Below, one piece after another: positions 1-64,000 of a stretch of 64,000 bases of DNA. Numbering within the stretch: the stretch's first letter is position 1; each line of letters starts with the position of its first letter. Origin of the DNA: Spizellomyces punctatus DAOM BR117 (lineage: Eukaryota); assembly GCA_000182565.2 (NCBI GenBank), contig KQ257460.1, one strand, 5' to 3'. The translations under genes were made by a program, and so were the position numbers. The notes under the pieces were generated by a model. The model did no database searches. It saw only the letters and a list, made by a program, of their open reading frames with translations, and was not told the origin of the DNA.

Positions 1-199
1 GTTGTTAACTCCACTTACACGGGAATGAATCACTGGCAGTTCATATAGTCAGAATTTCAACGAAGATAATTGACTCAGGAACCGATCTTCACTTCAGTTT
101 GACTCCATTGGGAAAATCTAGCTCCTTCCACTATGTAGCAGATATATTTGACCAAGAAATGATCCATGTATGCACTTGATGAGGTGCCCACACTGTCAG

Positions 200-760
200 C
201 CCACACTAGGTATTGCGTAACGCTTTGCGCGTTCAAAGTGCATCAGTCAGCTCCAATGCCACATTTCCTTCCACTTGTTATCATCGAAACTTTCCTTTGA
301 GCTATGCAGCAAACATGTTTTCAGCAATGGCAGACGAAAAATGGAAAGGATAAAATGATCGAGATGGTTTGCCAAAACAACAAATCCATTTTGTTCATCG
401 GCCAAGGCTTAAGGCACGGCCTGGGAATATTCTGATGGTTTGGGAAGGCTGAAGATCTGGACTTCTCGCTTGGGATACACAACTTTAGTAATAAGCAACA
501 AGTGCAGAGGGTGTCCTTTTGCCTGTAGGCAACAAAGTCACGGACGCTGGCGGGACTCGCAAGATCCAGTTGCAGGAACTGAGAGTGCGAAACTCTGCCT
601 GGATTCAGCGCACTCTGGCAGGTAACTACTTTTCCTGACTTTTTTCGATTCCTGAAAGCAATGATAACATGATAATCAACAAGGGACAGAAGCTTGGCAG
701 CATACGCGAACCATGCCTGTGTTGCCGCCTGTGACATTGCAATAAACGGCGGGAGATGGA
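200..760 (-). pseudogene. Degraded short-chain dehydrogenase/reductase (retinol dehydrogenase-like) fragment
   Basis: SDR motifs are split across frames: NVTGGNTG (ORF 676..873), then AKLLSLVDYHVIIAFRN...FLQLDLASPASVRDFV (ORF 321..1046), then HPLHLL in another frame. The frameshifts have no obvious introns. Confidence 0.55.
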
Positions 761-1105
761 GTGATCGTGAATCCTGCCTTGGTAGTGAGAGGAGCCCTTC
801 CAGGTGCCTGAAGCACGTGACCCAAAACCTGTGGAAAGTTTCGGCGCCTCGGAGGCTTCGGAGCCTTACGCAATGAGTATGACTAAGCCGACATCTCTGA
901 TTCATGTGAGAATCGATGTTGCAAATAATTTTCCCATATGTTTCCGCAAATCTTGATCTCATCTGCGCGGCGGACAGGCAGACACAGATTTCAGCAGCTA
1001 GAATGAGAGTGCTAGTAGGGCAGGAATCTTGGGCCAACAGAATCAAACTGTCACACGGGCCCGTTTATTACACGCACTATCCATTGAGAGAAAGGCCCGG
1101 CATGG

Positions 1106-2995
1106 CTATCCTAAAGGTCCACCTCCTTCCTCCGTCACCGCTAACAGCTGTACCAACATTCCATTGACATCCACATCGCCATCATCACCAACATGGAACG
1201 CGGCTTCACTTTTCGCTCGTCCTAAAACGATTTTCGCCTGCCCTTCGTCACAAGCGTGAGCATGAACAAGGTGATATTTCAATCCGTTTAGGTTTTTATA
1301 CCGCTTGTCACAAAATGTACATCGAAAGGGCTTGTGAACTGGTGGTTTTTGTGAATTGGAGGAGTCAGATGGCGGAGGAGAGATTTCTGGATGTCCGTGT
1401 TCCAGATGGTACTTGAGGCCGTTAGGATTTTTGTATGATTTCAGACAGCCGTCATGTGGGCACTTGAAAGGTTTCGGTGTGCTGTCTGACTGCTCCTTTT
1501 TGGTCTGAGATGGCTTCTTTGGGGGGGCCGAACGTTGTAGCAGGGTTTGTTGATGTGATGGTGGGGGAGCAGGTGAGAACGTTGCTGGAATTCCCGGTAT
1601 TTGAATTGCGGATGAATCCAGCGCCAGAGGAGCCGGTAATATGGCGTGTACTGGTCGTACTGGTGGCGTAGCGAGGGTGGACGCCTCAAGATTGGTGATG
1701 AGATAGTCGACGATGTCGTTGCCATTTTCTGGATTGCGATTACGTGATTGCTGGTGAGTGTTCGGGAGCTGCGGAGATACGTCCATATTCATGTTAAGGT
1801 GGTGAGACAGACCCGGCGGATGAAGTGCCTGTGGTGCGTGAGTTGGTGACGTTCGATTGTGCTGAGCTGGTGCAAGCTGCTGTGATAAGGCGGACGTGAC
1901 TTGCTGTGATGGCGTTGTGAAGGAGGTTGCTGGCACGATGATGGGTGTAGAAGTAGGGTGCAGATTTTGGTTCTGCTGCTGCGAATGGCGCTGCTCAACC
2001 TGTTGCTCGTTGTCCAGCTGCATATCCTCGGCTGCTTGTGGTACAGCCGGGAGCATGGATGGCAGCATATCATCTGCTCCATGCGATGGGAGATCATTGA
2101 TCGCAGGCTGATCCAAGATATCCGAGAAGTCCACTCCACTCCATCGAAACCCTTCTCGAAATCTTTTCAATTCCACCGCAGCATATGAGCCCATAGAAAA
2201 GGCTGCCGCAGACAAATTTCGTTTCGCCAGTATTTGGCTGCCTGCATTGTCCTCGCTTGGTTGAGCTGCCAACAACGCACTCAGATCTGCATCGACGTTT
2301 CCGGTACCCGCGGGGAACAAGCCACCCGCACCGCCGCCGCTATTGATTTTTCCCAATATGTCCATAGGCTTTGTAGTAGAAACTCCTGTATGTAGATCAC
2401 CAGTGGGTTGCTGCTGATCCCACATGTCGTCCTCCTGATATGCGGGAGAGAAAATCGGCAAGGGACGAGCCTGTGGTCTTTTTCCTTCAACTGTTCTTTC
2501 CTCCGCATGCACTTGCTCGTAATGCCGAAGCAGGTCCTCATATGTTGCATGGATTTGACCACAACAAGGAATATCTTTTTCCGCGCCGCCTCGCTCAGGA
2601 ACGGTCAAAGGTGAGTTTGAGCATTTGCGGTCCAAAGATTCTACTCTTCGAGGTGAAATGGGAGAAGCTGAGAGCGGAAAACGGGGAGACGAGGAATACA
2701 ATGGTGACGTTCCATATGAAGGCGGAAAAGAGTTGGTTTGAGGTGTTCCAGGAGTGGGAAAAGCGGAGTTGGGTGTAAGGTGAAAGTCGAATACGTCAAG
2801 GTACGATCCGTTGCGCATTGCGTCCTTTTTGATATACAGGTGGGTTCCTGTCGTAGATGTCGATGGAGGCTTAATGGCCAACGGATTGGATGTGGTAGGG
2901 ACAACGCTTAGACCACCAGCATCGGAAGAAATTACGGCCGACCTTGACGAAGACCCTTCATTGCTCGCATCCCTATTTTGCGCCGACATGGCCAT
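1106..2995 (-). CDS. SFP1: Sfp1-like split C2H2 zinc-finger transcription factor
   Basis: N-terminal CCGQIHATYEDLLRHYEQVH, plus C-terminal KPFKCPHDGCLKSYKNPNGLKYHLEHGH and KPFRCTFCDKRYKNLNGLKYHLVHAH. First ATG at 2995. Confidence 0.85.
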   Translation of the reverse strand: MAMSAQNRDASNEGSSSRSAVISSDAGGLSVVPTTSNPLAIKPPSTSTTGTHLYIKKDAMRNGSYLDVFDFHLTPNSAFPTPGTPQTNSFPPSYGTSPLYSSSPRFPLSASPISPRRVESLDRKCSNSPLTVPERGGAEKDIPCCGQIHATYEDLLRHYEQVHAEERTVEGKRPQARPLPIFSPAYQEDDMWDQQQPTGDLHTGVSTTKPMDILGKINSGGGAGGLFPAGTGNVDADLSALLAAQPSEDNAGSQILAKRNLSAAAFSMGSYAAVELKRFREGFRWSGVDFSDILDQPAINDLPSHGADDMLPSMLPAVPQAAEDMQLDNEQQVEQRHSQQQNQNLHPTSTPIIVPATSFTTPSQQVTSALSQQLAPAQHNRTSPTHAPQALHPPGLSHHLNMNMDVSPQLPNTHQQSRNRNPENGNDIVDYLITNLEASTLATPPVRPVHAILPAPLALDSSAIQIPGIPATFSPAPPPSHQQTLLQRSAPPKKPSQTKKEQSDSTPKPFKCPHDGCLKSYKNPNGLKYHLEHGHPEISPPPSDSSNSQKPPVHKPFRCTFCDKRYKNLNGLKYHLVHAHACDEGQAKIVLGRAKSEAAFHVGDDGDVDVNGMLVQLLAVTEEGGGPLG

Positions 2996-4089
2996 CAGGC
3001 TAGCGGACACTACACAGCCGTGAAAGTTTCCGGTCCTCGGGTTCTGTGCGTGCAGCAATTCCCTTCGGGTAGGGATGTATTGCCTTGAAAAAAAAGCACT
3101 AAAAAAGAAGTGAGACTTTACACCAGCAAAGCAAGGAGCCCCTTAGCAACATCAGAAGCTGTGCCACAATATCTTCTGCACGTTGCTATGGCGTGAGTGG
3201 TCATCAGATTTGGATAGGAGAGGTCATGACCCATCCTGAACGAAGAAATTAACCAACAAGATTGGCACCCCCTCGCCGCACAGCAAATTGGTGATACTTG
3301 GGAGGCATTTAAAATACGCAGGATAAGCGATTGTCTATGGCCTTGGACATCTTGCCCGTGAACCAGCTGTGGCTCGACTAGTCACATAGTGTGGAGGTGA
3401 TGGAAAATGGCACTAAGACTCATTATTATCCGGATAATCCGGTTAATCATATCGCATAATCAGAACCCCCATCTATCGCTCAAAGCGGTGTGGCATGCAT
3501 GTAATGTTTTTTTTTTTAAAACTGTGGTGAGGCGCAAGCCAAAGGTCTATAAAACGCTGCTACTACTATGCTGCAACGATCGCAGGTATGCATTATCTTT
3601 GTATTTTCCCACGCGTATTCCCAGTCTACTTCTGATCTACCTTAGTATCTGAACATCCTCCGACTAAAGAATTTCGGAAAGTAGGATTTCTCTCGTGTGG
3701 TGGGCTTAGTTACCCGGTTAGAACAACCGTAATGTATTGCATGTGTAATTGGGCCTAGTCGTAGTTGGTTGGTTGTAAGGAAGGAATTACTTGGCTTTTC
3801 CGAACCAGTTATCGCTGGTTTATTCCCTGGTGTAGTAGCTAGTGCCATCACCTCGACACTATCTGATGAGCAGACAATGGCTTGATATCTCGAATTGGCG
3901 GGCTAATAATGTTGACCAGCCCTGGAATAAATCTCTTTCCATCTCCATCGGCCATGCCAGCGCGAAAACATAGCAATTGATAAAGATCATTCAACGTTAA
4001 TTACATACTATTGTATAATGATAAAATATCAGTAGTGACATCTAACTAGTGTATATATCTCTATGAAGTCTACGATTCTACTGTTCAAC

Positions 4090-4915
4090 TCAAGCACTAG
4101 CACCTCCGGTGATAATGCTAATCAGCGCTGCAACTGGAGCAACAATGATAGCAACAGGGAAAAACAGAGCATACAGTGCTAGCATGGTTGCCACATTCAA
4201 AACATCGAGAATTTGATCCTGGGGTGATCGGGCGGAATCAGCACGAAGGCGGAGGGGGCGAGTGACCTGGCGCTTAAGCTTGGCTTGCGATACAATGCTT
4301 TTGGTTACGTCGTCATAGATAGCCAGCACGGTTGCATTGTACCAGGTTGCCACAGCTGACTGGACCTGTCAAAGCGAATATGGCCTGTAAGACTCATGGT
4401 CGCAACTGGGATGGCAAAAATACATGCAAACTTACAGAATTGCTGATAGAGTCCGTAGTTTGCTTCTTCAAACCTTCAGACCATGTCTTGATTGACATTG
4501 CCTCGGTTACGGTTGTCAATGTCTTCACAATCCCGGCGTTCTTGATTCCCAATACGAAAGCGTCCTCGATGGTGCCCTTCAAGGCTTCGGTTCGTTTCGT
4601 CAACTCTCCCGTCTGAGCATCCACAAGAGACTTGACATTGACTTTTCCCGAAACATCGACCCCGGTGTGTGATTTGAGGTCGACGATAGCAGCATCGACG
4701 ATCTTGGGTAGCGTCTCAGCTTTCATGTGCGCGGTTAGTTTGGTGGACATGGTGTTGAGGTTGGGGCGAAGAGTCATTTGTGCAACTTTCTCGAAAGCAA
4801 GTTCGACTAGGGAGGATGCTACGGTGCTAACAACTCCGGCTTGCACAGGAGTAGGAGCCGTGATGGTCATCCCAACTGCGAAAGCGCTCACAATGATACG
4901 ACGTAGGTGGACCAT
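4090..4915 (-). CDS. Hypothetical secreted/membrane-anchored protein, 2 exons
   Basis: Signal-peptide-like MVHLRRIIVSAFAVGMTITAPTPVQA. A GTAAG..CAG intron at 4435-4366 joins the exons in frame (SNS|VQSAVATW). Hydrophobic C-terminus. Confidence 0.65.
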
Positions 4916-5943
4916 GATGTAGGGTATTTGGTATATGATGAGGTTGGTGGATGTTTGACTTGATGAATGTACAAAGGGAACTGGGGCAGGTTGGTTACTT
5001 TTATAACCTTTTGTGAAGGCAAGGACGAGGTCGGGATTCTTCTTTTTTGTTTGAGTCATGATTGCGATTTTTTTCAGTCCTCCTTCTTTTTCCTCTTCCC
5101 CTGGGCGGCAGTTTGCTGCTGCCAAGCATCTCCTTCCCTTTCCCTTTCAGAAGAGCGTAAAGCCGAAGCTTCCCGATATGATACAAGCTTGAAAGTACTA
5201 GGAATAGACCGTGGTGAAGAAAAATGGCTTATAAAAACTTGATAAAATTTCGAGTTTTTTTTTTATATTTTTTGTCGACCATCCAAAGGAAGTTTGCTGC
5301 CTGCGCTTACGCTTGCATTTTGACGTTTTTCACACTTTCTTTTTGGCTGCGTTTAAACGAGCGTTAAAAGCCCCATGAATAATCACGTCGCCCACCTAAG
5401 CACATGCCGTTTATTTTTGCAACCCACGCGCGACTAAGTATGTCCGGGGACGGCGGACGTACGACATTATGATGCACAGCATTTCAAAGGACTCGCTGCC
5501 ACACAAAATGAGCATTGAAAGTCATGGGAATAAGGATGAATTGCGGAGCGCAATCGCCACTTCTCGGGATCTCAAGCAAATCTTCATGACGTGCATTCTT
5601 GCAAATCAGCAAACCTTCCATTACCGTGAACAGAAAAGTAAGGTGTACGCCCTTTGAAGGATTTCCAACAACAACATCATCGCCAATCCATTACAGGCTG
5701 AGATCTATTATGCACAGATTGGAGCTAGTCAAGGAGAAGAAGGTGACAAAACGAAGCGGTATTGAAACAGGGAGCACTTGTTCCATAAGAACAATCAATT
5801 CCTCTAGCTTGCAACAGCAGCAGATCTCTGGCCAGGTCGTCTGAATCAAAGAGAAGGTGGACGGCCACATTAACGCCGGCTATTATGGGTACAAAAACTA
5901 GCCATCAGTAGTAGGACTGCAAAGTGAATTTCCATTTATTCGC

Positions 5944-7471
5944 TTACCGTTCAGTTCGCTCATGGCTCCTCTCTCGCTCACGGCGTGGGCTTCTGCTTCT
6001 GCGTCGTTCTTTATCACGGTCAGATCGCGACCCGCGACGGTCATCGTAATCACCGCGAGATGACCGACGTTCGCCGTCACGATCGCCTCCTCGAGAGCCG
6101 CGATAGTCTCCATGATCCCGTTCACGATCGTACCGCCTGAAAAGTGAATGTAATAGGTCAAACCTCGAGAATGTGCTTGTCCCACAGAAAAACATACCCG
6201 CGATCACGATCCCCTCGGTCAGGTCGGTCTCCATAACCGCCACCCCCTCCACCCGGTCCTGGTCCTCCAGGTCCGCCAAACCGCCTCCTGTCCATTCCAC
6301 CACCGCCGTAACCAAAGCCGCCTCGTCGATCACCGTAACCTCCTCCGCCCCTGGATCCACGGAAACCACCATGTCCGCCATAGTCTCCGCCATATACACC
6401 CTGGTATCCTCCAGATGCATACGATCCTCCCTCACGACCACTATGGCGCTGATTAACGTCGGGTCCACCGATACGGGTTCCACCCAATCCACCACCAAGA
6501 CGGCGTGGCCGCCATCCCTTGACAGTCCGCCCACGTTCCACATCCACCAGAACCCGCCTGTCATCAATCTTCATTCCATCTCCTTCCTTGTAGGCTGCTT
6601 TCATGTCCTTTTCGCGTTCGTATTCGATGAAGGCGTATCCGCGTGATTTTCCTGTTTCATCTTGTACAATCCGTAACTGTCATAGCGGTTCCGTAGAAGA
6701 TCCGAAAGTGCCATGCGCGATCGTGTCCGAACGTTCGTCCGAAGAATATAGGGGAAAGGGGGAGGGAAACCAATACGTACCCGAAAAAGGTGGAACCAAT
6801 ATTGGCGTAAAGAGTAGGGGTGGTTGCATTCAATTTCCATAGGTTTGGGATAATCGCTCCGCGGACTTACCCGCCAAAACGACAAAACACAAAAACACCC
6901 ACAAGTCTCACAGGCCAAACCTGTTACCAATATCTTACCGTTTTAATGGGTCCAAATACTTCAAACTCTCGCTTCAATTCCTTTTCTGTCGTTTCATATG
7001 ACTACAGTAGTTATGTTAGAGGTGCTGTATGACCAATTGCAAATTGCAATGCCAAAGCTTTTCAACCTACCAAACGCGCAACGAAGAGGGTCTTGTACGG
7101 ATCGCTCACGATATGGTCATCCTTACTTGGATCCCATACCTCAAGTCCTTTCTGGATAGCCTCTTTCGCCTTTTGCTCCCTCTCTTGTTGCTAAAAGAAT
7201 AATGAATATATTAGCTCCCAAGCACGATCAAAACGATCCAAGTCGCCCTAGTATCATAACCAGCACACACCAGCCTCTTCTTAATCTCTGCTCGAGTCTC
7301 CGTTGGCACATAATCCGCATCGTATCCCTTACATCTTTCGAGAAAAGCAGCAACACCGCTGATGACCGGTCCCCGCCGTTGAGCAGGAGAACGATCAAGG
7401 GGTTCCAGATGCGGGAGAGGAGGCCGCGGCGCAAAGAGTTTTAGGAGATTCGGCGGAAGTTGTGATGTCAT
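5944..7471 (-). CDS. SNRNP70: U1 snRNP 70 kDa protein, multi-exon
   Basis: [20 protein letters not shown]-terminus, [54 protein letters not shown], and an RG/RD/RS-rich tail. The 3' end may extend via a further intron to 5898. Confidence 0.95.
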
Positions 7472-7670
7472 TGGAACGATTCCGCCTTGGCCAAGACTGT
7501 GGCTCTGAGAAGAAACGATGGCCTTTTCGCTAGTGGAGCTTGGTGTTTGATTGCGCGCAGCCTGGGTGGTTGGGTTGACATAGCAACGCCTTGGCTACTG
7601 TAATGCATTCGAGCCTCACACAGATCTGAAGCGTTGCAAGTTCCTATCCACAGTACCCCACATTGCACAA

Positions 7671-8289
7671 TATGGAGGAACGAGTACGGCAATATCACGT
7701 TGAAGCGACATCTTTTGTCTCAGCAGCAGTACTACCCCCAAAAGCTTTGAAGGCTATGAATGGACTACGTAAATTCATCCATAAAAACCAAGACTATCGT
7801 TTCTCGGACAAGGAAAAGGCAAAACTCTTTGGTGCAGTGGAAGCATACTTTACGATATTCGATAGAAACTCAGATAGGTACCACAACATCATCCTTGATT
7901 TTAGTCTCTCAGTTGATACCTTCTCAACCCCGATATAAAACCTCAGAACGAACACAAACGAAAGCGACGCCAACAAACCTACCTCCCTCCCTCTTATCGA
8001 AGACGCCCTCAAAGTCCCCCTATTCACCACCAAACAAAAGTCAACTATGCTGAAATGGTATGACGAACTCCATAAAGAAGAGGGTGGCCATAACACACAG
8101 AGCCGTGAAACTGACGGAACCGCCCGACATCCTTGGAGCGAAGAAGATGATTGGGGCAACCCCGATGAGTGGGGAACAGAGGAGCAGAGTGATGGGGACG
8201 GAATTGAGAAGAAGGACACAGAAAAGGAGATACCGCAGGTCCAACAAGATTCGAATACCAAGATGAAACTAAAAAATAAGAAGAGATGA
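7671..8289 (+). CDS. Hypothetical protein, 2 exons, divergent from SNRNP70
   Basis: ORFs 7663..7938 and 8047..8289 are in the same frame. A 69-nt GT..CAG intron at 7878-7946 removes the intervening TAA. Acidic/basic tail. Confidence 0.6.
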
Positions 8290-8619
8290 CACTGTACTGC
8301 CTTTCTCTTTATCCCTGGATTGGTCGTTGTGAATACAGCATTATCAGTGCAAACCTAGATTCCACAACGCAGAGGGATAATGTAAAACAAAATCCGGACA
8401 GTTGCTATTGGGTTAGCAGCCACGACAAGGCATATGACTAACCACTTGCAGTATATTTCCTTGACTGTCAGCGTACCTTTACCATGACTAAGGAACCATC
8501 GCAAATCTTCGATGAATCTCATCAAGCATGTGCTACAAGGTTTGTTTTGTTCTTCCTGTGCATCAAAAGCTGGTATACCATATCAACCATGCAAAAAAGC
8601 AACCAAGCATGACAGCAAC

Positions 8620-8691
8620 TTCCGCATCGGGGAATCGAACCCCGGCCGCCGCGGTGAGAGCGCGGAATCCTAACCACTGGACCAATGCGGA
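8620..8691 (-). tRNA. tRNA-Glu(CTC)
   Basis: Reverse complement TCCGCATTGGTCCAGTGGTTAGGATTCCGCG-CTCTCAC-CGCGGCGGCCGGGGTTCGATTCCCCGATGCGGAA forms a cloverleaf with anticodon CTC. Confidence 0.95.
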
Positions 8692-8996
8692 TGACCAAAT
8701 ATTGCTCTAATATTTCTTGAATCCCGTAAATTTTGGCTATGCACCAGATTTTACTAGTGTCGATGTATTCACCAAAATAGTGGTTAGAATTTACCCAAGT
8801 GGGTGGCATATAAAGTATAAGCCAAATATGTATAATTCACGACTGTGCTTGTCCGTGAATGCAACGATACCAATTGTAGGAGCAGTATCCTTTCGTATTG
8901 AACATTCATTCAATTTTGAGCCATTCAAAGTACACAGCGAAGTCTACTTTACAGTCAGCTAGATACGCTCCGATCCCCTTGCTATGTATGGACAGC

Positions 8997-10532
8997 TTAA
9001 AGCATCTTCTGGATAAGAGCGTTGATCTTGTCCTCACGGTTTCCGGACTCACCACCCTCAATGAAGTGGGTGGCCTTCTTTCCCTTGTAGCCACCAGTGG
9101 GGTTGGAGAGGTGGAAAGGCCACAAGAAGGCGTTGGCCTGCTTGAAGTTGGGTCCAACGGTAACAATTTCGTGGATCAAGTCCTCAACGCAAATGATGCC
9201 AAACTGGCCAAGAGCCTTCTCAATGACGGCGTTGTCGGTGATAGGCAATCGCTGTTTGTCAACCTTGGCGAAACCGCGCTTGTAGACGAGCTCACGGACG
9301 GATTTGAGGTTGGGGTAACCCCATGCAACGTAGGGACCAACCCACTGGAGCATCTGAAGGGTGGCCTTGGTGAGACGCACGAAGGTACCAGAGTTGATGC
9401 TGGTGAGACGGAGGAGCTGAAGGATCTTCCGGGGCTTGGGGGGGATCTTCATGATACTAAATGGGAGTATGAGCAGGCTGGCTAGCACCCACCGCTACGT
9501 ACACGAAAACATACCCCTTAATACGGATCACGAAGGCAAGGGGAGCCTCAGCGGGGACGTAGAAGTTACCGTGAGCCTTAGCCTGACGCTTAAGGCGGAC
9601 TTCATCGCGCTCCTTGGCACGGTACTCCTTGACGTACTGCTCAGCGCGCTTGAAAATGACCTTGCGCTTGGCGGCAGCAGCCTATTAATCACAAAATAAG
9701 ATTTAGATGAAATTCATCTGATCCACGGAATTTCAAACAGATATGCAGAATGTCAGTCCCGAAAGATGGTATTTATGACAACTACATCTCCCTTTGGGAT
9801 TCGTTGGTCAGGGATTTTTTGTCATCACCCATTCTGCACATCAGTCTTCACCACATCTCTGTACATACCTTACGGCGTTCAGCCTCAGCAACCGCACGCT
9901 CGGCGGCGACCTTCTCAGTGGTCTTGCGCTTCTTGAGCACAGACTCGGGCACGTATTGCTTGGCGCTGCAGAGAGCATACGTAAAGAAAAGACGGAATGT
10001 CAATGACCGAACATGCCACTGATTGATGTGTTGACTTTTGTCCCATCCATGAGGGGGAGCAAAAGGTTTGCACCGGGGAACCGAGCCCAGCGACCAGTTC
10101 CAACGATTATTTTAACTGGAGTGGTGGACCACGCCCGACTAAAATCGGACGTTGCCCAATCGATCACAACCAGCAATTCCCCAAGCGATAGCTAGCGAAG
10201 CTCCGCGAAGGACGAAATAGACGAGAAACCCGTTAAAATGGGCTAGCTACGAGACGCAAGCGTCGACAGCTCTCGTCTATCACACAATGCATTTAAGGAG
10301 AAAGAGTAATGAAGACTCTTAACTCCCAAATCCTCGCCCAACTGTCTTCGAATGTAAGAGAACAGTCAGTGCGAGACAATATGGCATGTGGTCCGACCTG
10401 CGGCTAAAAGAGAAGGAAGAAAACAGGTGTAGTGGACAACGCCTTCCTTCAGGCCTCCCTTCTTGCAGTCTACTTGCTCCCTTCCCCACTTTTCCACCAA
10501 AAACAATACACAGATACGTACGCGTCAGACAT
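8997..10532 (-). CDS. RPL7: 60S ribosomal protein L7 (uL30), 4 exons
   Basis: [72 protein letters not shown]. Introns at 10521-9966, 9868-9682 and one near 9515-9457. Confidence 0.95.
9744..9838 (-). ncRNA. Intronic box C/D snoRNA in RPL7 intron 2 (snR39/snR39B-region guide for 25S rRNA)
   Basis: Box C GTGATGA (9828-9822), box D CTGA (9756-9753) and a 9-bp terminal stem TGCAGAATG/CATTCTGCA. The guide ACCATCTTTCGGG is complementary to the conserved LSU rRNA CCCGAAAGAUGGU. Confidence 0.9.
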
Positions 10533-11249
10533 TCTGGCTGGACAGATGGACCAAAACGACGGAGGGGATCGTTCAAATGGCCGTGTGAGTTGAAAGGGAA
10601 GAGAAAGCAAGACTGGAGCGTGGTTTGTCTTTTGTTAGTCGACCGTGGCTTGGCTAATAATTTTTCTTCTCACTGATTTGATTGGTCGATCGTAAAACCA
10701 AGTATAACCACATTGCATCCTAATTATCTTACGTAAAAATCTCAAAGGCGAGTAACCTTCTCCATGCCCTAATGTCTTGCACTAAAATATGGGTGATAAG
10801 GAATGTCACTCGTCAATTAATAACATGAGATATAGCTGACTGATCCAAAGCAACATATGTCAGGGTGAGATACAGACGTGGCCAAGTGTGAGCGAGGGTA
10901 AAAGGTGCTCCCTGTATTCTGTATTTGCTGGGCAGCATTCTATTAAATTAATGCTCTCAAACCTGTTTTGCATCAAAAGGTGCGGCTAAATTCAGTCACT
11001 GACGAAGCATGATCTTTAAACGCTGCTATTCCAACCGGATACTTGCTGCATCAGCTGGGTAAAGAAGGATGGCATTCAAGGTTGCGTATAATCTACTGCG
11101 TTCAGCCCCGAGGCCTCGTAGGCTATTCAGTTCACTATTACTATCATCGCTACTGTACAAAGGGAGGTGCGACAATCGCCACCCTAACTAAAAGTATAAA
11201 AAAGAAGAACCAATTACATAAGTACAAATCTTTCACAACTCCCAACTAT

Positions 11250-12400
11250 TCACAGCTCCTCCTCCAGATTCTCATAACACCCCTTGGTAATCCACCCAAA
11301 TGCAAAAGACAACCAAGAGACACTTGTTGATTGCACGGGTTGCAAAGGCTGGACCTTTGGTTGCGGGAGTGGTGGTAGGGCCTGTGTGAGGAGATAGTAG
11401 AAATCTAGAGGGGCGTCGGGGGGTGACTGCTTGGACAGTTGTTGAGAAAGGAGAAAGGGGCATTCATTGTCTTGTAGTGCTCTTGATTCTACAGACATCC
11501 TATCAGTGAGAGGCGTCGCACGCAAGGGGAAACTAAGATTGTGCGCAACGTACCATAATAAAGGTCGTCTTTGAGAGATGCCTCAATGGGTCCCTCATGT
11601 CGTACCATTGGGATGCCTCCCAAGACTTGCATCCGAGATTTCGCCACATCGCTGGAAATAATCCGATACTCATGTAAGAGATACGATCCATTCTCAATCT
11701 TGAATCGCGTTCTAAGCAAGTGTTTAACTTGGACGGTTGACAAGAAGGGTGCGCCGTAGATCTCGAACACCGGTCGTCCATTTGCTGCGCGATGGAGACA
11801 CGATGGTGGAGGATCGTCGTCAGAGTCAAAGAGGCTAGCAAGCTGTGTTAATATATTATCGGGGATCCCGGGGGTATGTCGAAACGAGCAACGGAGAGTC
11901 CACGCTGGATGGAATACGCGGAGCTGAACAGCGTGAGGTGAAACGGATGACTGTGAGGGAGTTTGGGCGGATTTAGGCGATGACGGTGGCGGTGGGGGTG
12001 GACGTAGAAATCGAGCGATTCGTGCGTGTGGGGGTATTATAACCTCAGCTTGCGAGAGAACCCGCAAGTCTTCCATAGTTCTAATTTCTGTACAAACATG
12101 AACATTGATGGGTTAGCCTTTGTAGGAAAACTCAACAACTCAACATTGACCACACTAACCTCCATTCCCAACCGATTTGACCACGGCCAATCTCAAATCT
12201 TCATCGAATCTTGTCTTTCTCCGCTCCTGCATCTCCTCCGCGACAAAGAACGCCTCCACGTCTTTCCATACGATGCCGAGCAAATCGCGCGCGGTTGTAG
12301 ATGAGGGGCGATATGGATACTGACGGATGCACCCGTCTGGAAGGAGGAGGGTTACGAACGAATCGGGTGTGGTTCTTGCCGGGTTGAAACCGAGCATCTG
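11250..12400 (-). CDS. Hypothetical multi-exon protein (possible ubiquitin-like/RA folds)
   Basis: Colinear minus-strand ORFs 12155..12409, 11489..12076 and 11250..11525 are separated by intron-sized gaps. VTLLLPDG..TARDLL and LQDNECPFLL motifs are suggestive only. Confidence 0.45.
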
Positions 12401-13018
12401 GGGGGCCACTGGTTGTGAAGGATGAGCAAGTGGAAGGAGCTGTCAGGAGTTGCTTGGGCTGAGGGGGACATTTAAATTCAGCGCCCAACGCGCCCGACTA
12501 AACCACAGCGCGCACCAGTGGAGTCTTTGCTGTATAAATAACACAACAATCTGATAAGATGATGGACGGCATTTAGCGATGCTTTGTTGATGCATCGTAG
12601 AGATCTCAATGAAATAGTAATGTCGCAACCAATGTCGCCATTGGGTTTCGATGATCCATTACGTCCGAAAGGCAACGGTTACGGGGAAGCTCATCGCATA
12701 TAAAAATAGTCTATTCTTTAGATGTCAAGAAGCTTTGGCAAAGCCTTAATTTACAAATAGCTTCCGTGTTCCATACTTCATTTGCCTGCAAACTTCCCCA
12801 CAACCCATCAAACTCACATTCAACACTAGCTTTGTGAAAACCTGAGCACACAGATTCTCTTCTCATATACTCATCCTTTGAGCAGCCTCGCCGAATAAGA
12901 AGGACCATCTTGTCAACAGAGTAAAACCTCCATCTTTGCACATTCCTCTTCCCCAGATCTCACCGAAGCCATCTGTTCATACCGAGTGTCTAACCACTGC
13001 CTGACCTTCGATCCAAAA

Positions 13019-13633
13019 ATGACCGTCGCTCAAGCCGAATTCGAAGCGTCGGAACAGCTTGTGCAGAGCACAGGCGAGAACGACACTGAACTCAACCCCA
13101 TCGAAAGCGAGACTGAAGCGAACAATCCACCTAACGGCACAAAGACCAAAAAGCGCGCTAAGCAATCGAGAAAGAAACAGGAGAATGGGGACGGTGATGT
13201 CGAGGTCAAGGAAAAAAAGACTAAAAAGCGTGCAACGGGTACCAAACGGCAGAACAGCAGAGTCAAATCAAGGGCGGAACCCAACGATGAAGATGCGGAT
13301 AATGGCGAAGGCAACCCCGATGCAGAGAAGGCCAAAGTGGGAAATAAAGTCAGAGCCAAGGTAGGTAGGAAACACCATATCATTAAGAACCCTCCTCAGA
13401 TCTAAATAAATCACTCCCTAAAGCCATTGTCCCAAGAAGAACGCGATATCCTCGAGGACATCATGGAATCTTTGAAAGGTCCAGTTCACTGGGAGACCAT
13501 CGCCAGAAAATTCAATAGCCACTTTGGACGTACGCCCGCCCAGTTGGGCCAGTTCTGGCGAAGCCAGACGTTTAAAAAGAGACATGAAGACAGAGAACAA
13601 CAAGAAGAAAGCCCTGAGGACAGTTCGATGTAA
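13019..13633 (+). CDS. Small Myb/SANT-like domain protein, 2 exons
   Basis: A 63-nt intron at 13361-13423 joins same-frame ORFs. LSQEERDILEDIMESLKGPVHWETIARKFNSHFGRTPAQLGQFW is Myb-like. Confidence 0.65.
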
Positions 13634-13830
13634 CCAGCACATGCGAGCAAATCGTGGACAATGATTCAGAGATTTGGGCCATCGAATCATAAGACGGGGC
13701 CGGTGGACTTTGGCACTAGTACATAGATTCCAACCAATTTAATCATAATTTTACTCAATTTAGGCACATGAATCAAAATGTGAACGTTAAGATACTTTAT
13801 ATAATAATGACACTTTACATCATTGTTCTC

Positions 13831-13868
13831 GAAACACTTTGAAACACTTTGAAACACTTTGAAACACT
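13831..13868 (+). repeat. 10-bp tandem repeat (GAAACACTTT) x~4 in the left subterminal region of the Fanzor element
   Basis: gaaacacttt gaaacacttt gaaacacttt gaaacact, with degenerate caaacac copies downstream. Confidence 0.9.
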
Positions 13869-13936
13869 CCAATGCATTGGGCAAACACTTCAATAGCAGA
13901 GCTTCTGCATTCAAACACAACCTAAACATGTCTTTC

Positions 13937-14536
13937 TGTAACGACGAGGACGTCTTCGAGAGATCGCGAGTAAGCCCAAATCGGACGCGGGAAGCACGAA
14001 TCGCGTGACCAACTCCACCGATTGGGTTACCGCGACCGAAAAAACCGGTTCGGAGAATGGCAATTGGCGCATTAGATTTCAGCGTGCCTCGTACAACCTG
14101 TGGAGGCCCGAGCCAGTGCGGAAAAGGAAGAGATCGGTACCGCCACCAATAAATCAGTTGCGGTGCAGCGACACCCATTAGTTTAGTTTAGTTTAACAGT
14201 TTATCCAAGAATCTTGTATAAAAAGGATGTATTCAATAAAATAAGTCGGGGGCAGAAGCCGTAGCGACACAAAATCCCCATAACTCGCTTCTCAACTCCA
14301 ATCTTAGGTTAACAGGAACCTAACAGAGCGCTTCAACGGCCTGATCACCCGTACCGAAGCCTCTAAATCCTGCTCGGTTCACAACTAACCGACTCTCCTT
14401 GCCTCTCGCCCTCAAGTCGCTACCGACGCCCAAAGAAAGGATTTGGAGACTACGATTCCTAGTACGGACACCCACACAACCTGCTAGGAGACCCAAGTTG
14501 TCTTTACTGTAGTCTACCAACAAAAAATCCGTTACA
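13937..14536 (+). repeat. 5' LTR (600 bp)
   Basis: Direct repeat of 22228-22827 with TG..CA ends and a 7-bp terminal inverted repeat. TATAAAA near 14217 and AATAAA near 14235. Confidence 0.95.
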
Positions 14537-14551
14537 TGGTGGAGAAGCGCG
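14537..14551 (+). promoter_or_regulatory. Primer binding site, probably tRNA-Ala
   Basis: TGGTGGAGAAGCGCG lies directly after the LTR. Its reverse complement ends ...CTTCTCCACCA, the typical tRNA-Ala 3' end. Confidence 0.7.
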
Positions 14552-14691
14552 ACGAACCGCCTTCCCCTCTCAAATTCAGCTGAAAACCTTATTCGGTCGT
14601 ACCGAAACTCTTGCGCAAACCGAGATCCGCTCAGGTAGCTACTCGGAAACCTTTTCTCTCGTTTCGGAGACAGAACTTCACGAAACCGAGA

Positions 14692-17600
14692 ATGATGCCG
14701 GTCGAACGCTCACCAACGCGAGGCCGCTCACCTGTGATCCAGACTCGTAGTCAGGGTCCTGCGGAGGACGTCGAAGTCCCTCCCGCAACACGCCCAAGGC
14801 GTTCAGGGACCACTTCCGTCGAACCGGAAGCCCCTAACTTGGCCACGATGGCCTCTGAAGTGGCAGCGTTAAAAGAAGACATTGCCCGCTCGACTGCTGC
14901 AACGCAGTTGGCAACTCAAAACCTTACGGAACAGCTTCATAGGCTTTCCGAACGTCAGACAGCGGCGGATGAGCGCCTCGCACGAGCCTTAGAAGCCCTA
15001 GCGCATCGCCCGCTGCCTGAACAACCTCCCATAGCACGAGCTACAAGAGAACGGTCCGCAACCCCGTGGGAAACGGCGGACACACCAAGGGAGCGTACCG
15101 AACCAAGTTTTTCAGGTGCGGTGCCTCCAATCCAAGTGCCAGCGGCCCCGTGGGCCAGCGACACCAAGGTCGATTCCTTGAAAGCAAAGGACGTACCCGA
15201 GTTTACGGGCAGAAGAAACCAAGACGTTGAAGAATGGCTTAACAAAGTCCAACTTCTTCAAAACGTTAGCGCAACGTCGGATGCCAGGATGGTACAGCTC
15301 CTACCAGCCATGATAGCCGAGAAAACCCCTGCTGACGCTTGGTTTTACACTCTGGAAGCCCAGGAAACTCGCTCATGGACCTGGAAAAGGTGGAAAGAGG
15401 AACTGCTTCGAGAGTTCCGAGATCCCCTAACCGAGTCCAAGCGCAAAACCGAATATGTGCGCTGCCATGCGAACCCCAAAGAATTTCGCAGCTTTCTCGC
15501 GTTCATCGACCACAAAACTCATCTCCGGCGCCTCGCTTATGGCGACCGGGCAAACATAGAATGTCCCGCTGACCAGCATTTCGACCTAATAGTCGAACAA
15601 TTGCCCAGCGACATCCAAATCATGGTCAAATCCTGTAACGTCACGAACCTGACCAAATTAAAAGACTTCCTGCGCCTTTATTTCGGCTCTGATGACACCA
15701 GAAAACGAGACCCTTGCTACAGCGGTGCTGCAGAAGCTCAGAAGAAGTCACAAAAGACCGGAACCGACAAAGGCCCTAAGCAGACGGCTCCGCATAAAAC
15801 CGGAAACCCCGAAAAGGGTCGCGATGGTCCTCAGAAGATGGTTCCGGACCCCAACAAGGAACCACCGGCACCCTGCAAATTCTGTCAGAAAAAGCATTGG
15901 AATGTTTTCTGCTGGCAGAACCCGAACCGAAAAGATCCTGAAGATGGAAAGAAAGGACCATATGGAGCACCCATGCCCTCAGGTTGGAAACCCAAACAGG
16001 AATCGAAGAAGGCGTACATAGTGGAGCTGGACTCGACGTCCGCTACCACCGAGACTCTTTTTTCGGCTTCGGAACTGGAAAGAACGGAAGCCGCTAATCA
16101 AGGATTCCACACCATCGGGTTCTTTCATTCACCCAAGCACTCGGAATCAACAATTTTGATGACCGCACCTCTTTCCAAGGTCACGGTGACCAAGGAAGAG
16201 GACCCCCGCACGCCCACGCAGGGCTGGGACCGAGTCTGGGACAACATAGCCATCATCTGGGGCACCCCGCAAGTGGCTCTGATGATGGGCAACAACCCCC
16301 GCGCGCTCAGCTTCTTCGCCAAAGAACCGAAGCGAGGCGCCGGGCACCTCGGGAACGACCCCTACGCAGTCGCGTGGAGTTCCCACCACCTCTACATCGC
16401 TGCCGCAGCCGAAGCTGACAAGGATCGAATCCTGCGAAAGGTCCGAGAAGACGGTACCCCTCGTTTGATTCTCCTTGCCTGGATAAAGCTCGACGAGCGC
16501 GAGAAATTCTTGATGTGGAGCTCTGAAGATCCTGTTATCTTTGATGCGTACGCCAACCTGCAACTGGTGGCATTTCTCCTGACAGGCAATATCGTTCGCT
16601 CAGACTATTATTATCGTCGCGGAAACCCCAAATTTCGGCACGTTAAAGACCATCCACGTCTCCAAAGACACGAAGAGAGCGAACGGACGCGTATAGTCAT
16701 GCTGGCTATCGAACAAGTTGCTCGCCAGAATAAAACAACAAAACCACAAAACGACAAAACTAGAGAACACTTTGAGAGTGTGATCAAGGCTACGGAAGCA
16801 ACAATTAACGACATCGCGCCCCATTTCGAGATCGCGGTGCCTTCTATCAACGCCTTCTACTCAGTAGATTTAGGCGATGTACTCAAAAGCCAGACTAAGA
16901 CCCAAACGCAGCCTTGCTGGACGCTAGCCGTCATCGCGCAGCTCTGGGCACCTGTGGTACTAGACACAGGGGCCTGCGAGTCTCTGATTTCCGACACGTA
17001 CCAAGGCCTTCTGTTCTCCGAAACCGATTTGCAGGATGCGGAAACGATGGCTTTCAACGGCATTGGTGGACGTATCTCATCTACCAAGACAGTATGCCTC
17101 GAAACTTCCCTCAGAGGCCGCGGCGGAGAATACCTGACTTTCCGCGCCTACTTTCGGGTCATCGCGTACGGGAAACCTCTCATCATCCTAGCCAACGACG
17201 TTTTGGGACATTTGAAACTCCAAACCTTGGTTCAGGAACCCCCGTTACCCAGTTTCGCGGTGACGCTCAAGAATCCAGACATCCTTATCCCCTGCTCCAT
17301 AACGGATGAGCTGGACACCGATCACATGCGCGGCACGCCATACAAGACCAAGCAGGGTGAATTCATGAAGGATGTGTCAATGCCACGGCTGACCAAAGCC
17401 AAAGCTCAGAAGTCTAGATTAACCATGTTAATCACGGGACAGACGCGCGTGGCAGCCCAAACTTTTCTCATCGAAAACCCTCTTGAGGCCACCGCTGCTA
17501 GCTCAACGGTCCCGTTAGGCCTCAAACTGTCCACCGCGACCCATAATTCGGTTGCGGACCCCGAAGAGAACATTTCCAAAGAAGAATGGCAGACACTTCG

Positions 17601-20600
17601 GAACAAATGGAACCTCGACTCTACGGAGAGGGCTCCAGGGGCCTTCGAAGCCCAATTAAAAGACGCGGAACGTTTCCACGTCGATCTCAAGCGACCCAAA
17701 CCCGTGGTCTGGGCCCTAATCAACATTCTACGACACTTCCATCAAGCCTTCAGCTATGAGGGTCATCTCATAGGGAACTACACCAAGATTCCTTATGCGC
17801 CTCGATTTATCTCGGCTCCGCCACCCCTTTCGAGGCCACGGTCGTACTCTCCGTTGGAGCGGACAGCCCTCGAGACGGAGCGAGACACCATGATGGGGCT
17901 TCAGAGGTGGAAACGAACCACCGAAGTAACCTTCGCCAGCGATCCTGTTATCATTCGCTATGCAGACAAACCCCCGCGCGTAGCCTTCGACTATCGCCGA
18001 GCCAACGACTGCATGGCCTGGGATCCATATCCCTTTCCCATCATGCTCGACATCCTGAACTGGATCGTCGCAGTCCCATTCCGATACATATCGGGAGGTG
18101 ACGCAAACAAAGGATTCTACCAAATCGCCATCACCGATGCGTCGGTACGCAAATGGCTCGCGCTCAGACTCCATGACGGCATCTACGAACCACTCTTTAT
18201 GCCCTTCGGACCCAAGACTGCCCCCTCGCACTTCTGTCGGGTGATGGACGACACCTTGGGTCCCTCCAAATGGCGAAATATCAACAACTTCGTCGACGAT
18301 ATCCACACACGAGTGGAGACAGCCGCGGAAGCCCTAGACGCCATCGCGGACTGGCTCGACCGCTTTTCCAGAGCCAAACTCACCCTAAGACTCGACAAGT
18401 GTCAATGGCTCTTTCACCAGCTCACGGCCCTCGGTTTCGTTGCCTCCTCTCAGGGTCTCGCTACCGATCCAGACAAGGTCGCAACCATAGTCGATTGGCC
18501 ACAACCCAAATTCATAGGTGACCTATGGTCATTCGTGGGTCTCCTAGGGTTCTACGCCCAATTCATTTCTCGCTACGCGGAACTCGTCCGACCCCTGCAA
18601 GACGCTATCCAAGAGGGCGTTCGCGAATACCGAGACCTTAAAAAGGGTCGCGCTGACCCGAAGAAAGGCGCTGAAAAGCTCAATTCACCATCCATGCTCG
18701 ACACGGCGGTGGCCCCTACAATCACAGCCACCGGAGCCCGATTTGAGGTTTCGCAACATCCGAAATCTAGCTCCTCAGACCTACCGGCGGTCAATCTACG
18801 CCAATCATCGCTGGCGGACTTACCCATTGACCCCTTTTGTGTCGGACGCCTTGCTCGCAAGCGCCCCGACCAAGGTCTGCGCAGATTTATCGCGAAGCGT
18901 GAAGTTTCATGGACCGATTCCCGAAACTCTGCCTTCGCAGCCGCCAAGCAGGCTCTGACAACAGCTCCAGTGCTCGCGGCACCCAGAAAAGGGTTCCCCT
19001 ACACCCTTCACAGTGACGCTTCCTACACAGCGTTTAATGTCACGCTCGAACAGTTACAGCCGGATGCTTCTAAACGCCCGCTGTGCTACCATTCCCGAGG
19101 CACCACCACCTCGGAAAAGAAGGCCCCCCCCGTCGAACTCGAGGCCGGATGCCTCATTTGGGGCCTCGGAAAACTCCGCCCATACCTCGAAGGCCTGCCT
19201 TTCACGGTCATTACCGATCACCGAGCTCTTTTGTGGCTCGCCAAATACAAAGGCGAGAACCGAAAGCTCCTCCGCTGGGCCCTCGATCTTAGTTACTGGT
19301 CCGAATGGATGACAATCGTACACAAACCAGGACGCTTCCACATAGTCGCTGATACACTTTCGCGGCTACTTGGCGCGGAAACTCTTCTTTGCTCTACCGC
19401 GACCGAAATATGGGTGTCGGAACGCAAAGGACGACGGCCGCGCACCCCGCCAGCCGGTCCCGCACCCTCCTCAACACTGGCAGATGCCATCTTTCGTTTG
19501 GCGTTACAGCCCGCACTCATCACCGCCATCCGCGCTGGCCTCACCGGCCCGCTCCACCCCATCGCCCAACAGGCCCGCACCCTTCTATGGGAGACCAGCC
19601 CCGACACGTACACTACCGCCGACACGCGCTTTCTTCAGGACTGGCAACGTGCAGATAACCTGCTGTGGCACCGTTTTTCAGTCTCCGAAGACCTTTGGCG
19701 CCTTTACGTGCCCCCTGCTTGCACCCCTGAGGTGCGCAAGCTTTTTCACGAGGGGGGAGGACACTTCGGATTCGAAAGAACCTACGCTAGAGCTGCAGCG
19801 CAAGTCTGGTGGCCGAAAATGGCACAAGATTTCAGAAAACACTGCGCAGGATGTGAAACCTGTCAACGCTCAAAAAGGGTACCGCAACTGATTCCGGGGT
19901 TGCTGAAACCCATACCACCAGCTCCGGGACGCTGGACAGTCATCACGACTGACTTCGTAACCAAGCTCCCACTTACTTCCAGAGGGTACGACGCCTTTTG
20001 GTTAATAGCATGTAAATGCTCAAAGAGGATCCACGTATGGCCCCTCAAGAGCACTGCGACAGCTATTCAGGTCGCGGAACTCTTTATAGAGCGCTACGTC
20101 CCATTGCACGGCATCCCGGAGACCATTATCTCGGACCGCGACTCCAAATTTACGAGTCGATTTTGGCAGGAGGTCTGCAAAAACCTAAAGATTAATCAAG
20201 AGCTCACCACAGCCTACCACCCTCAAGGTGATGGACAATCAGAAAGAGACAACGCAACGGTCTTGCAGGTCCTTACCACAATGGTCAACACCCGATTAGA
20301 TGACTGGGACACCTTTCTTCCGGTTGCGGAATTCATTATCAACGATACGGTACACGAGGCGACAAAAATGACGCGATTCAGAATGGACCTAGGCTATGAG
20401 CCCCACAATCCACTGGCGGACATCGTCGAAAGGCCGTCAGAAACCAGAAATGCAGATGCGGAGGAGCTCTGTAAACACCTCGGCGACCTAAACATCCTTA
20501 TCCGAGATCTGATGATCGAAGCCCAGGATTCGCAGAAAAGATATTACGATTTATCGCGACGACATTTGGAGTTCCGGAGAGGAGATAAGGTGCTTCTGAG

Positions 20601-22170
20601 CACGAAAAACCTAGCAGGGTATGAGTCCAAGATCGCTCCGAAATGGCTGGGACCAGTCACGGTGACCGACTGTAACCCTCTCCGCGACAACTACGAGTTA
20701 AAACTGCCAGACAAGATGAGACGACTTCATCCATGGTTTCACATATCGAAATTACGTCCGTACCAGAAGCCTGTCGACGCCGAAACTGAGGAAAAGGTCG
20801 CGGAAGCACAAGCGGAGGATTCCGACGCTTCAGATGGCGAGTTTGAAGTGGAAGCGATAGTAGACCATCGAACCAGGCGCGGAAAACGTCAATTTCGAAT
20901 ACGTTGGTCCGGATACCCACCCCATGAGGATACCTGGGAACCAGAGGAAGCCCTAACAGAGGCTTCCGAAGCCTTAGAAGAGTACTGGAGATCCAGAGCT
21001 CCCACTAGCGCGCTAGTAGAGGACTCTTTGGTAGTCAGCCTTGCAGGCGACGCCCCGGAAGATACGGCTTATGCTTCCGACCACCAATGCTTCGCGGTTT
21101 ATCCGGACGATAGCTCACGTGATAATCACGCCCTCTCACCAGAAAGAAAACCAGTTTCGCGTGGCTTACCTCACCAGTCGAGAACGCCACACCAAGCCTC
21201 CCGATCACGCTTACGCGCGTCCGAGCTGTCAAAATCAGCCGGCGACGACCTTAAAAGGACGCCCCTGCACGCTCCCCCTCTTTTTTCTTCTTCAACCGCC
21301 CACGACCTACTTCCCTTACACACTCACTCTGCTTCGCAAACCCCTTCTATCGACACCGAAACTAAAACTTCCATTTCTAACACAATGAACACCGATCTCA
21401 GAGGACAAGCAGGAGTGAGCGTACCCTCCACGTACATGTCCGGCTACCCTTGGGAGGAAGACTCGGGCGACTTCGAGGCCGAGGGCGTGCTGGATCGCCT
21501 TGGGGTTGCGATCGCTACCTGGGTTCACTCCTGGGTTCATCAGCTTCGGACCAACCCCAACGCGCCGCTGCAGACTCCAGGGCATGAGTTTTGGCTGGGA
21601 GTCGACGCTCCGAAACCTTACGCGGTGGGCCAGCCCCTCACAAACCACATCGCGGACCCCTACAGCAAGGCCACCGATGGTGGTGAAGCAGCGGTCGGAA
21701 TAGTTGCTGACGCGAAAAAACCCGGAAAAAGAGGGCGCCCAGCTCCGTGCGCCGCTTGGCTCGACCGCGGGGTTCCCCAACACGAGGCGGGAAGCCGAAA
21801 AACGGCTCCGTTCACCGATTGGCCGAACGACGACGCCCACGAGTTTGCGTCCGCCGTCATTGAAGCAGCTAGGACGGTGCTCCTAAGGACGGCGAACGCA
21901 GCGGAAGCCTCTGCAAGGCTCACCAGACCCCGACATCACGAGCACGCGGAGTACCATTTCCGCGCGACAAACCTGAAAAGGGCCGCGGAGACCTTTACGG
22001 CCCTCTACGTAACCAGAACTGGCCCCGACGTGACCCCGGGTACCATCGTTCGTACCGCAACAGATCAAATCTGGTTTTGTTGCAACGTCGGTGGCCGTGC
22101 CAGTATCATCTGGGTCGTGAACCAAGATGCAGATGAAGCGGACCCCACAGATCCGGTACCGACCTGGTAA
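14692..22170 (+). CDS. Gag-Pol polyprotein (Gag, protease, RT, RNase H, integrase, chromodomain, plus extra domains)
   Basis: Uninterrupted ~2490-aa ORF. It contains a CKFCQKKHWNVFC knuckle, LDTGA protease (~16960), MPFGPKTAP/FVDD RT (~18290), SDAS..ELE..TDH RNase H, an H..GH..CxxC plus TDFVT..SDRD..GQSER integrase, and the chromodomain FEVEAIVDHR..RWSGYPPHEDTWEP (~20840-20990). Confidence 0.95.
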   Translation: MMPVERSPTRGRSPVIQTRSQGPAEDVEVPPATRPRRSGTTSVEPEAPNLATMASEVAALKEDIARSTAATQLATQNLTEQLHRLSERQTAADERLARALEALAHRPLPEQPPIARATRERSATPWETADTPRERTEPSFSGAVPPIQVPAAPWASDTKVDSLKAKDVPEFTGRRNQDVEEWLNKVQLLQNVSATSDARMVQLLPAMIAEKTPADAWFYTLEAQETRSWTWKRWKEELLREFRDPLTESKRKTEYVRCHANPKEFRSFLAFIDHKTHLRRLAYGDRANIECPADQHFDLIVEQLPSDIQIMVKSCNVTNLTKLKDFLRLYFGSDDTRKRDPCYSGAAEAQKKSQKTGTDKGPKQTAPHKTGNPEKGRDGPQKMVPDPNKEPPAPCKFCQKKHWNVFCWQNPNRKDPEDGKKGPYGAPMPSGWKPKQESKKAYIVELDSTSATTETLFSASELERTEAANQGFHTIGFFHSPKHSESTILMTAPLSKVTVTKEEDPRTPTQGWDRVWDNIAIIWGTPQVALMMGNNPRALSFFAKEPKRGAGHLGNDPYAVAWSSHHLYIAAAAEADKDRILRKVREDGTPRLILLAWIKLDEREKFLMWSSEDPVIFDAYANLQLVAFLLTGNIVRSDYYYRRGNPKFRHVKDHPRLQRHEESERTRIVMLAIEQVARQNKTTKPQNDKTREHFESVIKATEATINDIAPHFEIAVPSINAFYSVDLGDVLKSQTKTQTQPCWTLAVIAQLWAPVVLDTGACESLISDTYQGLLFSETDLQDAETMAFNGIGGRISSTKTVCLETSLRGRGGEYLTFRAYFRVIAYGKPLIILANDVLGHLKLQTLVQEPPLPSFAVTLKNPDILIPCSITDELDTDHMRGTPYKTKQGEFMKDVSMPRLTKAKAQKSRLTMLITGQTRVAAQTFLIENPLEATAASSTVPLGLKLSTATHNSVADPEENISKEEWQTLRNKWNLDSTERAPGAFEAQLKDAERFHVDLKRPKPVVWALINILRHFHQAFSYEGHLIGNYTKIPYAPRFISAPPPLSRPRSYSPLERTALETERDTMMGLQRWKRTTEVTFASDPVIIRYADKPPRVAFDYRRANDCMAWDPYPFPIMLDILNWIVAVPFRYISGGDANKGFYQIAITDASVRKWLALRLHDGIYEPLFMPFGPKTAPSHFCRVMDDTLGPSKWRNINNFVDDIHTRVETAAEALDAIADWLDRFSRAKLTLRLDKCQWLFHQLTALGFVASSQGLATDPDKVATIVDWPQPKFIGDLWSFVGLLGFYAQFISRYAELVRPLQDAIQEGVREYRDLKKGRADPKKGAEKLNSPSMLDTAVAPTITATGARFEVSQHPKSSSSDLPAVNLRQSSLADLPIDPFCVGRLARKRPDQGLRRFIAKREVSWTDSRNSAFAAAKQALTTAPVLAAPRKGFPYTLHSDASYTAFNVTLEQLQPDASKRPLCYHSRGTTTSEKKAPPVELEAGCLIWGLGKLRPYLEGLPFTVITDHRALLWLAKYKGENRKLLRWALDLSYWSEWMTIVHKPGRFHIVADTLSRLLGAETLLCSTATEIWVSERKGRRPRTPPAGPAPSSTLADAIFRLALQPALITAIRAGLTGPLHPIAQQARTLLWETSPDTYTTADTRFLQDWQRADNLLWHRFSVSEDLWRLYVPPACTPEVRKLFHEGGGHFGFERTYARAAAQVWWPKMAQDFRKHCAGCETCQRSKRVPQLIPGLLKPIPPAPGRWTVITTDFVTKLPLTSRGYDAFWLIACKCSKRIHVWPLKSTATAIQVAELFIERYVPLHGIPETIISDRDSKFTSRFWQEVCKNLKINQELTTAYHPQGDGQSERDNATVLQVLTTMVNTRLDDWDTFLPVAEFIINDTVHEATKMTRFRMDLGYEPHNPLADIVERPSETRNADAEELCKHLGDLNILIRDLMIEAQDSQKRYYDLSRRHLEFRRGDKVLLSTKNLAGYESKIAPKWLGPVTVTDCNPLRDNYELKLPDKMRRLHPWFHISKLRPYQKPVDAETEEKVAEAQAEDSDASDGEFEVEAIVDHRTRRGKRQFRIRWSGYPPHEDTWEPEEALTEASEALEEYWRSRAPTSALVEDSLVVSLAGDAPEDTAYASDHQCFAVYPDDSSRDNHALSPERKPVSRGLPHQSRTPHQASRSRLRASELSKSAGDDLKRTPLHAPPLFSSSTAHDLLPLHTHSASQTPSIDTETKTSISNTMNTDLRGQAGVSVPSTYMSGYPWEEDSGDFEAEGVLDRLGVAIATWVHSWVHQLRTNPNAPLQTPGHEFWLGVDAPKPYAVGQPLTNHIADPYSKATDGGEAAVGIVADAKKPGKRGRPAPCAAWLDRGVPQHEAGSRKTAPFTDWPNDDAHEFASAVIEAARTVLLRTANAAEASARLTRPRHHEHAEYHFRATNLKRAAETFTALYVTRTGPDVTPGTIVRTATDQIWFCCNVGGRASIIWVVNQDADEADPTDPVPTW

Positions 22171-22217
22171 TTGACGTCCCAACACCCCCGCTCGGAGCGC
22201 CGGTGCGTTGGCTCTTC

Positions 22218-22227
22218 AAAGGGGGGA
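22218..22227 (+). promoter_or_regulatory. Polypurine tract
   Basis: AAAGGGGGGA immediately before the 3' LTR. Confidence 0.85.
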
Positions 22228-22827
22228 TGTAACGACGAGGACGTCTTCGAGAGATCGCGAGTAAGCCCAAATCGGACGCGGGAAGCACGAATCGCGTGAC
22301 CAACTCCACCGATTGGGTTACCGCGACCGAAAAAACCGGTTCGGAGAATGGCAATTGGCGCATTAGATTTCAGCGTGCCTCGTACAACCTGTGGAGGCCC
22401 GAGCCAGTGCGGAAAAGGAAGAGATCGGTACCGCCACCAATAAATCAGTTGCGGTGCAGCGACACCCATTAGTTTAGTTTAGTTTAACAGTTTATCCAAG
22501 AATCTTGTATAAAAAGGATGTATTCAATAAAATAAGTCGGGGGCAGAAGCCGTAGCGACACAAAATCCCCATAACTCGCTTCTCAACTCCAATCTTAGGT
22601 TAACAGGAACCTAACAGAGCGCTTCAACGGCCTGATCACCCGTACCGAAGCCTCTAAATCCTGCTCGGTTCACAACTAACCGACTCTCCTTGCCTCTCGC
22701 CCCCAAGTCGCTACCGACGCCCAAAGAAAGGATTCGGAGACTATGATTCCTAGTACGGCCACCCACATAACCTGCTAGGAGACCCAAGTCGTCTTTACCG
22801 TAGTCTACCAACAAAAAATCCGTTACA
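22228..22827 (+). repeat. 3' LTR (600 bp)
   Basis: Direct repeat of 13937-14536 with 7 substitutions counted by eye. Confidence 0.95.
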
Positions 22828-22873
22828 TCTGCCCATTTCCCAGGCTTTCATCCATTTTTCTATTCCAATCATC

Positions 22874-24760
22874 ATGCCACCAAAGAAGAAGCAAAAATTC
22901 GACAATCGACCTACCTGTCTGCATTCATGCAACAAGACTTCCTTTGCAAAGGCTTTCTTACCTAATGGGACCTACCGGCAGCGTCTTCTAGATTACATCG
23001 CCATCATCCATCAACTCGCCGACCATGCTTCCCACGCGCTGAAATTCTATCTCCTTTCAGCACCAACCTTTCCCACGGTAAATGAAGATACAATCGAAGC
23101 GATTCTCTATCTTCTCAACAAGGGGGAGGCTTGGCATCCAAGAAAGGAAGCAAAGAAGGCATGGCGGGATTGTTTGCTGCCATATGTTCAACGGTACTGC
23201 CAAATCATCGGCTTTGTTCACCCAAATCTACGAGGCGAGCAGCAATCAGTCAATTACCTGACAGCGAGTATGATGACGAACCTGAAAGTCAACGTTCAAG
23301 AGCATTTCATGCAGATGCTCCTTCGGTATATCAATCTGCGGCTTGACATGAAGGGACAGAAGCAGCAACTGCCACCTAAAAGCAATGTGCGAAAGGATTT
23401 CTTTGCTCGTCTTCGCTACTTGAAGTCAATTTTCCTTTTTGATATTGTGCCCGAGTCACTCGATGACTTGACCGCTGAAGAGAGTGAGCTTCTAGAAGAG
23501 ATGTGGTCCTTCATTCCCCTTTCTGACAACCAGCCGCTCGCATATTCGGTTGCTGTAGACCCTCTTGCCTTCTTTCCTGCATACTGCAAACTCTCTGGGC
23601 TGTATGAACGACATGGATTTCGACAGTTCAGTGCAATCCCTCTTCATCGGTCTCTCATCCAAAGCCATGTGCAAATCGACACCATCGTTCTCTACCAGCA
23701 TATCCTTTGCATCACACGAAGAGAAGCGGAAACTGTCGAAAAGGTCAATTTATGGTTGCGCGTCTGTAATCTACGTACCAAAGCTTTTCGGTCTCGCCGC
23801 GGTATGCAGTTTGAAGGCTTGATCATGACGGATGGGACCTCGGTGTCTGTATACCTAAAGCACCCAGGAGCAGACAAGTATGGAAAGCGTGGAGCGAGAA
23901 AGTCAGCAAAGAGTTTAGAGGACGAAGTTAAAGCGCAATACATGGAGAAAAACTTACCTGCTTGTCGAGCAGCAGAGAATGTCATCGTTATCGACCCAAA
24001 CAAGCACGATATTCTCTACTGCCAAGACAACAGTGGTATGACATTTCGCTACACCACCAACCAGCGAGCCGTGGAGACTGGAAGCCGTCGACAGCAAAGG
24101 CAATGGCAGCAGATGAAGAAAGAAGCTGGAGTTGACCTCATAGAATCACGAATACCAAGCCAGAAGATGATGAATCTCATAGACTTCATGCGTTACCTTC
24201 TTGTTCGCCGCGCTGATTGGGATCGTCGAAAGGAGTTCTACTCCCACCCTGCTCATACTAGATGGAAATGGCACGCATTCATAAACCGTCAGAAGAGCGA
24301 ATCAGACCTCATATCCAACATGCGCAACAAGTACGGCGAAAACTTCACCATTGTGATGGGTGATTGGAGCGACGCCAGTCGAACTGCGAGATTTCAGACC
24401 TCATCAAAGACGAAAGGTTGGCGCACCCTCTTTAAGCGGAACAGGATCAACTGCTTCCTTCTCGATGAGTACAAGACCTAATCTGTCTGCCCTCGCTGTT
24501 TGGCCTCATCTGATGACTTCCTTGAAAAGGACTTCAAAACACGACCTCATTCAAGACCTTGGCGCCGTCGCGAAGGCAAGATTGAAAAAGTCCACGGATT
24601 GCTGGGTTGTACCAACCCTAACTGTCAGCAAGCCTGGACGATGCGCTACTGGAACAGGGACACGCTGAGCACCTGCAACATGCTGATGATCGTGCAATCA
24701 ATGTTAGATGGACACGGTAGACCAGAGGTGTTCAACAGGAGTGTTCCAGGTGTAGTGTAG
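22874..24760 (+). pseudogene. Fanzor1 RNA-guided endonuclease (SpuFz1-like) with one premature stop
   Basis: MPPKKKQK NLS, RuvC-I VIDPN, VMGDWS, RuvC-II LLDEYKT, then TAA at 24479-24481. The same frame continues with SVCPRC...GCTNPNC zinc finger and RuvC-III WNRD to TAG at 24760. Closely matches the published Spizellomyces punctatus Fz1 as recalled. Confidence 0.92.
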
Positions 24761-24773
24761 ATTGGTTAGATTA

Positions 24774-24865
24774 GGTTTTCCGAGCCGGTTGTCGCGCGGT
24801 TCAATCCCTGGTGCGGGTGCTAGTGCCAATACCCATCGGCTCCGCACTAAGACGGGTTGGCGGAG
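24774..24865 (+). ncRNA. Fanzor omegaRNA (scaffold to ~24849, flank-derived guide after it)
   Basis: GGTTTTCCGAGCCGGTTGTCGCGCGGTTCAATCCCTGGTGCGGGTGCTAGTGCCAATACCCATCGGCTCCGCACTA. GAGCCGGT pairs with ATCGGCTC and there is an inner GGGTG..TACCC stem. It overlaps the right TIR. Confidence 0.85.
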
Positions 24866-25074
24866 AGAGCTGAACCATCTATTTTGTGTATTGATTGTGT
24901 ATAGCATAGCTAGTTTTCTGCCTTTTCTCTCATAATAACATGAGATGTTTTTTTGCATGATCAAACCAAAAGTAGTAGCTGTGAGCTTCTCCCTCTGTTC
25001 TTTGCACACGCTGGAAATGCTGCCAATGCTGTCGTCTCCTTTCCATCACGCCGACATGCGGTGCATAACGTCTC

Positions 25075-25176
25075 GAATTTGGCATGACGCAGGTCTAACC
25101 CCCCAGCAATGAACAAAATCCTCCAGAATTTGGAATGACGCAGGTCCAACCCCTCAGCAATGAACAAAATCCTCCA
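25075..25176 (+). repeat. 51-bp tandem duplication (2 copies)
   Basis: gaatttggcatgacgcaggtctaaccccccagcaatgaacaaaatcctcca is repeated at 25126 with 3 mismatches. Confidence 0.9.
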
Positions 25177-25771
25177 ATACAAAGAAACAATTACCATTTG
25201 CCATTGGAGTCAACGCGGGAGCGGGTCCACAGCACACACATTAATAATTACGTTCGTCGTAAGATCGGAACCTTCGAATCTGAAACGAACAAGACGATAA
25301 ACAGCTTGTCATAACTTGCCGTCCTACCGGCAACCGGTAAACGCTTCTAGGCCAGTTGCAACTTGCCACGTTCAAACGCTTTTCAATTTGGTAAATTGTT
25401 TGAAGACCCAAATATACTCAAGTTATTCCGCATCCGCCTGTTGCAATGGATTTGCTAAGCCCTCCGACAATTGGAGGGGGAAGATCGCTGGACATTTCAT
25501 GCGCCTTTTTATTTTTATTTCCGGGCTTCCGAAGGTTTGTTCAAGACAAAACACATACTTTGACAAATAGATTTGCAACAAGAATACAAGAGTTCTAGCG
25601 GCGGAAAAACTATCGTTCTCGTTTTTGTTCCATGCAAAGGTTCTTGTATTGGTTATAAAAGCAAAGGATTGAAGTGCTCCCCCCTAGTATGATAAAACCA
25701 TCAAAACAATACATTGCATTCAAACAAATAAAATACGGGATACTTGACGAAGATCACATAAACCATAAAGT

Positions 25772-27804
25772 ATGCCGCCAAATTCCAAAATCTCTGATGA
25801 GCACCTCTCCATCAATGTCACCGACACGGACATCCCTACACCAAACCGGGGCGGCTCCCTATCCTGGAATAATGTCACTTACTCGATTGATCTGAAGACA
25901 AAGGACGATAACGGTAAACCAAAATCGCGGACGCTGCTGTCTGATGTGTCGGGTGAGGCCAAGAGAGGGGAGTTGGTTGCGATCATGGGAAGTAGTGGAG
26001 CTGGCAAAACGACGCTTTTAAACTGGTAAGTGATGACTTTTTTTTTTCTGACCGATGGATTTTTTTGAACTGACATTGTTGGTCCTACAGCCTCTCTGGT
26101 CGCTTGGGTACAGGTCACCTAAGTGGAAGCGTCACGCTCGATGGGCGTCCACGGAACCGGAAAACCTGGAAAAAACTCGTAGCCTTTGTTGAACAAGACG
26201 ACCAAATGTATAGCAACATCACCGTCCGCGAAACCATCAATTACGCTGCCCGCCTCCGTCTGTCATCCTCCCGATACGCTAAAGCTGAAAAAGCTTCTCT
26301 CACAGACGATGTTATCAAATCCCTTCGCTTATCCAAAGCCAAGGACACCTATATTGGTGATGGATTGACACGTGGTGTGAGTGGAGGTGAACGGAAGCGA
26401 ACAGCCATTGCCCAAGAGTTGGTGGGAAACCCCGAGATTCTGTTCCTGGATGAGCCGACGAGTGGACTAGATTCCAATTCGGCGTACGCCGTCCTTGAAA
26501 ATGTCAAAGCCGAAGCGATCCGAACTGGACGTATCGTCATCTTGACTATCCACCAACCCTCCAATGAAATTCTCTCGCTGTTGTCAAAGGTGGTGCTGTT
26601 GGCCGGTGGGTCGACAGTATTTTTCGGCCCAGTCGAAGATGCTTTGACGCATTTTGCGTCGCTGGGGTATACCTGCCCTGCACGGAAGAATCCTGCCGAC
26701 TTTTTCCTCGACTTGCTGACGATCGATGAGGAAACTCACGAAGAGGACACAGCGCGGGTCAAGAAGCTACAAGAAGCCTATCGACAGCTGGACCAGTCGA
26801 ACGTCCCCGTCACACACCCCTCTGAGCCAAAAATCTCTATGACCGTCTCTTTGGACGCCCTACCAGGAGATTCACCAGAACCAGCAGCGGGCTGGTCCAA
26901 CAACTGGTTTACAGAATTCCTTATCCTATTCGAACGCGCCTGGTTGGATGTGTTGAGATCCAAACCTGTAGTGATCGCCTCCTTTGTTCGAACGGCTGTC
27001 CTCGTTATTCTCATTGGGTTCGCGTTTTGGCAACTGGATAAGGACCAACGTGGGATTCAAAACAGGGCTGGAATTCTGTTCCTTTGGCCCATTAACCAAG
27101 TTTTTGTCACCATCCAACCTATTGTCGCAACTTTCCCCCTCGAACGTGTCATCATGCTCCGAGAACGGTCCGCGGGATCATACCGAGTATCCTCATTCTA
27201 CATTTCCAAAGTACTCTCCCAAGCGATTCCCGCCGTATTTTACTCCATGTTGGCATGTGTACCACTTTACTGGATGATAGGCCTTCAACATTCAGCATGG
27301 AAGTTCTTTGCCTGGCTGCTTATCAATGCCTTAGAGACAACAGCAGCAGTTGCGTTGGGTTTCATGGTCTCGAGCGGTGTTGAAACAGTACAGATGGCGA
27401 TGGCGGTTGCTCCGATGATCGCGGTTGTGTTTTTGCTATTTGGTGGAAACATTATCAATAATGGGAGTTTGGGCTGGTGGTTCAAGTGGTTGCACTACGT
27501 ATCACCCATTGGATGTGAGTATCTTCGTGGCTCTCTTATATGGCTTTACTCTTTTCTCACACCTTTTTCAAAATTAGACGCATACCGATCTTTTATGCAG
27601 CTCGAATTCCGAGGTCTCAGCCTTTCCTGCCAACCTGACGAACCTTGCACACCCACCGGTGAACTTGTCCTGCAACAACAAGATCTGAACGGGCTCTCTG
27701 TATGGGCATGTGCAGGAATCTTGGTGGCGTTGAGTACATGGTGGTTCTTGACAGGCTATGTGTTGTTAAGGAAAACGTCCAAGCCGAAAATGAAAGTCTT
27801 GTGA
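25772..27804 (+). CDS. ABCG (White-family) half transporter
   Basis: Walker A GSSGAGKTT, VSGGERKRT signature, LFLDEPTSGLD, TIHQP, NPADF and a C-terminal TMD. Introns at 26026-26090 and 27515-27577. Confidence 0.95.
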
Positions 27805-28059
27805 AATGGAAGGGCGGGGTGCTGAATGGACATTAGATATGACATTTGAATACTAGTAATTTCGTATGGTTTTTTGGTGTATAAGCTAGAAAAAATAGTG
27901 ATAAATATACAGTGAAATTGGGTCAATTTAAGTTTGCACAAGATCGTCTATGGGTCAAAACATTGCCATTAAAAGTTTAGAATTTTATAACCCTTCCCTC
28001 CCCCACCACCGAAAAACCAATAATGAAAAAAAGCATAAATACGTTTTCGCACCTTCTCT

Positions 28060-31000
28060 CTATCCAAGCCCAACAGCCAACGCCTCTTGCACCTTGCGAC
28101 TGCTCTTTAACAAACTCAAGCTGTCCACTCCAGATGCATGTCCCTCCTTCTTTACCCTTCTTTCCAGCACGTCCTCTCGGTCCTTTTTTCTGGCTTTCGG
28201 CTCACCGGTATGAACCCTCTGCAAATGCCCACCGACCCCTCTCAAAATCTCTCTCAAGATTCTAATTTGGTCTCCCTTGGTATCCATGCTTTGTATGCAC
28301 TGCCGGAGCCGGTCACCCAATGCTCGGAGTGTCGGTGGTGGGGTGGGGTTGGTCGTCGTCTGGGCGGCGGCACTGTCGTATTTTTGAACAAGCGTGTGAT
28401 AATGTCTAGAGGAAAGATACGTCAGGCCAACCACAAAATAAAGAAAGCGACATCGTAAAAGGGTGCACACCTTTTCAACGCTTCAAATTCTTCCTCCAAT
28501 CCCTTCAACACCTTTTTCAAAATTTCAACTCCACCATCAGTGCTCAGCATCTCGTCATGAAAAGAAGCGTGATCGTCCCATGGTTCACCAAGAGTTTGTG
28601 TAGATTTTCCTGTGGTGTGTGGTTGATCGGTTGGTTTTACGGTACGGTGAACAGTGATTTCATCCTTGTCCTTTTGAGGCTTATCCCGTCGACTGCAGAC
28701 GGAGCATAATGCCGGGTTATGAGCTTTGAGTAGGGAGAAGACTCTTTGAATGTTGGCTGTTACAGAATACGATTTCGACGTGCTCTGCGAGTCAGCCAAG
28801 GAGACATGTCAATGAGGCCATCTGACCGGGTAACCCAAGCTCAGTAGCATACCGTTCCAATAATAAAGGGCATTTGCCTGCCTCCGACAACTCCCTTGAC
28901 GACCCCCCGCTCATCTTTCGATCCATGTGTGCAAAATAAAGTTCCATTTCGCGGGGGAGACTTGATGACGACTCGAGGTTTGATTCCTGATGTGGGCACG
29001 AGCTTTTGCCGAGGTCGGCCAATCTCAATTTTCTTCCAGACGGGATTGACTCCGTCCCTCGTGTGCTGAGTCGTAACCTATGTAAACTCGATACAATAAG
29101 CAACCCATCTCTCTCGGCAAGTAAAACCTCGGATTCATACCTTTCTCTCCCCCTTTCTAACCTCAACCTTCCCATTCCTCCCCAAGCGCACCTGCCCAAC
29201 AACCAGCTTCCTCAGCCTGTCACGATCCTCTCGAGAGACCCGACCTCCATCGTGATTCAATCTTTCAACACGTTCTCGTTCGATTTCCTTTTGGAGCGCG
29301 TCGATTTCTTCCGGGTGGAGGAAGCTGTCTTCAGTGAGGGAAGGGGCATCCGAACGGATTGAGCGGCTGAATAAGTCGGTTGACGGAGGTCGAGTTGGGG
29401 AGGGTTTACGCGGAGAGACTGATTTGGGTCGGGTAGGAGAAGGGTTACGTTTGGAGGGAGATGCGCGGGTTGAGGACCGTTGAGGCGAGCGTTTGTCCTG
29501 ATGGGAGCGTTGGGGAAGTGGATTGGAACGTTGAGGCGACGCTTGCTGTCTTCCAGTTAATTTTGTATCATGGGTCGCGGTCCTAACCTCCTCTTTCACA
29601 CCATCATTCAATACCCGGGCTTGATCGACCTTTGCCTGCTTCCCATCACCATCCTGAGTTGATTCCATAGCTCTCTTCAATTCTTTCACTTCCCTCCTAG
29701 CAGCCTCCAACTGCTCAACCACCCTATTTCTTTCCAGCTCGACTTCCAAAGCAGTCTCCTTGGACCGCTCTAGCTGCCTCTGCAAAATCTCTGACCGCAT
29801 TTTAAGCGAATGAAGCTGGTTCTCAATTTTAAGCTGGTCCAACAGGTCCTTGTCAGGAATCTGACTATGGAGGTCGCTTCCAATGTCAATTTTCTTGGTT
29901 TCCACATGTTTAGCTGAATGACTCTCTTTCAATCGCCCCTGCTCGAACAGGACAAGGCCCCTAGTCCTAGTCAACTCGTCCTCCAATTTTGCAATCTTTT
30001 CCTTCGCGGCGACCTTTTCGCCTTCCAGCTTCCCAACACGCTCTTGTAACGTTCGTAATGCATTTACCACGGCGCGAGTATTGCTATCCTCCGGGACGTT
30101 GACAAGCGGTAAATGACGATGGATGCCATCAAAGGGATCACTGTAGCTGGGGACCGTGCGAAATGTCGGAGTGACATCGTCTAGGATATCTGCCATGGAC
30201 ATGCGCAAGCCAGAAGGGAGCTCAACAGGTGGGGAAGCAGGCCCTGTCCCTCCAGGCAAGAGATCCAGCGAAGAGGGCGATCGCGGCGTGTCTTCACCAA
30301 GCACATCACGATGCACTGCTCGATGCTCAGCTTCAACAGGAGCAGAGCCCTGAAAAGGATCATTCTCGTCTGATCTGGACTCTGCACGTATGTGCTCCGG
30401 AAAAGAAGGCTCTGCAAAGGAAATCGATACCCCGGGTTTGATTGGAATATTATCGCTCAGGCGGGAAAAAGATCTCGGTGGCTCGCGGGTTGGAGATTGG
30501 GAGAGCCGGTACTGCTGGATACTTGGGGACGAGCTCTGCGGTGAGAACCGCGGTAGCGGACTACGCGATACGCCTCTTCGAGACTCGTTATTTATGTTCG
30601 AATCTGGCGCCTGCATAAATTCCTCCTTCACGACAACGTGGGACCTCGCAGTGCTTTTCGGCGACTCTCCAACCGTCCGCAAATCTGGAGACGGCGTACG
30701 GATTCTCATAGTACCCATTTCCATCTCTAAGCCTTTCACGCCCTCGTCATCAAATGGCGATCCCCCTCGCTCAAACTCTAAAACACTCTCCTCATCAATG
30801 GTTTTGACGCCTGCATCATCATACAGAATAGGAGAAGACCCAGCACTCCTTCCCTCAGATCGATAAAAGTCCCGCTCCACATCGCCAATCTCGCGCTCAA
30901 TGAGTTTGCTAAACCTATCGCCCCCATAGCTCGCCTGGCGTTCAACGTCGAAGGATAGACTGAACCCGTTGGAGAAATCATGGCCAGCCGTTCTGTGTGT

Positions 31001-31300
31001 TCCAAACTCTTCGCGGAGCTCGCGTTCCATTTGTTCAATAAGGGCATTAGGGTCGTCTGGGAAGGTGTCGGGGTTGAACGAACTGTGCAACGTGGTTAGG
31101 TCGCGACTCTCCGCTAGTCGATCTGGAAAGTGTGTTATATTGGCTTTTCCAGTATGGAAAGGCGCACGAAAGCACATGCCGGAAACAAACCTACCACTCT
31201 TTTCGTCCTTTCCAAAATTCACTTCTGCAAATACTTCATCCAATTGGAGATCCCTCGAAAGGGAATCCATAAAACTTTGCAAACCCTCGGAGGCCGACAT
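28060..31300 (-). CDS. CEP57/Ppc89-like centrosome/spindle-pole coiled-coil protein, multi-exon
   Basis: RAVVNALRTLQERVGKLEGEK (Cep57 localisation-domain-like), HNPALCSVC, and the C-terminal LRQCIQSMDTKGDQIRIL (Cep57 microtubule-binding-like). Confidence 0.7.
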
Positions 31301-31689
31301 AAAGGATACAAAGTTTACATATACAAATGAAGAGCGCCGGCGCTAACCCAAACCAAGTTCACGCAAGATCGCACGCATCGACACGGAAAGCCGATGCCTT
31401 GGACGCGAATGTTGGTAAGATTCTTCAAGGGACGCAGCGAAGGACGCGTGCCAAACTGTTCCCTAATGTTGCTCCGTAAGACCCATGGTCATGTGATGTA
31501 CAAATCTCAACATGCTCTTCAACAATCAGGAATACTGATATTTTATAATAGGCTTGCGCTCATTCTATGCCAGCGCATACCAATATTCGATAGATAAAAA
31601 TAAGCACAAACGCTACTCAACAATCAAACTACACATCCACAAACACCACTAGCACGCTCTAACAAAACAATTAACAAACCCATACAGAT

Positions 31690-33093
31690 CTACACCTTTC
31701 CACTCCCATTCAGCACCCCACCGTTGCTCCCACTGTTCCCACTGCTCCCGCTGACACCACTGCTCCCGCTCACACCACTAGCGCCGCTTCCACTGCTCCC
31801 ACTACTTCCAGTGCTGTCTCCTGAACCTCTTTGAACAAGGTACGCAGGCGGATCCGCATCTCTGTTAGACAATTGATTAGGCTTTGTGCTCAGATTTGAG
31901 CGCACGTGAATCTCTATGATGCCCTGTTTGGCAAGAGCGCGGGAGAGGGGGGTGGGTTCGCGCTTGCCAGGAAAGTCTTTGGGCTTGTACGCGGTGAAGG
32001 GTTTTGAAAGGTGTGTGGAGAGGAGGGATTTTGTCGCGTGGGTGATTTTGGCGGCGCTGCAATAGAGGTTTTTGTGAAGCTTTGAATCATCAAGGGAATG
32101 CAACATGTTATATTGAGAATGCATACCTTGAGCCCAGATCTGCCAACGAGAACTTTAGAGCATATATACCTGGACACCGTACCGACAAGTCAGGAAAGGC
32201 AAACATGATCCGTTTGTTCCCATCCGTGTCGGTGAACTTGTGCGCCATGCTAACCAATGAGCCAACCAGACAATGTGTGCTGCTATCCCTTCCCATCTGT
32301 GGTGGGCCAGATCCATGATCCGGTCCCGTATATGGCATCATGTGGTTCGTGGTATGCACTGCTGCTTGTGCTGCTTGAATCGCCGCTTCCCGCTCACGAG
32401 CCTGCGACGCGCTCCAATATGGATTCTCTAGCAGGCTTTTGTCTGTCATACCGTCTGCGGTCCAGAGCGACGCGTGGACGATCATAAAAGGTGCTTCGCG
32501 GAGATTGGCGGGGATTTCGTTGCCGTTGGAATCATAGGTGATGAGCTCGAGAATAGGAGGAGGATCGATTGATCGGCGGTCTAGGGTATTGTTTATACAT
32601 TAATATAAATAAATGGCCCACATTCTCGGTCTGTGGAAAATATACCCTTGTTGCCGAAACCACAGCATCGAACGACCTCTGGGTGTTGAAGTATTCGGAG
32701 ACCATGTCGTTGTCTGTCGGAGTGCGATTAACAAATCCATGCGTCAGCAAATTGCCTCCACGGTGCCTCCATCATCGTCATCTGAACCGCGCCATTTGGG
32801 CGGATTCCCACGATGACGTTGCGGACGCCCACATTATAAAAGCAACATTTTTTTGCAGCCTACCTTCGCGAAGATGGTAGCGAGTTTACACCTGTTGTCC
32901 CCGTCATCATTGTGGTCGCCGCTGTTGTGATCAAAACGTCTATTGTGGGTTGCGTCGTTGTTGCTGTTGGCTGCTGGGTTCCCATTGTCGATGGCGATAT
33001 AGTAGTCAAGTGTCCAGCACCGCTACCGTTTAGGGTTGCAGCGTTCCCGGCAACGACGGCTTGCCCCGACGCATGTCCGGCCCGCGACAACAT
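31690..33093 (-). CDS. Velvet-domain regulatory protein, multi-exon
   Basis: LRILQHPEVVRCCGFGNK, PPIDPPPILEL, LVGSLVS..FAFPDLSVRCPGIYALKFSL, SKPFTAYKPKDFPG..TPLSRALAKQG. Confidence 0.9.
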
Positions 33094-35748
33094 GTCGTGG
33101 AATACAAGGGGGTCGGTGAGCCTACGCTAAAAAAAAAAAAGCACTAAGAAAAGCTCGGGAGGGCACAGACACCAGTAGTTCCAACGCAGGTCGCAGGCAG
33201 ACCGCGAGACGAGAACAAGGAACGAGAGATAGATGGACCCAGTATTTAGGAGACTGGTAACAAGGGAATATGTTTTGTTCTCCTTTGGTATCTCGAGAGG
33301 CTTTGTTTCCACGTATAATGTTGACAGGGCACAAAGATGTTGACCTCTCCGAGTTCGCGGGGAACGTGGACACAGCGAGCGCAATCCCGAAAGAAAGAAA
33401 GAACAAAAAATAAAACAAAAAAGAAAAGATAATCCCTTTGTAGGCAGAAAGAGTCCCGTGGTGCTGATTGACGCGAGATGGAACTTTGTCCTGTATGCGG
33501 TATGGGCTGGCAGGCAAGTCGCCGAGCGTTGCAGAGTAGGAGTAGCAATAACCCGTTGGCCGGCAAAACCAGCAAGGTGCTTCTACGCGGGGATTCGAAG
33601 CAGGAGAAGAAAAAGAGAATCCGCAACGATACCACGGCTTTCGACAAAATAACGATAACAATAACTAGAGAAACAAAAAAGGGCACACTGTATTCCGGAA
33701 TGTACACAACAAAAAAGCAGGGCGTTGCTCGATCAGGTGGAGGGGGGTTGGCCAAGGGACGGGGTTTGAGTGGACAAGCAAATAGAATTGAGAGAAGTCG
33801 TTGCGGCGCGCGGGGATCGCTAAAAGTTGAAATTCGCGAACGGAGCAGACAATCCCGCAAACGTCTCGAGAGAGAGGGCGTGTTGCTGGAGGGAAACGAG
33901 AGCGAGAGAGACGAGTCGGAATCACACTGAATCAACGGGACAAGTTTTTTAACGAACGGCCTGAGGAGGCGGAGAAGAGCCAGTCGGCGATTTGTTCCAA
34001 AAAAGAAAAATATATATCATATACAATTGGTGGCAAGGGAGAGAGCGAACAAAGAAGATCAAATGGCTTGTATAACTGGGGCCTTGGCTGAACCTTCAAA
34101 ATACAATCTGGCCAGCTTGCCCAAGTACCTGGCCACGGATGGGTGACCGGAGGGTCAATAAGGAGCGAGTCACTTTTTGTATCGAACCAACCGCGCGATT
34201 TTAAAAATGGCAGAATGGACAAGGTGAACACAGCCCAACCAAAAACTCATCCAACACACGGACAAGGCAGGAGCGAGCGGAGGTCCAAAGCTCCGACAAA
34301 GCCGATCCTGATCCCGGGTCCACTCATCCAGGAGAAACCAACAACTTTAATAAGGCAGACGAAAAAAAATAGAAGGGTGTTGTAGAAAAGTCACAATATA
34401 ATCTCATGCTGTAAACCAAGTCTCAAGTATGATTTGGTCTTGCGCAACCGTCCTCTGAGGAGGAGACTGTAAGAAGAATGGACGAGAAGAAATCATATCA
34501 GCGTCGCGTGGTCTAATGTGAGATACAGTTGGAGAAGGCGGAAAAATCACGGCCAAAAGGTGCTCCAGAAGATCCAAACAAAGCACGCGGCCGATTGTGA
34601 GCCGGGATGTAAAGTACCTGTGGCGTTGACCATCAAACAACCAGAAACGAACAAACGAGTTTTTTGTTTTTCCCGTTTGTTGCAGGCCCAAATCCCGCAA
34701 GAACAAAACAATGGGCTATTGTTTATTTTCATAAGTGACTCAGACTGACTTTTTGGGATTTTCCCATAATGTATTTTTTCTTTACGTTATCGAAATTTCT
34801 CAAGGATGACTTGCAACACTAGAGTAATATTGGCCATTTTCGTTCAAAAGAGCCGAACGTTTCACGGCGACATCTACCGATGACCTTGCCCCCTTTCCAC
34901 GCACCGGGTCATGGGGCGAAGTCGTTCTTGTGCAACGCTCCAGATTCCAGACCCATCTAGACCCTTATATCCACACCTGATAGCACGTGCATATGCCATT
35001 CGTTCACGGGCGTGGAAGAAGGCTTGCGGGGCTTGTAAAGTGTGGCTTTTGGTTTATGTCATCAGGTCATGATCAGGTTGCGCTTTTGAACGCTTGACTT
35101 ATCACACTGCAAAGGAATGAGAAGGATTTTGGGGGGTCTCACACTCCTGCGTCATGTAAGAGGTGCAGGAATGAGAAGGGATTGTGGGCATGGGTGTGCA
35201 TGGTGCGACTGCCTCCCATTCTGTAGAACATTTCTATCAGGTCGCCGGAGCCTTTCAGCTGTTCGAGCGGTTTGAAACCGCCTTTGATATGAGTTCGCTG
35301 GCGTGACTGCCTCCCATTTTGTGGTGCATTCCTGTCAAGCGGCCAGAGCGTTCACAACCAGATAACGATGAATAACGAGAACAGGTCCCTGTAGGATAAG
35401 AAGGGCAATGCCAGCAAATGGTTGGTAAAATTAATAGAGCTGTGCGAAAATCCCCCCGCACAGTTAACGCCCCGTTCCAAAGATCATAGGGACAGGGCTT
35501 TTGACATCCTCCAATACACATGGTTATGTCACACCCCATCACTGAGAATGTCATCTATTCTCCAACAAAATATTCCCCAACAAAAGACCTGTTCTTGGTT
35601 GATCCACGGATACGTAAAAAAAGTGGGAGTTATCGTTTTCTTGGTGGTTTCCGTCGGGTTTTATCCGGGATAGGGATATTCATCAGACGTTGTTTGTTCG
35701 CTCCATTTGCGTTTACAACCTTTTTTTTATTTTTTTTTTGGATTCATT

Positions 35749-36850
35749 CATGCCACTTCCAAACGTGTCGTTTGAAGAAGCCATCGCCGCTGGTGGCCAG
35801 GTCGTTGAGCATCGCTTGCATGTACGTTTTTCCGCCCCTTGTTTTTTTGCTTTTCCCCCCCGCATTACCTTTTCCCCTGTGACGCTTGGCTCCGACGACA
35901 TTTTGGATCGTGATCTGTTGGATTGTTTAGATATCTTGACCCCCCTTTGCTCAACAGACCCGAAACGAAAACTACAGCGTCCACGTTCTCCTTCCTTCTA
36001 ACGAAGTCTTTGTAAGTTGTCTGCACCCAACGACCTATCGCAACCATAACAGCATTTAACAGACATCTGCTCAGATTTACACAAACATCTCCAAACAGCG
36101 TCTTAAACCTCATCTCAATGTCCCGCTCGCCACTCTCCCACCGACGACCCGACCCGCCTCCCATCACGCCCCTCGCACACCTACCCAAACAGAAACATTT
36201 GAAGATGTAATGCGCATGGGAGGTCGTATCGTCGAAGTCAAGAAATTCACAACATTTGGAGTGTATCTACGCATGCCGGACGATGGGCGTGTCGTCCACT
36301 GCTGGAACATTAGTCAAGATCGAGTGGATGCTGCCAGGAGAGTCATAAGAAACGTCCTCCAAACGGCTCCTCTTCCCTCCGTTCCTCCGACACCAACACC
36401 GCCAACATCACCTACATCTCCAAAGAAGGGCAAGAAACATCAGAATCCATCTTTTGAAGAATGCATCGCTGAAAACGCTTCCATTGTCCGTGTAACGCCA
36501 CATGTATTTTACTCTGTACATGTCCAAAGACCTAATGGCCGCGTAGAAAACTTTAATCGGGTCAGTCAAGAAAAGGTATATAATACGTCCGCATTTGATT
36601 TTTTTGTTTGTTTTTTCCTAAAGTTAACGTTTACCAAATGAAACAGTATCAAACGTGGGCACATACCCACCTACCTCATGTCGCTCCACATCCTCCTCCC
36701 CTGCCTCCTCTTGAACTCTCCACTCCTTTCTATACCCCGCAACCAACGACCACTACGGCAACATCAACACAGTATGCGCCGCCCTACGTGCCGCAATACG
36801 CATACCCCTTCAATTACGTCGTGTGGACGGGTGACAGAGAGAGTGGGTGA
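35749..36850 (+). CDS. Hypothetical protein with three tandem ~45-aa repeats
   Basis: Spliced reading (introns ~35822-35957, ~36012-36075, ~36576-36646) gives three units of the form S/T-FEExxxxGGxVVx...YSVHVxxPxG...NISxxR. Confidence 0.55.
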
Positions 36851-37261
36851 GTGGTTTTCATGTTGTGGTAAAGTTTGATGATGGGCACGCTGAGGTACGA
36901 GTTGTGGGTAGGTCGCAACAGACACTCTCACAAGGTAAACCTAACGACAAGGTATTGGATGCTTAGGAGAAAAACCGGCCATATCATGCAATAGCGTGTC
37001 CCCATTCGCATGTAGCAAGAACCAACCCCGCCATCTGTGGGGCTCATCTTTTCTGTAACAAATATTGCAACCTTGGTCTGTGAAATTATAACTTGTGAAC
37101 CCATTTGAAAGGGCACGTCCATTCAAAAACAACACCAAGAAATTAAAATAAAAAAAGATCATGCCTCCATAAACCCAAACAATCCAAGACAAGAAAATAC
37201 AATGTCCACATCCCCATAGAGAATATATATACATCCCTCTGCATCATCCTTTTTACTCCGT

Positions 37262-39130
37262 CTAAGAGTCCGCTACGCCGTTCTCAACCTTCTGTTCTTC
37301 AACACGCTTCTCTTCTTCAACACGCTTATAAGGGTCATTAACTGTATGTCCGTGACCCCTAGCGTATGCATCATGCGCTAAAAGTTTTGCATATAGTCAA
37401 TTAACGTGAGCTATAATCTTTCCATTCACCAAACCGCACTTACCATCAACAACTCTCTCAATATGAGCTCCAAAGTCCACACCCCGCTTCATCTCTAGCA
37501 AGCCCGCCTTATCGATTACTTGCGTGCTGAGCACCTGGTACCGCGTCTTGGCAGCCTGGAACCGACATCGCGTCTGGTCCAATTCCTTCTCTTGGTACTT
37601 GGCTGTATCTTCAGCAGATTTTGAACGGGAGGAGAGAAATGTCGGCGTAGGTGGTCTTGTCGACGCCTTGATGGCGCGTTCTTCGAGGTAGCCGAGTTTG
37701 GAGGCGTAACTACAGAGTACAGGTGTGAGAGCTATGATGCAAGAAAATGGCAAGAATGCAGGACTAACCTGTCGAATTCTTGACGAGCAGTTTTCTGGCT
37801 CTTGATCGTATCCCGAGAGTCGGCAATTGCTTTTGCCTTGAAAATCTTGATAAAGCTCAGGTAGGAATCCAAGGACGCAATCACAGGAACGCGCTCCTTG
37901 CTGGAAAACAAGACACGACATGAGTTCCATATACTGTTTGGTTGACAGATACTGAGCACACGTACCATTCTTGGTGATACGCAACGCCCAAATGCACCAA
38001 GTTCCTCCCAATCTCCTCATCCCGCTCCTGGTACCCCTTTTGCTGATAGAACAGCGACAATTCGGCTTCAACCTCATTCAACTGTTGCAAAGCCATTCGC
38101 TGCTTTTCGACCATCTTTTCCAACTGAGAAAAGTAGTCGTACATGGCATCAATCTCTTTGGCCGATTCGTCCACTTCAGGTTGAGCAGTGACATGGGCCC
38201 ACTGGTGGAGACAGTATAGTGTGAGATACAGCCACATGTGTAAATCGCCACCCGCCACGCACCTGTTTACCGACCTGCTGTCCCAGCTTTTCTCTCACAC
38301 GCTGGGTAAAGATTTTGTGAATCCTGTCGACGCTCTCGGGAGTACTTGTAGCGAGTTTAGCGACTTGGCGCGTAAAAAACTCTCCGATCATGTACTAAGG
38401 TGGAGCCAAGCTTTAGGCACGGTCCAGCACAAATATTATGATACCGAAAACTCACATCCAACCGCTGATTAAACTGCTTGCTCTTGGAATTTTCACTCAA
38501 AGGCATACTCGAAGAAAAGGAATCCATTCTTTGCGAGGGAAAGTTTGGCGCTACCCTGGACCCCAACCCCATGTCCCCGATATTGGGCATCCGTGTAGCG
38601 CTCATAGGACTGGGAGTCGCAAAGGTTGGCAGCTCTGTTGTACGCAGCTCAGGTGCCGATCGATCTGTCAAGGTGGGGGTCGAGGCACTAAAACTTGGCG
38701 CACTAGGAGACCGACGCAGGTGGGGTACATTTTGGAGGGATTGAAACCGGATGGGAAGTCCTGTCGCGAGGACGGGAAGTACCTCTGGTTCCGGTTCCGG
38801 AGACGGTGTCCGGGATACTGTTGGAGGAGGAGTAGGAGCTTGGTCGACAACGGGTTGCGGGTCAGGATCAGTGACTGTATCTGTGGTTTTCACGGCGCCA
38901 GAACCCAATGTCGAAGCCTCCTCATCCTCCTGTTCCTCCTCCACCTCCGCGACGTTTTCCTCCTCTTCGTGCTTTCCATTCACCTGAGCATTTTCAACGC
39001 CCTTCTCCTCGACGGCAGATTCGTTCTCCTCGTTGTGATCATCGCCGTTAACCAGCCCATTTAGAGTCTCCTTTTCCACCTCGGTTGTCTCATCTCTCGC
39101 TACAGCAGCATCGGCCACGTCGCCAGTCAT
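37262..39130 (-). CDS. Arfaptin/BAR (AH-domain-like) protein, multi-exon
   Basis: Acidic N-terminus followed by IFTQRVREKLG..VTAQPEVD, amphipathic helices and VIDKAGLLEMKR. Confidence 0.55.
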
Positions 39131-40060
39131 TGTTTCCTTGCTGATGGACTCCAGGTCGTGACAAGTGTGCGGGATTCTGTACAAGTGAACGATCAAAGAG
39201 TCAACAGGACGAGGTGAGGTGTGATCCCTTCCAACAATGAGTAAATACAAAAAGTACACAGGCCGCTAACAGCCTCCCTTTTCCCTCTTTTCTGTAAAAA
39301 CAAGGCCGGAACAAAACGACCTACCCGATATATGGTCAACAAAGGAGCTCTACTCGAAACAAAAAACGAGGCGCTCAGGAGCAAAAAGCAAGTCGACTTG
39401 CCGCGTGCCCTTTCCTAACGATAACTTTTCGACAATATCCTAACCCGATGGCAGAGTTTGCACTGATTGGTCGAATGGAAGGCCTCATTTGACATATATG
39501 GATAAATGAAGCGGAATTAGTGTGATTGTGCCTCTTCCGCCGGTGGCATAGTCATAATAAGGAGGCCACACCCACCGCCGCCCCTCAACCTGAAGGGATG
39601 CAAACAGCGGCTAAAGGGGAGGGCAAACAGAGAGATGTGCGCAGCAGTGACCCTGACGAGGTCTATTCTAATGTCAGTACATGTGTTTTTGTTGGGTTTA
39701 GACTGGAGTTTGTCATCCAACGACAGCCAACGACCTTTGGCATTCGGTAGGTAGGCGCACTGAAAGCCCAGCTCATCAATGTAGCGACGACACTACTCGC
39801 TATCACCATCATGCATCCAATCTACATGCAATTCTATTTCAAAAGAACTGCCTGCCTTTCTTATCCAAGGCAAATGTTTCCAGAGATGCAAGTCTGTTGC
39901 CCATTATAGCCCATCCTCTATTGAGGATCGGGTGAAAAAAGAGCGCGATACGCTCATGTCAGCACACATTGGAACCGGTTCTTCATCCTGCCACTGTCCC
40001 TGTGAATCAATAAACCTGCGCCTACCAGCTAAGATCTTGACTGTACCATTGCCAGCAACC

Positions 40061-40893
40061 ATGACTGCCAGCGCAACGTCAGAAAACTTGGATGTTCATC
40101 TCGATAGGTATGCCCTACTGGGTTTTGCAACTAAAGTTGTCATCTCTCACGAAATCTTTTACAATCAGTCTGCCGTACATTGATGGCGAAATCTCCCCAG
40201 AACGTAAGGTTTACATCTCTTTATACCACAAAATAAACCAGAAAACCTCTAATACCAAGATTTACATCCCCAGTATCCGACGAAATAGCTTCCCTCCTCT
40301 CCCACCCCCGACCCACCACACTACACCCCTCACTCATACCCACACCCTACGATACACCCCCGGAAGCTCCACCCAAAATACAGACATTTGACACAACCCG
40401 CCTACGTCTCGATACTCCCTCAGAATCAACAGTAGAAGCATACAAATCGGCAGTGGAGAATGCGTGTGCGCAGTTGGAGCATCAGAATGCCCGTATGGTG
40501 AACTTGGAATTAGTGCATAGCTTTGGGAGTAATGCTTGGAAGTTGCACTGCTTTCAATTGGAGTACTTGAAAAAGAAGGTAGACGCGCAGGTTGAACAAA
40601 TCAAAAAAGAGGTTTTGGAAGTGAATAGGGAAAGGAAAATGGGGCAGGTAAGGCTCGCAGTTCGTTTCGATACAGAAAGGCTCGCGAGAATCATGTATGT
40701 ATGTATTGACAAATCCGACTTTTTTCAGATGAAAACCGGTCAAACACTCCAAACGCTTACATACAAATACTCTCAGCTTCTCAACCAAACGATACAAGTC
40801 GACGCTGCGACACGACAGTTGCAACAGGAGGTAGAGCATTTGCAAGCTGGGTGTGCACAATTAGAGGCAAAGTGTGGTGTGAACGGAGAATAA
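40061..40893 (+). CDS. SPF27: Pre-mRNA splicing factor SPF27/BCAS2, multi-exon
   Basis: LD|SLPYID, FDTTRLRL, ENACAQLEHQNARMVNLELVHSFGSNAWK, EVNRERKMGQ. Confidence 0.85.
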
Positions 40894-41069
40894 ACCTTAT
40901 GTTGAAGACAATATATCAACGAAAAAGACCAGTGTGTTTCACACAATTTCTTTTATTTATAAAAAGCTATACAAAAAAGCACAAGAACAAAAAAGCAGAC
41001 AAATGACACCAAAAGCGGGAACATTCAGGTCCAAGACCAAAATGTAGCATCCATAAAAACGACACTGGT

Positions 41070-42198
41070 CTACTCTGCACTAGCCGCGTTTTGACCCTCT
41101 TCATCATCCTGTCAATCCCCCAAAAAGTACCACGTCAGTGCATGTATTCATGGCAAAAATGTAAAAGTCATGTCTCACCTTTCGCGGCTTCTTCCTTGCA
41201 GGACCCTCAGCAGCTTGCATTGCCAGTTGCGATCTTAATTGCTCATTCTCTGCCTTCAGTGATTCGACTTGAGCTGACAACTCCTGGATCCTGCAGTTTC
41301 AAGTCCATCAGATAACTATAGGTATTGTCTAAACCCAGAAAATGATACTCACGCCTGCTCACACAACAACTTTTCCAATGTCCACTTTTCCAGATTCGTT
41401 GACTCTTGCTCCTTTAACTGATGAATATACTGTACGGCCCTCGACAAAATGCGCCCCTTGTTCTTTTCCCCCTCTGGAATCAATTTCGCTAGCTCGTTAA
41501 TACCATCATTGATGGTTTCACGACGTCTCCGTTCAACCTCCTTGTGATTCTCCCGACGCTGACGCAACCATTCTTCTGAGCCAACGGGAGCCTTAGAGTT
41601 TGAGGGCGTCCCAGGCGATGAGATGGCTTGTGCAGCGGCTGCCTGAGCAGCAGCCTGCGCAGCTTGAGCAGCCGCGTAAACACTAGCGTAGGCCTGTTGG
41701 TTCATTCCAGGCGGAGGGGGAGGGAAAGAGGCAGGGAGCCCGCCAGGGCCGGGTGAGTAGCCTTGCGGCGTCGTCGGCATAGCACCGGGATGCGGTTGAA
41801 TAGCCACAGGCGTCCCAGGATGCTGTCCAACTCCGACGGGAATCTGATTCTGCTGAGCCTGCAGCTGATTGGGCGGTGTAGAAACGGCGTTGTGAGTTTG
41901 GTGTGCGTGTGCGTGCTGTTGCTGCTGCTGCTGTTGTTGTTGATGATGATGTTGATGGTGTTGGTGGTGTTGGTGGTGAGCGTCGTTTGCCTGCAGTTGT
42001 GGCACGGCTGCAGCGGCTACCGGAGGATTCGTGGGAGAAGAAACGTTCAGAGGAGTAGAAGGCAGAGCGGAGGGAACGCTGGAACCAGCGACTTGGCCCT
42101 GAGTTCATCTATAGATGAGACCAACGCCATTCACCAAAAGCGACACCAAACGCGAGACATACCTCTGTCTTTTGCGAAACGACACTCGCCGCAGACAT
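41070..42198 (-). CDS. CBF1: Cbf1-like bHLH transcription factor, multi-exon
   Basis: GSEEWLRQRRENHKEVERRRRETINDGINELAKLIPEGEKNKGRILSRAVQYI...NLEKWTLEKLLCEQA, with a His/Gln-rich N-terminus. Confidence 0.9.
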
Positions 42199-42550
42199 GA
42201 AAAGCGTAGAGACCTACTACCACACACAAGGAAATAAACACGAAATGAACTGTAGAGATCTTGCTATTGCGTGAGCGTGTGCGCAGCAGCAATCAGCAGG
42301 ACACCAGGTGGGATGGATGTGACTTTCTCGTGTTTTTTGAGACGAAACGAAAGAGGGGGGCGTTGGGGAGAAAGAGAAGCGATGGACATCAGCTGAGGCC
42401 AATGTGACAATCACAATATTCCACCAATCAAAACACGACACGTGTTAAGGGTTGTCACATGAATATGTGGCTTAGTAATAATGCTGAGTCATACATTCAG
42501 ATGGCGACCCCGCCCAATTGCTAGTTGAACCAACAAGTTTCTGGTTTTTT

Positions 42551-45500
42551 TTAAATAATCACACCTCGAATGAACCCCACAAATCTTTCTGCATATCGCC
42601 CAGGTTCCTCTACACTATTCTCAAAATTCTCCATTCCCGGTAGCACCACTGGCGCCGGGATGGGGCTCATAACAGGAGAGGTAACGGGTGACGTGTAAAC
42701 AGAGGAAGGTGGAGTCGAGGGTGCGACAATGGGAGAGGAAGGAGGGTCTTGCGTTGGTGAGAAGAGAGTCGAGAGGGAGGTGGGAATATCGGCGCGTGAG
42801 GAAAAGATGGGTCGCTTAAAGTTTCGTTCTAACCATTTAAGCATATTGTACTTTTGGAGAATGTCAATAATACCAATAAAGTAAACCTATAATGGAAATG
42901 TTAGCGTCCATCTCACAGCGAATCTCAGGATATCCATCATACCTCATATTCGACCGTCTCAGATTCCGCAAAATCCCAACTCCGAATTCCACCTTTAAAT
43001 CTTTTTTGAAAAGGTATACCATCGCTCTCGTGTTGTTCCGTTTTATTTGGGTCGTCAAACACTGTCGAATCAAGGTCCGGACTTGAATCCCACTCCTCTT
43101 GTGCCGCGGCCGGAGCGGACGTCCTGTGAGTGTCCGCGTTCTCGCCTCGTTCCATGGCATCGTCCATTGTCACATCCTCTGCAATTGACAGTAGCGTCTC
43201 CTCGCTGAGATCGGCGCGTTCAACAACCTCCTCCTTCCGATCTGAACTCTCGCCGCCTGCTCCAATCCATTTGCTCAATACATTCACAGCATTGTGGAAG
43301 ACCGTGTTTGAATGGACAGTGACCGGAGCAGACGGGCCGGGTTTGGGACTGGCAGATGCGCTCTTAGCTGTCTGGCTGGAGCTCTCGGAAAGATATGCAA
43401 ACGTGTCTGGTCGAACTGGTGGGATATTGATAGGTGGAGGTTTGGGACTTTTGCCTGTTCGGCTGGTTGAAGAAGTCGGTGATGTTGGTAGACCGGATGC
43501 CTGGGGAGTGTTGGGTGGAGTTGCTTGGCGTACTTGTTTGGGATGTCTGTAAACTCCAATCAGCAGACTAACGCACAGAGAAAGTTAACAAAACGCATTC
43601 GATAAGACCATCAAAGGCATGCTGACCTATAATCCATAAACTCGTGCTTCTTCAACAGCGCCACATCCTCCTCTAGCTGCCGCAAAACCCTCTCCTTCAT
43701 CCCCTCACCCATACACAACCGGTGGGCAACCCCCATCCCAATCAACTTTTGAAAATCAATTTCTTTTAATGTCAGGTCAGCCGTCACGGGCATGTTCTCC
43801 ATATCAGAGGTCGAGGTCGGTCGTGAACTTGATGACAATCCTTGTTGTAAGACGCCTGGCATGACAATTGGGGACGACGATACGGCTTTGATGGGTTCCG
43901 CGTCACTAGTTGCACCATCTGGTGCCTGGAAAGTTGATGCGGCCAACCCACCACCATCAAAGCTCATTCTCACGCCCTCTTTCCTTGCCGCAAATGCTAA
44001 AACATCCCTTAATGTCTGTCTCCCAACGTTGGATCCCTTGAAATCAAATTTCGTGTGGATTTCCAAGTCAGTGTCGAAGACACTTGCCATGAGCACTACG
44101 GTGAATTTCCCAGCCAAGGCAAGGGAAATAGCTTCATCTTGGGACCCGCTCAAAAACGAAGCTCCGTTCGACTGCTGTCCAATGCGTTCAAATGTGTACA
44201 TGCCTAGATAACGTGGGAGAAGGGTGCTGGGGTGCTTTGTTATGTAGGTGAGGTAGTCGGGAAGGAAGTGCTTGAGGTTGTCGGGCTCCGCGCCGCGGAG
44301 AGTTTTAAGCAAAAACCGCTTGTCTTGTGTTGTGAAAAAGACTGAGAACCATGATCAGTATTAGTTTCTAAAGTGATATACGCCACCTTGACAGTATAAC
44401 TGTGCAACGTACCAGCATCCGACTTTCCGACCGACATGTCAACCTTAGAAGGGTTAGATAGCGAAGCATTGATTTCCTCAAAGGAATACTTGAAAAAATT
44501 TCGAACGGCTTTGAATGCAACAGGTGCATGGTCAGTAAACTTGACACGCCCAAATCCAGCAATCGTCCATTCATGGGTATGTTCGGCTGCCAGGTAGTGC
44601 TTATCTAGCCCCGGACCTTTGTAATGCTGAGGGCTGGAAGATTCACTAGTGCTCCCGGACGATTTCTTCCGCGAGTGTCCATGATTTGCTCCAGTGCCTG
44701 ATGAACGACGACGTAGCAGACGAGTAGCAGTGGAGTTTCGACGGGGAGATTCTGCTGGTGCCTTGGGAGGCAATGGTTCACCATCTGAACCTGGACCTAT
44801 GAACTCAGTCATAGACCTCGTTAATCGCCTCGTGCGAGATCTTCGTGTCCCGGTCAGGTCTTCCACTGATTCGCTAGATGGTAGGTCTGAATGATCGCCG
44901 TGGCGGTGTTCCCTCTGGTCATCCGATGCAGCTCCTCGGCTTTGCGATGAATCAACGCGATCACCGGTTTCGTCATCTGCATCGGCGACAAAGTGGTCCG
45001 AGTCGTCACCAATGCCGCTATCCCGATCTTTGTAATAATTTCGGCTCCGTCTCGAGTCACTTACTCCGGATGGTGGTCGTGGTGGTCGTGGATCCATTCC
45101 ACCAAACCGTTCCAGATCAACCTGCGAAAGATCATCAAAAAGCTGGGAATTTCGGGACCGAGCAAGTATTGATCGACGCTTGGATGACAAGTTTCCAGCA
45201 GCCTTTGCGCCGCTAGATCGGCCAAGACTGTTCCGATTTCCCTTTCGGCCTGAGCTCACTCGGGTTCTTCCTTTATCACTCAATCTTCGTCCACGCTTTT
45301 CGGAATGATCTTGTTGCACTAGTGTGTCCAGATCGCCAATTGACGTGGTGCTTGATCTCTTGGAGTAGTGTGCGGAGCTTTTACGGCGTCCGGATAAGAT
45401 TCGCCCGTCTGCAAATAGAGCAGATTGGGAAATAACTTCCGGACTTATCTCCGCAAGATGCAACATGGCACGAACGGCAAGTCGACAGTGTCTCACGACA

Positions 45501-45996
45501 GGTAGTTCGGCAGCAGCAGATTTGATAGACGAACTCGAGGAATTCCGTTGTGGAGTTGAAGGACGTGGGGCATTAGAATGCGTGGAAGATGAGCGCTCTG
45601 TTTGGCAACGGACTTCATCCTCCCCTTCATCAGCTGACTGGCACCCTATCTCTTCTTCGTCGATAAATGTCTCTTCCTCATCTCCGTCCTTTGTGTCTCG
45701 TATCTCGTCATAGTCGCGGTATTTCCAGTGTTTGTACTTTAGCTGGCATATTCTGTCCAGGCAGAGTCAGTAACAAAGACTGCAAAAAACAACTTTTAAC
45801 AACCGGTCATGGATTCATACTTAATCAGTATCTGAAGAATCAACAGGGCACATACACCCACAACGGCCCCCTGCAGGAAGTCTATCGATACAGCAATGGT
45901 GGTCTCCCATGCACTATACAAGGGATTGGCTTCGTGTGCGGCCGATAAGTTGTTTGTCAGAGTACTTTTGACATCGAGTGGCGGCAAGGGTGCCAT
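42551..45996 (-). CDS. Phosphatidylinositol-phosphate kinase (PIPK) family protein, multi-exon
   Basis: KFTDHAPVAFKAVR, GKSDA, DKRFLLKT, TLLPRYLGMY, KFDFKGS, MDYSLL, KYNMLKWLE, EPGRYAERF. Confidence 0.85.
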
Positions 45997-46866
45997 TGAA
46001 AAAGAAAAATCTTGCTTTCCGGTCCTATTCCTACGCACAGTTAGCACCAAGTGTGTCACCAAATTGCTCTCTAGCAGCAGTCGTACCAATTTTCCCACTT
46101 ACTCAAAGGACGCGCAGGTGAAGGACGGGAACTCTCGAACAATGGTTGGGAAGGAGATGCCGAATGGGTTTGATATAAACTCGCTCACGAATAGAGGAGA
46201 TGCAAGAGGTACTTTGGAGTGTAACGTCAGAGGGATGTGTAAAATGCGGTATAGAGTATCAAAATGAGGCCTAAATGTAGGTTTTTAGACAGATAAAATG
46301 TCGTCACAACGTGAAGAAAGATATTAAAAAAGATGAAATCGTGACAGCTGTCGGAAAAAAAAAAGGCAAATGTAGAAACGAACGATATGCAAACGACAGG
46401 ATGCGAGGGATCAAATGGATACTGTCGTTTTAACTCCTTTCCTACGCGCGCCCCCTTCATCCAACGCAATCCTTCCTGTTGTACTCCCCGCCCAAAATCA
46501 TTCTGCAGTTGTGCCTTACCTGTTCTTGTAAAACTTGGGAATAATCCGACGACGACGTCGACGACGACGACAAGGAAGGAAGGGAGGAAGGTGGAATGCG
46601 CAATGGCGAGAAACGGCCAGATCGACCGCAATTTTCCCACGCATCCCGCCCAGAATGCCATAATCCAGCGTTAGGACAGCTGGTGGCATTTAATATCTTT
46701 TTGGAATGGGGTTAATGGGGTAGCTGTGAGTCAGCCACTGGCAAGTTTAACTTTTTCCTTGTCTTTTGAGGATCTGCACGCGAAAAGATTTTTGGGTTTG
46801 GATTTTGGAACAATTATTATGGACTGAATGGGAATATGAATATCACTCCTCTGTCTAGTCTCCAAC

Positions 46867-46948
46867 GGGGAGATGGCCGAGTGGTCTAAGGCGCTAGATT
46901 TAGGCTCTAGTATCGAAAGATGCGCGAGTTCGAACCTCGCTCTCCTCA
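46867..46948 (+). tRNA. tRNA-Leu(TAG)
   Basis: GGGGAGATGGCCGAGTGGTCTAAGGCG-CTAGA-TTTAGGC-TCTAG, a long variable arm, then GCGAGTTCGAACCTCGCTCTCCTCA. Confidence 0.95.
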
Positions 46949-47038
46949 CTGAAGTACCGTCAATGCCAATTTTTTCGTTTTCATCGGCCATATAATTGTT
47001 TTGTATGTACATTGTCCACCATATAAAGAGCTAATTAT

Positions 47039-50000
47039 TTATAAATTCATGACAGACTTTTTCCACATGTCCGCTGATATCCCATGCCTTGTAATAGATG
47101 TATTGCTGACGATCTTGTGCTGTGTCAGGACCTGGTTAACATGGACCGATTTTGATGAAGGCTGTAAGAAAGCCGCTTCCTTACCTGCATTAAGCACCCA
47201 TCTCGCGCCCCAATGGAAAAGGCCCATCTTCCGTCGCATGAAAGTGCTACTCTTCCAACTGGTCCCGCGTGTGAAGTCCATGTGTATGCTGGAGCCTGGA
47301 AAATATCCAAGGTCACAAGCCTGCAATATATTGATAACTGCATGTCTCGGTACTTACCTCAGTCTGGTGCGCAGGATACTGTAACAGGTGAAGGTCCCCT
47401 CTTGACGTTCCTACCAAAAGCACTGGCTTGGCCGAGGTTTGATCTGCTGGCACTCCCCGCGTGCTGCATATCACCTTACAGAAAAATCGACATCACTGTC
47501 AGTTCGACCAAGCAAAGAATGCGGGTTATTGATTCAATTTTACCTCTCGCAACCCAAGTATGCATCCATGTGTTTCATACAATGCATTCCTCAGTTCACT
47601 CGACCCCAAAACCCGGGATAACCAGATTTTCTGTTTGATCGGGTCCAGAGTTCCAACCTTCTCTTGTATCGCTCTATCGCCGTGGCTGTAGACACCTTTT
47701 GTGCCCCATGTTAGGGGACAGGTCGTAGTTGCCCACTCAACGTCGCAGAACGGGATTGGAAGTGGTGGGGTTTTGGATGTCATCGTCCCTAACGTGCCAT
47801 TGGATGGTAAATATACGAAATGCAACTAATGTGCGCGCAACCGTTTCACGTACAGAACATGACTTCGCTATTTCCGCTGTTGGACTGAAGACGGACGGAA
47901 TCTGTTGACCAATCTACTCCGGTGACAAAGCTCGAATGCCCCTACGCAATTCTTTTCAGGACCAAGATTCCACATGTGAATACCAAATACAAACAACTTA
48001 CCCTACAGCACATTATCCTCTGATATCCCACATCGGCTCCGGCTACCGCATAAATATCAATAATGCCTTCGTGGCATGACACAGCCAAATAGTTTCCATC
48101 GGGAGAGTATTTTAGGTCGTGAATTGTATCGCGACGCTGCCGAATGACGTTGGTGGTTCCGTGAATGTCCGCAGTGAGAATATGTACCTGGGATATTTCT
48201 CAGTTTATATCGATTAGGTAGATCATGTGGGACTCAGTACTTACAACACCGTCATCCGTTCCTACGGCGATTTGACTTCCATTCGGTGCCCACGCACAGC
48301 TTCGTAGTTTGGTGTTGAGAGAACGCTTAACAACCTGCATAGGCAGATAATCAGATGACATACAGAATAACTATGCGACCTGAGATACGCTACCAGGACA
48401 TGGCTTTCCACATTCCATAATCGGAGAAATCCGTCGTCTGACGCGGTTAAAAGTAGAGCAGCATCAGTCGGATGTGTTGCAAGTCCCCAAAGTTGTGAAT
48501 TGTTTGCGGTGGAATGAGACTACAAATGATCAGTCGTCAGCAATTGCCGTACATAAACAAAACGACTCCCACCCGTGAAGCAATTTACCTCTTGCAGCAA
48601 CGTTCTAACCGCGCTCCCGTCACTTCTAAAACCAGCTTCCCACAGGCTACCGTCGCCACACCCAACCAAGGCCTTGGTCACATACCCAGCGCCGTCATTC
48701 ACCGTCCCACTCCCGTACCGATACGGAATGCCTTCTGGCCGTAATGCAGATCCCCTCCCAAGTGCCCGACTCGCCCGTCTTCGCAAGGCCTGGCCCCATC
48801 CGAACCATAATCCGCCGCATCCCCCGCCGTCCAAGGATCGGATGGAAGATTGTTCAGCAAAGGAGATCTCGGAGACAGGTTGGAGGGAATCATTCCACAA
48901 GATGATGCGGGAGTCTCCACCACCCGAGAGGAAGGATTGTGCAGGAAGTGGAAGGGCCGTAAGGGAGAGGACAGGGCCCTATCGTATTACCAAAAGCAAT
49001 GAGCATATTTTAAAACATGATACCGCGAACCACGTGCCGCACCTTATGTATGCGCCTGCATGTCACATCCACCTTCCCCATCCTCCAAAACACGATATCC
49101 CCGTTCAATCCCCCAGTGACCAAAATCCGATGCTTGGTGAAGGTGGCACACAGAAACGTGGGACGAGAACATAATTGCGGTACTGCTTTGCGGCTCCCTT
49201 CCAATAATCCTGGCTCGTTTACCAAACCTTCCTTATGGGACAAGGATGCGGCTCCGGAGAGCATGGAGACGTCTATGGTCCAGAATCCAAGGTGATTCAC
49301 GCCGGTGGTGATAAAATCGCGGCGACTCCAGGGATGGGGGATGATTGAAAACAACTAGTGTATGGGTGAGTTTCTTGTTACGTGTGCATCTTAATCTCTG
49401 TTCTTTCAGCATTTCAGATTACTCACTCTGCTGGGACATATGGCGCGAGCGACGGGTGTAGAAAATTCTGAATTGGAAGTGTCCACTTTTCGCCAGTCAA
49501 AGGCTGTAACCTGCCAGTGGATATAAGCAAATACCAAGGAGATGCATGACACCTTTGTGTCTATCAAACATGCGTCATCCGCTTACCTCTGCATCATCCT
49601 CCCGATTTCCGGCAATCAGTAAATAAACTCCATCCTTTGAAAATGCCAATGAGGGTACATGCACAATGTCACTTGGCAGCGTAATAACCGCCAACTTGAC
49701 CACATCCGTGTCATCGTCCAGTTGCACACCCAGCAATGACAGCTTAGATCCAGGTGATTTTGGCCGTCGAGGAATGCTTGCACTATTAGTCGTTGCTGCC
49801 GACACAGAGTTCCGCAATGTCCACACCGTAATGACGGGCTTGGGCCCCAGTTCCGCGGAAGCAGCTATCCCACCATCTGGATGCACGCAAAGGGATGTGA
49901 TTGCATTGACATGCTGAGCAAAGACGGTACGTATTGGTGACTCCACTTGCTGCGGCATTTGGGTTATCACAATGGTATTGCCAGCAGGGTAGATGGTTAC

Positions 50001-50582
50001 AGGTTGTGATTGGGTTGTCGGTGGGTACAGGTATAAGTAGTTGGAGCGTTGTGTAGCGGTGGAATATCCTATACCCAGAAATGTTATCTTGCGTCCTCAA
50101 CGAAGATGCAAAGCCGCTGATATTACCATATACATGGTCCAATACGAGAGCATGATTTGGCACCGCTGCTGGTTCTGCGGTATACGACGACGGTCCCTCG
50201 ATATGTTGCAAAAAGGCGAGGTTTGACTAAAAGTAATTTTAAGGTTAGGTTCTGCGGCATTTCAGATCGTTGACCAAACGACAAAAGACCTGCTGCCGAA
50301 ACTCATCCAACCAGCGCTGGGTATCCAGCGTCGTTGGAAACTCTCGCTCGATATCTGGATTGGCGAACTGGCCTTAGAATCCATGCAGCATGTTATCCGG
50401 TGCACCAGAGACATACCCAAAGGATTTTCCCCTTGCCAATTGATACCGACACTAGGCGACTGCGGCTCCTCCAAAGCGGCTTGGGCCTTCTGTTTTAGGA
50501 CCACATTTGCAGGGTCACTCACGGGCACTGTCCGCCGTCGCTGACGTCCGGTTTTTGGGAAGCACCCACAAAAATTGACCAT
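47039..50582 (-). CDS. EMAP-like (EML) HELP/WD40 microtubule-associated protein, many exons
   Basis: PNHALVLDHVYG HELP-like motif, HVNAITSLCVHPDG, FITTGVNHLGFW, LWGLATHP, DVEWATTTCPLTWGTKGV. Confidence 0.8.
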
Positions 50583-51107
50583 CTTGAACCAATGCTGAAC
50601 TGCCCACAATCACCGAAAACGTCGTGTAGAGAGTTGGAAAACGTTTATTAAAAAGTAAAATGAGCCCTACGTCTAAACACCATCGAATGCCACCAAATTG
50701 TTTGTCATTAAAACTCCGATGGATGTTCGACATTTTCTGATTATGGTCAACGTTTCCATTAGCCTGGTAGCCGCTCACATTCTACCCGGTATTTGGTGTT
50801 TGGATTATTTGCTTGATGGCTTTTACTGTTTGTTTGCGGGATCTTTGGCCACATCCTCGAATATTTCATTATCGCAGTTGTTTGTTTCATTTCCGTGTGA
50901 TAATCATATGCGTCTATAAAAAACGTATGGCGCACTAACACTCGACACACTATTTAGGATTGTGGCTGTTGCGTGGATAAATGGCTTTCTAAAAGAAAAA
51001 TGGCTCGCTGGCCCTTGGGATCCTGCTCCGGTGGGAGACCACTGCTACGGACTCCGACCTTTGTTATGCTCATTCATGTTTATCCTGGCCCAGCCAATCG
51101 TCAGCCA

Positions 51108-51180
51108 GTTCGCGTAGTCTAGTGGTTATGACGTCTGCTTTACACGCAGAAGGTCCTCGGTTCAAACCCGAGCGCGAACA
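51108..51180 (+). tRNA. tRNA-Val(TAC)
   Basis: GTTCGCGTAGTCTAGTGGTTATGACG-TCTGC-TTTACAC-GCAGA-AGGTCCTCGGTTCAAACCCGAGCGCGAACA. Confidence 0.93.
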
Positions 51181-51424
51181 CTGCCGGGTCGCGAATATCG
51201 CCTTTTTAGCTCGCAGAATTTCTGCTAGGGAACTAGCTCGCCTTTCAGACTGCTTTTGCTTCAAGCTACGGCCACGCTTCATTAGTTTACACATCTATTA
51301 AACCAAAAGTTCGAAACGATCTATGGACAAATATTTATGGATTTTCTACGCAATTGCAATATGAGGATGCGTGGACACCATAAAGGGACTCGGTCCGCTG
51401 CCCAGGATGCCCATCACAAGCTCA

Positions 51425-52657
51425 TCAAGTTGCCTCAACCCTGACGCCCGCATCCACTTCCTCTAACATCTCCCTTGTCGGTTGGTATTCTTTCCTGATG
51501 ACCTCAATCTGTAGTCTCAACCTCTGCGCTCGTCGTTCTAGTTCGACCATCTTTGCTAAATCAAAGTTTTTTCGTTTGTATAGTCTGATTTGGTGCTTTG
51601 TGGCTGTTACTTCCGCAAGGGCTTCGTATGTATATTCCTTTGAGGTGACGACGTAGAACATGTAGCTATCGAATGGGTGAATCAGCGGCAGGGTTAGGTT
51701 AGTGGTCTTCTTAGTTTCACATACCCTAGGATGCCTGTGCCAGCCTGTCGAGATGAATTTATGTGAGGGGTCGCCATGAAATGCAACGTACCCGTAAAAG
51801 GACTTACCCCAATAAAATAACTTATTGGTTCCATTACGTCCTGGCGAAACAAGGGTCATTTAACCAGCGCACAAAAGACTAAATGTCAAGGATCGCTTAC
51901 CCAACTATACTCCCACCAAGTTAATCTCGCCCTGCAAGGTTTCACGACTATCAATCAGCTCAGACTAATTTACAGGTTCTCTTCAATGACAGAAAGAACC
52001 CACATGATTCCCCATTGCGCACAGAGCGCACCCAACCCCAGCCAAGCAATCCTCACGCTGCTTCTGTGCGCCTTTTCATCCAAAGCCTTTTTAGTATCCC
52101 GGAGCGGTACCAGCTGGTTTTCGACACTTTCTAGCTCATGTCTCAAAGGAGAAACACGGGCTTCGAACGTCGGAACGTGGACATGGAGGAGCTGCGTATT
52201 GTTTACGAGGAGGACAAAGCCACCACGGTGGAGTGATCGGCTGAGGACATGCGAAATTTGCGTTGATCTATTGACAAGCCCATTAGTATTACTCCGAAGC
52301 TAAAACGTACAGCGCATGGAGGTTTCATCACCTGGCCCATCGAAACCCTTTGTCCTTTTCATTCTCCTTTGGCAAGTCATACACCGCAATCTCCTTGATA
52401 TTAGGATCTTCCTCTTTGATTTGCTCCAGCAGTACGGATACGGGTTTTAGAGGCGAAATCCGGAACGCAGTTTTCGCCCCGTTTGAGACAGTTAGGGTAA
52501 GAAGCGGCGTTTGTCCTTCGTATCGGACAGTGGCGTCAGAATGTGACGTTGTGGTTGTCAAGCATCGGGCCATGGCTATCGTGCGCGTACGATACAGAAA
52601 GGACAGCTGTGGGCCACTTGGGCGTGAGAGGATGCCATGGTGGAAGGGTATGCGCAT
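51425..52657 (-). CDS. MCU: Mitochondrial calcium uniporter pore subunit, multi-exon
   Basis: Spliced ARLTWWEYSW|DVMEPISYF selectivity filter, YVVTSKEYTY, an Arg-rich presequence and the N-terminal PVSVLLEQIKEEDP. Confidence 0.9.
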
Positions 52658-53011
52658 TCTTTACGGCGAGTGTGGAGATCGCGGCGATCTGTTCTGTACC
52701 AAAAGCAGAAGCCGACTGTACCTGCGTGGCAACTTTGCCTGTAGTGATGACGTAATCACTCCCGAGTTGGTCTGTGGTCTTTCAAGCAGGATTACGGACT
52801 GAACTTGTAACAACAGATGACACTCGCCAGCATGCCAGTTCAATATAGCCTTTAACCGGCAGCTTTCTACCAAGAAATGCTTACGACGAGCGCAAGTGCC
52901 AGTAAACAAATAGAATAACGTAAATAAACGCCGAGGAATCTTTGCTTCAAATCCTATTCACAAGCGACGTCCATACAGGCTATAAAAGAAAAACTACAAG
53001 GAAATCCCCAT

Positions 53012-53455
53012 TTAAAATTTTCTGGCAGCATCCTTTGTTCTGTCATTGGCATCTTCTACTGTCCTCCGCGCACCCTTTCCAAAGTCCTCAACAGCCCGTT
53101 TCGCTGTTTTCTCAGCCCGCTGTGCACCACTCCTTACTTCAGCCTCCGCGCGTTGCGGGTTCCGCTCAACATCTTTAGCCTTGGCCTCTACAGTCTCTGC
53201 AGCTCTTTGTCCTGTTCCGCCAATAGCTCCCTCTGTTGTGAATTGCTTTCCGATGGCACCCTTGGACGACAATGGTCCGCCGACTTTCTCGGCGGTGCCG
53301 CCGATTTTACCGGAAGGAGTGAATTGCTTGCCAATTGAACCGTCTTCCTTAAGAGCCTGGGCAGCCTTTTTGACGGCGTCTGCAGCGGATTGCAGTGGGT
53401 TCTTGAGTGTTCGGGAGGTGGTGGTGAATAGACGGATAGTGTTGCGAGAGGCCAT
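53012..53455 (-). CDS. Small conserved fungal protein with GSIGKQFT repeats (LEA-like, presequence-like N-terminus)
   Basis: 147-aa ORF with a duplicated G(S/A)IGKQFTxxGxIGGT motif. TATAAAA upstream on the minus strand (~53570). Confidence 0.7.
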   Translation of the reverse strand: MASRNTIRLFTTTSRTLKNPLQSAADAVKKAAQALKEDGSIGKQFTPSGKIGGTAEKVGGPLSSKGAIGKQFTTEGAIGGTGQRAAETVEAKAKDVERNPQRAEAEVRSGAQRAEKTAKRAVEDFGKGARRTVEDANDRTKDAARKF

Positions 53456-54516
53456 TTTTGTGGTGATCGAAGAGTGTTTGTCGTTAAAAGAGGGAAGAGT
53501 GTGTGTTGCTTATTCTTTGGTTGATGAGTTTGAAGAAAGAAAAGGTCTGCGACCTTGTCCCCTTTTTATAGCCCGCGGCCATCACCACAAGTTGAAGGAT
53601 GACGAACGATCCAATAGTGTGATGTCATCATTTGCGAAAAGCGCGACGCATTGAACACTTCGTTGGTTTCTTCAATTTCACCGCCACACTGAGGCGTGAA
53701 CGACAATGCCCTCATCATCTCACAGCGGCCCTTGGGATAACTTTAGCAAGGCGATGGGACTAGCAGCATGGCCCGGAACGACTCTAAGGGGAAGATCCGG
53801 CACTGCGTGATCTTGTCATCATCGGGATGGCTTCTTTGAACATTGGTACATGCGATTGACGATCTTGCTGTTCCGCAGTAATCGCCGCAGCGGTTCCCGA
53901 CAGTACGTGAAAGAGCGCAAGACATGGATCTTACCCTGCACGGTGAAGGCGAGTGCTGCGGACGAAGCTGGTGATTGCCCAATCCAAATAAATGACATCA
54001 TACCGTATTATCTACACAAGTTGCCTCTTAAACTGGGACCATCAGCCTTACCTTTTCTCATAAGTATGTGTACTCTATGGAATATCTTTCATATATGCCA
54101 CTAGCTAGGCTCTGGTAGAATTCTGTACAAGTACTTTTGCACCATCTTTTTTTGGGGCCTGCATTTTGCAGGGTATGGTACAGAACAAGCAGTGCGTTAT
54201 GGAACGATGAATCCGCAACCCATCATCTATACTTGGAAAGCAGTCAATACCAATACTCATAGATAACCAGCTGAACGCTGCATTCAAAGGAAGTCTTCAT
54301 GGCGCCTCCGCCCAAGTTGGACGCGCTGCTGCACCCATCGTTCACAAGATCAGTTTCATCTGGCGACTGACCACCTTCAAAAATATGGTTTTCAGCCGCC
54401 AAGATAGTCTATAAAACAACGGCGCCTTACTGGCCCAAACCACAAACCTGCACAAAATATCTCTCTCCCGCCAAAAACAACATCGCGCCGAGTCCAGGAT
54501 AATCATATCAAGAGTC

Positions 54517-54723
54517 ATGCCAGAAGCACCAGTACTCTCACAGCCTCGTCAAATCGTTCTACCTTGGACCTTTCGAGGAATAATAATGACCATTCTTGTT
54601 CTTTATGGTATTGCCGTAGTAACCTGGATAGCGGTATCCCTCAACGATATTGCTGGCGCCGCACGAGGAGGTGTCCGAACTCCTCTAGTGAACACACGAG
54701 GCGCCAATAAAGCTGACGATTAA
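54517..54723 (+). CDS. Small single-pass membrane peptide (68 aa)
   Basis: IIMTILVLYGIAVVTWIAVSL hydrophobic helix, with TATAAAA about 105 bp upstream. Confidence 0.45.
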   Translation: MPEAPVLSQPRQIVLPWTFRGIIMTILVLYGIAVVTWIAVSLNDIAGAARGGVRTPLVNTRGANKADD

Positions 54724-56114
54724 ACATGGTAGACATTCATGATAGATGGGTAACTGGAAATGAAACTCATGCGCTGAGCTGAAGAAGTTGAAGAACAGAG
54801 CAGTAGGTTCGGTAGACGCTGTGCTTTTAGTACCTTACGTAGAGATGGAATTAAGGAGATGGGAAAGATTAGTAAACTTTAATAGTTCAATATTAACAAC
54901 CTGCACAACCTTATCCCTTTCGCACTGCGTGCTCACGCTTCACCGACAGCTGTCAACTCTCAAAGGCGCATCTTTAGTCAAACAGGAACCCTGTAACAGG
55001 TGCCTTTAAAATGGCACCACCCTCCGGTGTTCGATGCTTCAATAAAGATAAATATTGTACGCCAACTTTCAAACTGGGGTCAGGTTTTGAACTGGCACAT
55101 CTGGCAAACGCCTGCCGAAACGAACATGTCACCCACAAATGAACATTATAACTATGTTATAACTATGCCGTGTCATTGAGGTCTGAAAATCAGCCTTTGT
55201 CAATAGAGGAAGACGAGTCCGGATTGGCATAAAAAGCCTTTATTGTCGTGGCCACAAGCGGCGCCATAACCTTCCTCCCACTGATGACTGGTGTGGCAAC
55301 AGGTTAACCGCCACACGGTAAGGCCACATTACACACTGCTCTTTCACGCATCTGAACCTTATGGTCTCTTCCTCCCTGTGAGTGCTGGCTTGAAATTGAG
55401 TTATTCTGTTACAATTTTGGGCCGCTATCGCAGCACAGGGAGGCATTTCACGGTCGTAGATTGTTTGCTCATGTGAGCTCGTGTGCTTCAAAACATTCGA
55501 TTGGTATTGTACTGTGGCAGGCGTTAGCGGAAGCAAATGAACGCTTGAAACAATGGGGTTGTCCATACCCAAGGCCAATCTTTGCGGGATTGGTTTTTTT
55601 GTTTTAGGATCGAGCGTAACTAGACTTTCTGTTGTGTTACCCATCATTCACCAATCAATCGGAGGGCTTTCCGGATGTTCATTGCCGGATGATGGGCACA
55701 GTATTCGTAGATGAGGGTCATTCCTTGCTGTGTCAACGGTAGACGCACTATAACTGTGGGTTACAAGCAGAACAATACCATAACAGAAGTTGGTTTCTAC
55801 GGCCATTCCTGGTTTCTGGTTCTTGTGCCCATGGAATACAAATTGTGGTGTTTTATGGGGGCTTTTAAATTGGATGAACTTGCATTTAAATTCGCTACTC
55901 AGTAGAGGTTCGCCAGAGTTTGTTTTTGCAATAACATCCCCCATCAACATTCATTTAAAAAAACTGTTTGGCATCCTCTCGGTATTGTGATAAAACTAGA
56001 ACCAAAACCTGATTTTTTCTGCGGCCTCCGCATAATATATGAAGACGGTGTCTCAACAACGTAAAACCTCTCTGCTCGTTACTACGGCGTTTGCCAAATC
56101 CAAACTACTGCAAA

Positions 56115-57365
56115 GATGGCCATGACGAACATGACAATGCCTTGCATGGCAGACGTGGGGGCAAGTAGTTCTTTTTCTTTTTTTTTGTACTGTCACCTTC
56201 TGACAATCCAAGTAATTCACAGGTCCAATACATCATGCAAGGGTATCTCAAGTCAACGAAAGACGCATATGCCACCGTCGCAATGATTACCGGTGCGGCG
56301 CTACCTCTAGTTGCTGGAAACATTCTCGTTTCCATCTGGCGGCTGTTGACCAACGTTCGAAATTATCGTGCATATACGCTCCTTATCGGGTCTTTGGGGT
56401 TGGGGACTACAGGAGCGATGATCGTACAAGGCATCTTCTTATCGCGGACGAGAGTGTCTATTATTACAGGGTTTATAGGTTGGGTAGTTGGTCTGGTAAG
56501 AATTTCGGCTGCTGGCGTTAGCGCATTTTCATCTAGAGAAACTCACTTGTATGTGGTTATGTTCTAGGTGGCATTGAATATAGCGGGCATGATGAGGTAG
56601 AATTTACAACGTCAAAATGCATTTTGCGGTTAACCCCTTTTAACAGCTGATATATAGGTTTATGATCCCCTTGACCCTCGCAGTGCACAAAAAGATCTAC
56701 GTTATTGTAACGCTTATTATTGTCACGATATTCGGCGTTGTCACCACCTACATGGGGGTAGCAGAAGTGCTGGAATGGACATTCCCGTACGTATCTCCGT
56801 GAGCATTTTTGAAGATATAGCTTAATTTATTTCATGATGCGTCTTCAGCGTGACAACTCCACAATCTTTCACACAAAAGTTTGCTGCGATTTCGTTGATG
56901 TTGCCAGTCTTTTATGCCTTCTCAGGATTCATCTGCTTCAGCCTTCAGGTATTTTGGAAGCTACTGGTCCTCATCTATATCGACCTTCTCTGATATCATT
57001 ATTTCCAGCTTCGTCGCGCATTTCTCAATCTCGAGAATAAAACAACCGGATTTGAAAGAATGCGGTCGCTGGAATTTGCCAACTATTTCTTGATGGTCTT
57101 CCTACTCCTAACCCTCACGATCTACTTTATTTTTTTCAGAACATTTAAAGGTGATCCACGATCTGCTGTAAGGCCTTTGAAAAACGTTTACTGATACTTG
57201 GCTTCCTACTCCTTGCAGACGACGCCAAACTCGACACTCCTACGGCGCTCTTTTTCACACAGATCTTCTTGTCCTGTGAGAATGTGTTTGAGAGTTTGAC
57301 AACTCTGGTGCACAACACGACTACTGGTTCCATGATATCCCGTTCAAGACAGTCAAGACAGTAAG
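56115..57365 (+). CDS. Multi-pass (7TM-like) membrane protein, multi-exon
   Basis: A series of hydrophobic exons separated by short GT..AG introns. The frame of the distal exons was not resolved. Confidence 0.45.
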
Positions 57366-58004
57366 TGAAAAGGCAGTTAGATCGCTGCTTCAGTCAATCC
57401 CATTTTCTTATTTTTCGTGTGTCTCCAGCACTGGGAGCGCTTTATCAGGAGATCATCTCAGGTCAGCACCAAGCGTGAGGCCTAGTCATGCCAGGCCGCA
57501 GGATCAGTCTCTGCTTGTACCCGCATGAGAATAGTCTGCGTCAAAGCTCATTGTATTCCCAAATCAATTTTGGGTGACATATTACTAGCGTAATATAGCA
57601 TGGATCGTGGAATTTTTCGTATGCCTAATGGACGGAAGATTTGACACGAGTATGTTAATTCCCGGGACATTCCTAGGATGAGCCCATTGGAAACAATATT
57701 CATTATGGCACATTTGGTTGTTTGCACAGCGCGCATGAAGCACCCTTGATGCGTACACAGTGTGAATAGACAGCAACCATGTACGGAAATTTGGTGAATG
57801 TCATGGCAGAATCTTGATGTGGACATCGTAGTGTGTCTGTTGGTCTTCATATGGCTTTCCATAGTGCAATTGCAGGCATTATGGGAGTCGACGCCCAGAT
57901 TTACCACACAACGGAGGCGATTGACATACTACATATGTAACATCCATAATCTTGGGCAATATGATACTAAGTACACGGTTTTGCCATCCCAATGTCCAGA
58001 CAGC

Positions 58005-59650
58005 CTATGCACCGCTTGCCTCAACGACGCTCCCAACCAAGACGCTAAATGAATCCTCTGGCACATCCTCGGCTTCCTGATTCCATTTCTCAGCCTCGTC
58101 TTCAAAGATTTGCATCAATCCCTTCATCATAACCTTGCACTGCTCTAGGGTATCACCAGCAAACATGGCTCCAAACCGTCCAAACTCTGCCACGCCGCCA
58201 ATCATGTAAAGAACGACTCCTGTTTGGGTTTCGTGTGACCAGTCGTAGGGAGACCGTGAAAGAATATCGGGCACATCTCCTGGAGTTAAAGTTTTAAGAG
58301 CCTCGGAGCCGAAATGGTCTGTTGTTATATAATGTTTTGTCTTCAGTTGCGCTGGGGATGTTGTATCCAGCGATGTGTGATTGAGGAGGAGGAGGGACAT
58401 GAGAGGAAATGTTGTTCCTGTTGCTCTGAGATTGATTTCTAGGGCATGTAGGCTGTGTTCGTTTGATCTAGAGTTGGCTGATGGTGGGGTTGCCATAAAA
58501 TCAACGCCAAAGTGCCCTGCTACACCATGCTTCGCCAGTACCTGGCCAACCTCAGATGCATAACGAACTAATCCAGCACCGTAGGCCGAGTTGGCAGGAA
58601 ACTGGCATCCGTCGTAATGTCGCCCATCCATTACTTGCTCATGTGTCGAGAGAATAGTCACTTGGCCGTCTTCTGATATATATCCTTGAGCGGACGGCGT
58701 TGTTTGCCCAGCTTGCTGCGGGACAAACGCTTCAAAGATGGCGCCAATGGATTGGATGCCGCTCTGGAATCGGGTCCAGCATTCGTCCTTGGATTCAAAT
58801 GACATGGATTCCAAAGCTCTTCCGATAGCATTTTTGAGAGAAGAATCGACGTGATAGGTCGAGTTGGAGGATCCGTGCAACATCTCAGCTGCTTCGCTCA
58901 GGTCCACAATGGCATTGCCCATGCCCGCAAAAGACTCATCGAGTTTGACCATGCCCTTTTTCACTCCCGGATTGTGGACCAAAACCTCACCAATTGCCTC
59001 TACCAACGCTTCTACACTCTGTGCCGCTTGGTACGTTCCCACTGGATGGGGCACTTGTGCCTCCCGGAATGCCTTCCTCGAACCAGATTTCGTTCCCCAT
59101 TTCATTTCCTCTGGAGTAGCAGCCTCCAGCTTCAATCCTAGCTCCTCCGCAACCCGCTTCTCGAACATTGTTCTCCGATATACCTGCAATCTGGCTCGGC
59201 TAGGCCTTATAATGCCCTTGATCCGCTGCAAAAGCCTAGGCCTCCTCAGCAACTTTTGGGCAAGGCAATGTCCGGATGGATCATGGACAGAGAATAATCG
59301 AAGACGGCGCGACAGGTCCTTATGTGATAGAGAGGACGGAAGGAGGGAAATGTAGTAGTTGATGACCTCTGGGTCAAGCGGCATCGATGAGATGTAGATG
59401 ACCCGCGTGGCGGGGTGGGTGAGGTGAAGAATATGGTAGAGAAGACGCTCCTCATAATTAACCAGCCCAGAGATTTTATTTAACTCCTCGGCATCAAAGG
59501 TTAAAGATGGAAGAACAACGAGGTCTGGAGAGTGGCTAGCTGAGACTCAAATATGAACCGAATGCGACAAAGAGTACTGAGCAAACCTTGGTCGACTTCC
59601 TCCCAGTAGTTTTTCAAGGTTGGCTCGTCATTTCCAATGCCTGCGCTCAT
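58005..59650 (-). CDS. ATP-grasp ligase, PGM1-related/IQCH-like family
   Basis: VVLPSLTFDAEELNKISGLVNYEERLL, WGTKSGSRKAFREA, VKLDESFAGMGNA, STHEQ..YDGCQFPA, GHFGVDF, EINLRATGTTFP. One 47-nt intron at 59586-59540. Confidence 0.8.
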
Positions 59651-59969
59651 TGTGTTGACGGTATTGCATTGTGAGGACGAGTTGCCAAACTCCCCCGTCT
59701 TATATTTCTGCAGGGGGATGCCCAACACATCAGGAGACGAGTGGCTTATACATGCTTAGGCGGGCGGCGCTCGTGTCGTCATCACTCATGCGACCCTCGA
59801 ATTATCTCCGAAAGCATAAAATAAAGTTATGTGGATGTTGAGCCATCAGAAACTTCATGTTATATAAACTGGCAAGGCGACAATGAACATGAACAATCTA
59901 ATTGGTACACAGCAGTAATAAACACATTCCTCCCTATTACAACCTCACAACAAAATGTGACCCTATGTA

Positions 59970-61526
59970 TCAAATTGCCTTTCCGACAAACACTTCTTCA
60001 ATAACTTCACCCGCAGCATCTTTTTTCACAAGCTTCCATTCACCTCGTCCATCATCCCACAGGTAGCAACTTGAACAATGACGGCGTTTATTCACTTTAG
60101 ATTTCGCAGACGGCTCTTTCAGAACTGCTGGTTCTTCCGGCCTTGTCCGCTTCCAGTCCGCATCAGTCACGTCCTGCGTCATCTGAAGATGGTCGTGTTG
60201 AGATGGTCCATTTTTTAACTGAGGTCGATGATTCTTGCTTGGCTCTCTCTGATCCGATTCCACTTTTGGTTGACCGGTGTTCTGAGGCTTTATGTCGAGT
60301 GATTCTACTTTCGGCGAATCTCTATTTTGGGGCTCCTTGCTAGCTATTGTCTTACTAATTTGAAGCATTGGATTTCGACTCGACATCTTTGTTAGATTCT
60401 GATATTGAGCAGGGATGGCAGGTACAGGTGGCAGGTTATCTGCTGCCTCAATGCTGGACATAAAATCCATCTGAAGATCTCTTTCGGACGCTGGACGCCA
60501 GGACCGGCTGTCAAGTGATTTGACGGTTCTGCACGTCACGGCGGTTGTATGGCTCTTGATGCTTTGTGTGCGGCTTTTTACTGTTTCTCGGCGGCACAGA
60601 GTGGGCCGCGCTTTCAGTGTAGCTGGTGTGGTGTAATGTGATTTGATTGAAGGAGTTGGGGTGTTTGGGCGAGAAGTGAATCCGGCGTCCACCAGTCGTT
60701 GGCTCAAGTATGGATCTAAAGGCAATAGTTCGTCACTCGTATTGGCCTCAGACTGAGATCGCGGGGTTATAACACCGGTCCCAAAAGGACATGGTCCTGC
60801 GCCCGTTATTATATCCGATCGACATCTCCTGGCTCCTTTAGCTTCGACCTTTCCGCCAACATCTACTTTCTGCGTTTGCTTATGCGAGTTTGTTTTGGAT
60901 CGCTCAATCTTGTGCCTGTTCACTGCCTGCTGCTTACGTCGCTTCTCCCGTAGCTTCTTTCGAGCAGAACTATTACCAGGAATAAACCACGTACTAACCC
61001 TCCGAAAGACGCGCACGACGGTTGGTTGAGGATGAAGAGAAACCCATTGATATCGGGGCGGAAGCGGAAGAGGATCCGGTGAAGCTGTACTAATATATGA
61101 TTCATCAATGAGATCATCAGAGGTGTATTTCGGTGCTTGGGGCGCCGTAGGAGATGCTTGATGCGGAATTGGAAGACGAGGGAGGCATTTGTCAAAGTCC
61201 TGGAAGCTATCATCTGGCTGAATCAGATCATAAACGGTGATTTCGACCGCACTGGTACGTCTTTTATGACCATTTCGTTCATTTTCTCCCGCCGAATCGC
61301 CCTGTTGCCTCCTTTGGCCTAGCAAGGAACAATCATTTGCGGGCTGCCTGTCTGATTTACACCAGAACCACCTTTTCTCACTCTCAATGTGATCCTTTTT
61401 CCGTTTGCGTTCTGACGTTACAGTATCGGACGGAAGGGAATTCTTTGCATCAGCTTCGTGGTATTCGCCGTGAAAAGGACTAGCCTGAGGCCGTCTTGAC
61501 GCGCGTTTCCAGAATCGAAACTGCAT
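59970..61526 (-). CDS. Hypothetical basic low-complexity protein (518 aa)
   Basis: Long uninterrupted ATG-initiated ORF with no recognisable domain. Confidence 0.6.
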   Translation of the reverse strand: MQFRFWKRASRRPQASPFHGEYHEADAKNSLPSDTVTSERKRKKDHIESEKRWFWCKSDRQPANDCSLLGQRRQQGDSAGENERNGHKRRTSAVEITVYDLIQPDDSFQDFDKCLPRLPIPHQASPTAPQAPKYTSDDLIDESYISTASPDPLPLPPRYQWVSLHPQPTVVRVFRRVSTWFIPGNSSARKKLREKRRKQQAVNRHKIERSKTNSHKQTQKVDVGGKVEAKGARRCRSDIITGAGPCPFGTGVITPRSQSEANTSDELLPLDPYLSQRLVDAGFTSRPNTPTPSIKSHYTTPATLKARPTLCRRETVKSRTQSIKSHTTAVTCRTVKSLDSRSWRPASERDLQMDFMSSIEAADNLPPVPAIPAQYQNLTKMSSRNPMLQISKTIASKEPQNRDSPKVESLDIKPQNTGQPKVESDQREPSKNHRPQLKNGPSQHDHLQMTQDVTDADWKRTRPEEPAVLKEPSAKSKVNKRRHCSSCYLWDDGRGEWKLVKKDAAGEVIEEVFVGKAI

Positions 61527-62380
61527 GTCAAAATGTCTTCTTTATGGTGTTTTTTGCGATTGATCGTTGTGAGTACACAGGTGGCCTGCTTGAAAAAGAA
61601 CGAGATATCAGCAAGATGTTACGCCCAGGACATCGATTGTTCCCGCCTTCTTGTCATTGTGTTGGGACGTCAAACATAGCACTGTCAATTTATGTTGCGG
61701 GTTTTAGACAGTCTCGCCATACCTTTTCCTCACACCACCACGAGCGGGTCGCAAGAATAAACTTTGTCCTTGAGTGGTCAAGTATACTGCTGGGAACAGA
61801 AATCCTCGATAGGTCCTGCTCTTTTCATCAGTAGAGCCTGATATCGGATATGCGCAGTCATTTTGCGCGGGCAGAGTGACAGTCCTTGCACGCGTACAGT
61901 AGCTTCTGTTCTTCCACGCGTTCGGACGCTTCTGTCCACACAGAAGCATTCAGGTCGCTTAACCCTTCGCATGAGACCGTTTAGGGAATATTATTGCATT
62001 GGACATGACACTGTCATCAATGGATTCGATGGCGAATAAAGCTTGACTTTCTATAGTTGTACTTTCTATAAAATTTATATGCATCTAGGTTATGTCCAGT
62101 AGGTTGTCCAACCTTTGTATTCCGTCTGAAAGCACAGCAGAATAATCTCACGTGAAAGAGCGGCCATTATCATGTGCTTGTCCATCCAACAGGAGGCAAT
62201 CTCGATTTGGGTTTCTTGCTTCTTCATGCAATGACCCAAAGAGTTCATTTTGACAGGATCCTAGTACTGGCAAGAGATTGCGGGACGGCGGTTCGTTCTC
62301 TGCTCACGGAAAGTCGTAGTACACCCACTGCTCATGCAACTGAGAGGAGGGAACCCAAACAGTCTTTGCTATTAATTTTG

Positions 62381-63349
62381 CTATATTATAAAGGGACATT
62401 TCCATCTTTTCACGTCTGCGTCCCTCAAAAGATCCTGAATAGGTAGGCGACCTTCGGCCTCCCATCGTTTTATGATCTCTTCTGCAGCGGGCGCCAGTAG
62501 ATCTCTGTGCATCACCTCTCCATTTCCATACACCGTCATTCCAACAACTCCGTCCGCCAAATGCTGAGCTACAAACTGCACCAGTTCTTCTTCATTGTAC
62601 TTTGAGGTAGCATAATAAACTCTATCTCCTTCTCTCTTTCTACCACACGCGGCAAGAAAATATTGCAGTGCCATGTTATCTTCCTGAGGCATATGTTCAC
62701 CGGTCACAACGATGTGGAGATTCTTCGATGCGCCAATGTCTGCAATGATTTCGTGGAGCTTGTGATCGAGAGCTTCGAGGCACGAGAGGGTTGCTTCATA
62801 CATGTTGGACATGAAAGCAGAGCGAAGACGGCGGAAAAACGACGATAAATCGGTTTGAGGAAGCTGCTTATCCGTGGCGGGATTGTGGGATGTGTAAGTA
62901 TGGATAAGCTTGATCGTCTGATCCACCATGCTGAGATTTCGCTGGCGCTGCTCCTGTGTAAAGCTGTACTCCTCTTTAACAATGGCCTCTTTGACCGCCA
63001 CCGCTTTGGTTTCCAGTTCTTTGAGCTTTTTCTGACTTGTTTCCAAGTCTGTGTGGCCGGCCACAACGGCTAATACTGCTAGTGGAAGATGACACAGAGA
63101 CTTCAAGCGATGGAACAAAGGGACGTTAAAAGAATACATTTTCCGAGATAATTCCGAAAATGGGACCGCACGGTTTACGGTTGACTTTGCATTATCGTGG
63201 AAAAGCAACTTCAAGTCTGACCCGGTCAGGATGAGAATCGAGTTCTTTTCCCAATCGATTGATCGTGCCTTTAGCGCGGCGTAATGCGACATGAAAGCGT
63301 CGTCCACGTCCCTGAGTGGATCTGCTGAGGTGCTACTACCGATGCCCAT
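62381..63349 (-). CDS. Hypothetical protein resembling an uncharacterised bacterial family
   Basis: Intronless ORF starting MGIGSS, with FHRLKSLCHLPL, VVTGEHMPQEDNMALQYF, RVYYA and MHRDLL motifs. Confidence 0.65.
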   Translation of the reverse strand: MGIGSSTSADPLRDVDDAFMSHYAALKARSIDWEKNSILILTGSDLKLLFHDNAKSTVNRAVPFSELSRKMYSFNVPLFHRLKSLCHLPLAVLAVVAGHTDLETSQKKLKELETKAVAVKEAIVKEEYSFTQEQRQRNLSMVDQTIKLIHTYTSHNPATDKQLPQTDLSSFFRRLRSAFMSNMYEATLSCLEALDHKLHEIIADIGASKNLHIVVTGEHMPQEDNMALQYFLAACGRKREGDRVYYATSKYNEEELVQFVAQHLADGVVGMTVYGNGEVMHRDLLAPAAEEIIKRWEAEGRLPIQDLLRDADVKRWKCPFII

Positions 63350-63632
63350 CCAAGATCTCTTGATTTTGTAAATGGTTTCCCTTAAGTGTTTCAACTAGTG
63401 TGTTCTACTTGTACTGATACGTTGGGCCTGGATAATGATGATGTCAGGTTACCAAAGCCAGCTGCGCCATGACCACGACGTGGCCGCTGGCGACTATAAA
63501 CTCGTCGTCATGTCACATTTCCGAAATTAAAGACTGCACGCTAATACCATGGCCCCTATCAGCATTCTGGAAAGAGGTGAATGGCCCTGCTGCTCTGCAA
63601 GTTCCTTACTTGTCCAAGTACTGAACCAGTAG

Positions 63633-64000
63633 ATCCGGCTTTTGCACAACAATGCAGATCGTTTTTCCACACTTCCCCAAGAACTTTCTATTCAGATTAT
63701 CAAGTTCTTAAGCTGCTCAGATGTAGGGAGACTAGCCCAGGTAATTTTTGAAACTTTTGGGCGTTATGATCTCTCCCCTTAGCTAACGGTACCTAGACAA
63801 GTCGTCATTTCTCGGTTGTAACTCGTGATGAATACTTATGGAATTTGATGACTGCATGGCGATTCGGGAAGGTGGCTGCCACTATAATTTGTGCACGTTG
63901 TCAACCTGCTTTTGCTAAGATTGAATGTGTCCATCGGCCGACTCTTAGGACGCTCTGTCTGCTCAAGGACCCATACACAGCCCTAAGGAGTTGTACCAAA
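63633..64000 (+). CDS. F-box protein (partial, runs off window)
   Basis: FSTLPQELSIQIIKFLSCSDVGRLAQ|TSRHFSVVTRDEYLW across an intron starting at 63741. Start exon not resolved. Confidence 0.7.

Follow-up and report, generated by a model that had tools for sequence, protein, structure and literature searches.

The 11.2-kb interval at 13688-24865 of the window, i.e. the whole 64,000-nt stretch of Spizellomyces punctatus DAOM BR117 DNA that was analysed, is with a probability of about 0.93 a genomic copy of the transposon SPu-1, carrying a SpuFz1-type Fanzor1 gene and disabled by a stop codon and by a retrotransposon. As one among many SPu-1 copies, broken in these two ways, it is therefore an ordinary member of its family. 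A preliminary description of this DNA had proposed a Fanzor1 gene with a right-end omegaRNA scaffold, a flank in guide position and terminal inverted repeats with TA, and this identification proved to be correct. The retrotransposon, which makes up 8.9 kb of the interval, was absent from its explicit claims, as was the degeneration of the left repeat.

The family assignment is based on the translation of the Fanzor1 frame read through its internal stop. This read-through matched the SpuFz1 chain 8gkh_P of the PDB over query residues 2-627 (E=0, 1204.6 bits), and the second-best of the eight PDB sequences found at E<=10 was PpFz1 (2.5e-44). The protein in structure 8GKH is SPPG_07727 (P0004), whose residues 2-638 match the Fanzor part of 8gkh_P (E=0, 1493 bits), and the window Fanzor is identical to it at 525 of 641 positions (82%). 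The agreement with SpuFz1 and TnpB profiles that had been anticipated was thus obtained for SpuFz1 but not for TnpB: the Pfam-A search of the read-through at E<=1 returned no TnpB or OrfB family, and two unrelated sub-threshold matches (TOM20_plant and UPF0172). Protein matches at E<=1e-20 numbered 43, one of them being the window's own 535-aa ORF, and the precomputed label PF26935.1 is attached to 42 of the 43. All 16 source-named matches with at least 78% identity are from S. punctatus DAOM BR117 (78-87%). The Fanzor copies of S. punctatus show ~82% mutual identity (PMC10432273), which makes the 82% to SpuFz1 the usual value within this species, and loci bearing Ty3 elements have been published; the suggestion that this copy or its architecture might be undescribed is thus unsupported.

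In the read-through, the residues of the three RuvC motifs IDPN (D374, N376), DEY (E532) and NRD (D596) align with D383/N385, E541 and D606 of SpuFz1, of which D383, E541 and D606 are catalytic (PMC10432273). The catalytic D/E/D and the zinc finger CxxC...CxxxxC (C539, C542, C579 and C584) are conserved with respect to SpuFz1 and its relatives, all six TAM-contact residues are retained (R90, Q123, Q124, N127, R282 and Y336), and the N-terminus carries the sequence PPKKKQK. The TnpB-like ORF with its three RuvC motifs, zinc finger and N-terminal NLS had been described from the same read-through, with every element in its right place.

In its present form, the Fanzor1 ORF (22874-24481, plus strand) consists of 535 codons and ends at a premature TAA (24479-24481), codon 536 having changed from TCA to TAA (Ser to stop). 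This ORF comprises the WED and REC domains and most of RuvC, with D374, N376 and E532, whereas the former 3' part of the gene (24482-24763, plus strand), in which the frame is still open, contains the four zinc finger cysteines, with D596 as third catalytic residue, and runs to a TAG (24761-24763). The complete RuvC triad is thus absent from the 535-aa product, D374 and E532 lying inside and D596 beyond the in-frame TAA, and the zinc finger, whose cysteines are conserved in the read-through, lies outside the product as well. Judged from its sequence, this copy is unable to make the nuclease, since the stop precedes both the zinc finger and D596; because the catalytic triad is complete only in the read-through, it should be considered a disabled member of the family and not a non-member. 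The TAA is the only internal stop in the 628 codons of the reading frame at 22874-24763. At the corresponding column a residue is present in 12 of the 19 aligned relatives, and it is Ser in all 12. Unique substitutions amount to 13 of 349 in the window copy versus 5-17 in intact paralogs, and this decay, no greater than that of intact paralogs, indicates that the stop is recent or is the sole coding lesion.

It could be argued that the locus is an intact and active Fanzor system, in which the TAA is an assembly or sequencing error or is read through. Past the TAA the frame remains open for 92 more codons with all motifs retained, no substitution at paralog-invariant positions is located after the stop (0 of 19), and at position 24480 a C is found in 94 of the 98 ChIP DNA reads of run X20, the other four having A. 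These reads, however, are 38 nt long and do not separate the paralogs from the window copy, and the 94 C reads fit many paralogs mapping at 95% likeness. The four independent reads that keep the A of the stop are compatible with a single copy, as the depth in the unique flank is ~8 reads in the same run. An intact ORF would moreover leave the retrotransposon and the degeneration of the left repeat in place, and an active system is hardly tenable as an explanation of this locus.

The ends of the disabled copy are those of an SPu-1 element. The left junction displays CATA (13688-13691, plus strand), as had been noted before, made up of CA (13688-13689) and TA (13690-13691), the latter either opening the left repeat or representing the TA target-site duplication. 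This motif corresponds to the published TAM of SpuFz1, and CA has likewise been described upstream of the 5' inverted repeat (PMC10432273). The right inverted repeat (24820-24849, plus strand) forms the last 30 nt of the scaffold region and ends in TA (24848-24849). The left one (13690-13719, plus strand), also 30 nt including the TA, agrees with the reverse complement of the right one at 22 of 30 positions, and the eight differences include the three terminal bases just after the TA. The organization typical of the family, with inverted repeats of 30-33 nt that carry a TA at each end and a CA preceding the left one, is consequently present, with the left repeat in a degenerate state. When the whole window was scanned on both strands with up to nine mismatches allowed, only the two SPu-1 ends and the left end of a second element, ORF-less, at 3387 were found, and the agreement between left and right repeat is therefore not due to chance. 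Other copies have left ends with a likeness of at least 95% to the reverse-complemented right repeat. Loose ends before 24820 equal the reverse complement of 13720-13738 in run X19 (107 reads) and 13720-13735 in run X1 (one contig), which identifies the sequence from 13720 onward as family left-end sequence.

The 5' non-coding part of the element is preserved in two pieces. The left piece (13720-13936, plus strand) starts with the 19 nt of family-conserved left end, and the other is a remnant of 46 nt (22828-22873, plus strand) located between the 3' LTR of the retrotransposon and the Fanzor start codon, where the DNA read depth is several-fold over that of the single-copy flank. Four overlapping 10-nt repeat units (repeat family D6) were observed at 13831-13868.

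The sequence between these two pieces is a Ty3/gypsy LTR retrotransposon of the chromovirus type (13937-22827, plus strand), nested in the 5' region of SPu-1. It is delimited by two LTRs of the TG..CA type (13937-14536 and 22228-22827, plus strand) of 600 nt each, which differ at seven positions, and it encodes a single gag-pol ORF (14611-22170, plus strand) of 2519 aa. Pfam matches on this ORF are RVT_1 (1160-1276), RT_RNaseH (1434-1561), integrase (1700-1871; Integrase_H2C2 and rve), SH3_Tf2-1 and Chromo (2078-2127), i.e. reverse transcriptase, RNase H and integrase in Ty3/gypsy order between paired LTRs. The 5' LTR is followed by a TGG resembling a primer-binding site, and the 3' LTR is preceded by a purine tract.

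No target-site duplication of 4-6 bp was found around the retrotransposon, its flanks being CTTTC and TCTGC, and all seven LTR differences fall within the last 125 nt, the first 475 nt being identical. Both observations could be accounted for if two copies of the LTR retrotransposon at different sites had recombined, joining 13690-13936 to the Fanzor gene and right end, in which case the two repeats never belonged to one insertion. The mismatch between the repeats at 8 of 30 positions, and the ~291 nt preceding the ATG, not counting the retrotransposon, which exceed the space left by an ORF of 1.9 kb in an element of 2.1 kb, point in the same direction. Such a chimera is nevertheless unlikely: the 9-nt sequence TAAGACGGG, shared in register by the left end and the right flank, ties both ends to one site, and the orientation and the CATA junction fit a single element. 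Within a single disabled SPu-1 copy, which is the reading we prefer, the left end may still not be the original partner of the Fanzor gene.

The two occurrences of TAAGACGGG (13690-13698 and 24848-24856) include the TA; past its TA, the left repeat thus begins with seven nt (13692-13698) identical to the first seven of the right, or guide-position, flank (24850-24856). These outermost seven nt of the left repeat are not family sequence, as other copies have left ends that match the reverse-complemented right repeat. The right flank had been implied to be part of the terminal inverted repeat, which was rejected, its likeness to the start of the left repeat being direct and not inverted. A direct repeat of 9 nt could represent a 9-bp target-site duplication created by an aberrant insertion of an element that lacked the outer seven nt of the repeat at its left terminus. 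The match is perfect and in one register, and the remaining left repeat would then differ from the right one at merely 4 of 21 positions. This origin is highly unlikely, considering that the junctions of the ORF-less element in the window have TA alone in common, that TA is the duplication of published SPu-1 (PMC3627910), and that the termini would be offset by seven nt, with the CA in front of the TA being there by chance.

Alternatively, the 7-nt identity might be the repair scar of omegaRNA-guided homing, which we consider quite unlikely. In that event, the empty site, consisting of CATA and the flank, would have been cut by Fanzor ~16-21 nt in, and the sister copy would have served as the template from which the element was restored; the cut protospacer would then have kept part of its 3' tail, trimmed as far as a short CGG microhomology, and bases of the flank would have replaced the first bases of the repeat. 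If true, the copy would bear a natural trace of transposon retention driven by Fanzor in a eukaryote, a process that has been put forward but not shown. The identity would matter only if it proved to be a junction scar that recurs genome-wide.

The right end of the disabled copy comprises a predicted omegaRNA scaffold region of 75 nt (24775-24849, plus strand), folding into stem-loop 1 and a stem-loop 2 with an 8-nt hairpin loop. The proposed non-coding segment of ~75 nt ending at the right repeat was thereby confirmed, as was its conservation among copies with an abrupt drop after the TA. The block common to other copies extends from ~24771 to 24849, in the position of the published 75-nt scaffold, and in three runs the reads of other copies diverge exactly after the TA at 24848-24849, with loose ends of low mutual agreement directly behind 24849 (151 reads of X19, 25 reads of X20 and three contigs of X1). 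The depth of X20 is ~280-315 per strand group at 24762-24838 versus ~4 beyond 24916. The 15 nt that follow the repeat (24850-24864, plus strand) are in guide position, the published guide length being 14-15 nt (PMC10432273); this flank is single-copy, the depth dropping to single-copy level past the repeat.

The two stem-loops, the second with its 8-nt loop, resemble the canonical omegaRNA (PMC10432273, PMC11423790), with a fold that is not unusual by itself (z = -1.82; 6 of 200 shuffles fold equally well). In an alignment with the scaffold of the ORF-less copy, to which it is 76% identical over 63 nt, eight pairs of stem-loop 1 are kept, one of them compensatory. Rfam had no match for 13000-26000 (both strands, E<=1), a 23-nt pattern taken from the right repeat gave none in a metagenome scan, and neither the omegaRNA nor the repeat occurs as a text string in PMC10432273. 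RNA run X19 covers the scaffold with reads that, at 95% likeness, originate for the most part in other copies (their loose ends lie at 24771, 24820 and 24849); no pile-up of read begins or ends is listed there, and this signal is one of the family level only. The strand split of X19 in the scaffold bin, 126 versus 50, is unreadable because the left ends of other copies stack on the right repeat in opposite orientation. Run X24, presumably RNA, yielded no contig matching at the locus.

In an intact SPu-1 copy, the gene encodes a TnpB-like RuvC nuclease, and the last ~75 nt through the right repeat are transcribed together with 14-15 nt of flank to give the omegaRNA; the resulting complex cuts dsDNA bearing CATA followed by a guide match, as shown by others for SpuFz1. 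In the window copy, the 8.9-kb Ty3/gypsy insertion parts the left end and some of the 5' region from the Fanzor gene, and the left repeat has drifted at 8 of 30 positions, its three outermost bases included. Purely by inference, a putative omegaRNA might still arise from the intact right end and serve intact paralogs in trans, in analogy with the ORF-less ghost loci, which have been proposed as guide donors in trans (PMC10432273).

The SPu-1 family, its nuclease, omegaRNA and TAM, its copy number in the genome and the insertion of Ty3/Gypsy elements within copies are already in print. The useful result is therefore a negative one, i.e. that the locus in the window is a degenerate SpuFz1 copy, and it matters little.

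ISDra2 TnpB is bacterial, and its element has neither inverted repeats nor a TA duplication and has a TnpA transposase as partner. No sequence-level match of the window Fanzor to ISDra2 TnpB was seen in the Pfam-A and PDB searches. No transposase was found among the eight further ORFs of at least 250 aa in the window, three of which have Pfam matches (ABC transporter, Cep57-like and ATP-grasp). The likeness to this IS200/IS605 OMEGA system consists of an RNA-guided RuvC nuclease, a guide RNA derived from the right end and a TAM that equals the left-flank motif (PMC10432273). PpFz1, the Fanzor1 of Parasitella parasitica (PDB 9CF0; Xu et al. 2024, PMC11423790), shows the same domain order and was matched in two stretches at 2.5e-44, and its omegaRNA likewise combines a stem-loop 1 of 7 bp with a single stem-loop 2 (PMC11423790); it differs from the window Fanzor by its distant sequence and much longer protein.

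Related elements are the ghost loci, of which 134 were reported next to 42 Fanzor loci in S. punctatus (Saito et al. 2023; PMC10432273). The window itself contains one such ORF-less SPu-1 element (3387-3861), with CATA at its left junction (3385-3388). Ghosts and the window copy have in common a scaffold-bearing right end without a working nuclease gene, whereas the ghosts are ~0.5 kb long, lack an ORF, and have a different stem 2 and a distinct repeat. The right repeat of the Fanzor copy and the left repeat of the ghost differ at 7 of 30 positions, and the difference between Fanzor and ghost repeats is also seven in Saito et al. (PMC10432273).

The closest system is that of SpuFz1 and SPu-1. 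The latter was described as an element of ~2,100 bp that has TIRs of 33 bp, shows a TA duplication and encodes a protein of 633 aa (Bao & Jurka 2013; PMC3627910), and for SpuFz1 a 75-nt scaffold, a guide of 14-15 nt, the CATA TAM and CATA- and guide-dependent cleavage of dsDNA were established (Saito et al. 2023; PMC10432273). The window copy departs from SpuFz1 by the stop at codon 536, the retrotransposon in the 5' region and the left repeat, which is degenerate (8 of 30 positions) and whose first seven nt equal those of the right flank. It shares with this system 82% protein identity, the catalytic and TAM-contact residues of the read-through, the repeat with its TA and CA, and the position and two-stem shape of the scaffold. 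Even its Ty3 insertion has counterparts among the reported Fanzor loci, 11 of the 42 containing extra genes, e.g. Gypsy/Ty3, between their repeats and located upstream, downstream or inside the Fanzor gene (Saito et al. 2023; PMC10432273).

The region at 13688-24865 of the window holds a SpuFz1/SPu-1 Fanzor1 copy that has degenerated and carries a nested Ty3/gypsy retrotransposon; two mobile elements are present, one inside the other. The outer element is short and bounded by inverted repeats, with a left end composed of CA, TA (13690-13691) and a repeat extending to 13719, and a right repeat (24820-24849) that has TA at its end. Its long ORF (22874-24763) contains one in-frame TAA at 24479-24481. 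The inner one, an LTR retrotransposon of 8.9 kb (13937-22827), is located in the 5' non-coding region of the outer element, 46 nt ahead of the start codon. This non-coding part also displays four overlapping copies of the 10-nt unit GAAACACTTT (13831-13868), and a 51-nt unit is duplicated in tandem (94% identical, 25075-25176) about 230 nt beyond the right end of the element.

The ORF was searched as a 628-aa read-through translation with X placed at the stop. Among the chains of solved structures its best match was 8gkh_P, the MBP-fused S. punctatus Fanzor (E=0, 1204.6 bits, residues 2-627), followed by a Parasitella Fanzor1 (2.5e-44); eight sequences were found at E<=10, those after these two being weak and unrelated. 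The preliminary description had expected a RuvC/TnpB profile match, and a Pfam-A search of the read-through protein did not find the TnpB family; this null result is outweighed by the protein's direct match to a solved Fanzor. In a large protein collection, 43 proteins matched the protein of the window copy at E<=1e-20: one is the 535-aa ORF of the window itself, 16 carry the name Spizellomyces punctatus DAOM BR117 (78-87% identity), and the other 26 comprise 11 from Fimicolochytrium jonesii, one from Rhizophlyctis rosea, and 14 ENA, Logan and JGI proteins. The SpuFz1 protein of the solved structure, SPPG_07727 (P0004, 638 aa), matched the Fanzor part of 8gkh_P across its own residues 2-638 (E=0, 1493 bits), and is 82% identical (525/641) to the window copy; an identity of approximately 82% has been reported among copies within S. 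punctatus (Saito et al. 2023, PMC10432273). Alignment showed that the catalytic residues D374/N376, E532 and D596 (SpuFz1 D383/N385, E541 and D606) and the TAM contacts R90, Q123, Q124, N127, R282 and Y336 are kept, their roles in SpuFz1 being those described by Saito et al. (2023, PMC10432273), as are all four zinc-finger cysteines when aligned to the relatives.

The stop column was examined by aligning 19 relatives (P0002-P0020). Ser is present in all 12 that have a residue at this position, and the codon of the window copy has therefore changed from TCA to TAA. In independent ChIP DNA (run X20, 38-nt reads placed at 95% likeness), position 24480 is C in 94 of 98 reads and A in four, with about 8 reads over the unique flank; this split fits, on thin support, one A copy among many C copies. 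Neither the zinc finger nor D596 is part of the truncated product. At sites invariant in seven full-length paralogs the window copy carries 13 substitutions (13/349), compared to 5-17 for each paralog in turn, and its post-stop part carries none at paralog-agreed positions (0/19). The copy is not unusually decayed at these positions, and the stop is therefore probably of recent origin. Approximately 11 of the 13 substitutions unique to the window copy (22874-24478, protein level) are attainable by single C-to-T or G-to-A changes, such as T to M (three times), R to Q, R to H, D to N and G to S, which suggests deamination-type decay.

The ORF ends with TAG (24761-24763), followed by 11 nt and a 75-nt segment (24775-24849) that is predicted to fold as two stem-loops (-27.4 kcal/mol), with an 8-nt hairpin loop in the second. 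The fold energy is ordinary (z = -1.82; 6/200 shuffles were equally stable). In shape, the predicted fold agrees with the published omegaRNA, for which an 8-nt hairpin loop in stem 2 of the canonical form (Saito et al. 2023, PMC10432273) and a 7-bp SL1 with a single SL2 (Xu et al. 2024, PMC11423790) have been described. Between this locus and the ORF-less ghost element at 3387-3861, stem-loop 1 keeps 8/8 pairs; one change in it is compensatory and two affect one side only. DNA depth in X20 is ~280-315 per strand group across 24762-24838 and ~4 past 24916, while 151 reads of the RNA run X19, 25 reads of X20 and three contigs of X1 match up to 24849 and then diverge from the window into sequences of low mutual agreement (0.48-0.57). 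Family conservation therefore ends sharply after the right TA, which confirms the abrupt drop anticipated earlier. Upstream, the shared block starts at ~24771, with loose ends ahead of it in 141 RNA reads. Over the omegaRNA region, X19 provides coverage at the family level only.

Pairing between the two repeats holds at 22 of 30 positions, the left one being degenerate at the other eight, including three TA-adjacent bases, and a scan of both strands of the window at <=9 mismatches returned the expected repeat ends only. That the left end is genuine is settled by reads from the left ends of other copies. These sequences match just 24820-24849 and are preceded by the reverse complement of 13720-13738 (107 X19 reads, one consensus difference) or, in one X1 contig, by the exact reverse complement of 13720-13735. 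What lies immediately inward of the left repeat of the window copy is therefore family sequence, and the left repeat of the other copies is a near-perfect inverse of the window copy's right repeat. The left junction of the ghost Spu-1 element (3385-3861, ~475 bp, without ORF) reads CATA (3385-3388). The element has TA on both sides and a distinct version of the inverted repeat, and over 63 nt of its right end it shares 76% identity with the Fanzor locus in the omegaRNA region. Its left repeat differs at 7 of 30 positions from the right repeat of the window copy, and a 7-position difference between Fz and ghost repeats is stated by Saito et al. (2023, PMC10432273).

The 9-nt string TAAGACGGG recurs without mismatch and in the same direction at both junctions of the window copy (13690-13698 and 24848-24856), such that after the TA the degenerate left repeat and the single-copy right flank, at the guide position, open with the same 7 nt. 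The ghost ends have only TA in common, and the right flanks of other Fanzor copies start differently, by loose-end consensus. The identity may be due to chance, which has a probability of ~6e-5 at a fixed register, although the likeness was noticed post hoc. It could also reflect an aberrant insertion that duplicated 9 bp, a short tract of conversion at a heterology border, or a scar left by guided cleavage with repair by copying.

The retrotransposon is an apparently intact Ty3/gypsy chromovirus (13937-22827), whose single 2519-aa ORF encodes, according to Pfam, reverse transcriptase, RNase H, integrase, a Tf2-type SH3 domain and a chromodomain; the ~390 aa beyond the latter (2128-2519) had no Pfam match. 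Its 600-nt LTRs show seven differences, six of them transitions and all located in 14412-14508, within the last 125 nt of the LTR. A clean target-site duplication is absent around the retrotransposon (flanks CTTTC vs TCTGC), which together with the clustered LTR differences leaves room for a recombinant history of the locus. Ordinary host-gene ORFs are found nearby at 26104-27804 (ABC-2 type transporter), 29135-31300 (Cep57-like protein) and 58005-59384 (ATP-grasp IQCH-like protein), and no transposase was found among the eight other window ORFs of >=250 aa that were scanned.

SPu-1 was described by Bao & Jurka (2013, PMC3627910) as ~2,100 bp, with 33-bp TIRs, putative TA duplications, a 633-aa protein and 17 full-length copies. 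For DAOM BR117, Saito et al. (2023, PMC10432273) reported 42 loci whose Fz gene is full (19) or partial, 134 ghost loci, 30-nt repeats with CA upstream, and further genes inside the repeats at 11 loci, among them Gypsy/Ty3 located upstream or downstream of Fz or within it. The same study gives an omegaRNA of 88-90 nt (75-nt scaffold and 14-15-nt guide), the SpuFz1 structure and its CATA TAM; the nuclease of intact copies binds RNA from the right end and cleaves dsDNA that is flanked by CATA and matches the flank-derived guide. The window copy, which encodes a truncated protein only and has a damaged left end, would be immobile and nuclease-dead, and its right end may still supply omegaRNA to intact paralogs, a role that Saito et al. 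(2023, PMC10432273) proposed for ghost loci. The preliminary description was right to recognize a Fanzor1 with omegaRNA region, CATA and inverted repeats, as borne out by the 8gkh_P match, the right-end block and the repeats. Its suggestion that the copy and its architecture may be undescribed is not supported, family and nested-Ty3 architecture having been published (PMC10432273). The SpuFz1/SPu-1 identification is correct, but of an already known thing: every element of that interpretation, nested Ty3 included, is established in these sources for the SPu-1 family in DAOM BR117.

Follow-up and report, generated by a model that had tools for sequence, protein, structure and literature searches.

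One-sided duplications of flanking sequence at the left ends of SPu-1 Fanzor elements in Spizellomyces punctatus: a candidate footprint of homing

Why should the left end of a Fanzor1 element carry the first nucleotides of its own right flank? The question is raised by a 64,000-nucleotide stretch of Spizellomyces punctatus DAOM BR117 (contig KQ257460.1; hereafter the window), in which the seven nucleotides AGACGGG stand both after the CATA TAM at the left end of the element and directly after its omegaRNA scaffold, where the native guide begins. A preliminary description of the locus offered three options: (a) an omegaRNA able to steer trans-supplied Fanzor to family left ends, where it would bind, repress or cut, (b) the landing of the element at the TA of an older related element, and (c) a 9-bp duplication.

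The element and its two boundaries

The 7-nt identity between the flank and the left end after CATA proved to be real. The 9-mer TAAGACGGG was located at 13690-13698 (after CA, at the left end of the element) and at 24848-24856 (at the right boundary), and a third exact copy is present at 59694-59702, in an unrelated context without an element. Matches to this 9-mer with at most one mismatch number 9 in the window, against 10.3 expected; the word by itself is not rare, but its position is. The left junction at 13692 is carried by raw DNA reads, namely by 8 of 8 reads in run X19 and by 17 of 21 in run X21, the other 4 reads of X21 having at least three further differences each, i.e. being derived from other copies. 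An assembly error as the source of the junction is ruled out by these reads. The similarity said to continue beyond the 7 nt, with 'one gap and three C/T changes', is at the level of chance, since equal scores were reached by 33% of shuffles of this tail and by 14 of the 164 flanks in the family. The features of the locus are summarized in the table.

Features of the window element, and copies of the ghost subfamily with TTA upstream
Feature	Position	Strand	Remark
Whole SPu-1 (Spu-1) Fanzor1 element	13692..24847	+	Enlarged through a nested retrotransposon
CATA TAM	13688..13691	+	Its TA represents the left-hand copy in the usual target-site duplication (TA)
Scar	13692..13698	+	7 nt equal to right-flank nt 1-7, replacing nt 1-7 of the left terminal repeat; raw reads agree
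Left terminal inverted repeat, nt 8-30	13699..13721	+	Identical to the subfamily variant of C13:561655 and C7:286152
Nested Ty3/Gypsy chromodomain LTR retrotransposon	13937..22827 (approx.)	+	Outside the proposed mechanism
LTRs of the nested Ty3/Gypsy element	about 13937-14536 and 22228-22827		
Fanzor1 gene	22874..24760	+	In-frame stop at codon 536 (24479-24481)
75-nt omegaRNA scaffold	24775..24849	+	Ends in the right terminal repeat at 24818-24847 and, after it, the right TA at 24848-24849
Native guide (predicted for this copy)	24850..24864	+	Host sequence, single-copy; the scar derives from its nt 1-7
Ghost subfamily with TTA upstream in 9 of its 11 copies (11 of the 17 copies chosen on the left end)	L261, L264-L266, L268, L270, L272, L274, L277, L285, L292		

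The terminal inverted repeats of the family are 30 nt long and start with GTGCGGA. AGACGGG is not the family left end, as the preliminary description had implied, for it was found at the start of only 1 of the 25 left ends compared, that of the window copy. Nucleotides 1-7 of the window left end differ from the family end at four bases, all four of which equal the right flank, and CGG at nt 4-6 is common to the family left end and the flank. On alignment, nt 1-7 of the left repeat thus read as replaced in register by nt 1-7 of the right flank. We also considered a subfamily left end as the origin of AGACGGG and rejected it: nt 8-30 do correspond to a subfamily variant, but nt 1-7 are unique. 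The junction in the window is a 9-bp duplication (TA plus 7) with a 7-nt loss of the end, a scar and not mimicry, and the duplication replaces the left end instead of preceding it. Option (c) is supported in this form, to which the loss of 7 nt from the left repeat must be added. The flank from 24850 onward is not a repeat but single-copy; a single-copy flank and a non-consensus AGACGGG were the criteria which that description had set beforehand for choosing among its options.

By its repeats, TAM, gene and scaffold, the window element is assigned to SPu-1, of which it is not an intact member. It shares with the SPu-1 and ghost elements of this fungus the 30-nt terminal repeats, the TA duplication, the upstream CATA, the SpuFz1-type gene, the 75-nt right-end omegaRNA and the nested Ty3/Gypsy insertion (PMC3627910; PMC10432273); it differs in the replaced nt 1-7 of the left repeat and in the premature stop of the gene. 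The published architecture is a 75-nt omegaRNA scaffold with a 14-15-nt guide (PMC10432273). The right terminal repeat is canonical, the left one is canonical from nt 8 on, and the TA duplication with CA upstream is present (13688-13691 and 24848-24849). The scaffold matches about 40 Fanzor right ends at 85-95%, and folding of the scaffold with the guide gave an uninformative z = -0.17. It is the nested Ty3/Gypsy retrotransposon that has moved the left end to 13692, 11 kb upstream.

The protein encoded at 22874 matched the SpuFz1 of the solved structures (chain 8gkh) with E = 0 over residues 2-535, and a Pfam search gave no match for it. The stop at codon 536 precedes the zinc-finger region and the last RuvC motif, so that the gene has no intact frame with the full RuvC and zinc finger; it is a partial or dead copy, of a class also counted in the papers. 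Any cut at this locus must be traced to another copy, or to a time before the stop arose.

Some further observations were made around the element. The LTRs of the nested retrotransposon are near-identical (475 nt without mismatch); no 5-bp target duplication is evident between 13932-13936 and 22828-22832, and a short repeat common to other loci sits just ahead of it (13828-13895). The window element starts about 55 nt past the apparent stop codon of a transcribed plus-strand host gene (13365-13634), and its site is probably the 3' untranslated region of that gene. Contigs from run X9 cover 65 nt of the window and no more. At 3389-3861 on the plus strand lies a short ghost element of about 470 nt, with an internal deletion, a shortened right repeat and an ordinary CATA left end.

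Left scars across the genome

To count such junctions in the genome, we started from 173 right ends, belonging to Fanzor-coding and ghost copies, from which eight were dropped before the count (four with an LTR at the boundary, one with another element or an N gap, one inversion and two duplicates), and the left junctions of the remaining 165 copies were set by a rule blind to the flank. The left junction was canonical in 118 copies, 109 of them after CATA, and non-canonical in 47. At least 4 nt of the copy's own right flank were present at the left junction in 14 of the 165 copies (null mean 0.8, maximum 5 in 10,000 permutations), and at least 7 nt in 9 (null maximum 2 in the same test). The 14 scars measure 4, 4, 5, 5, 6, 7, 7, 7, 8, 8, 8, 10, 11 and 13 nt, CATA precedes 13 of them, and each scarred copy matches only its own flank. 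By family, they are distributed as 2/38 among Fanzor-coding copies and as 7/101 and 5/26 among the gene-less, ghost-type copies. The rule missed two further scars, one of 11 nt at C8:164373 and one of 8 nt with a tandem expansion at C2:1341361, and one scar case joins left and right ends that are 38 kb apart (C1:814106 and 851957).

About one copy in 11 (~9%) genome-wide therefore carries a one-sided scar, a rate which, like the polarity described below, was counted within the SPu-1 and ghost families of one genome. The frequency and polarity of the scars across the genome are the new contribution of this analysis. Some scarred copies are cut back to about 240 nt or lack about 170 nt, with duplications of 11-13 nt. 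The microhomology at scar junctions is short (0-4 nt) and by itself does not identify a pathway. Among the 47 non-canonical junctions, 33 score below 4 nt, and because these include many truncated copies without a duplication, other processes damage left ends too. A per-base tally gave 58 left-end substitutions, 32 equal to the flank, and 7 right-end substitutions, 2 equal to the flank; this tally points in the same direction as the count of scars, but it is biased by the way in which right ends were selected and was set aside.

In many Fanzor-coding copies the paired ends lie 9-41 kb apart, apparently because of nested insertions. The body of one Fanzor copy (L079:362-2452) is inverted relative to its first 55 nt, and one ghost (L289) consists of two left ends face to face, without an omegaRNA.

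The polarity was examined in scaffold matches chosen blind to the terminus. Among the 100 matches listed of 159, 98 right termini are intact, one falls in an N gap and one has a foreign insertion. The terminal repeats are near-identical at both ends, yet these 100 matches have 9 left scars and 0 mirror right scars (binomial p = 0.004), in a scaffold-anchored control which right-end losses of more than about 40 nt escape. Of 17 more ghost copies, chosen on the left end, one had a left scar of 9 nt and another a left scar of 3 nt; the right end was intact in 14, and inspection of the other three found no mirror duplication. About 14 ghost left ends lie outside these counts. Likewise, no mirror duplication was seen in six left-end-only Fanzor copies; for C6:641563 and C16:154481 (first 5 nt replaced), no right end was present in the 37 and 26 kb searched, and they were left unscored (L061:7569 (-) and L062:6487 (-)). 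Note that selection on the right end could add to the polarity, because this end doubles as the RNA scaffold.

One ghost subfamily has the usual left repeat together with a different right-end RNA of roughly 200 nt, and 9 of its 11 copies have TTA, not CATA, upstream. Since these ghosts keep the left repeat but differ in the right-end RNA, the upstream motif follows the RNA type, as expected if the TAM of the nuclease shapes which sites persist. This suggests a second Fanzor with another TAM.

Proposed cutting of the empty site and its rivals

We consider that the match between flank and left end is probably the footprint of a Fanzor cut at the empty site and of a subsequent gap repair in which the cut end was retained in part. 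We infer the cut and its repair as follows. The omegaRNA of this element would carry the right flank as its guide; this layout is observed here, and expression is known for the family (PMC10432273). An active SpuFz1 would then cut the empty allele or sister chromatid at CATA plus the flank. SpuFz1 cuts the non-target strand after nt 16-17 and the target strand after nt 20-21, and both its TAM and such TAM-distal cutting, on reprogrammed targets, are published (PMC10432273). With a cut after nt 16-17, as much as about 16 nt of right-flank sequence would remain attached to the broken end on the left.

Copying and end trimming are steps of gap repair in general. With the occupied allele, sister or homologue as the template, repair here would copy the element beginning with the broken end on the right; this would be why right ends stay intact. 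The flank tail on the left end would normally be trimmed; in the window copy, 7 nt would have been kept, aligned on the shared CGG (nt 4-6) and extended into nt 8 of the repeat. More generally, incomplete trimming and joining on 0-4 nt of microhomology would yield the TAM, a piece of flank and an element without its first nucleotides. The product would hold the TAM and a partial target too short for recutting, and recutting of long scars would lower the length ceiling further. Scars that occur only on the left, start at the TAM and are shorter than about 17 nt are predicted by this course of events, and all three predictions hold within the counted copies, every scar length (4-13 nt) lying below the SpuFz1 cut at nt 16-17. 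The scar is the fossil of an event, not a targeting device. No empty allele was seen in the reads, 33 loose ends aside, and a metagenome scan for elements of other strains gave 0 matches.

Among other explanations, a faulty one-ended transposition deserves the most attention, although we regard it as unlikely. A transposase acting in trans would join the right end at TA, the left end would fail, and host repair would join it a few bases on, with a 9-bp duplication, a 7-nt loss and no part for Fanzor. The same junction geometry results, and one-sided aberrant integrations, with one end at a normal TA and the other irregular, have been reported for the Tc1/mariner element Sleeping Beauty (PMC5801840). 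An asymmetry of the transposase or of the target, which has CATA on one side only, could also bias which end fails. However, near-identical repeats at both ends are hard to reconcile with 9 left and 0 right scars among the 100 matches listed, and a share of about 9% of copies greatly exceeds that of the candidate aberrant sites in the Sleeping Beauty data, a class of roughly 0.1%; the aberrant events are rare, and no reason is given for a fixed end or for a 13-nt ceiling (PMC5801840). One-ended transposition predicts neither the fixed end, nor a ceiling near the Fanzor cut, nor the link between RNA type and upstream motif. Template switching during replication, in which the polymerase would jump between the two TA copies, from left to right, read a short piece of flank and return to the element, seems quite improbable. 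It requires no nuclease, and several junctions do have short microhomologies, but forks moving in both directions should give mirror right-end scars, which were not seen in the copies examined, and copies that are reduced to about 240 nt, or miss about 170 nt, and carry 11-13-nt duplications are explained less simply. Two other routes were discarded by reasoning: excision breaks at TA, so that plain excision-gap repair should not be able to put right-flank bases on the left, and conversion between inverted repeats would yield reverse-complement copies.

The options of the preliminary description other than the duplication are weaker still. A guide steering Fanzor to family left ends is very improbable, even though CATA and 7 matching nucleotides stand at the window copy's own left end and the structures of SpuFz1 include a state with an 8-bp duplex (PMC11423790). 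That state is inactive (PMC11423790), and the own left end pairs 7 contiguous nucleotides (9/15), less than the 10-nt minimum for SpuFz1 activity, which reaches a plateau at about 13 nt (PMC10432273). In addition, in 164 of the 165 left junctions no more than 2 seed nucleotides match the window guide, the left end has changed toward the flank and not the guide toward the family end, and each scarred copy matches itself alone; TldR-like pairing of the guide with a conserved TAM-adjacent target was not found across the family. A weak, non-cutting binding of the guide to its own left end may occur. Least probable of all, we consider, is a landing in an older relative of the element, or a lucky match to the flank through four point mutations. 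The 9-mer does occur once more in the window by chance, but the landing is refuted on the preliminary description's own criterion by a right flank that is single-copy and resembles no end of the family, and luck is opposed by the 9 scars of at least 7 nt against a permutation maximum of 2.

Returning to the cut at the empty site, we hold it somewhat better than an even chance that Fanzor1 homes in its native host, i.e. that it cuts empty alleles and has copied back both Fanzor-coding and ghost elements, that about 9% of copies show a mis-trimmed junction, that the same process explains the Chlamydomonas duplications discussed below, and that the TAM, not the transposase alone, decides which insertions persist. 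If so, about 9% would be a lower bound on the copies that went through homing, because clean repairs leave no mark. The polarised, genome-wide set of scars appears to be the best evidence from sequence found for homing of Fanzor in its own host, short of proof.

Relation to known systems

SPu-1 was described with TA duplications only in the available text of Bao and Jurka (PMC3627910), and a bioRxiv preprint (10.1101/2023.08.09.552727) mentions, in its available part, fixed duplications only. We found no description of left-scar junctions of SPu-1 in the literature, in which subscription papers were thinly covered; the supplements of PMC10432273 and PMC3627910 may list them. The closest likeness is to the Fanzor1 elements CRe-1, CRe-2 and CRe-3 of Chlamydomonas reinhardtii, which show 5' truncation and duplications of 7-19 bp after the target motif (PMC3627910). 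They resemble the scarred copies in having a target motif, a duplicated flank and a 5'-shortened element with an intact right end, and in S. punctatus the duplication likewise directly follows the target motif with 5' loss, after CATA in all but one of the 14 cases. The duplications occur in 10-70% of CRe copies, as against 1/200 of Fanzor-less Helitrons (PMC3627910), whereas the SPu-1 scars occur in about 9% of copies, mostly with few nucleotides lost. Bao and Jurka left the cause of the CRe duplications open (PMC3627910), and Craig calls a role of Fanzor in them highly tentative (PMC10288648). The CRe elements are Fanzor1-Helitron2 elements, for which one-ended rolling-circle transposition offers an explanation; the window element instead has symmetric terminal repeats and a TA duplication, with no HUH nuclease to invoke.

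The proposed course of events also resembles the restorative homing of TnpB and IscB in IS200/IS605 and IS607 elements, with a right-flank guide, a left TAM, a cut of the empty site and copy-back by recombination, the last two of which we propose here from the junctions (PMC13565253). Homing of TnpB and IscB was shown experimentally in bacteria, whereas the present case is a genomic footprint in a eukaryote; the available text of this 2026 review reports homing as shown for TnpB and IscB and lists Fanzor as a nuclease only (PMC13565253). Homing has been proposed for Fanzor (PMC10432273; PMC10530073), and its biological role was stated to be unknown in the discussion of the founding paper (PMC10432273). 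A polarised, countable scar makes this role testable with existing genome sequences, in which each Fanzor or TnpB family can be searched for the TAM followed by left duplications of the copy's own flank and compared with Fanzor-less relatives. If Fanzor homes as proposed, ghost guides would be shown to act in trans in their native host, and the dependence of the upstream motif on the RNA type would mean that the persistence of an insertion is decided by the TAM of the nuclease and not only by the transposase.

Run X18 contains numerous RNA reads, derived mostly from other copies, that lie over the family left-end region (window 13710-13772), and some of them have poly(A) or poly(T) loose ends, so that transcripts end near left ends.
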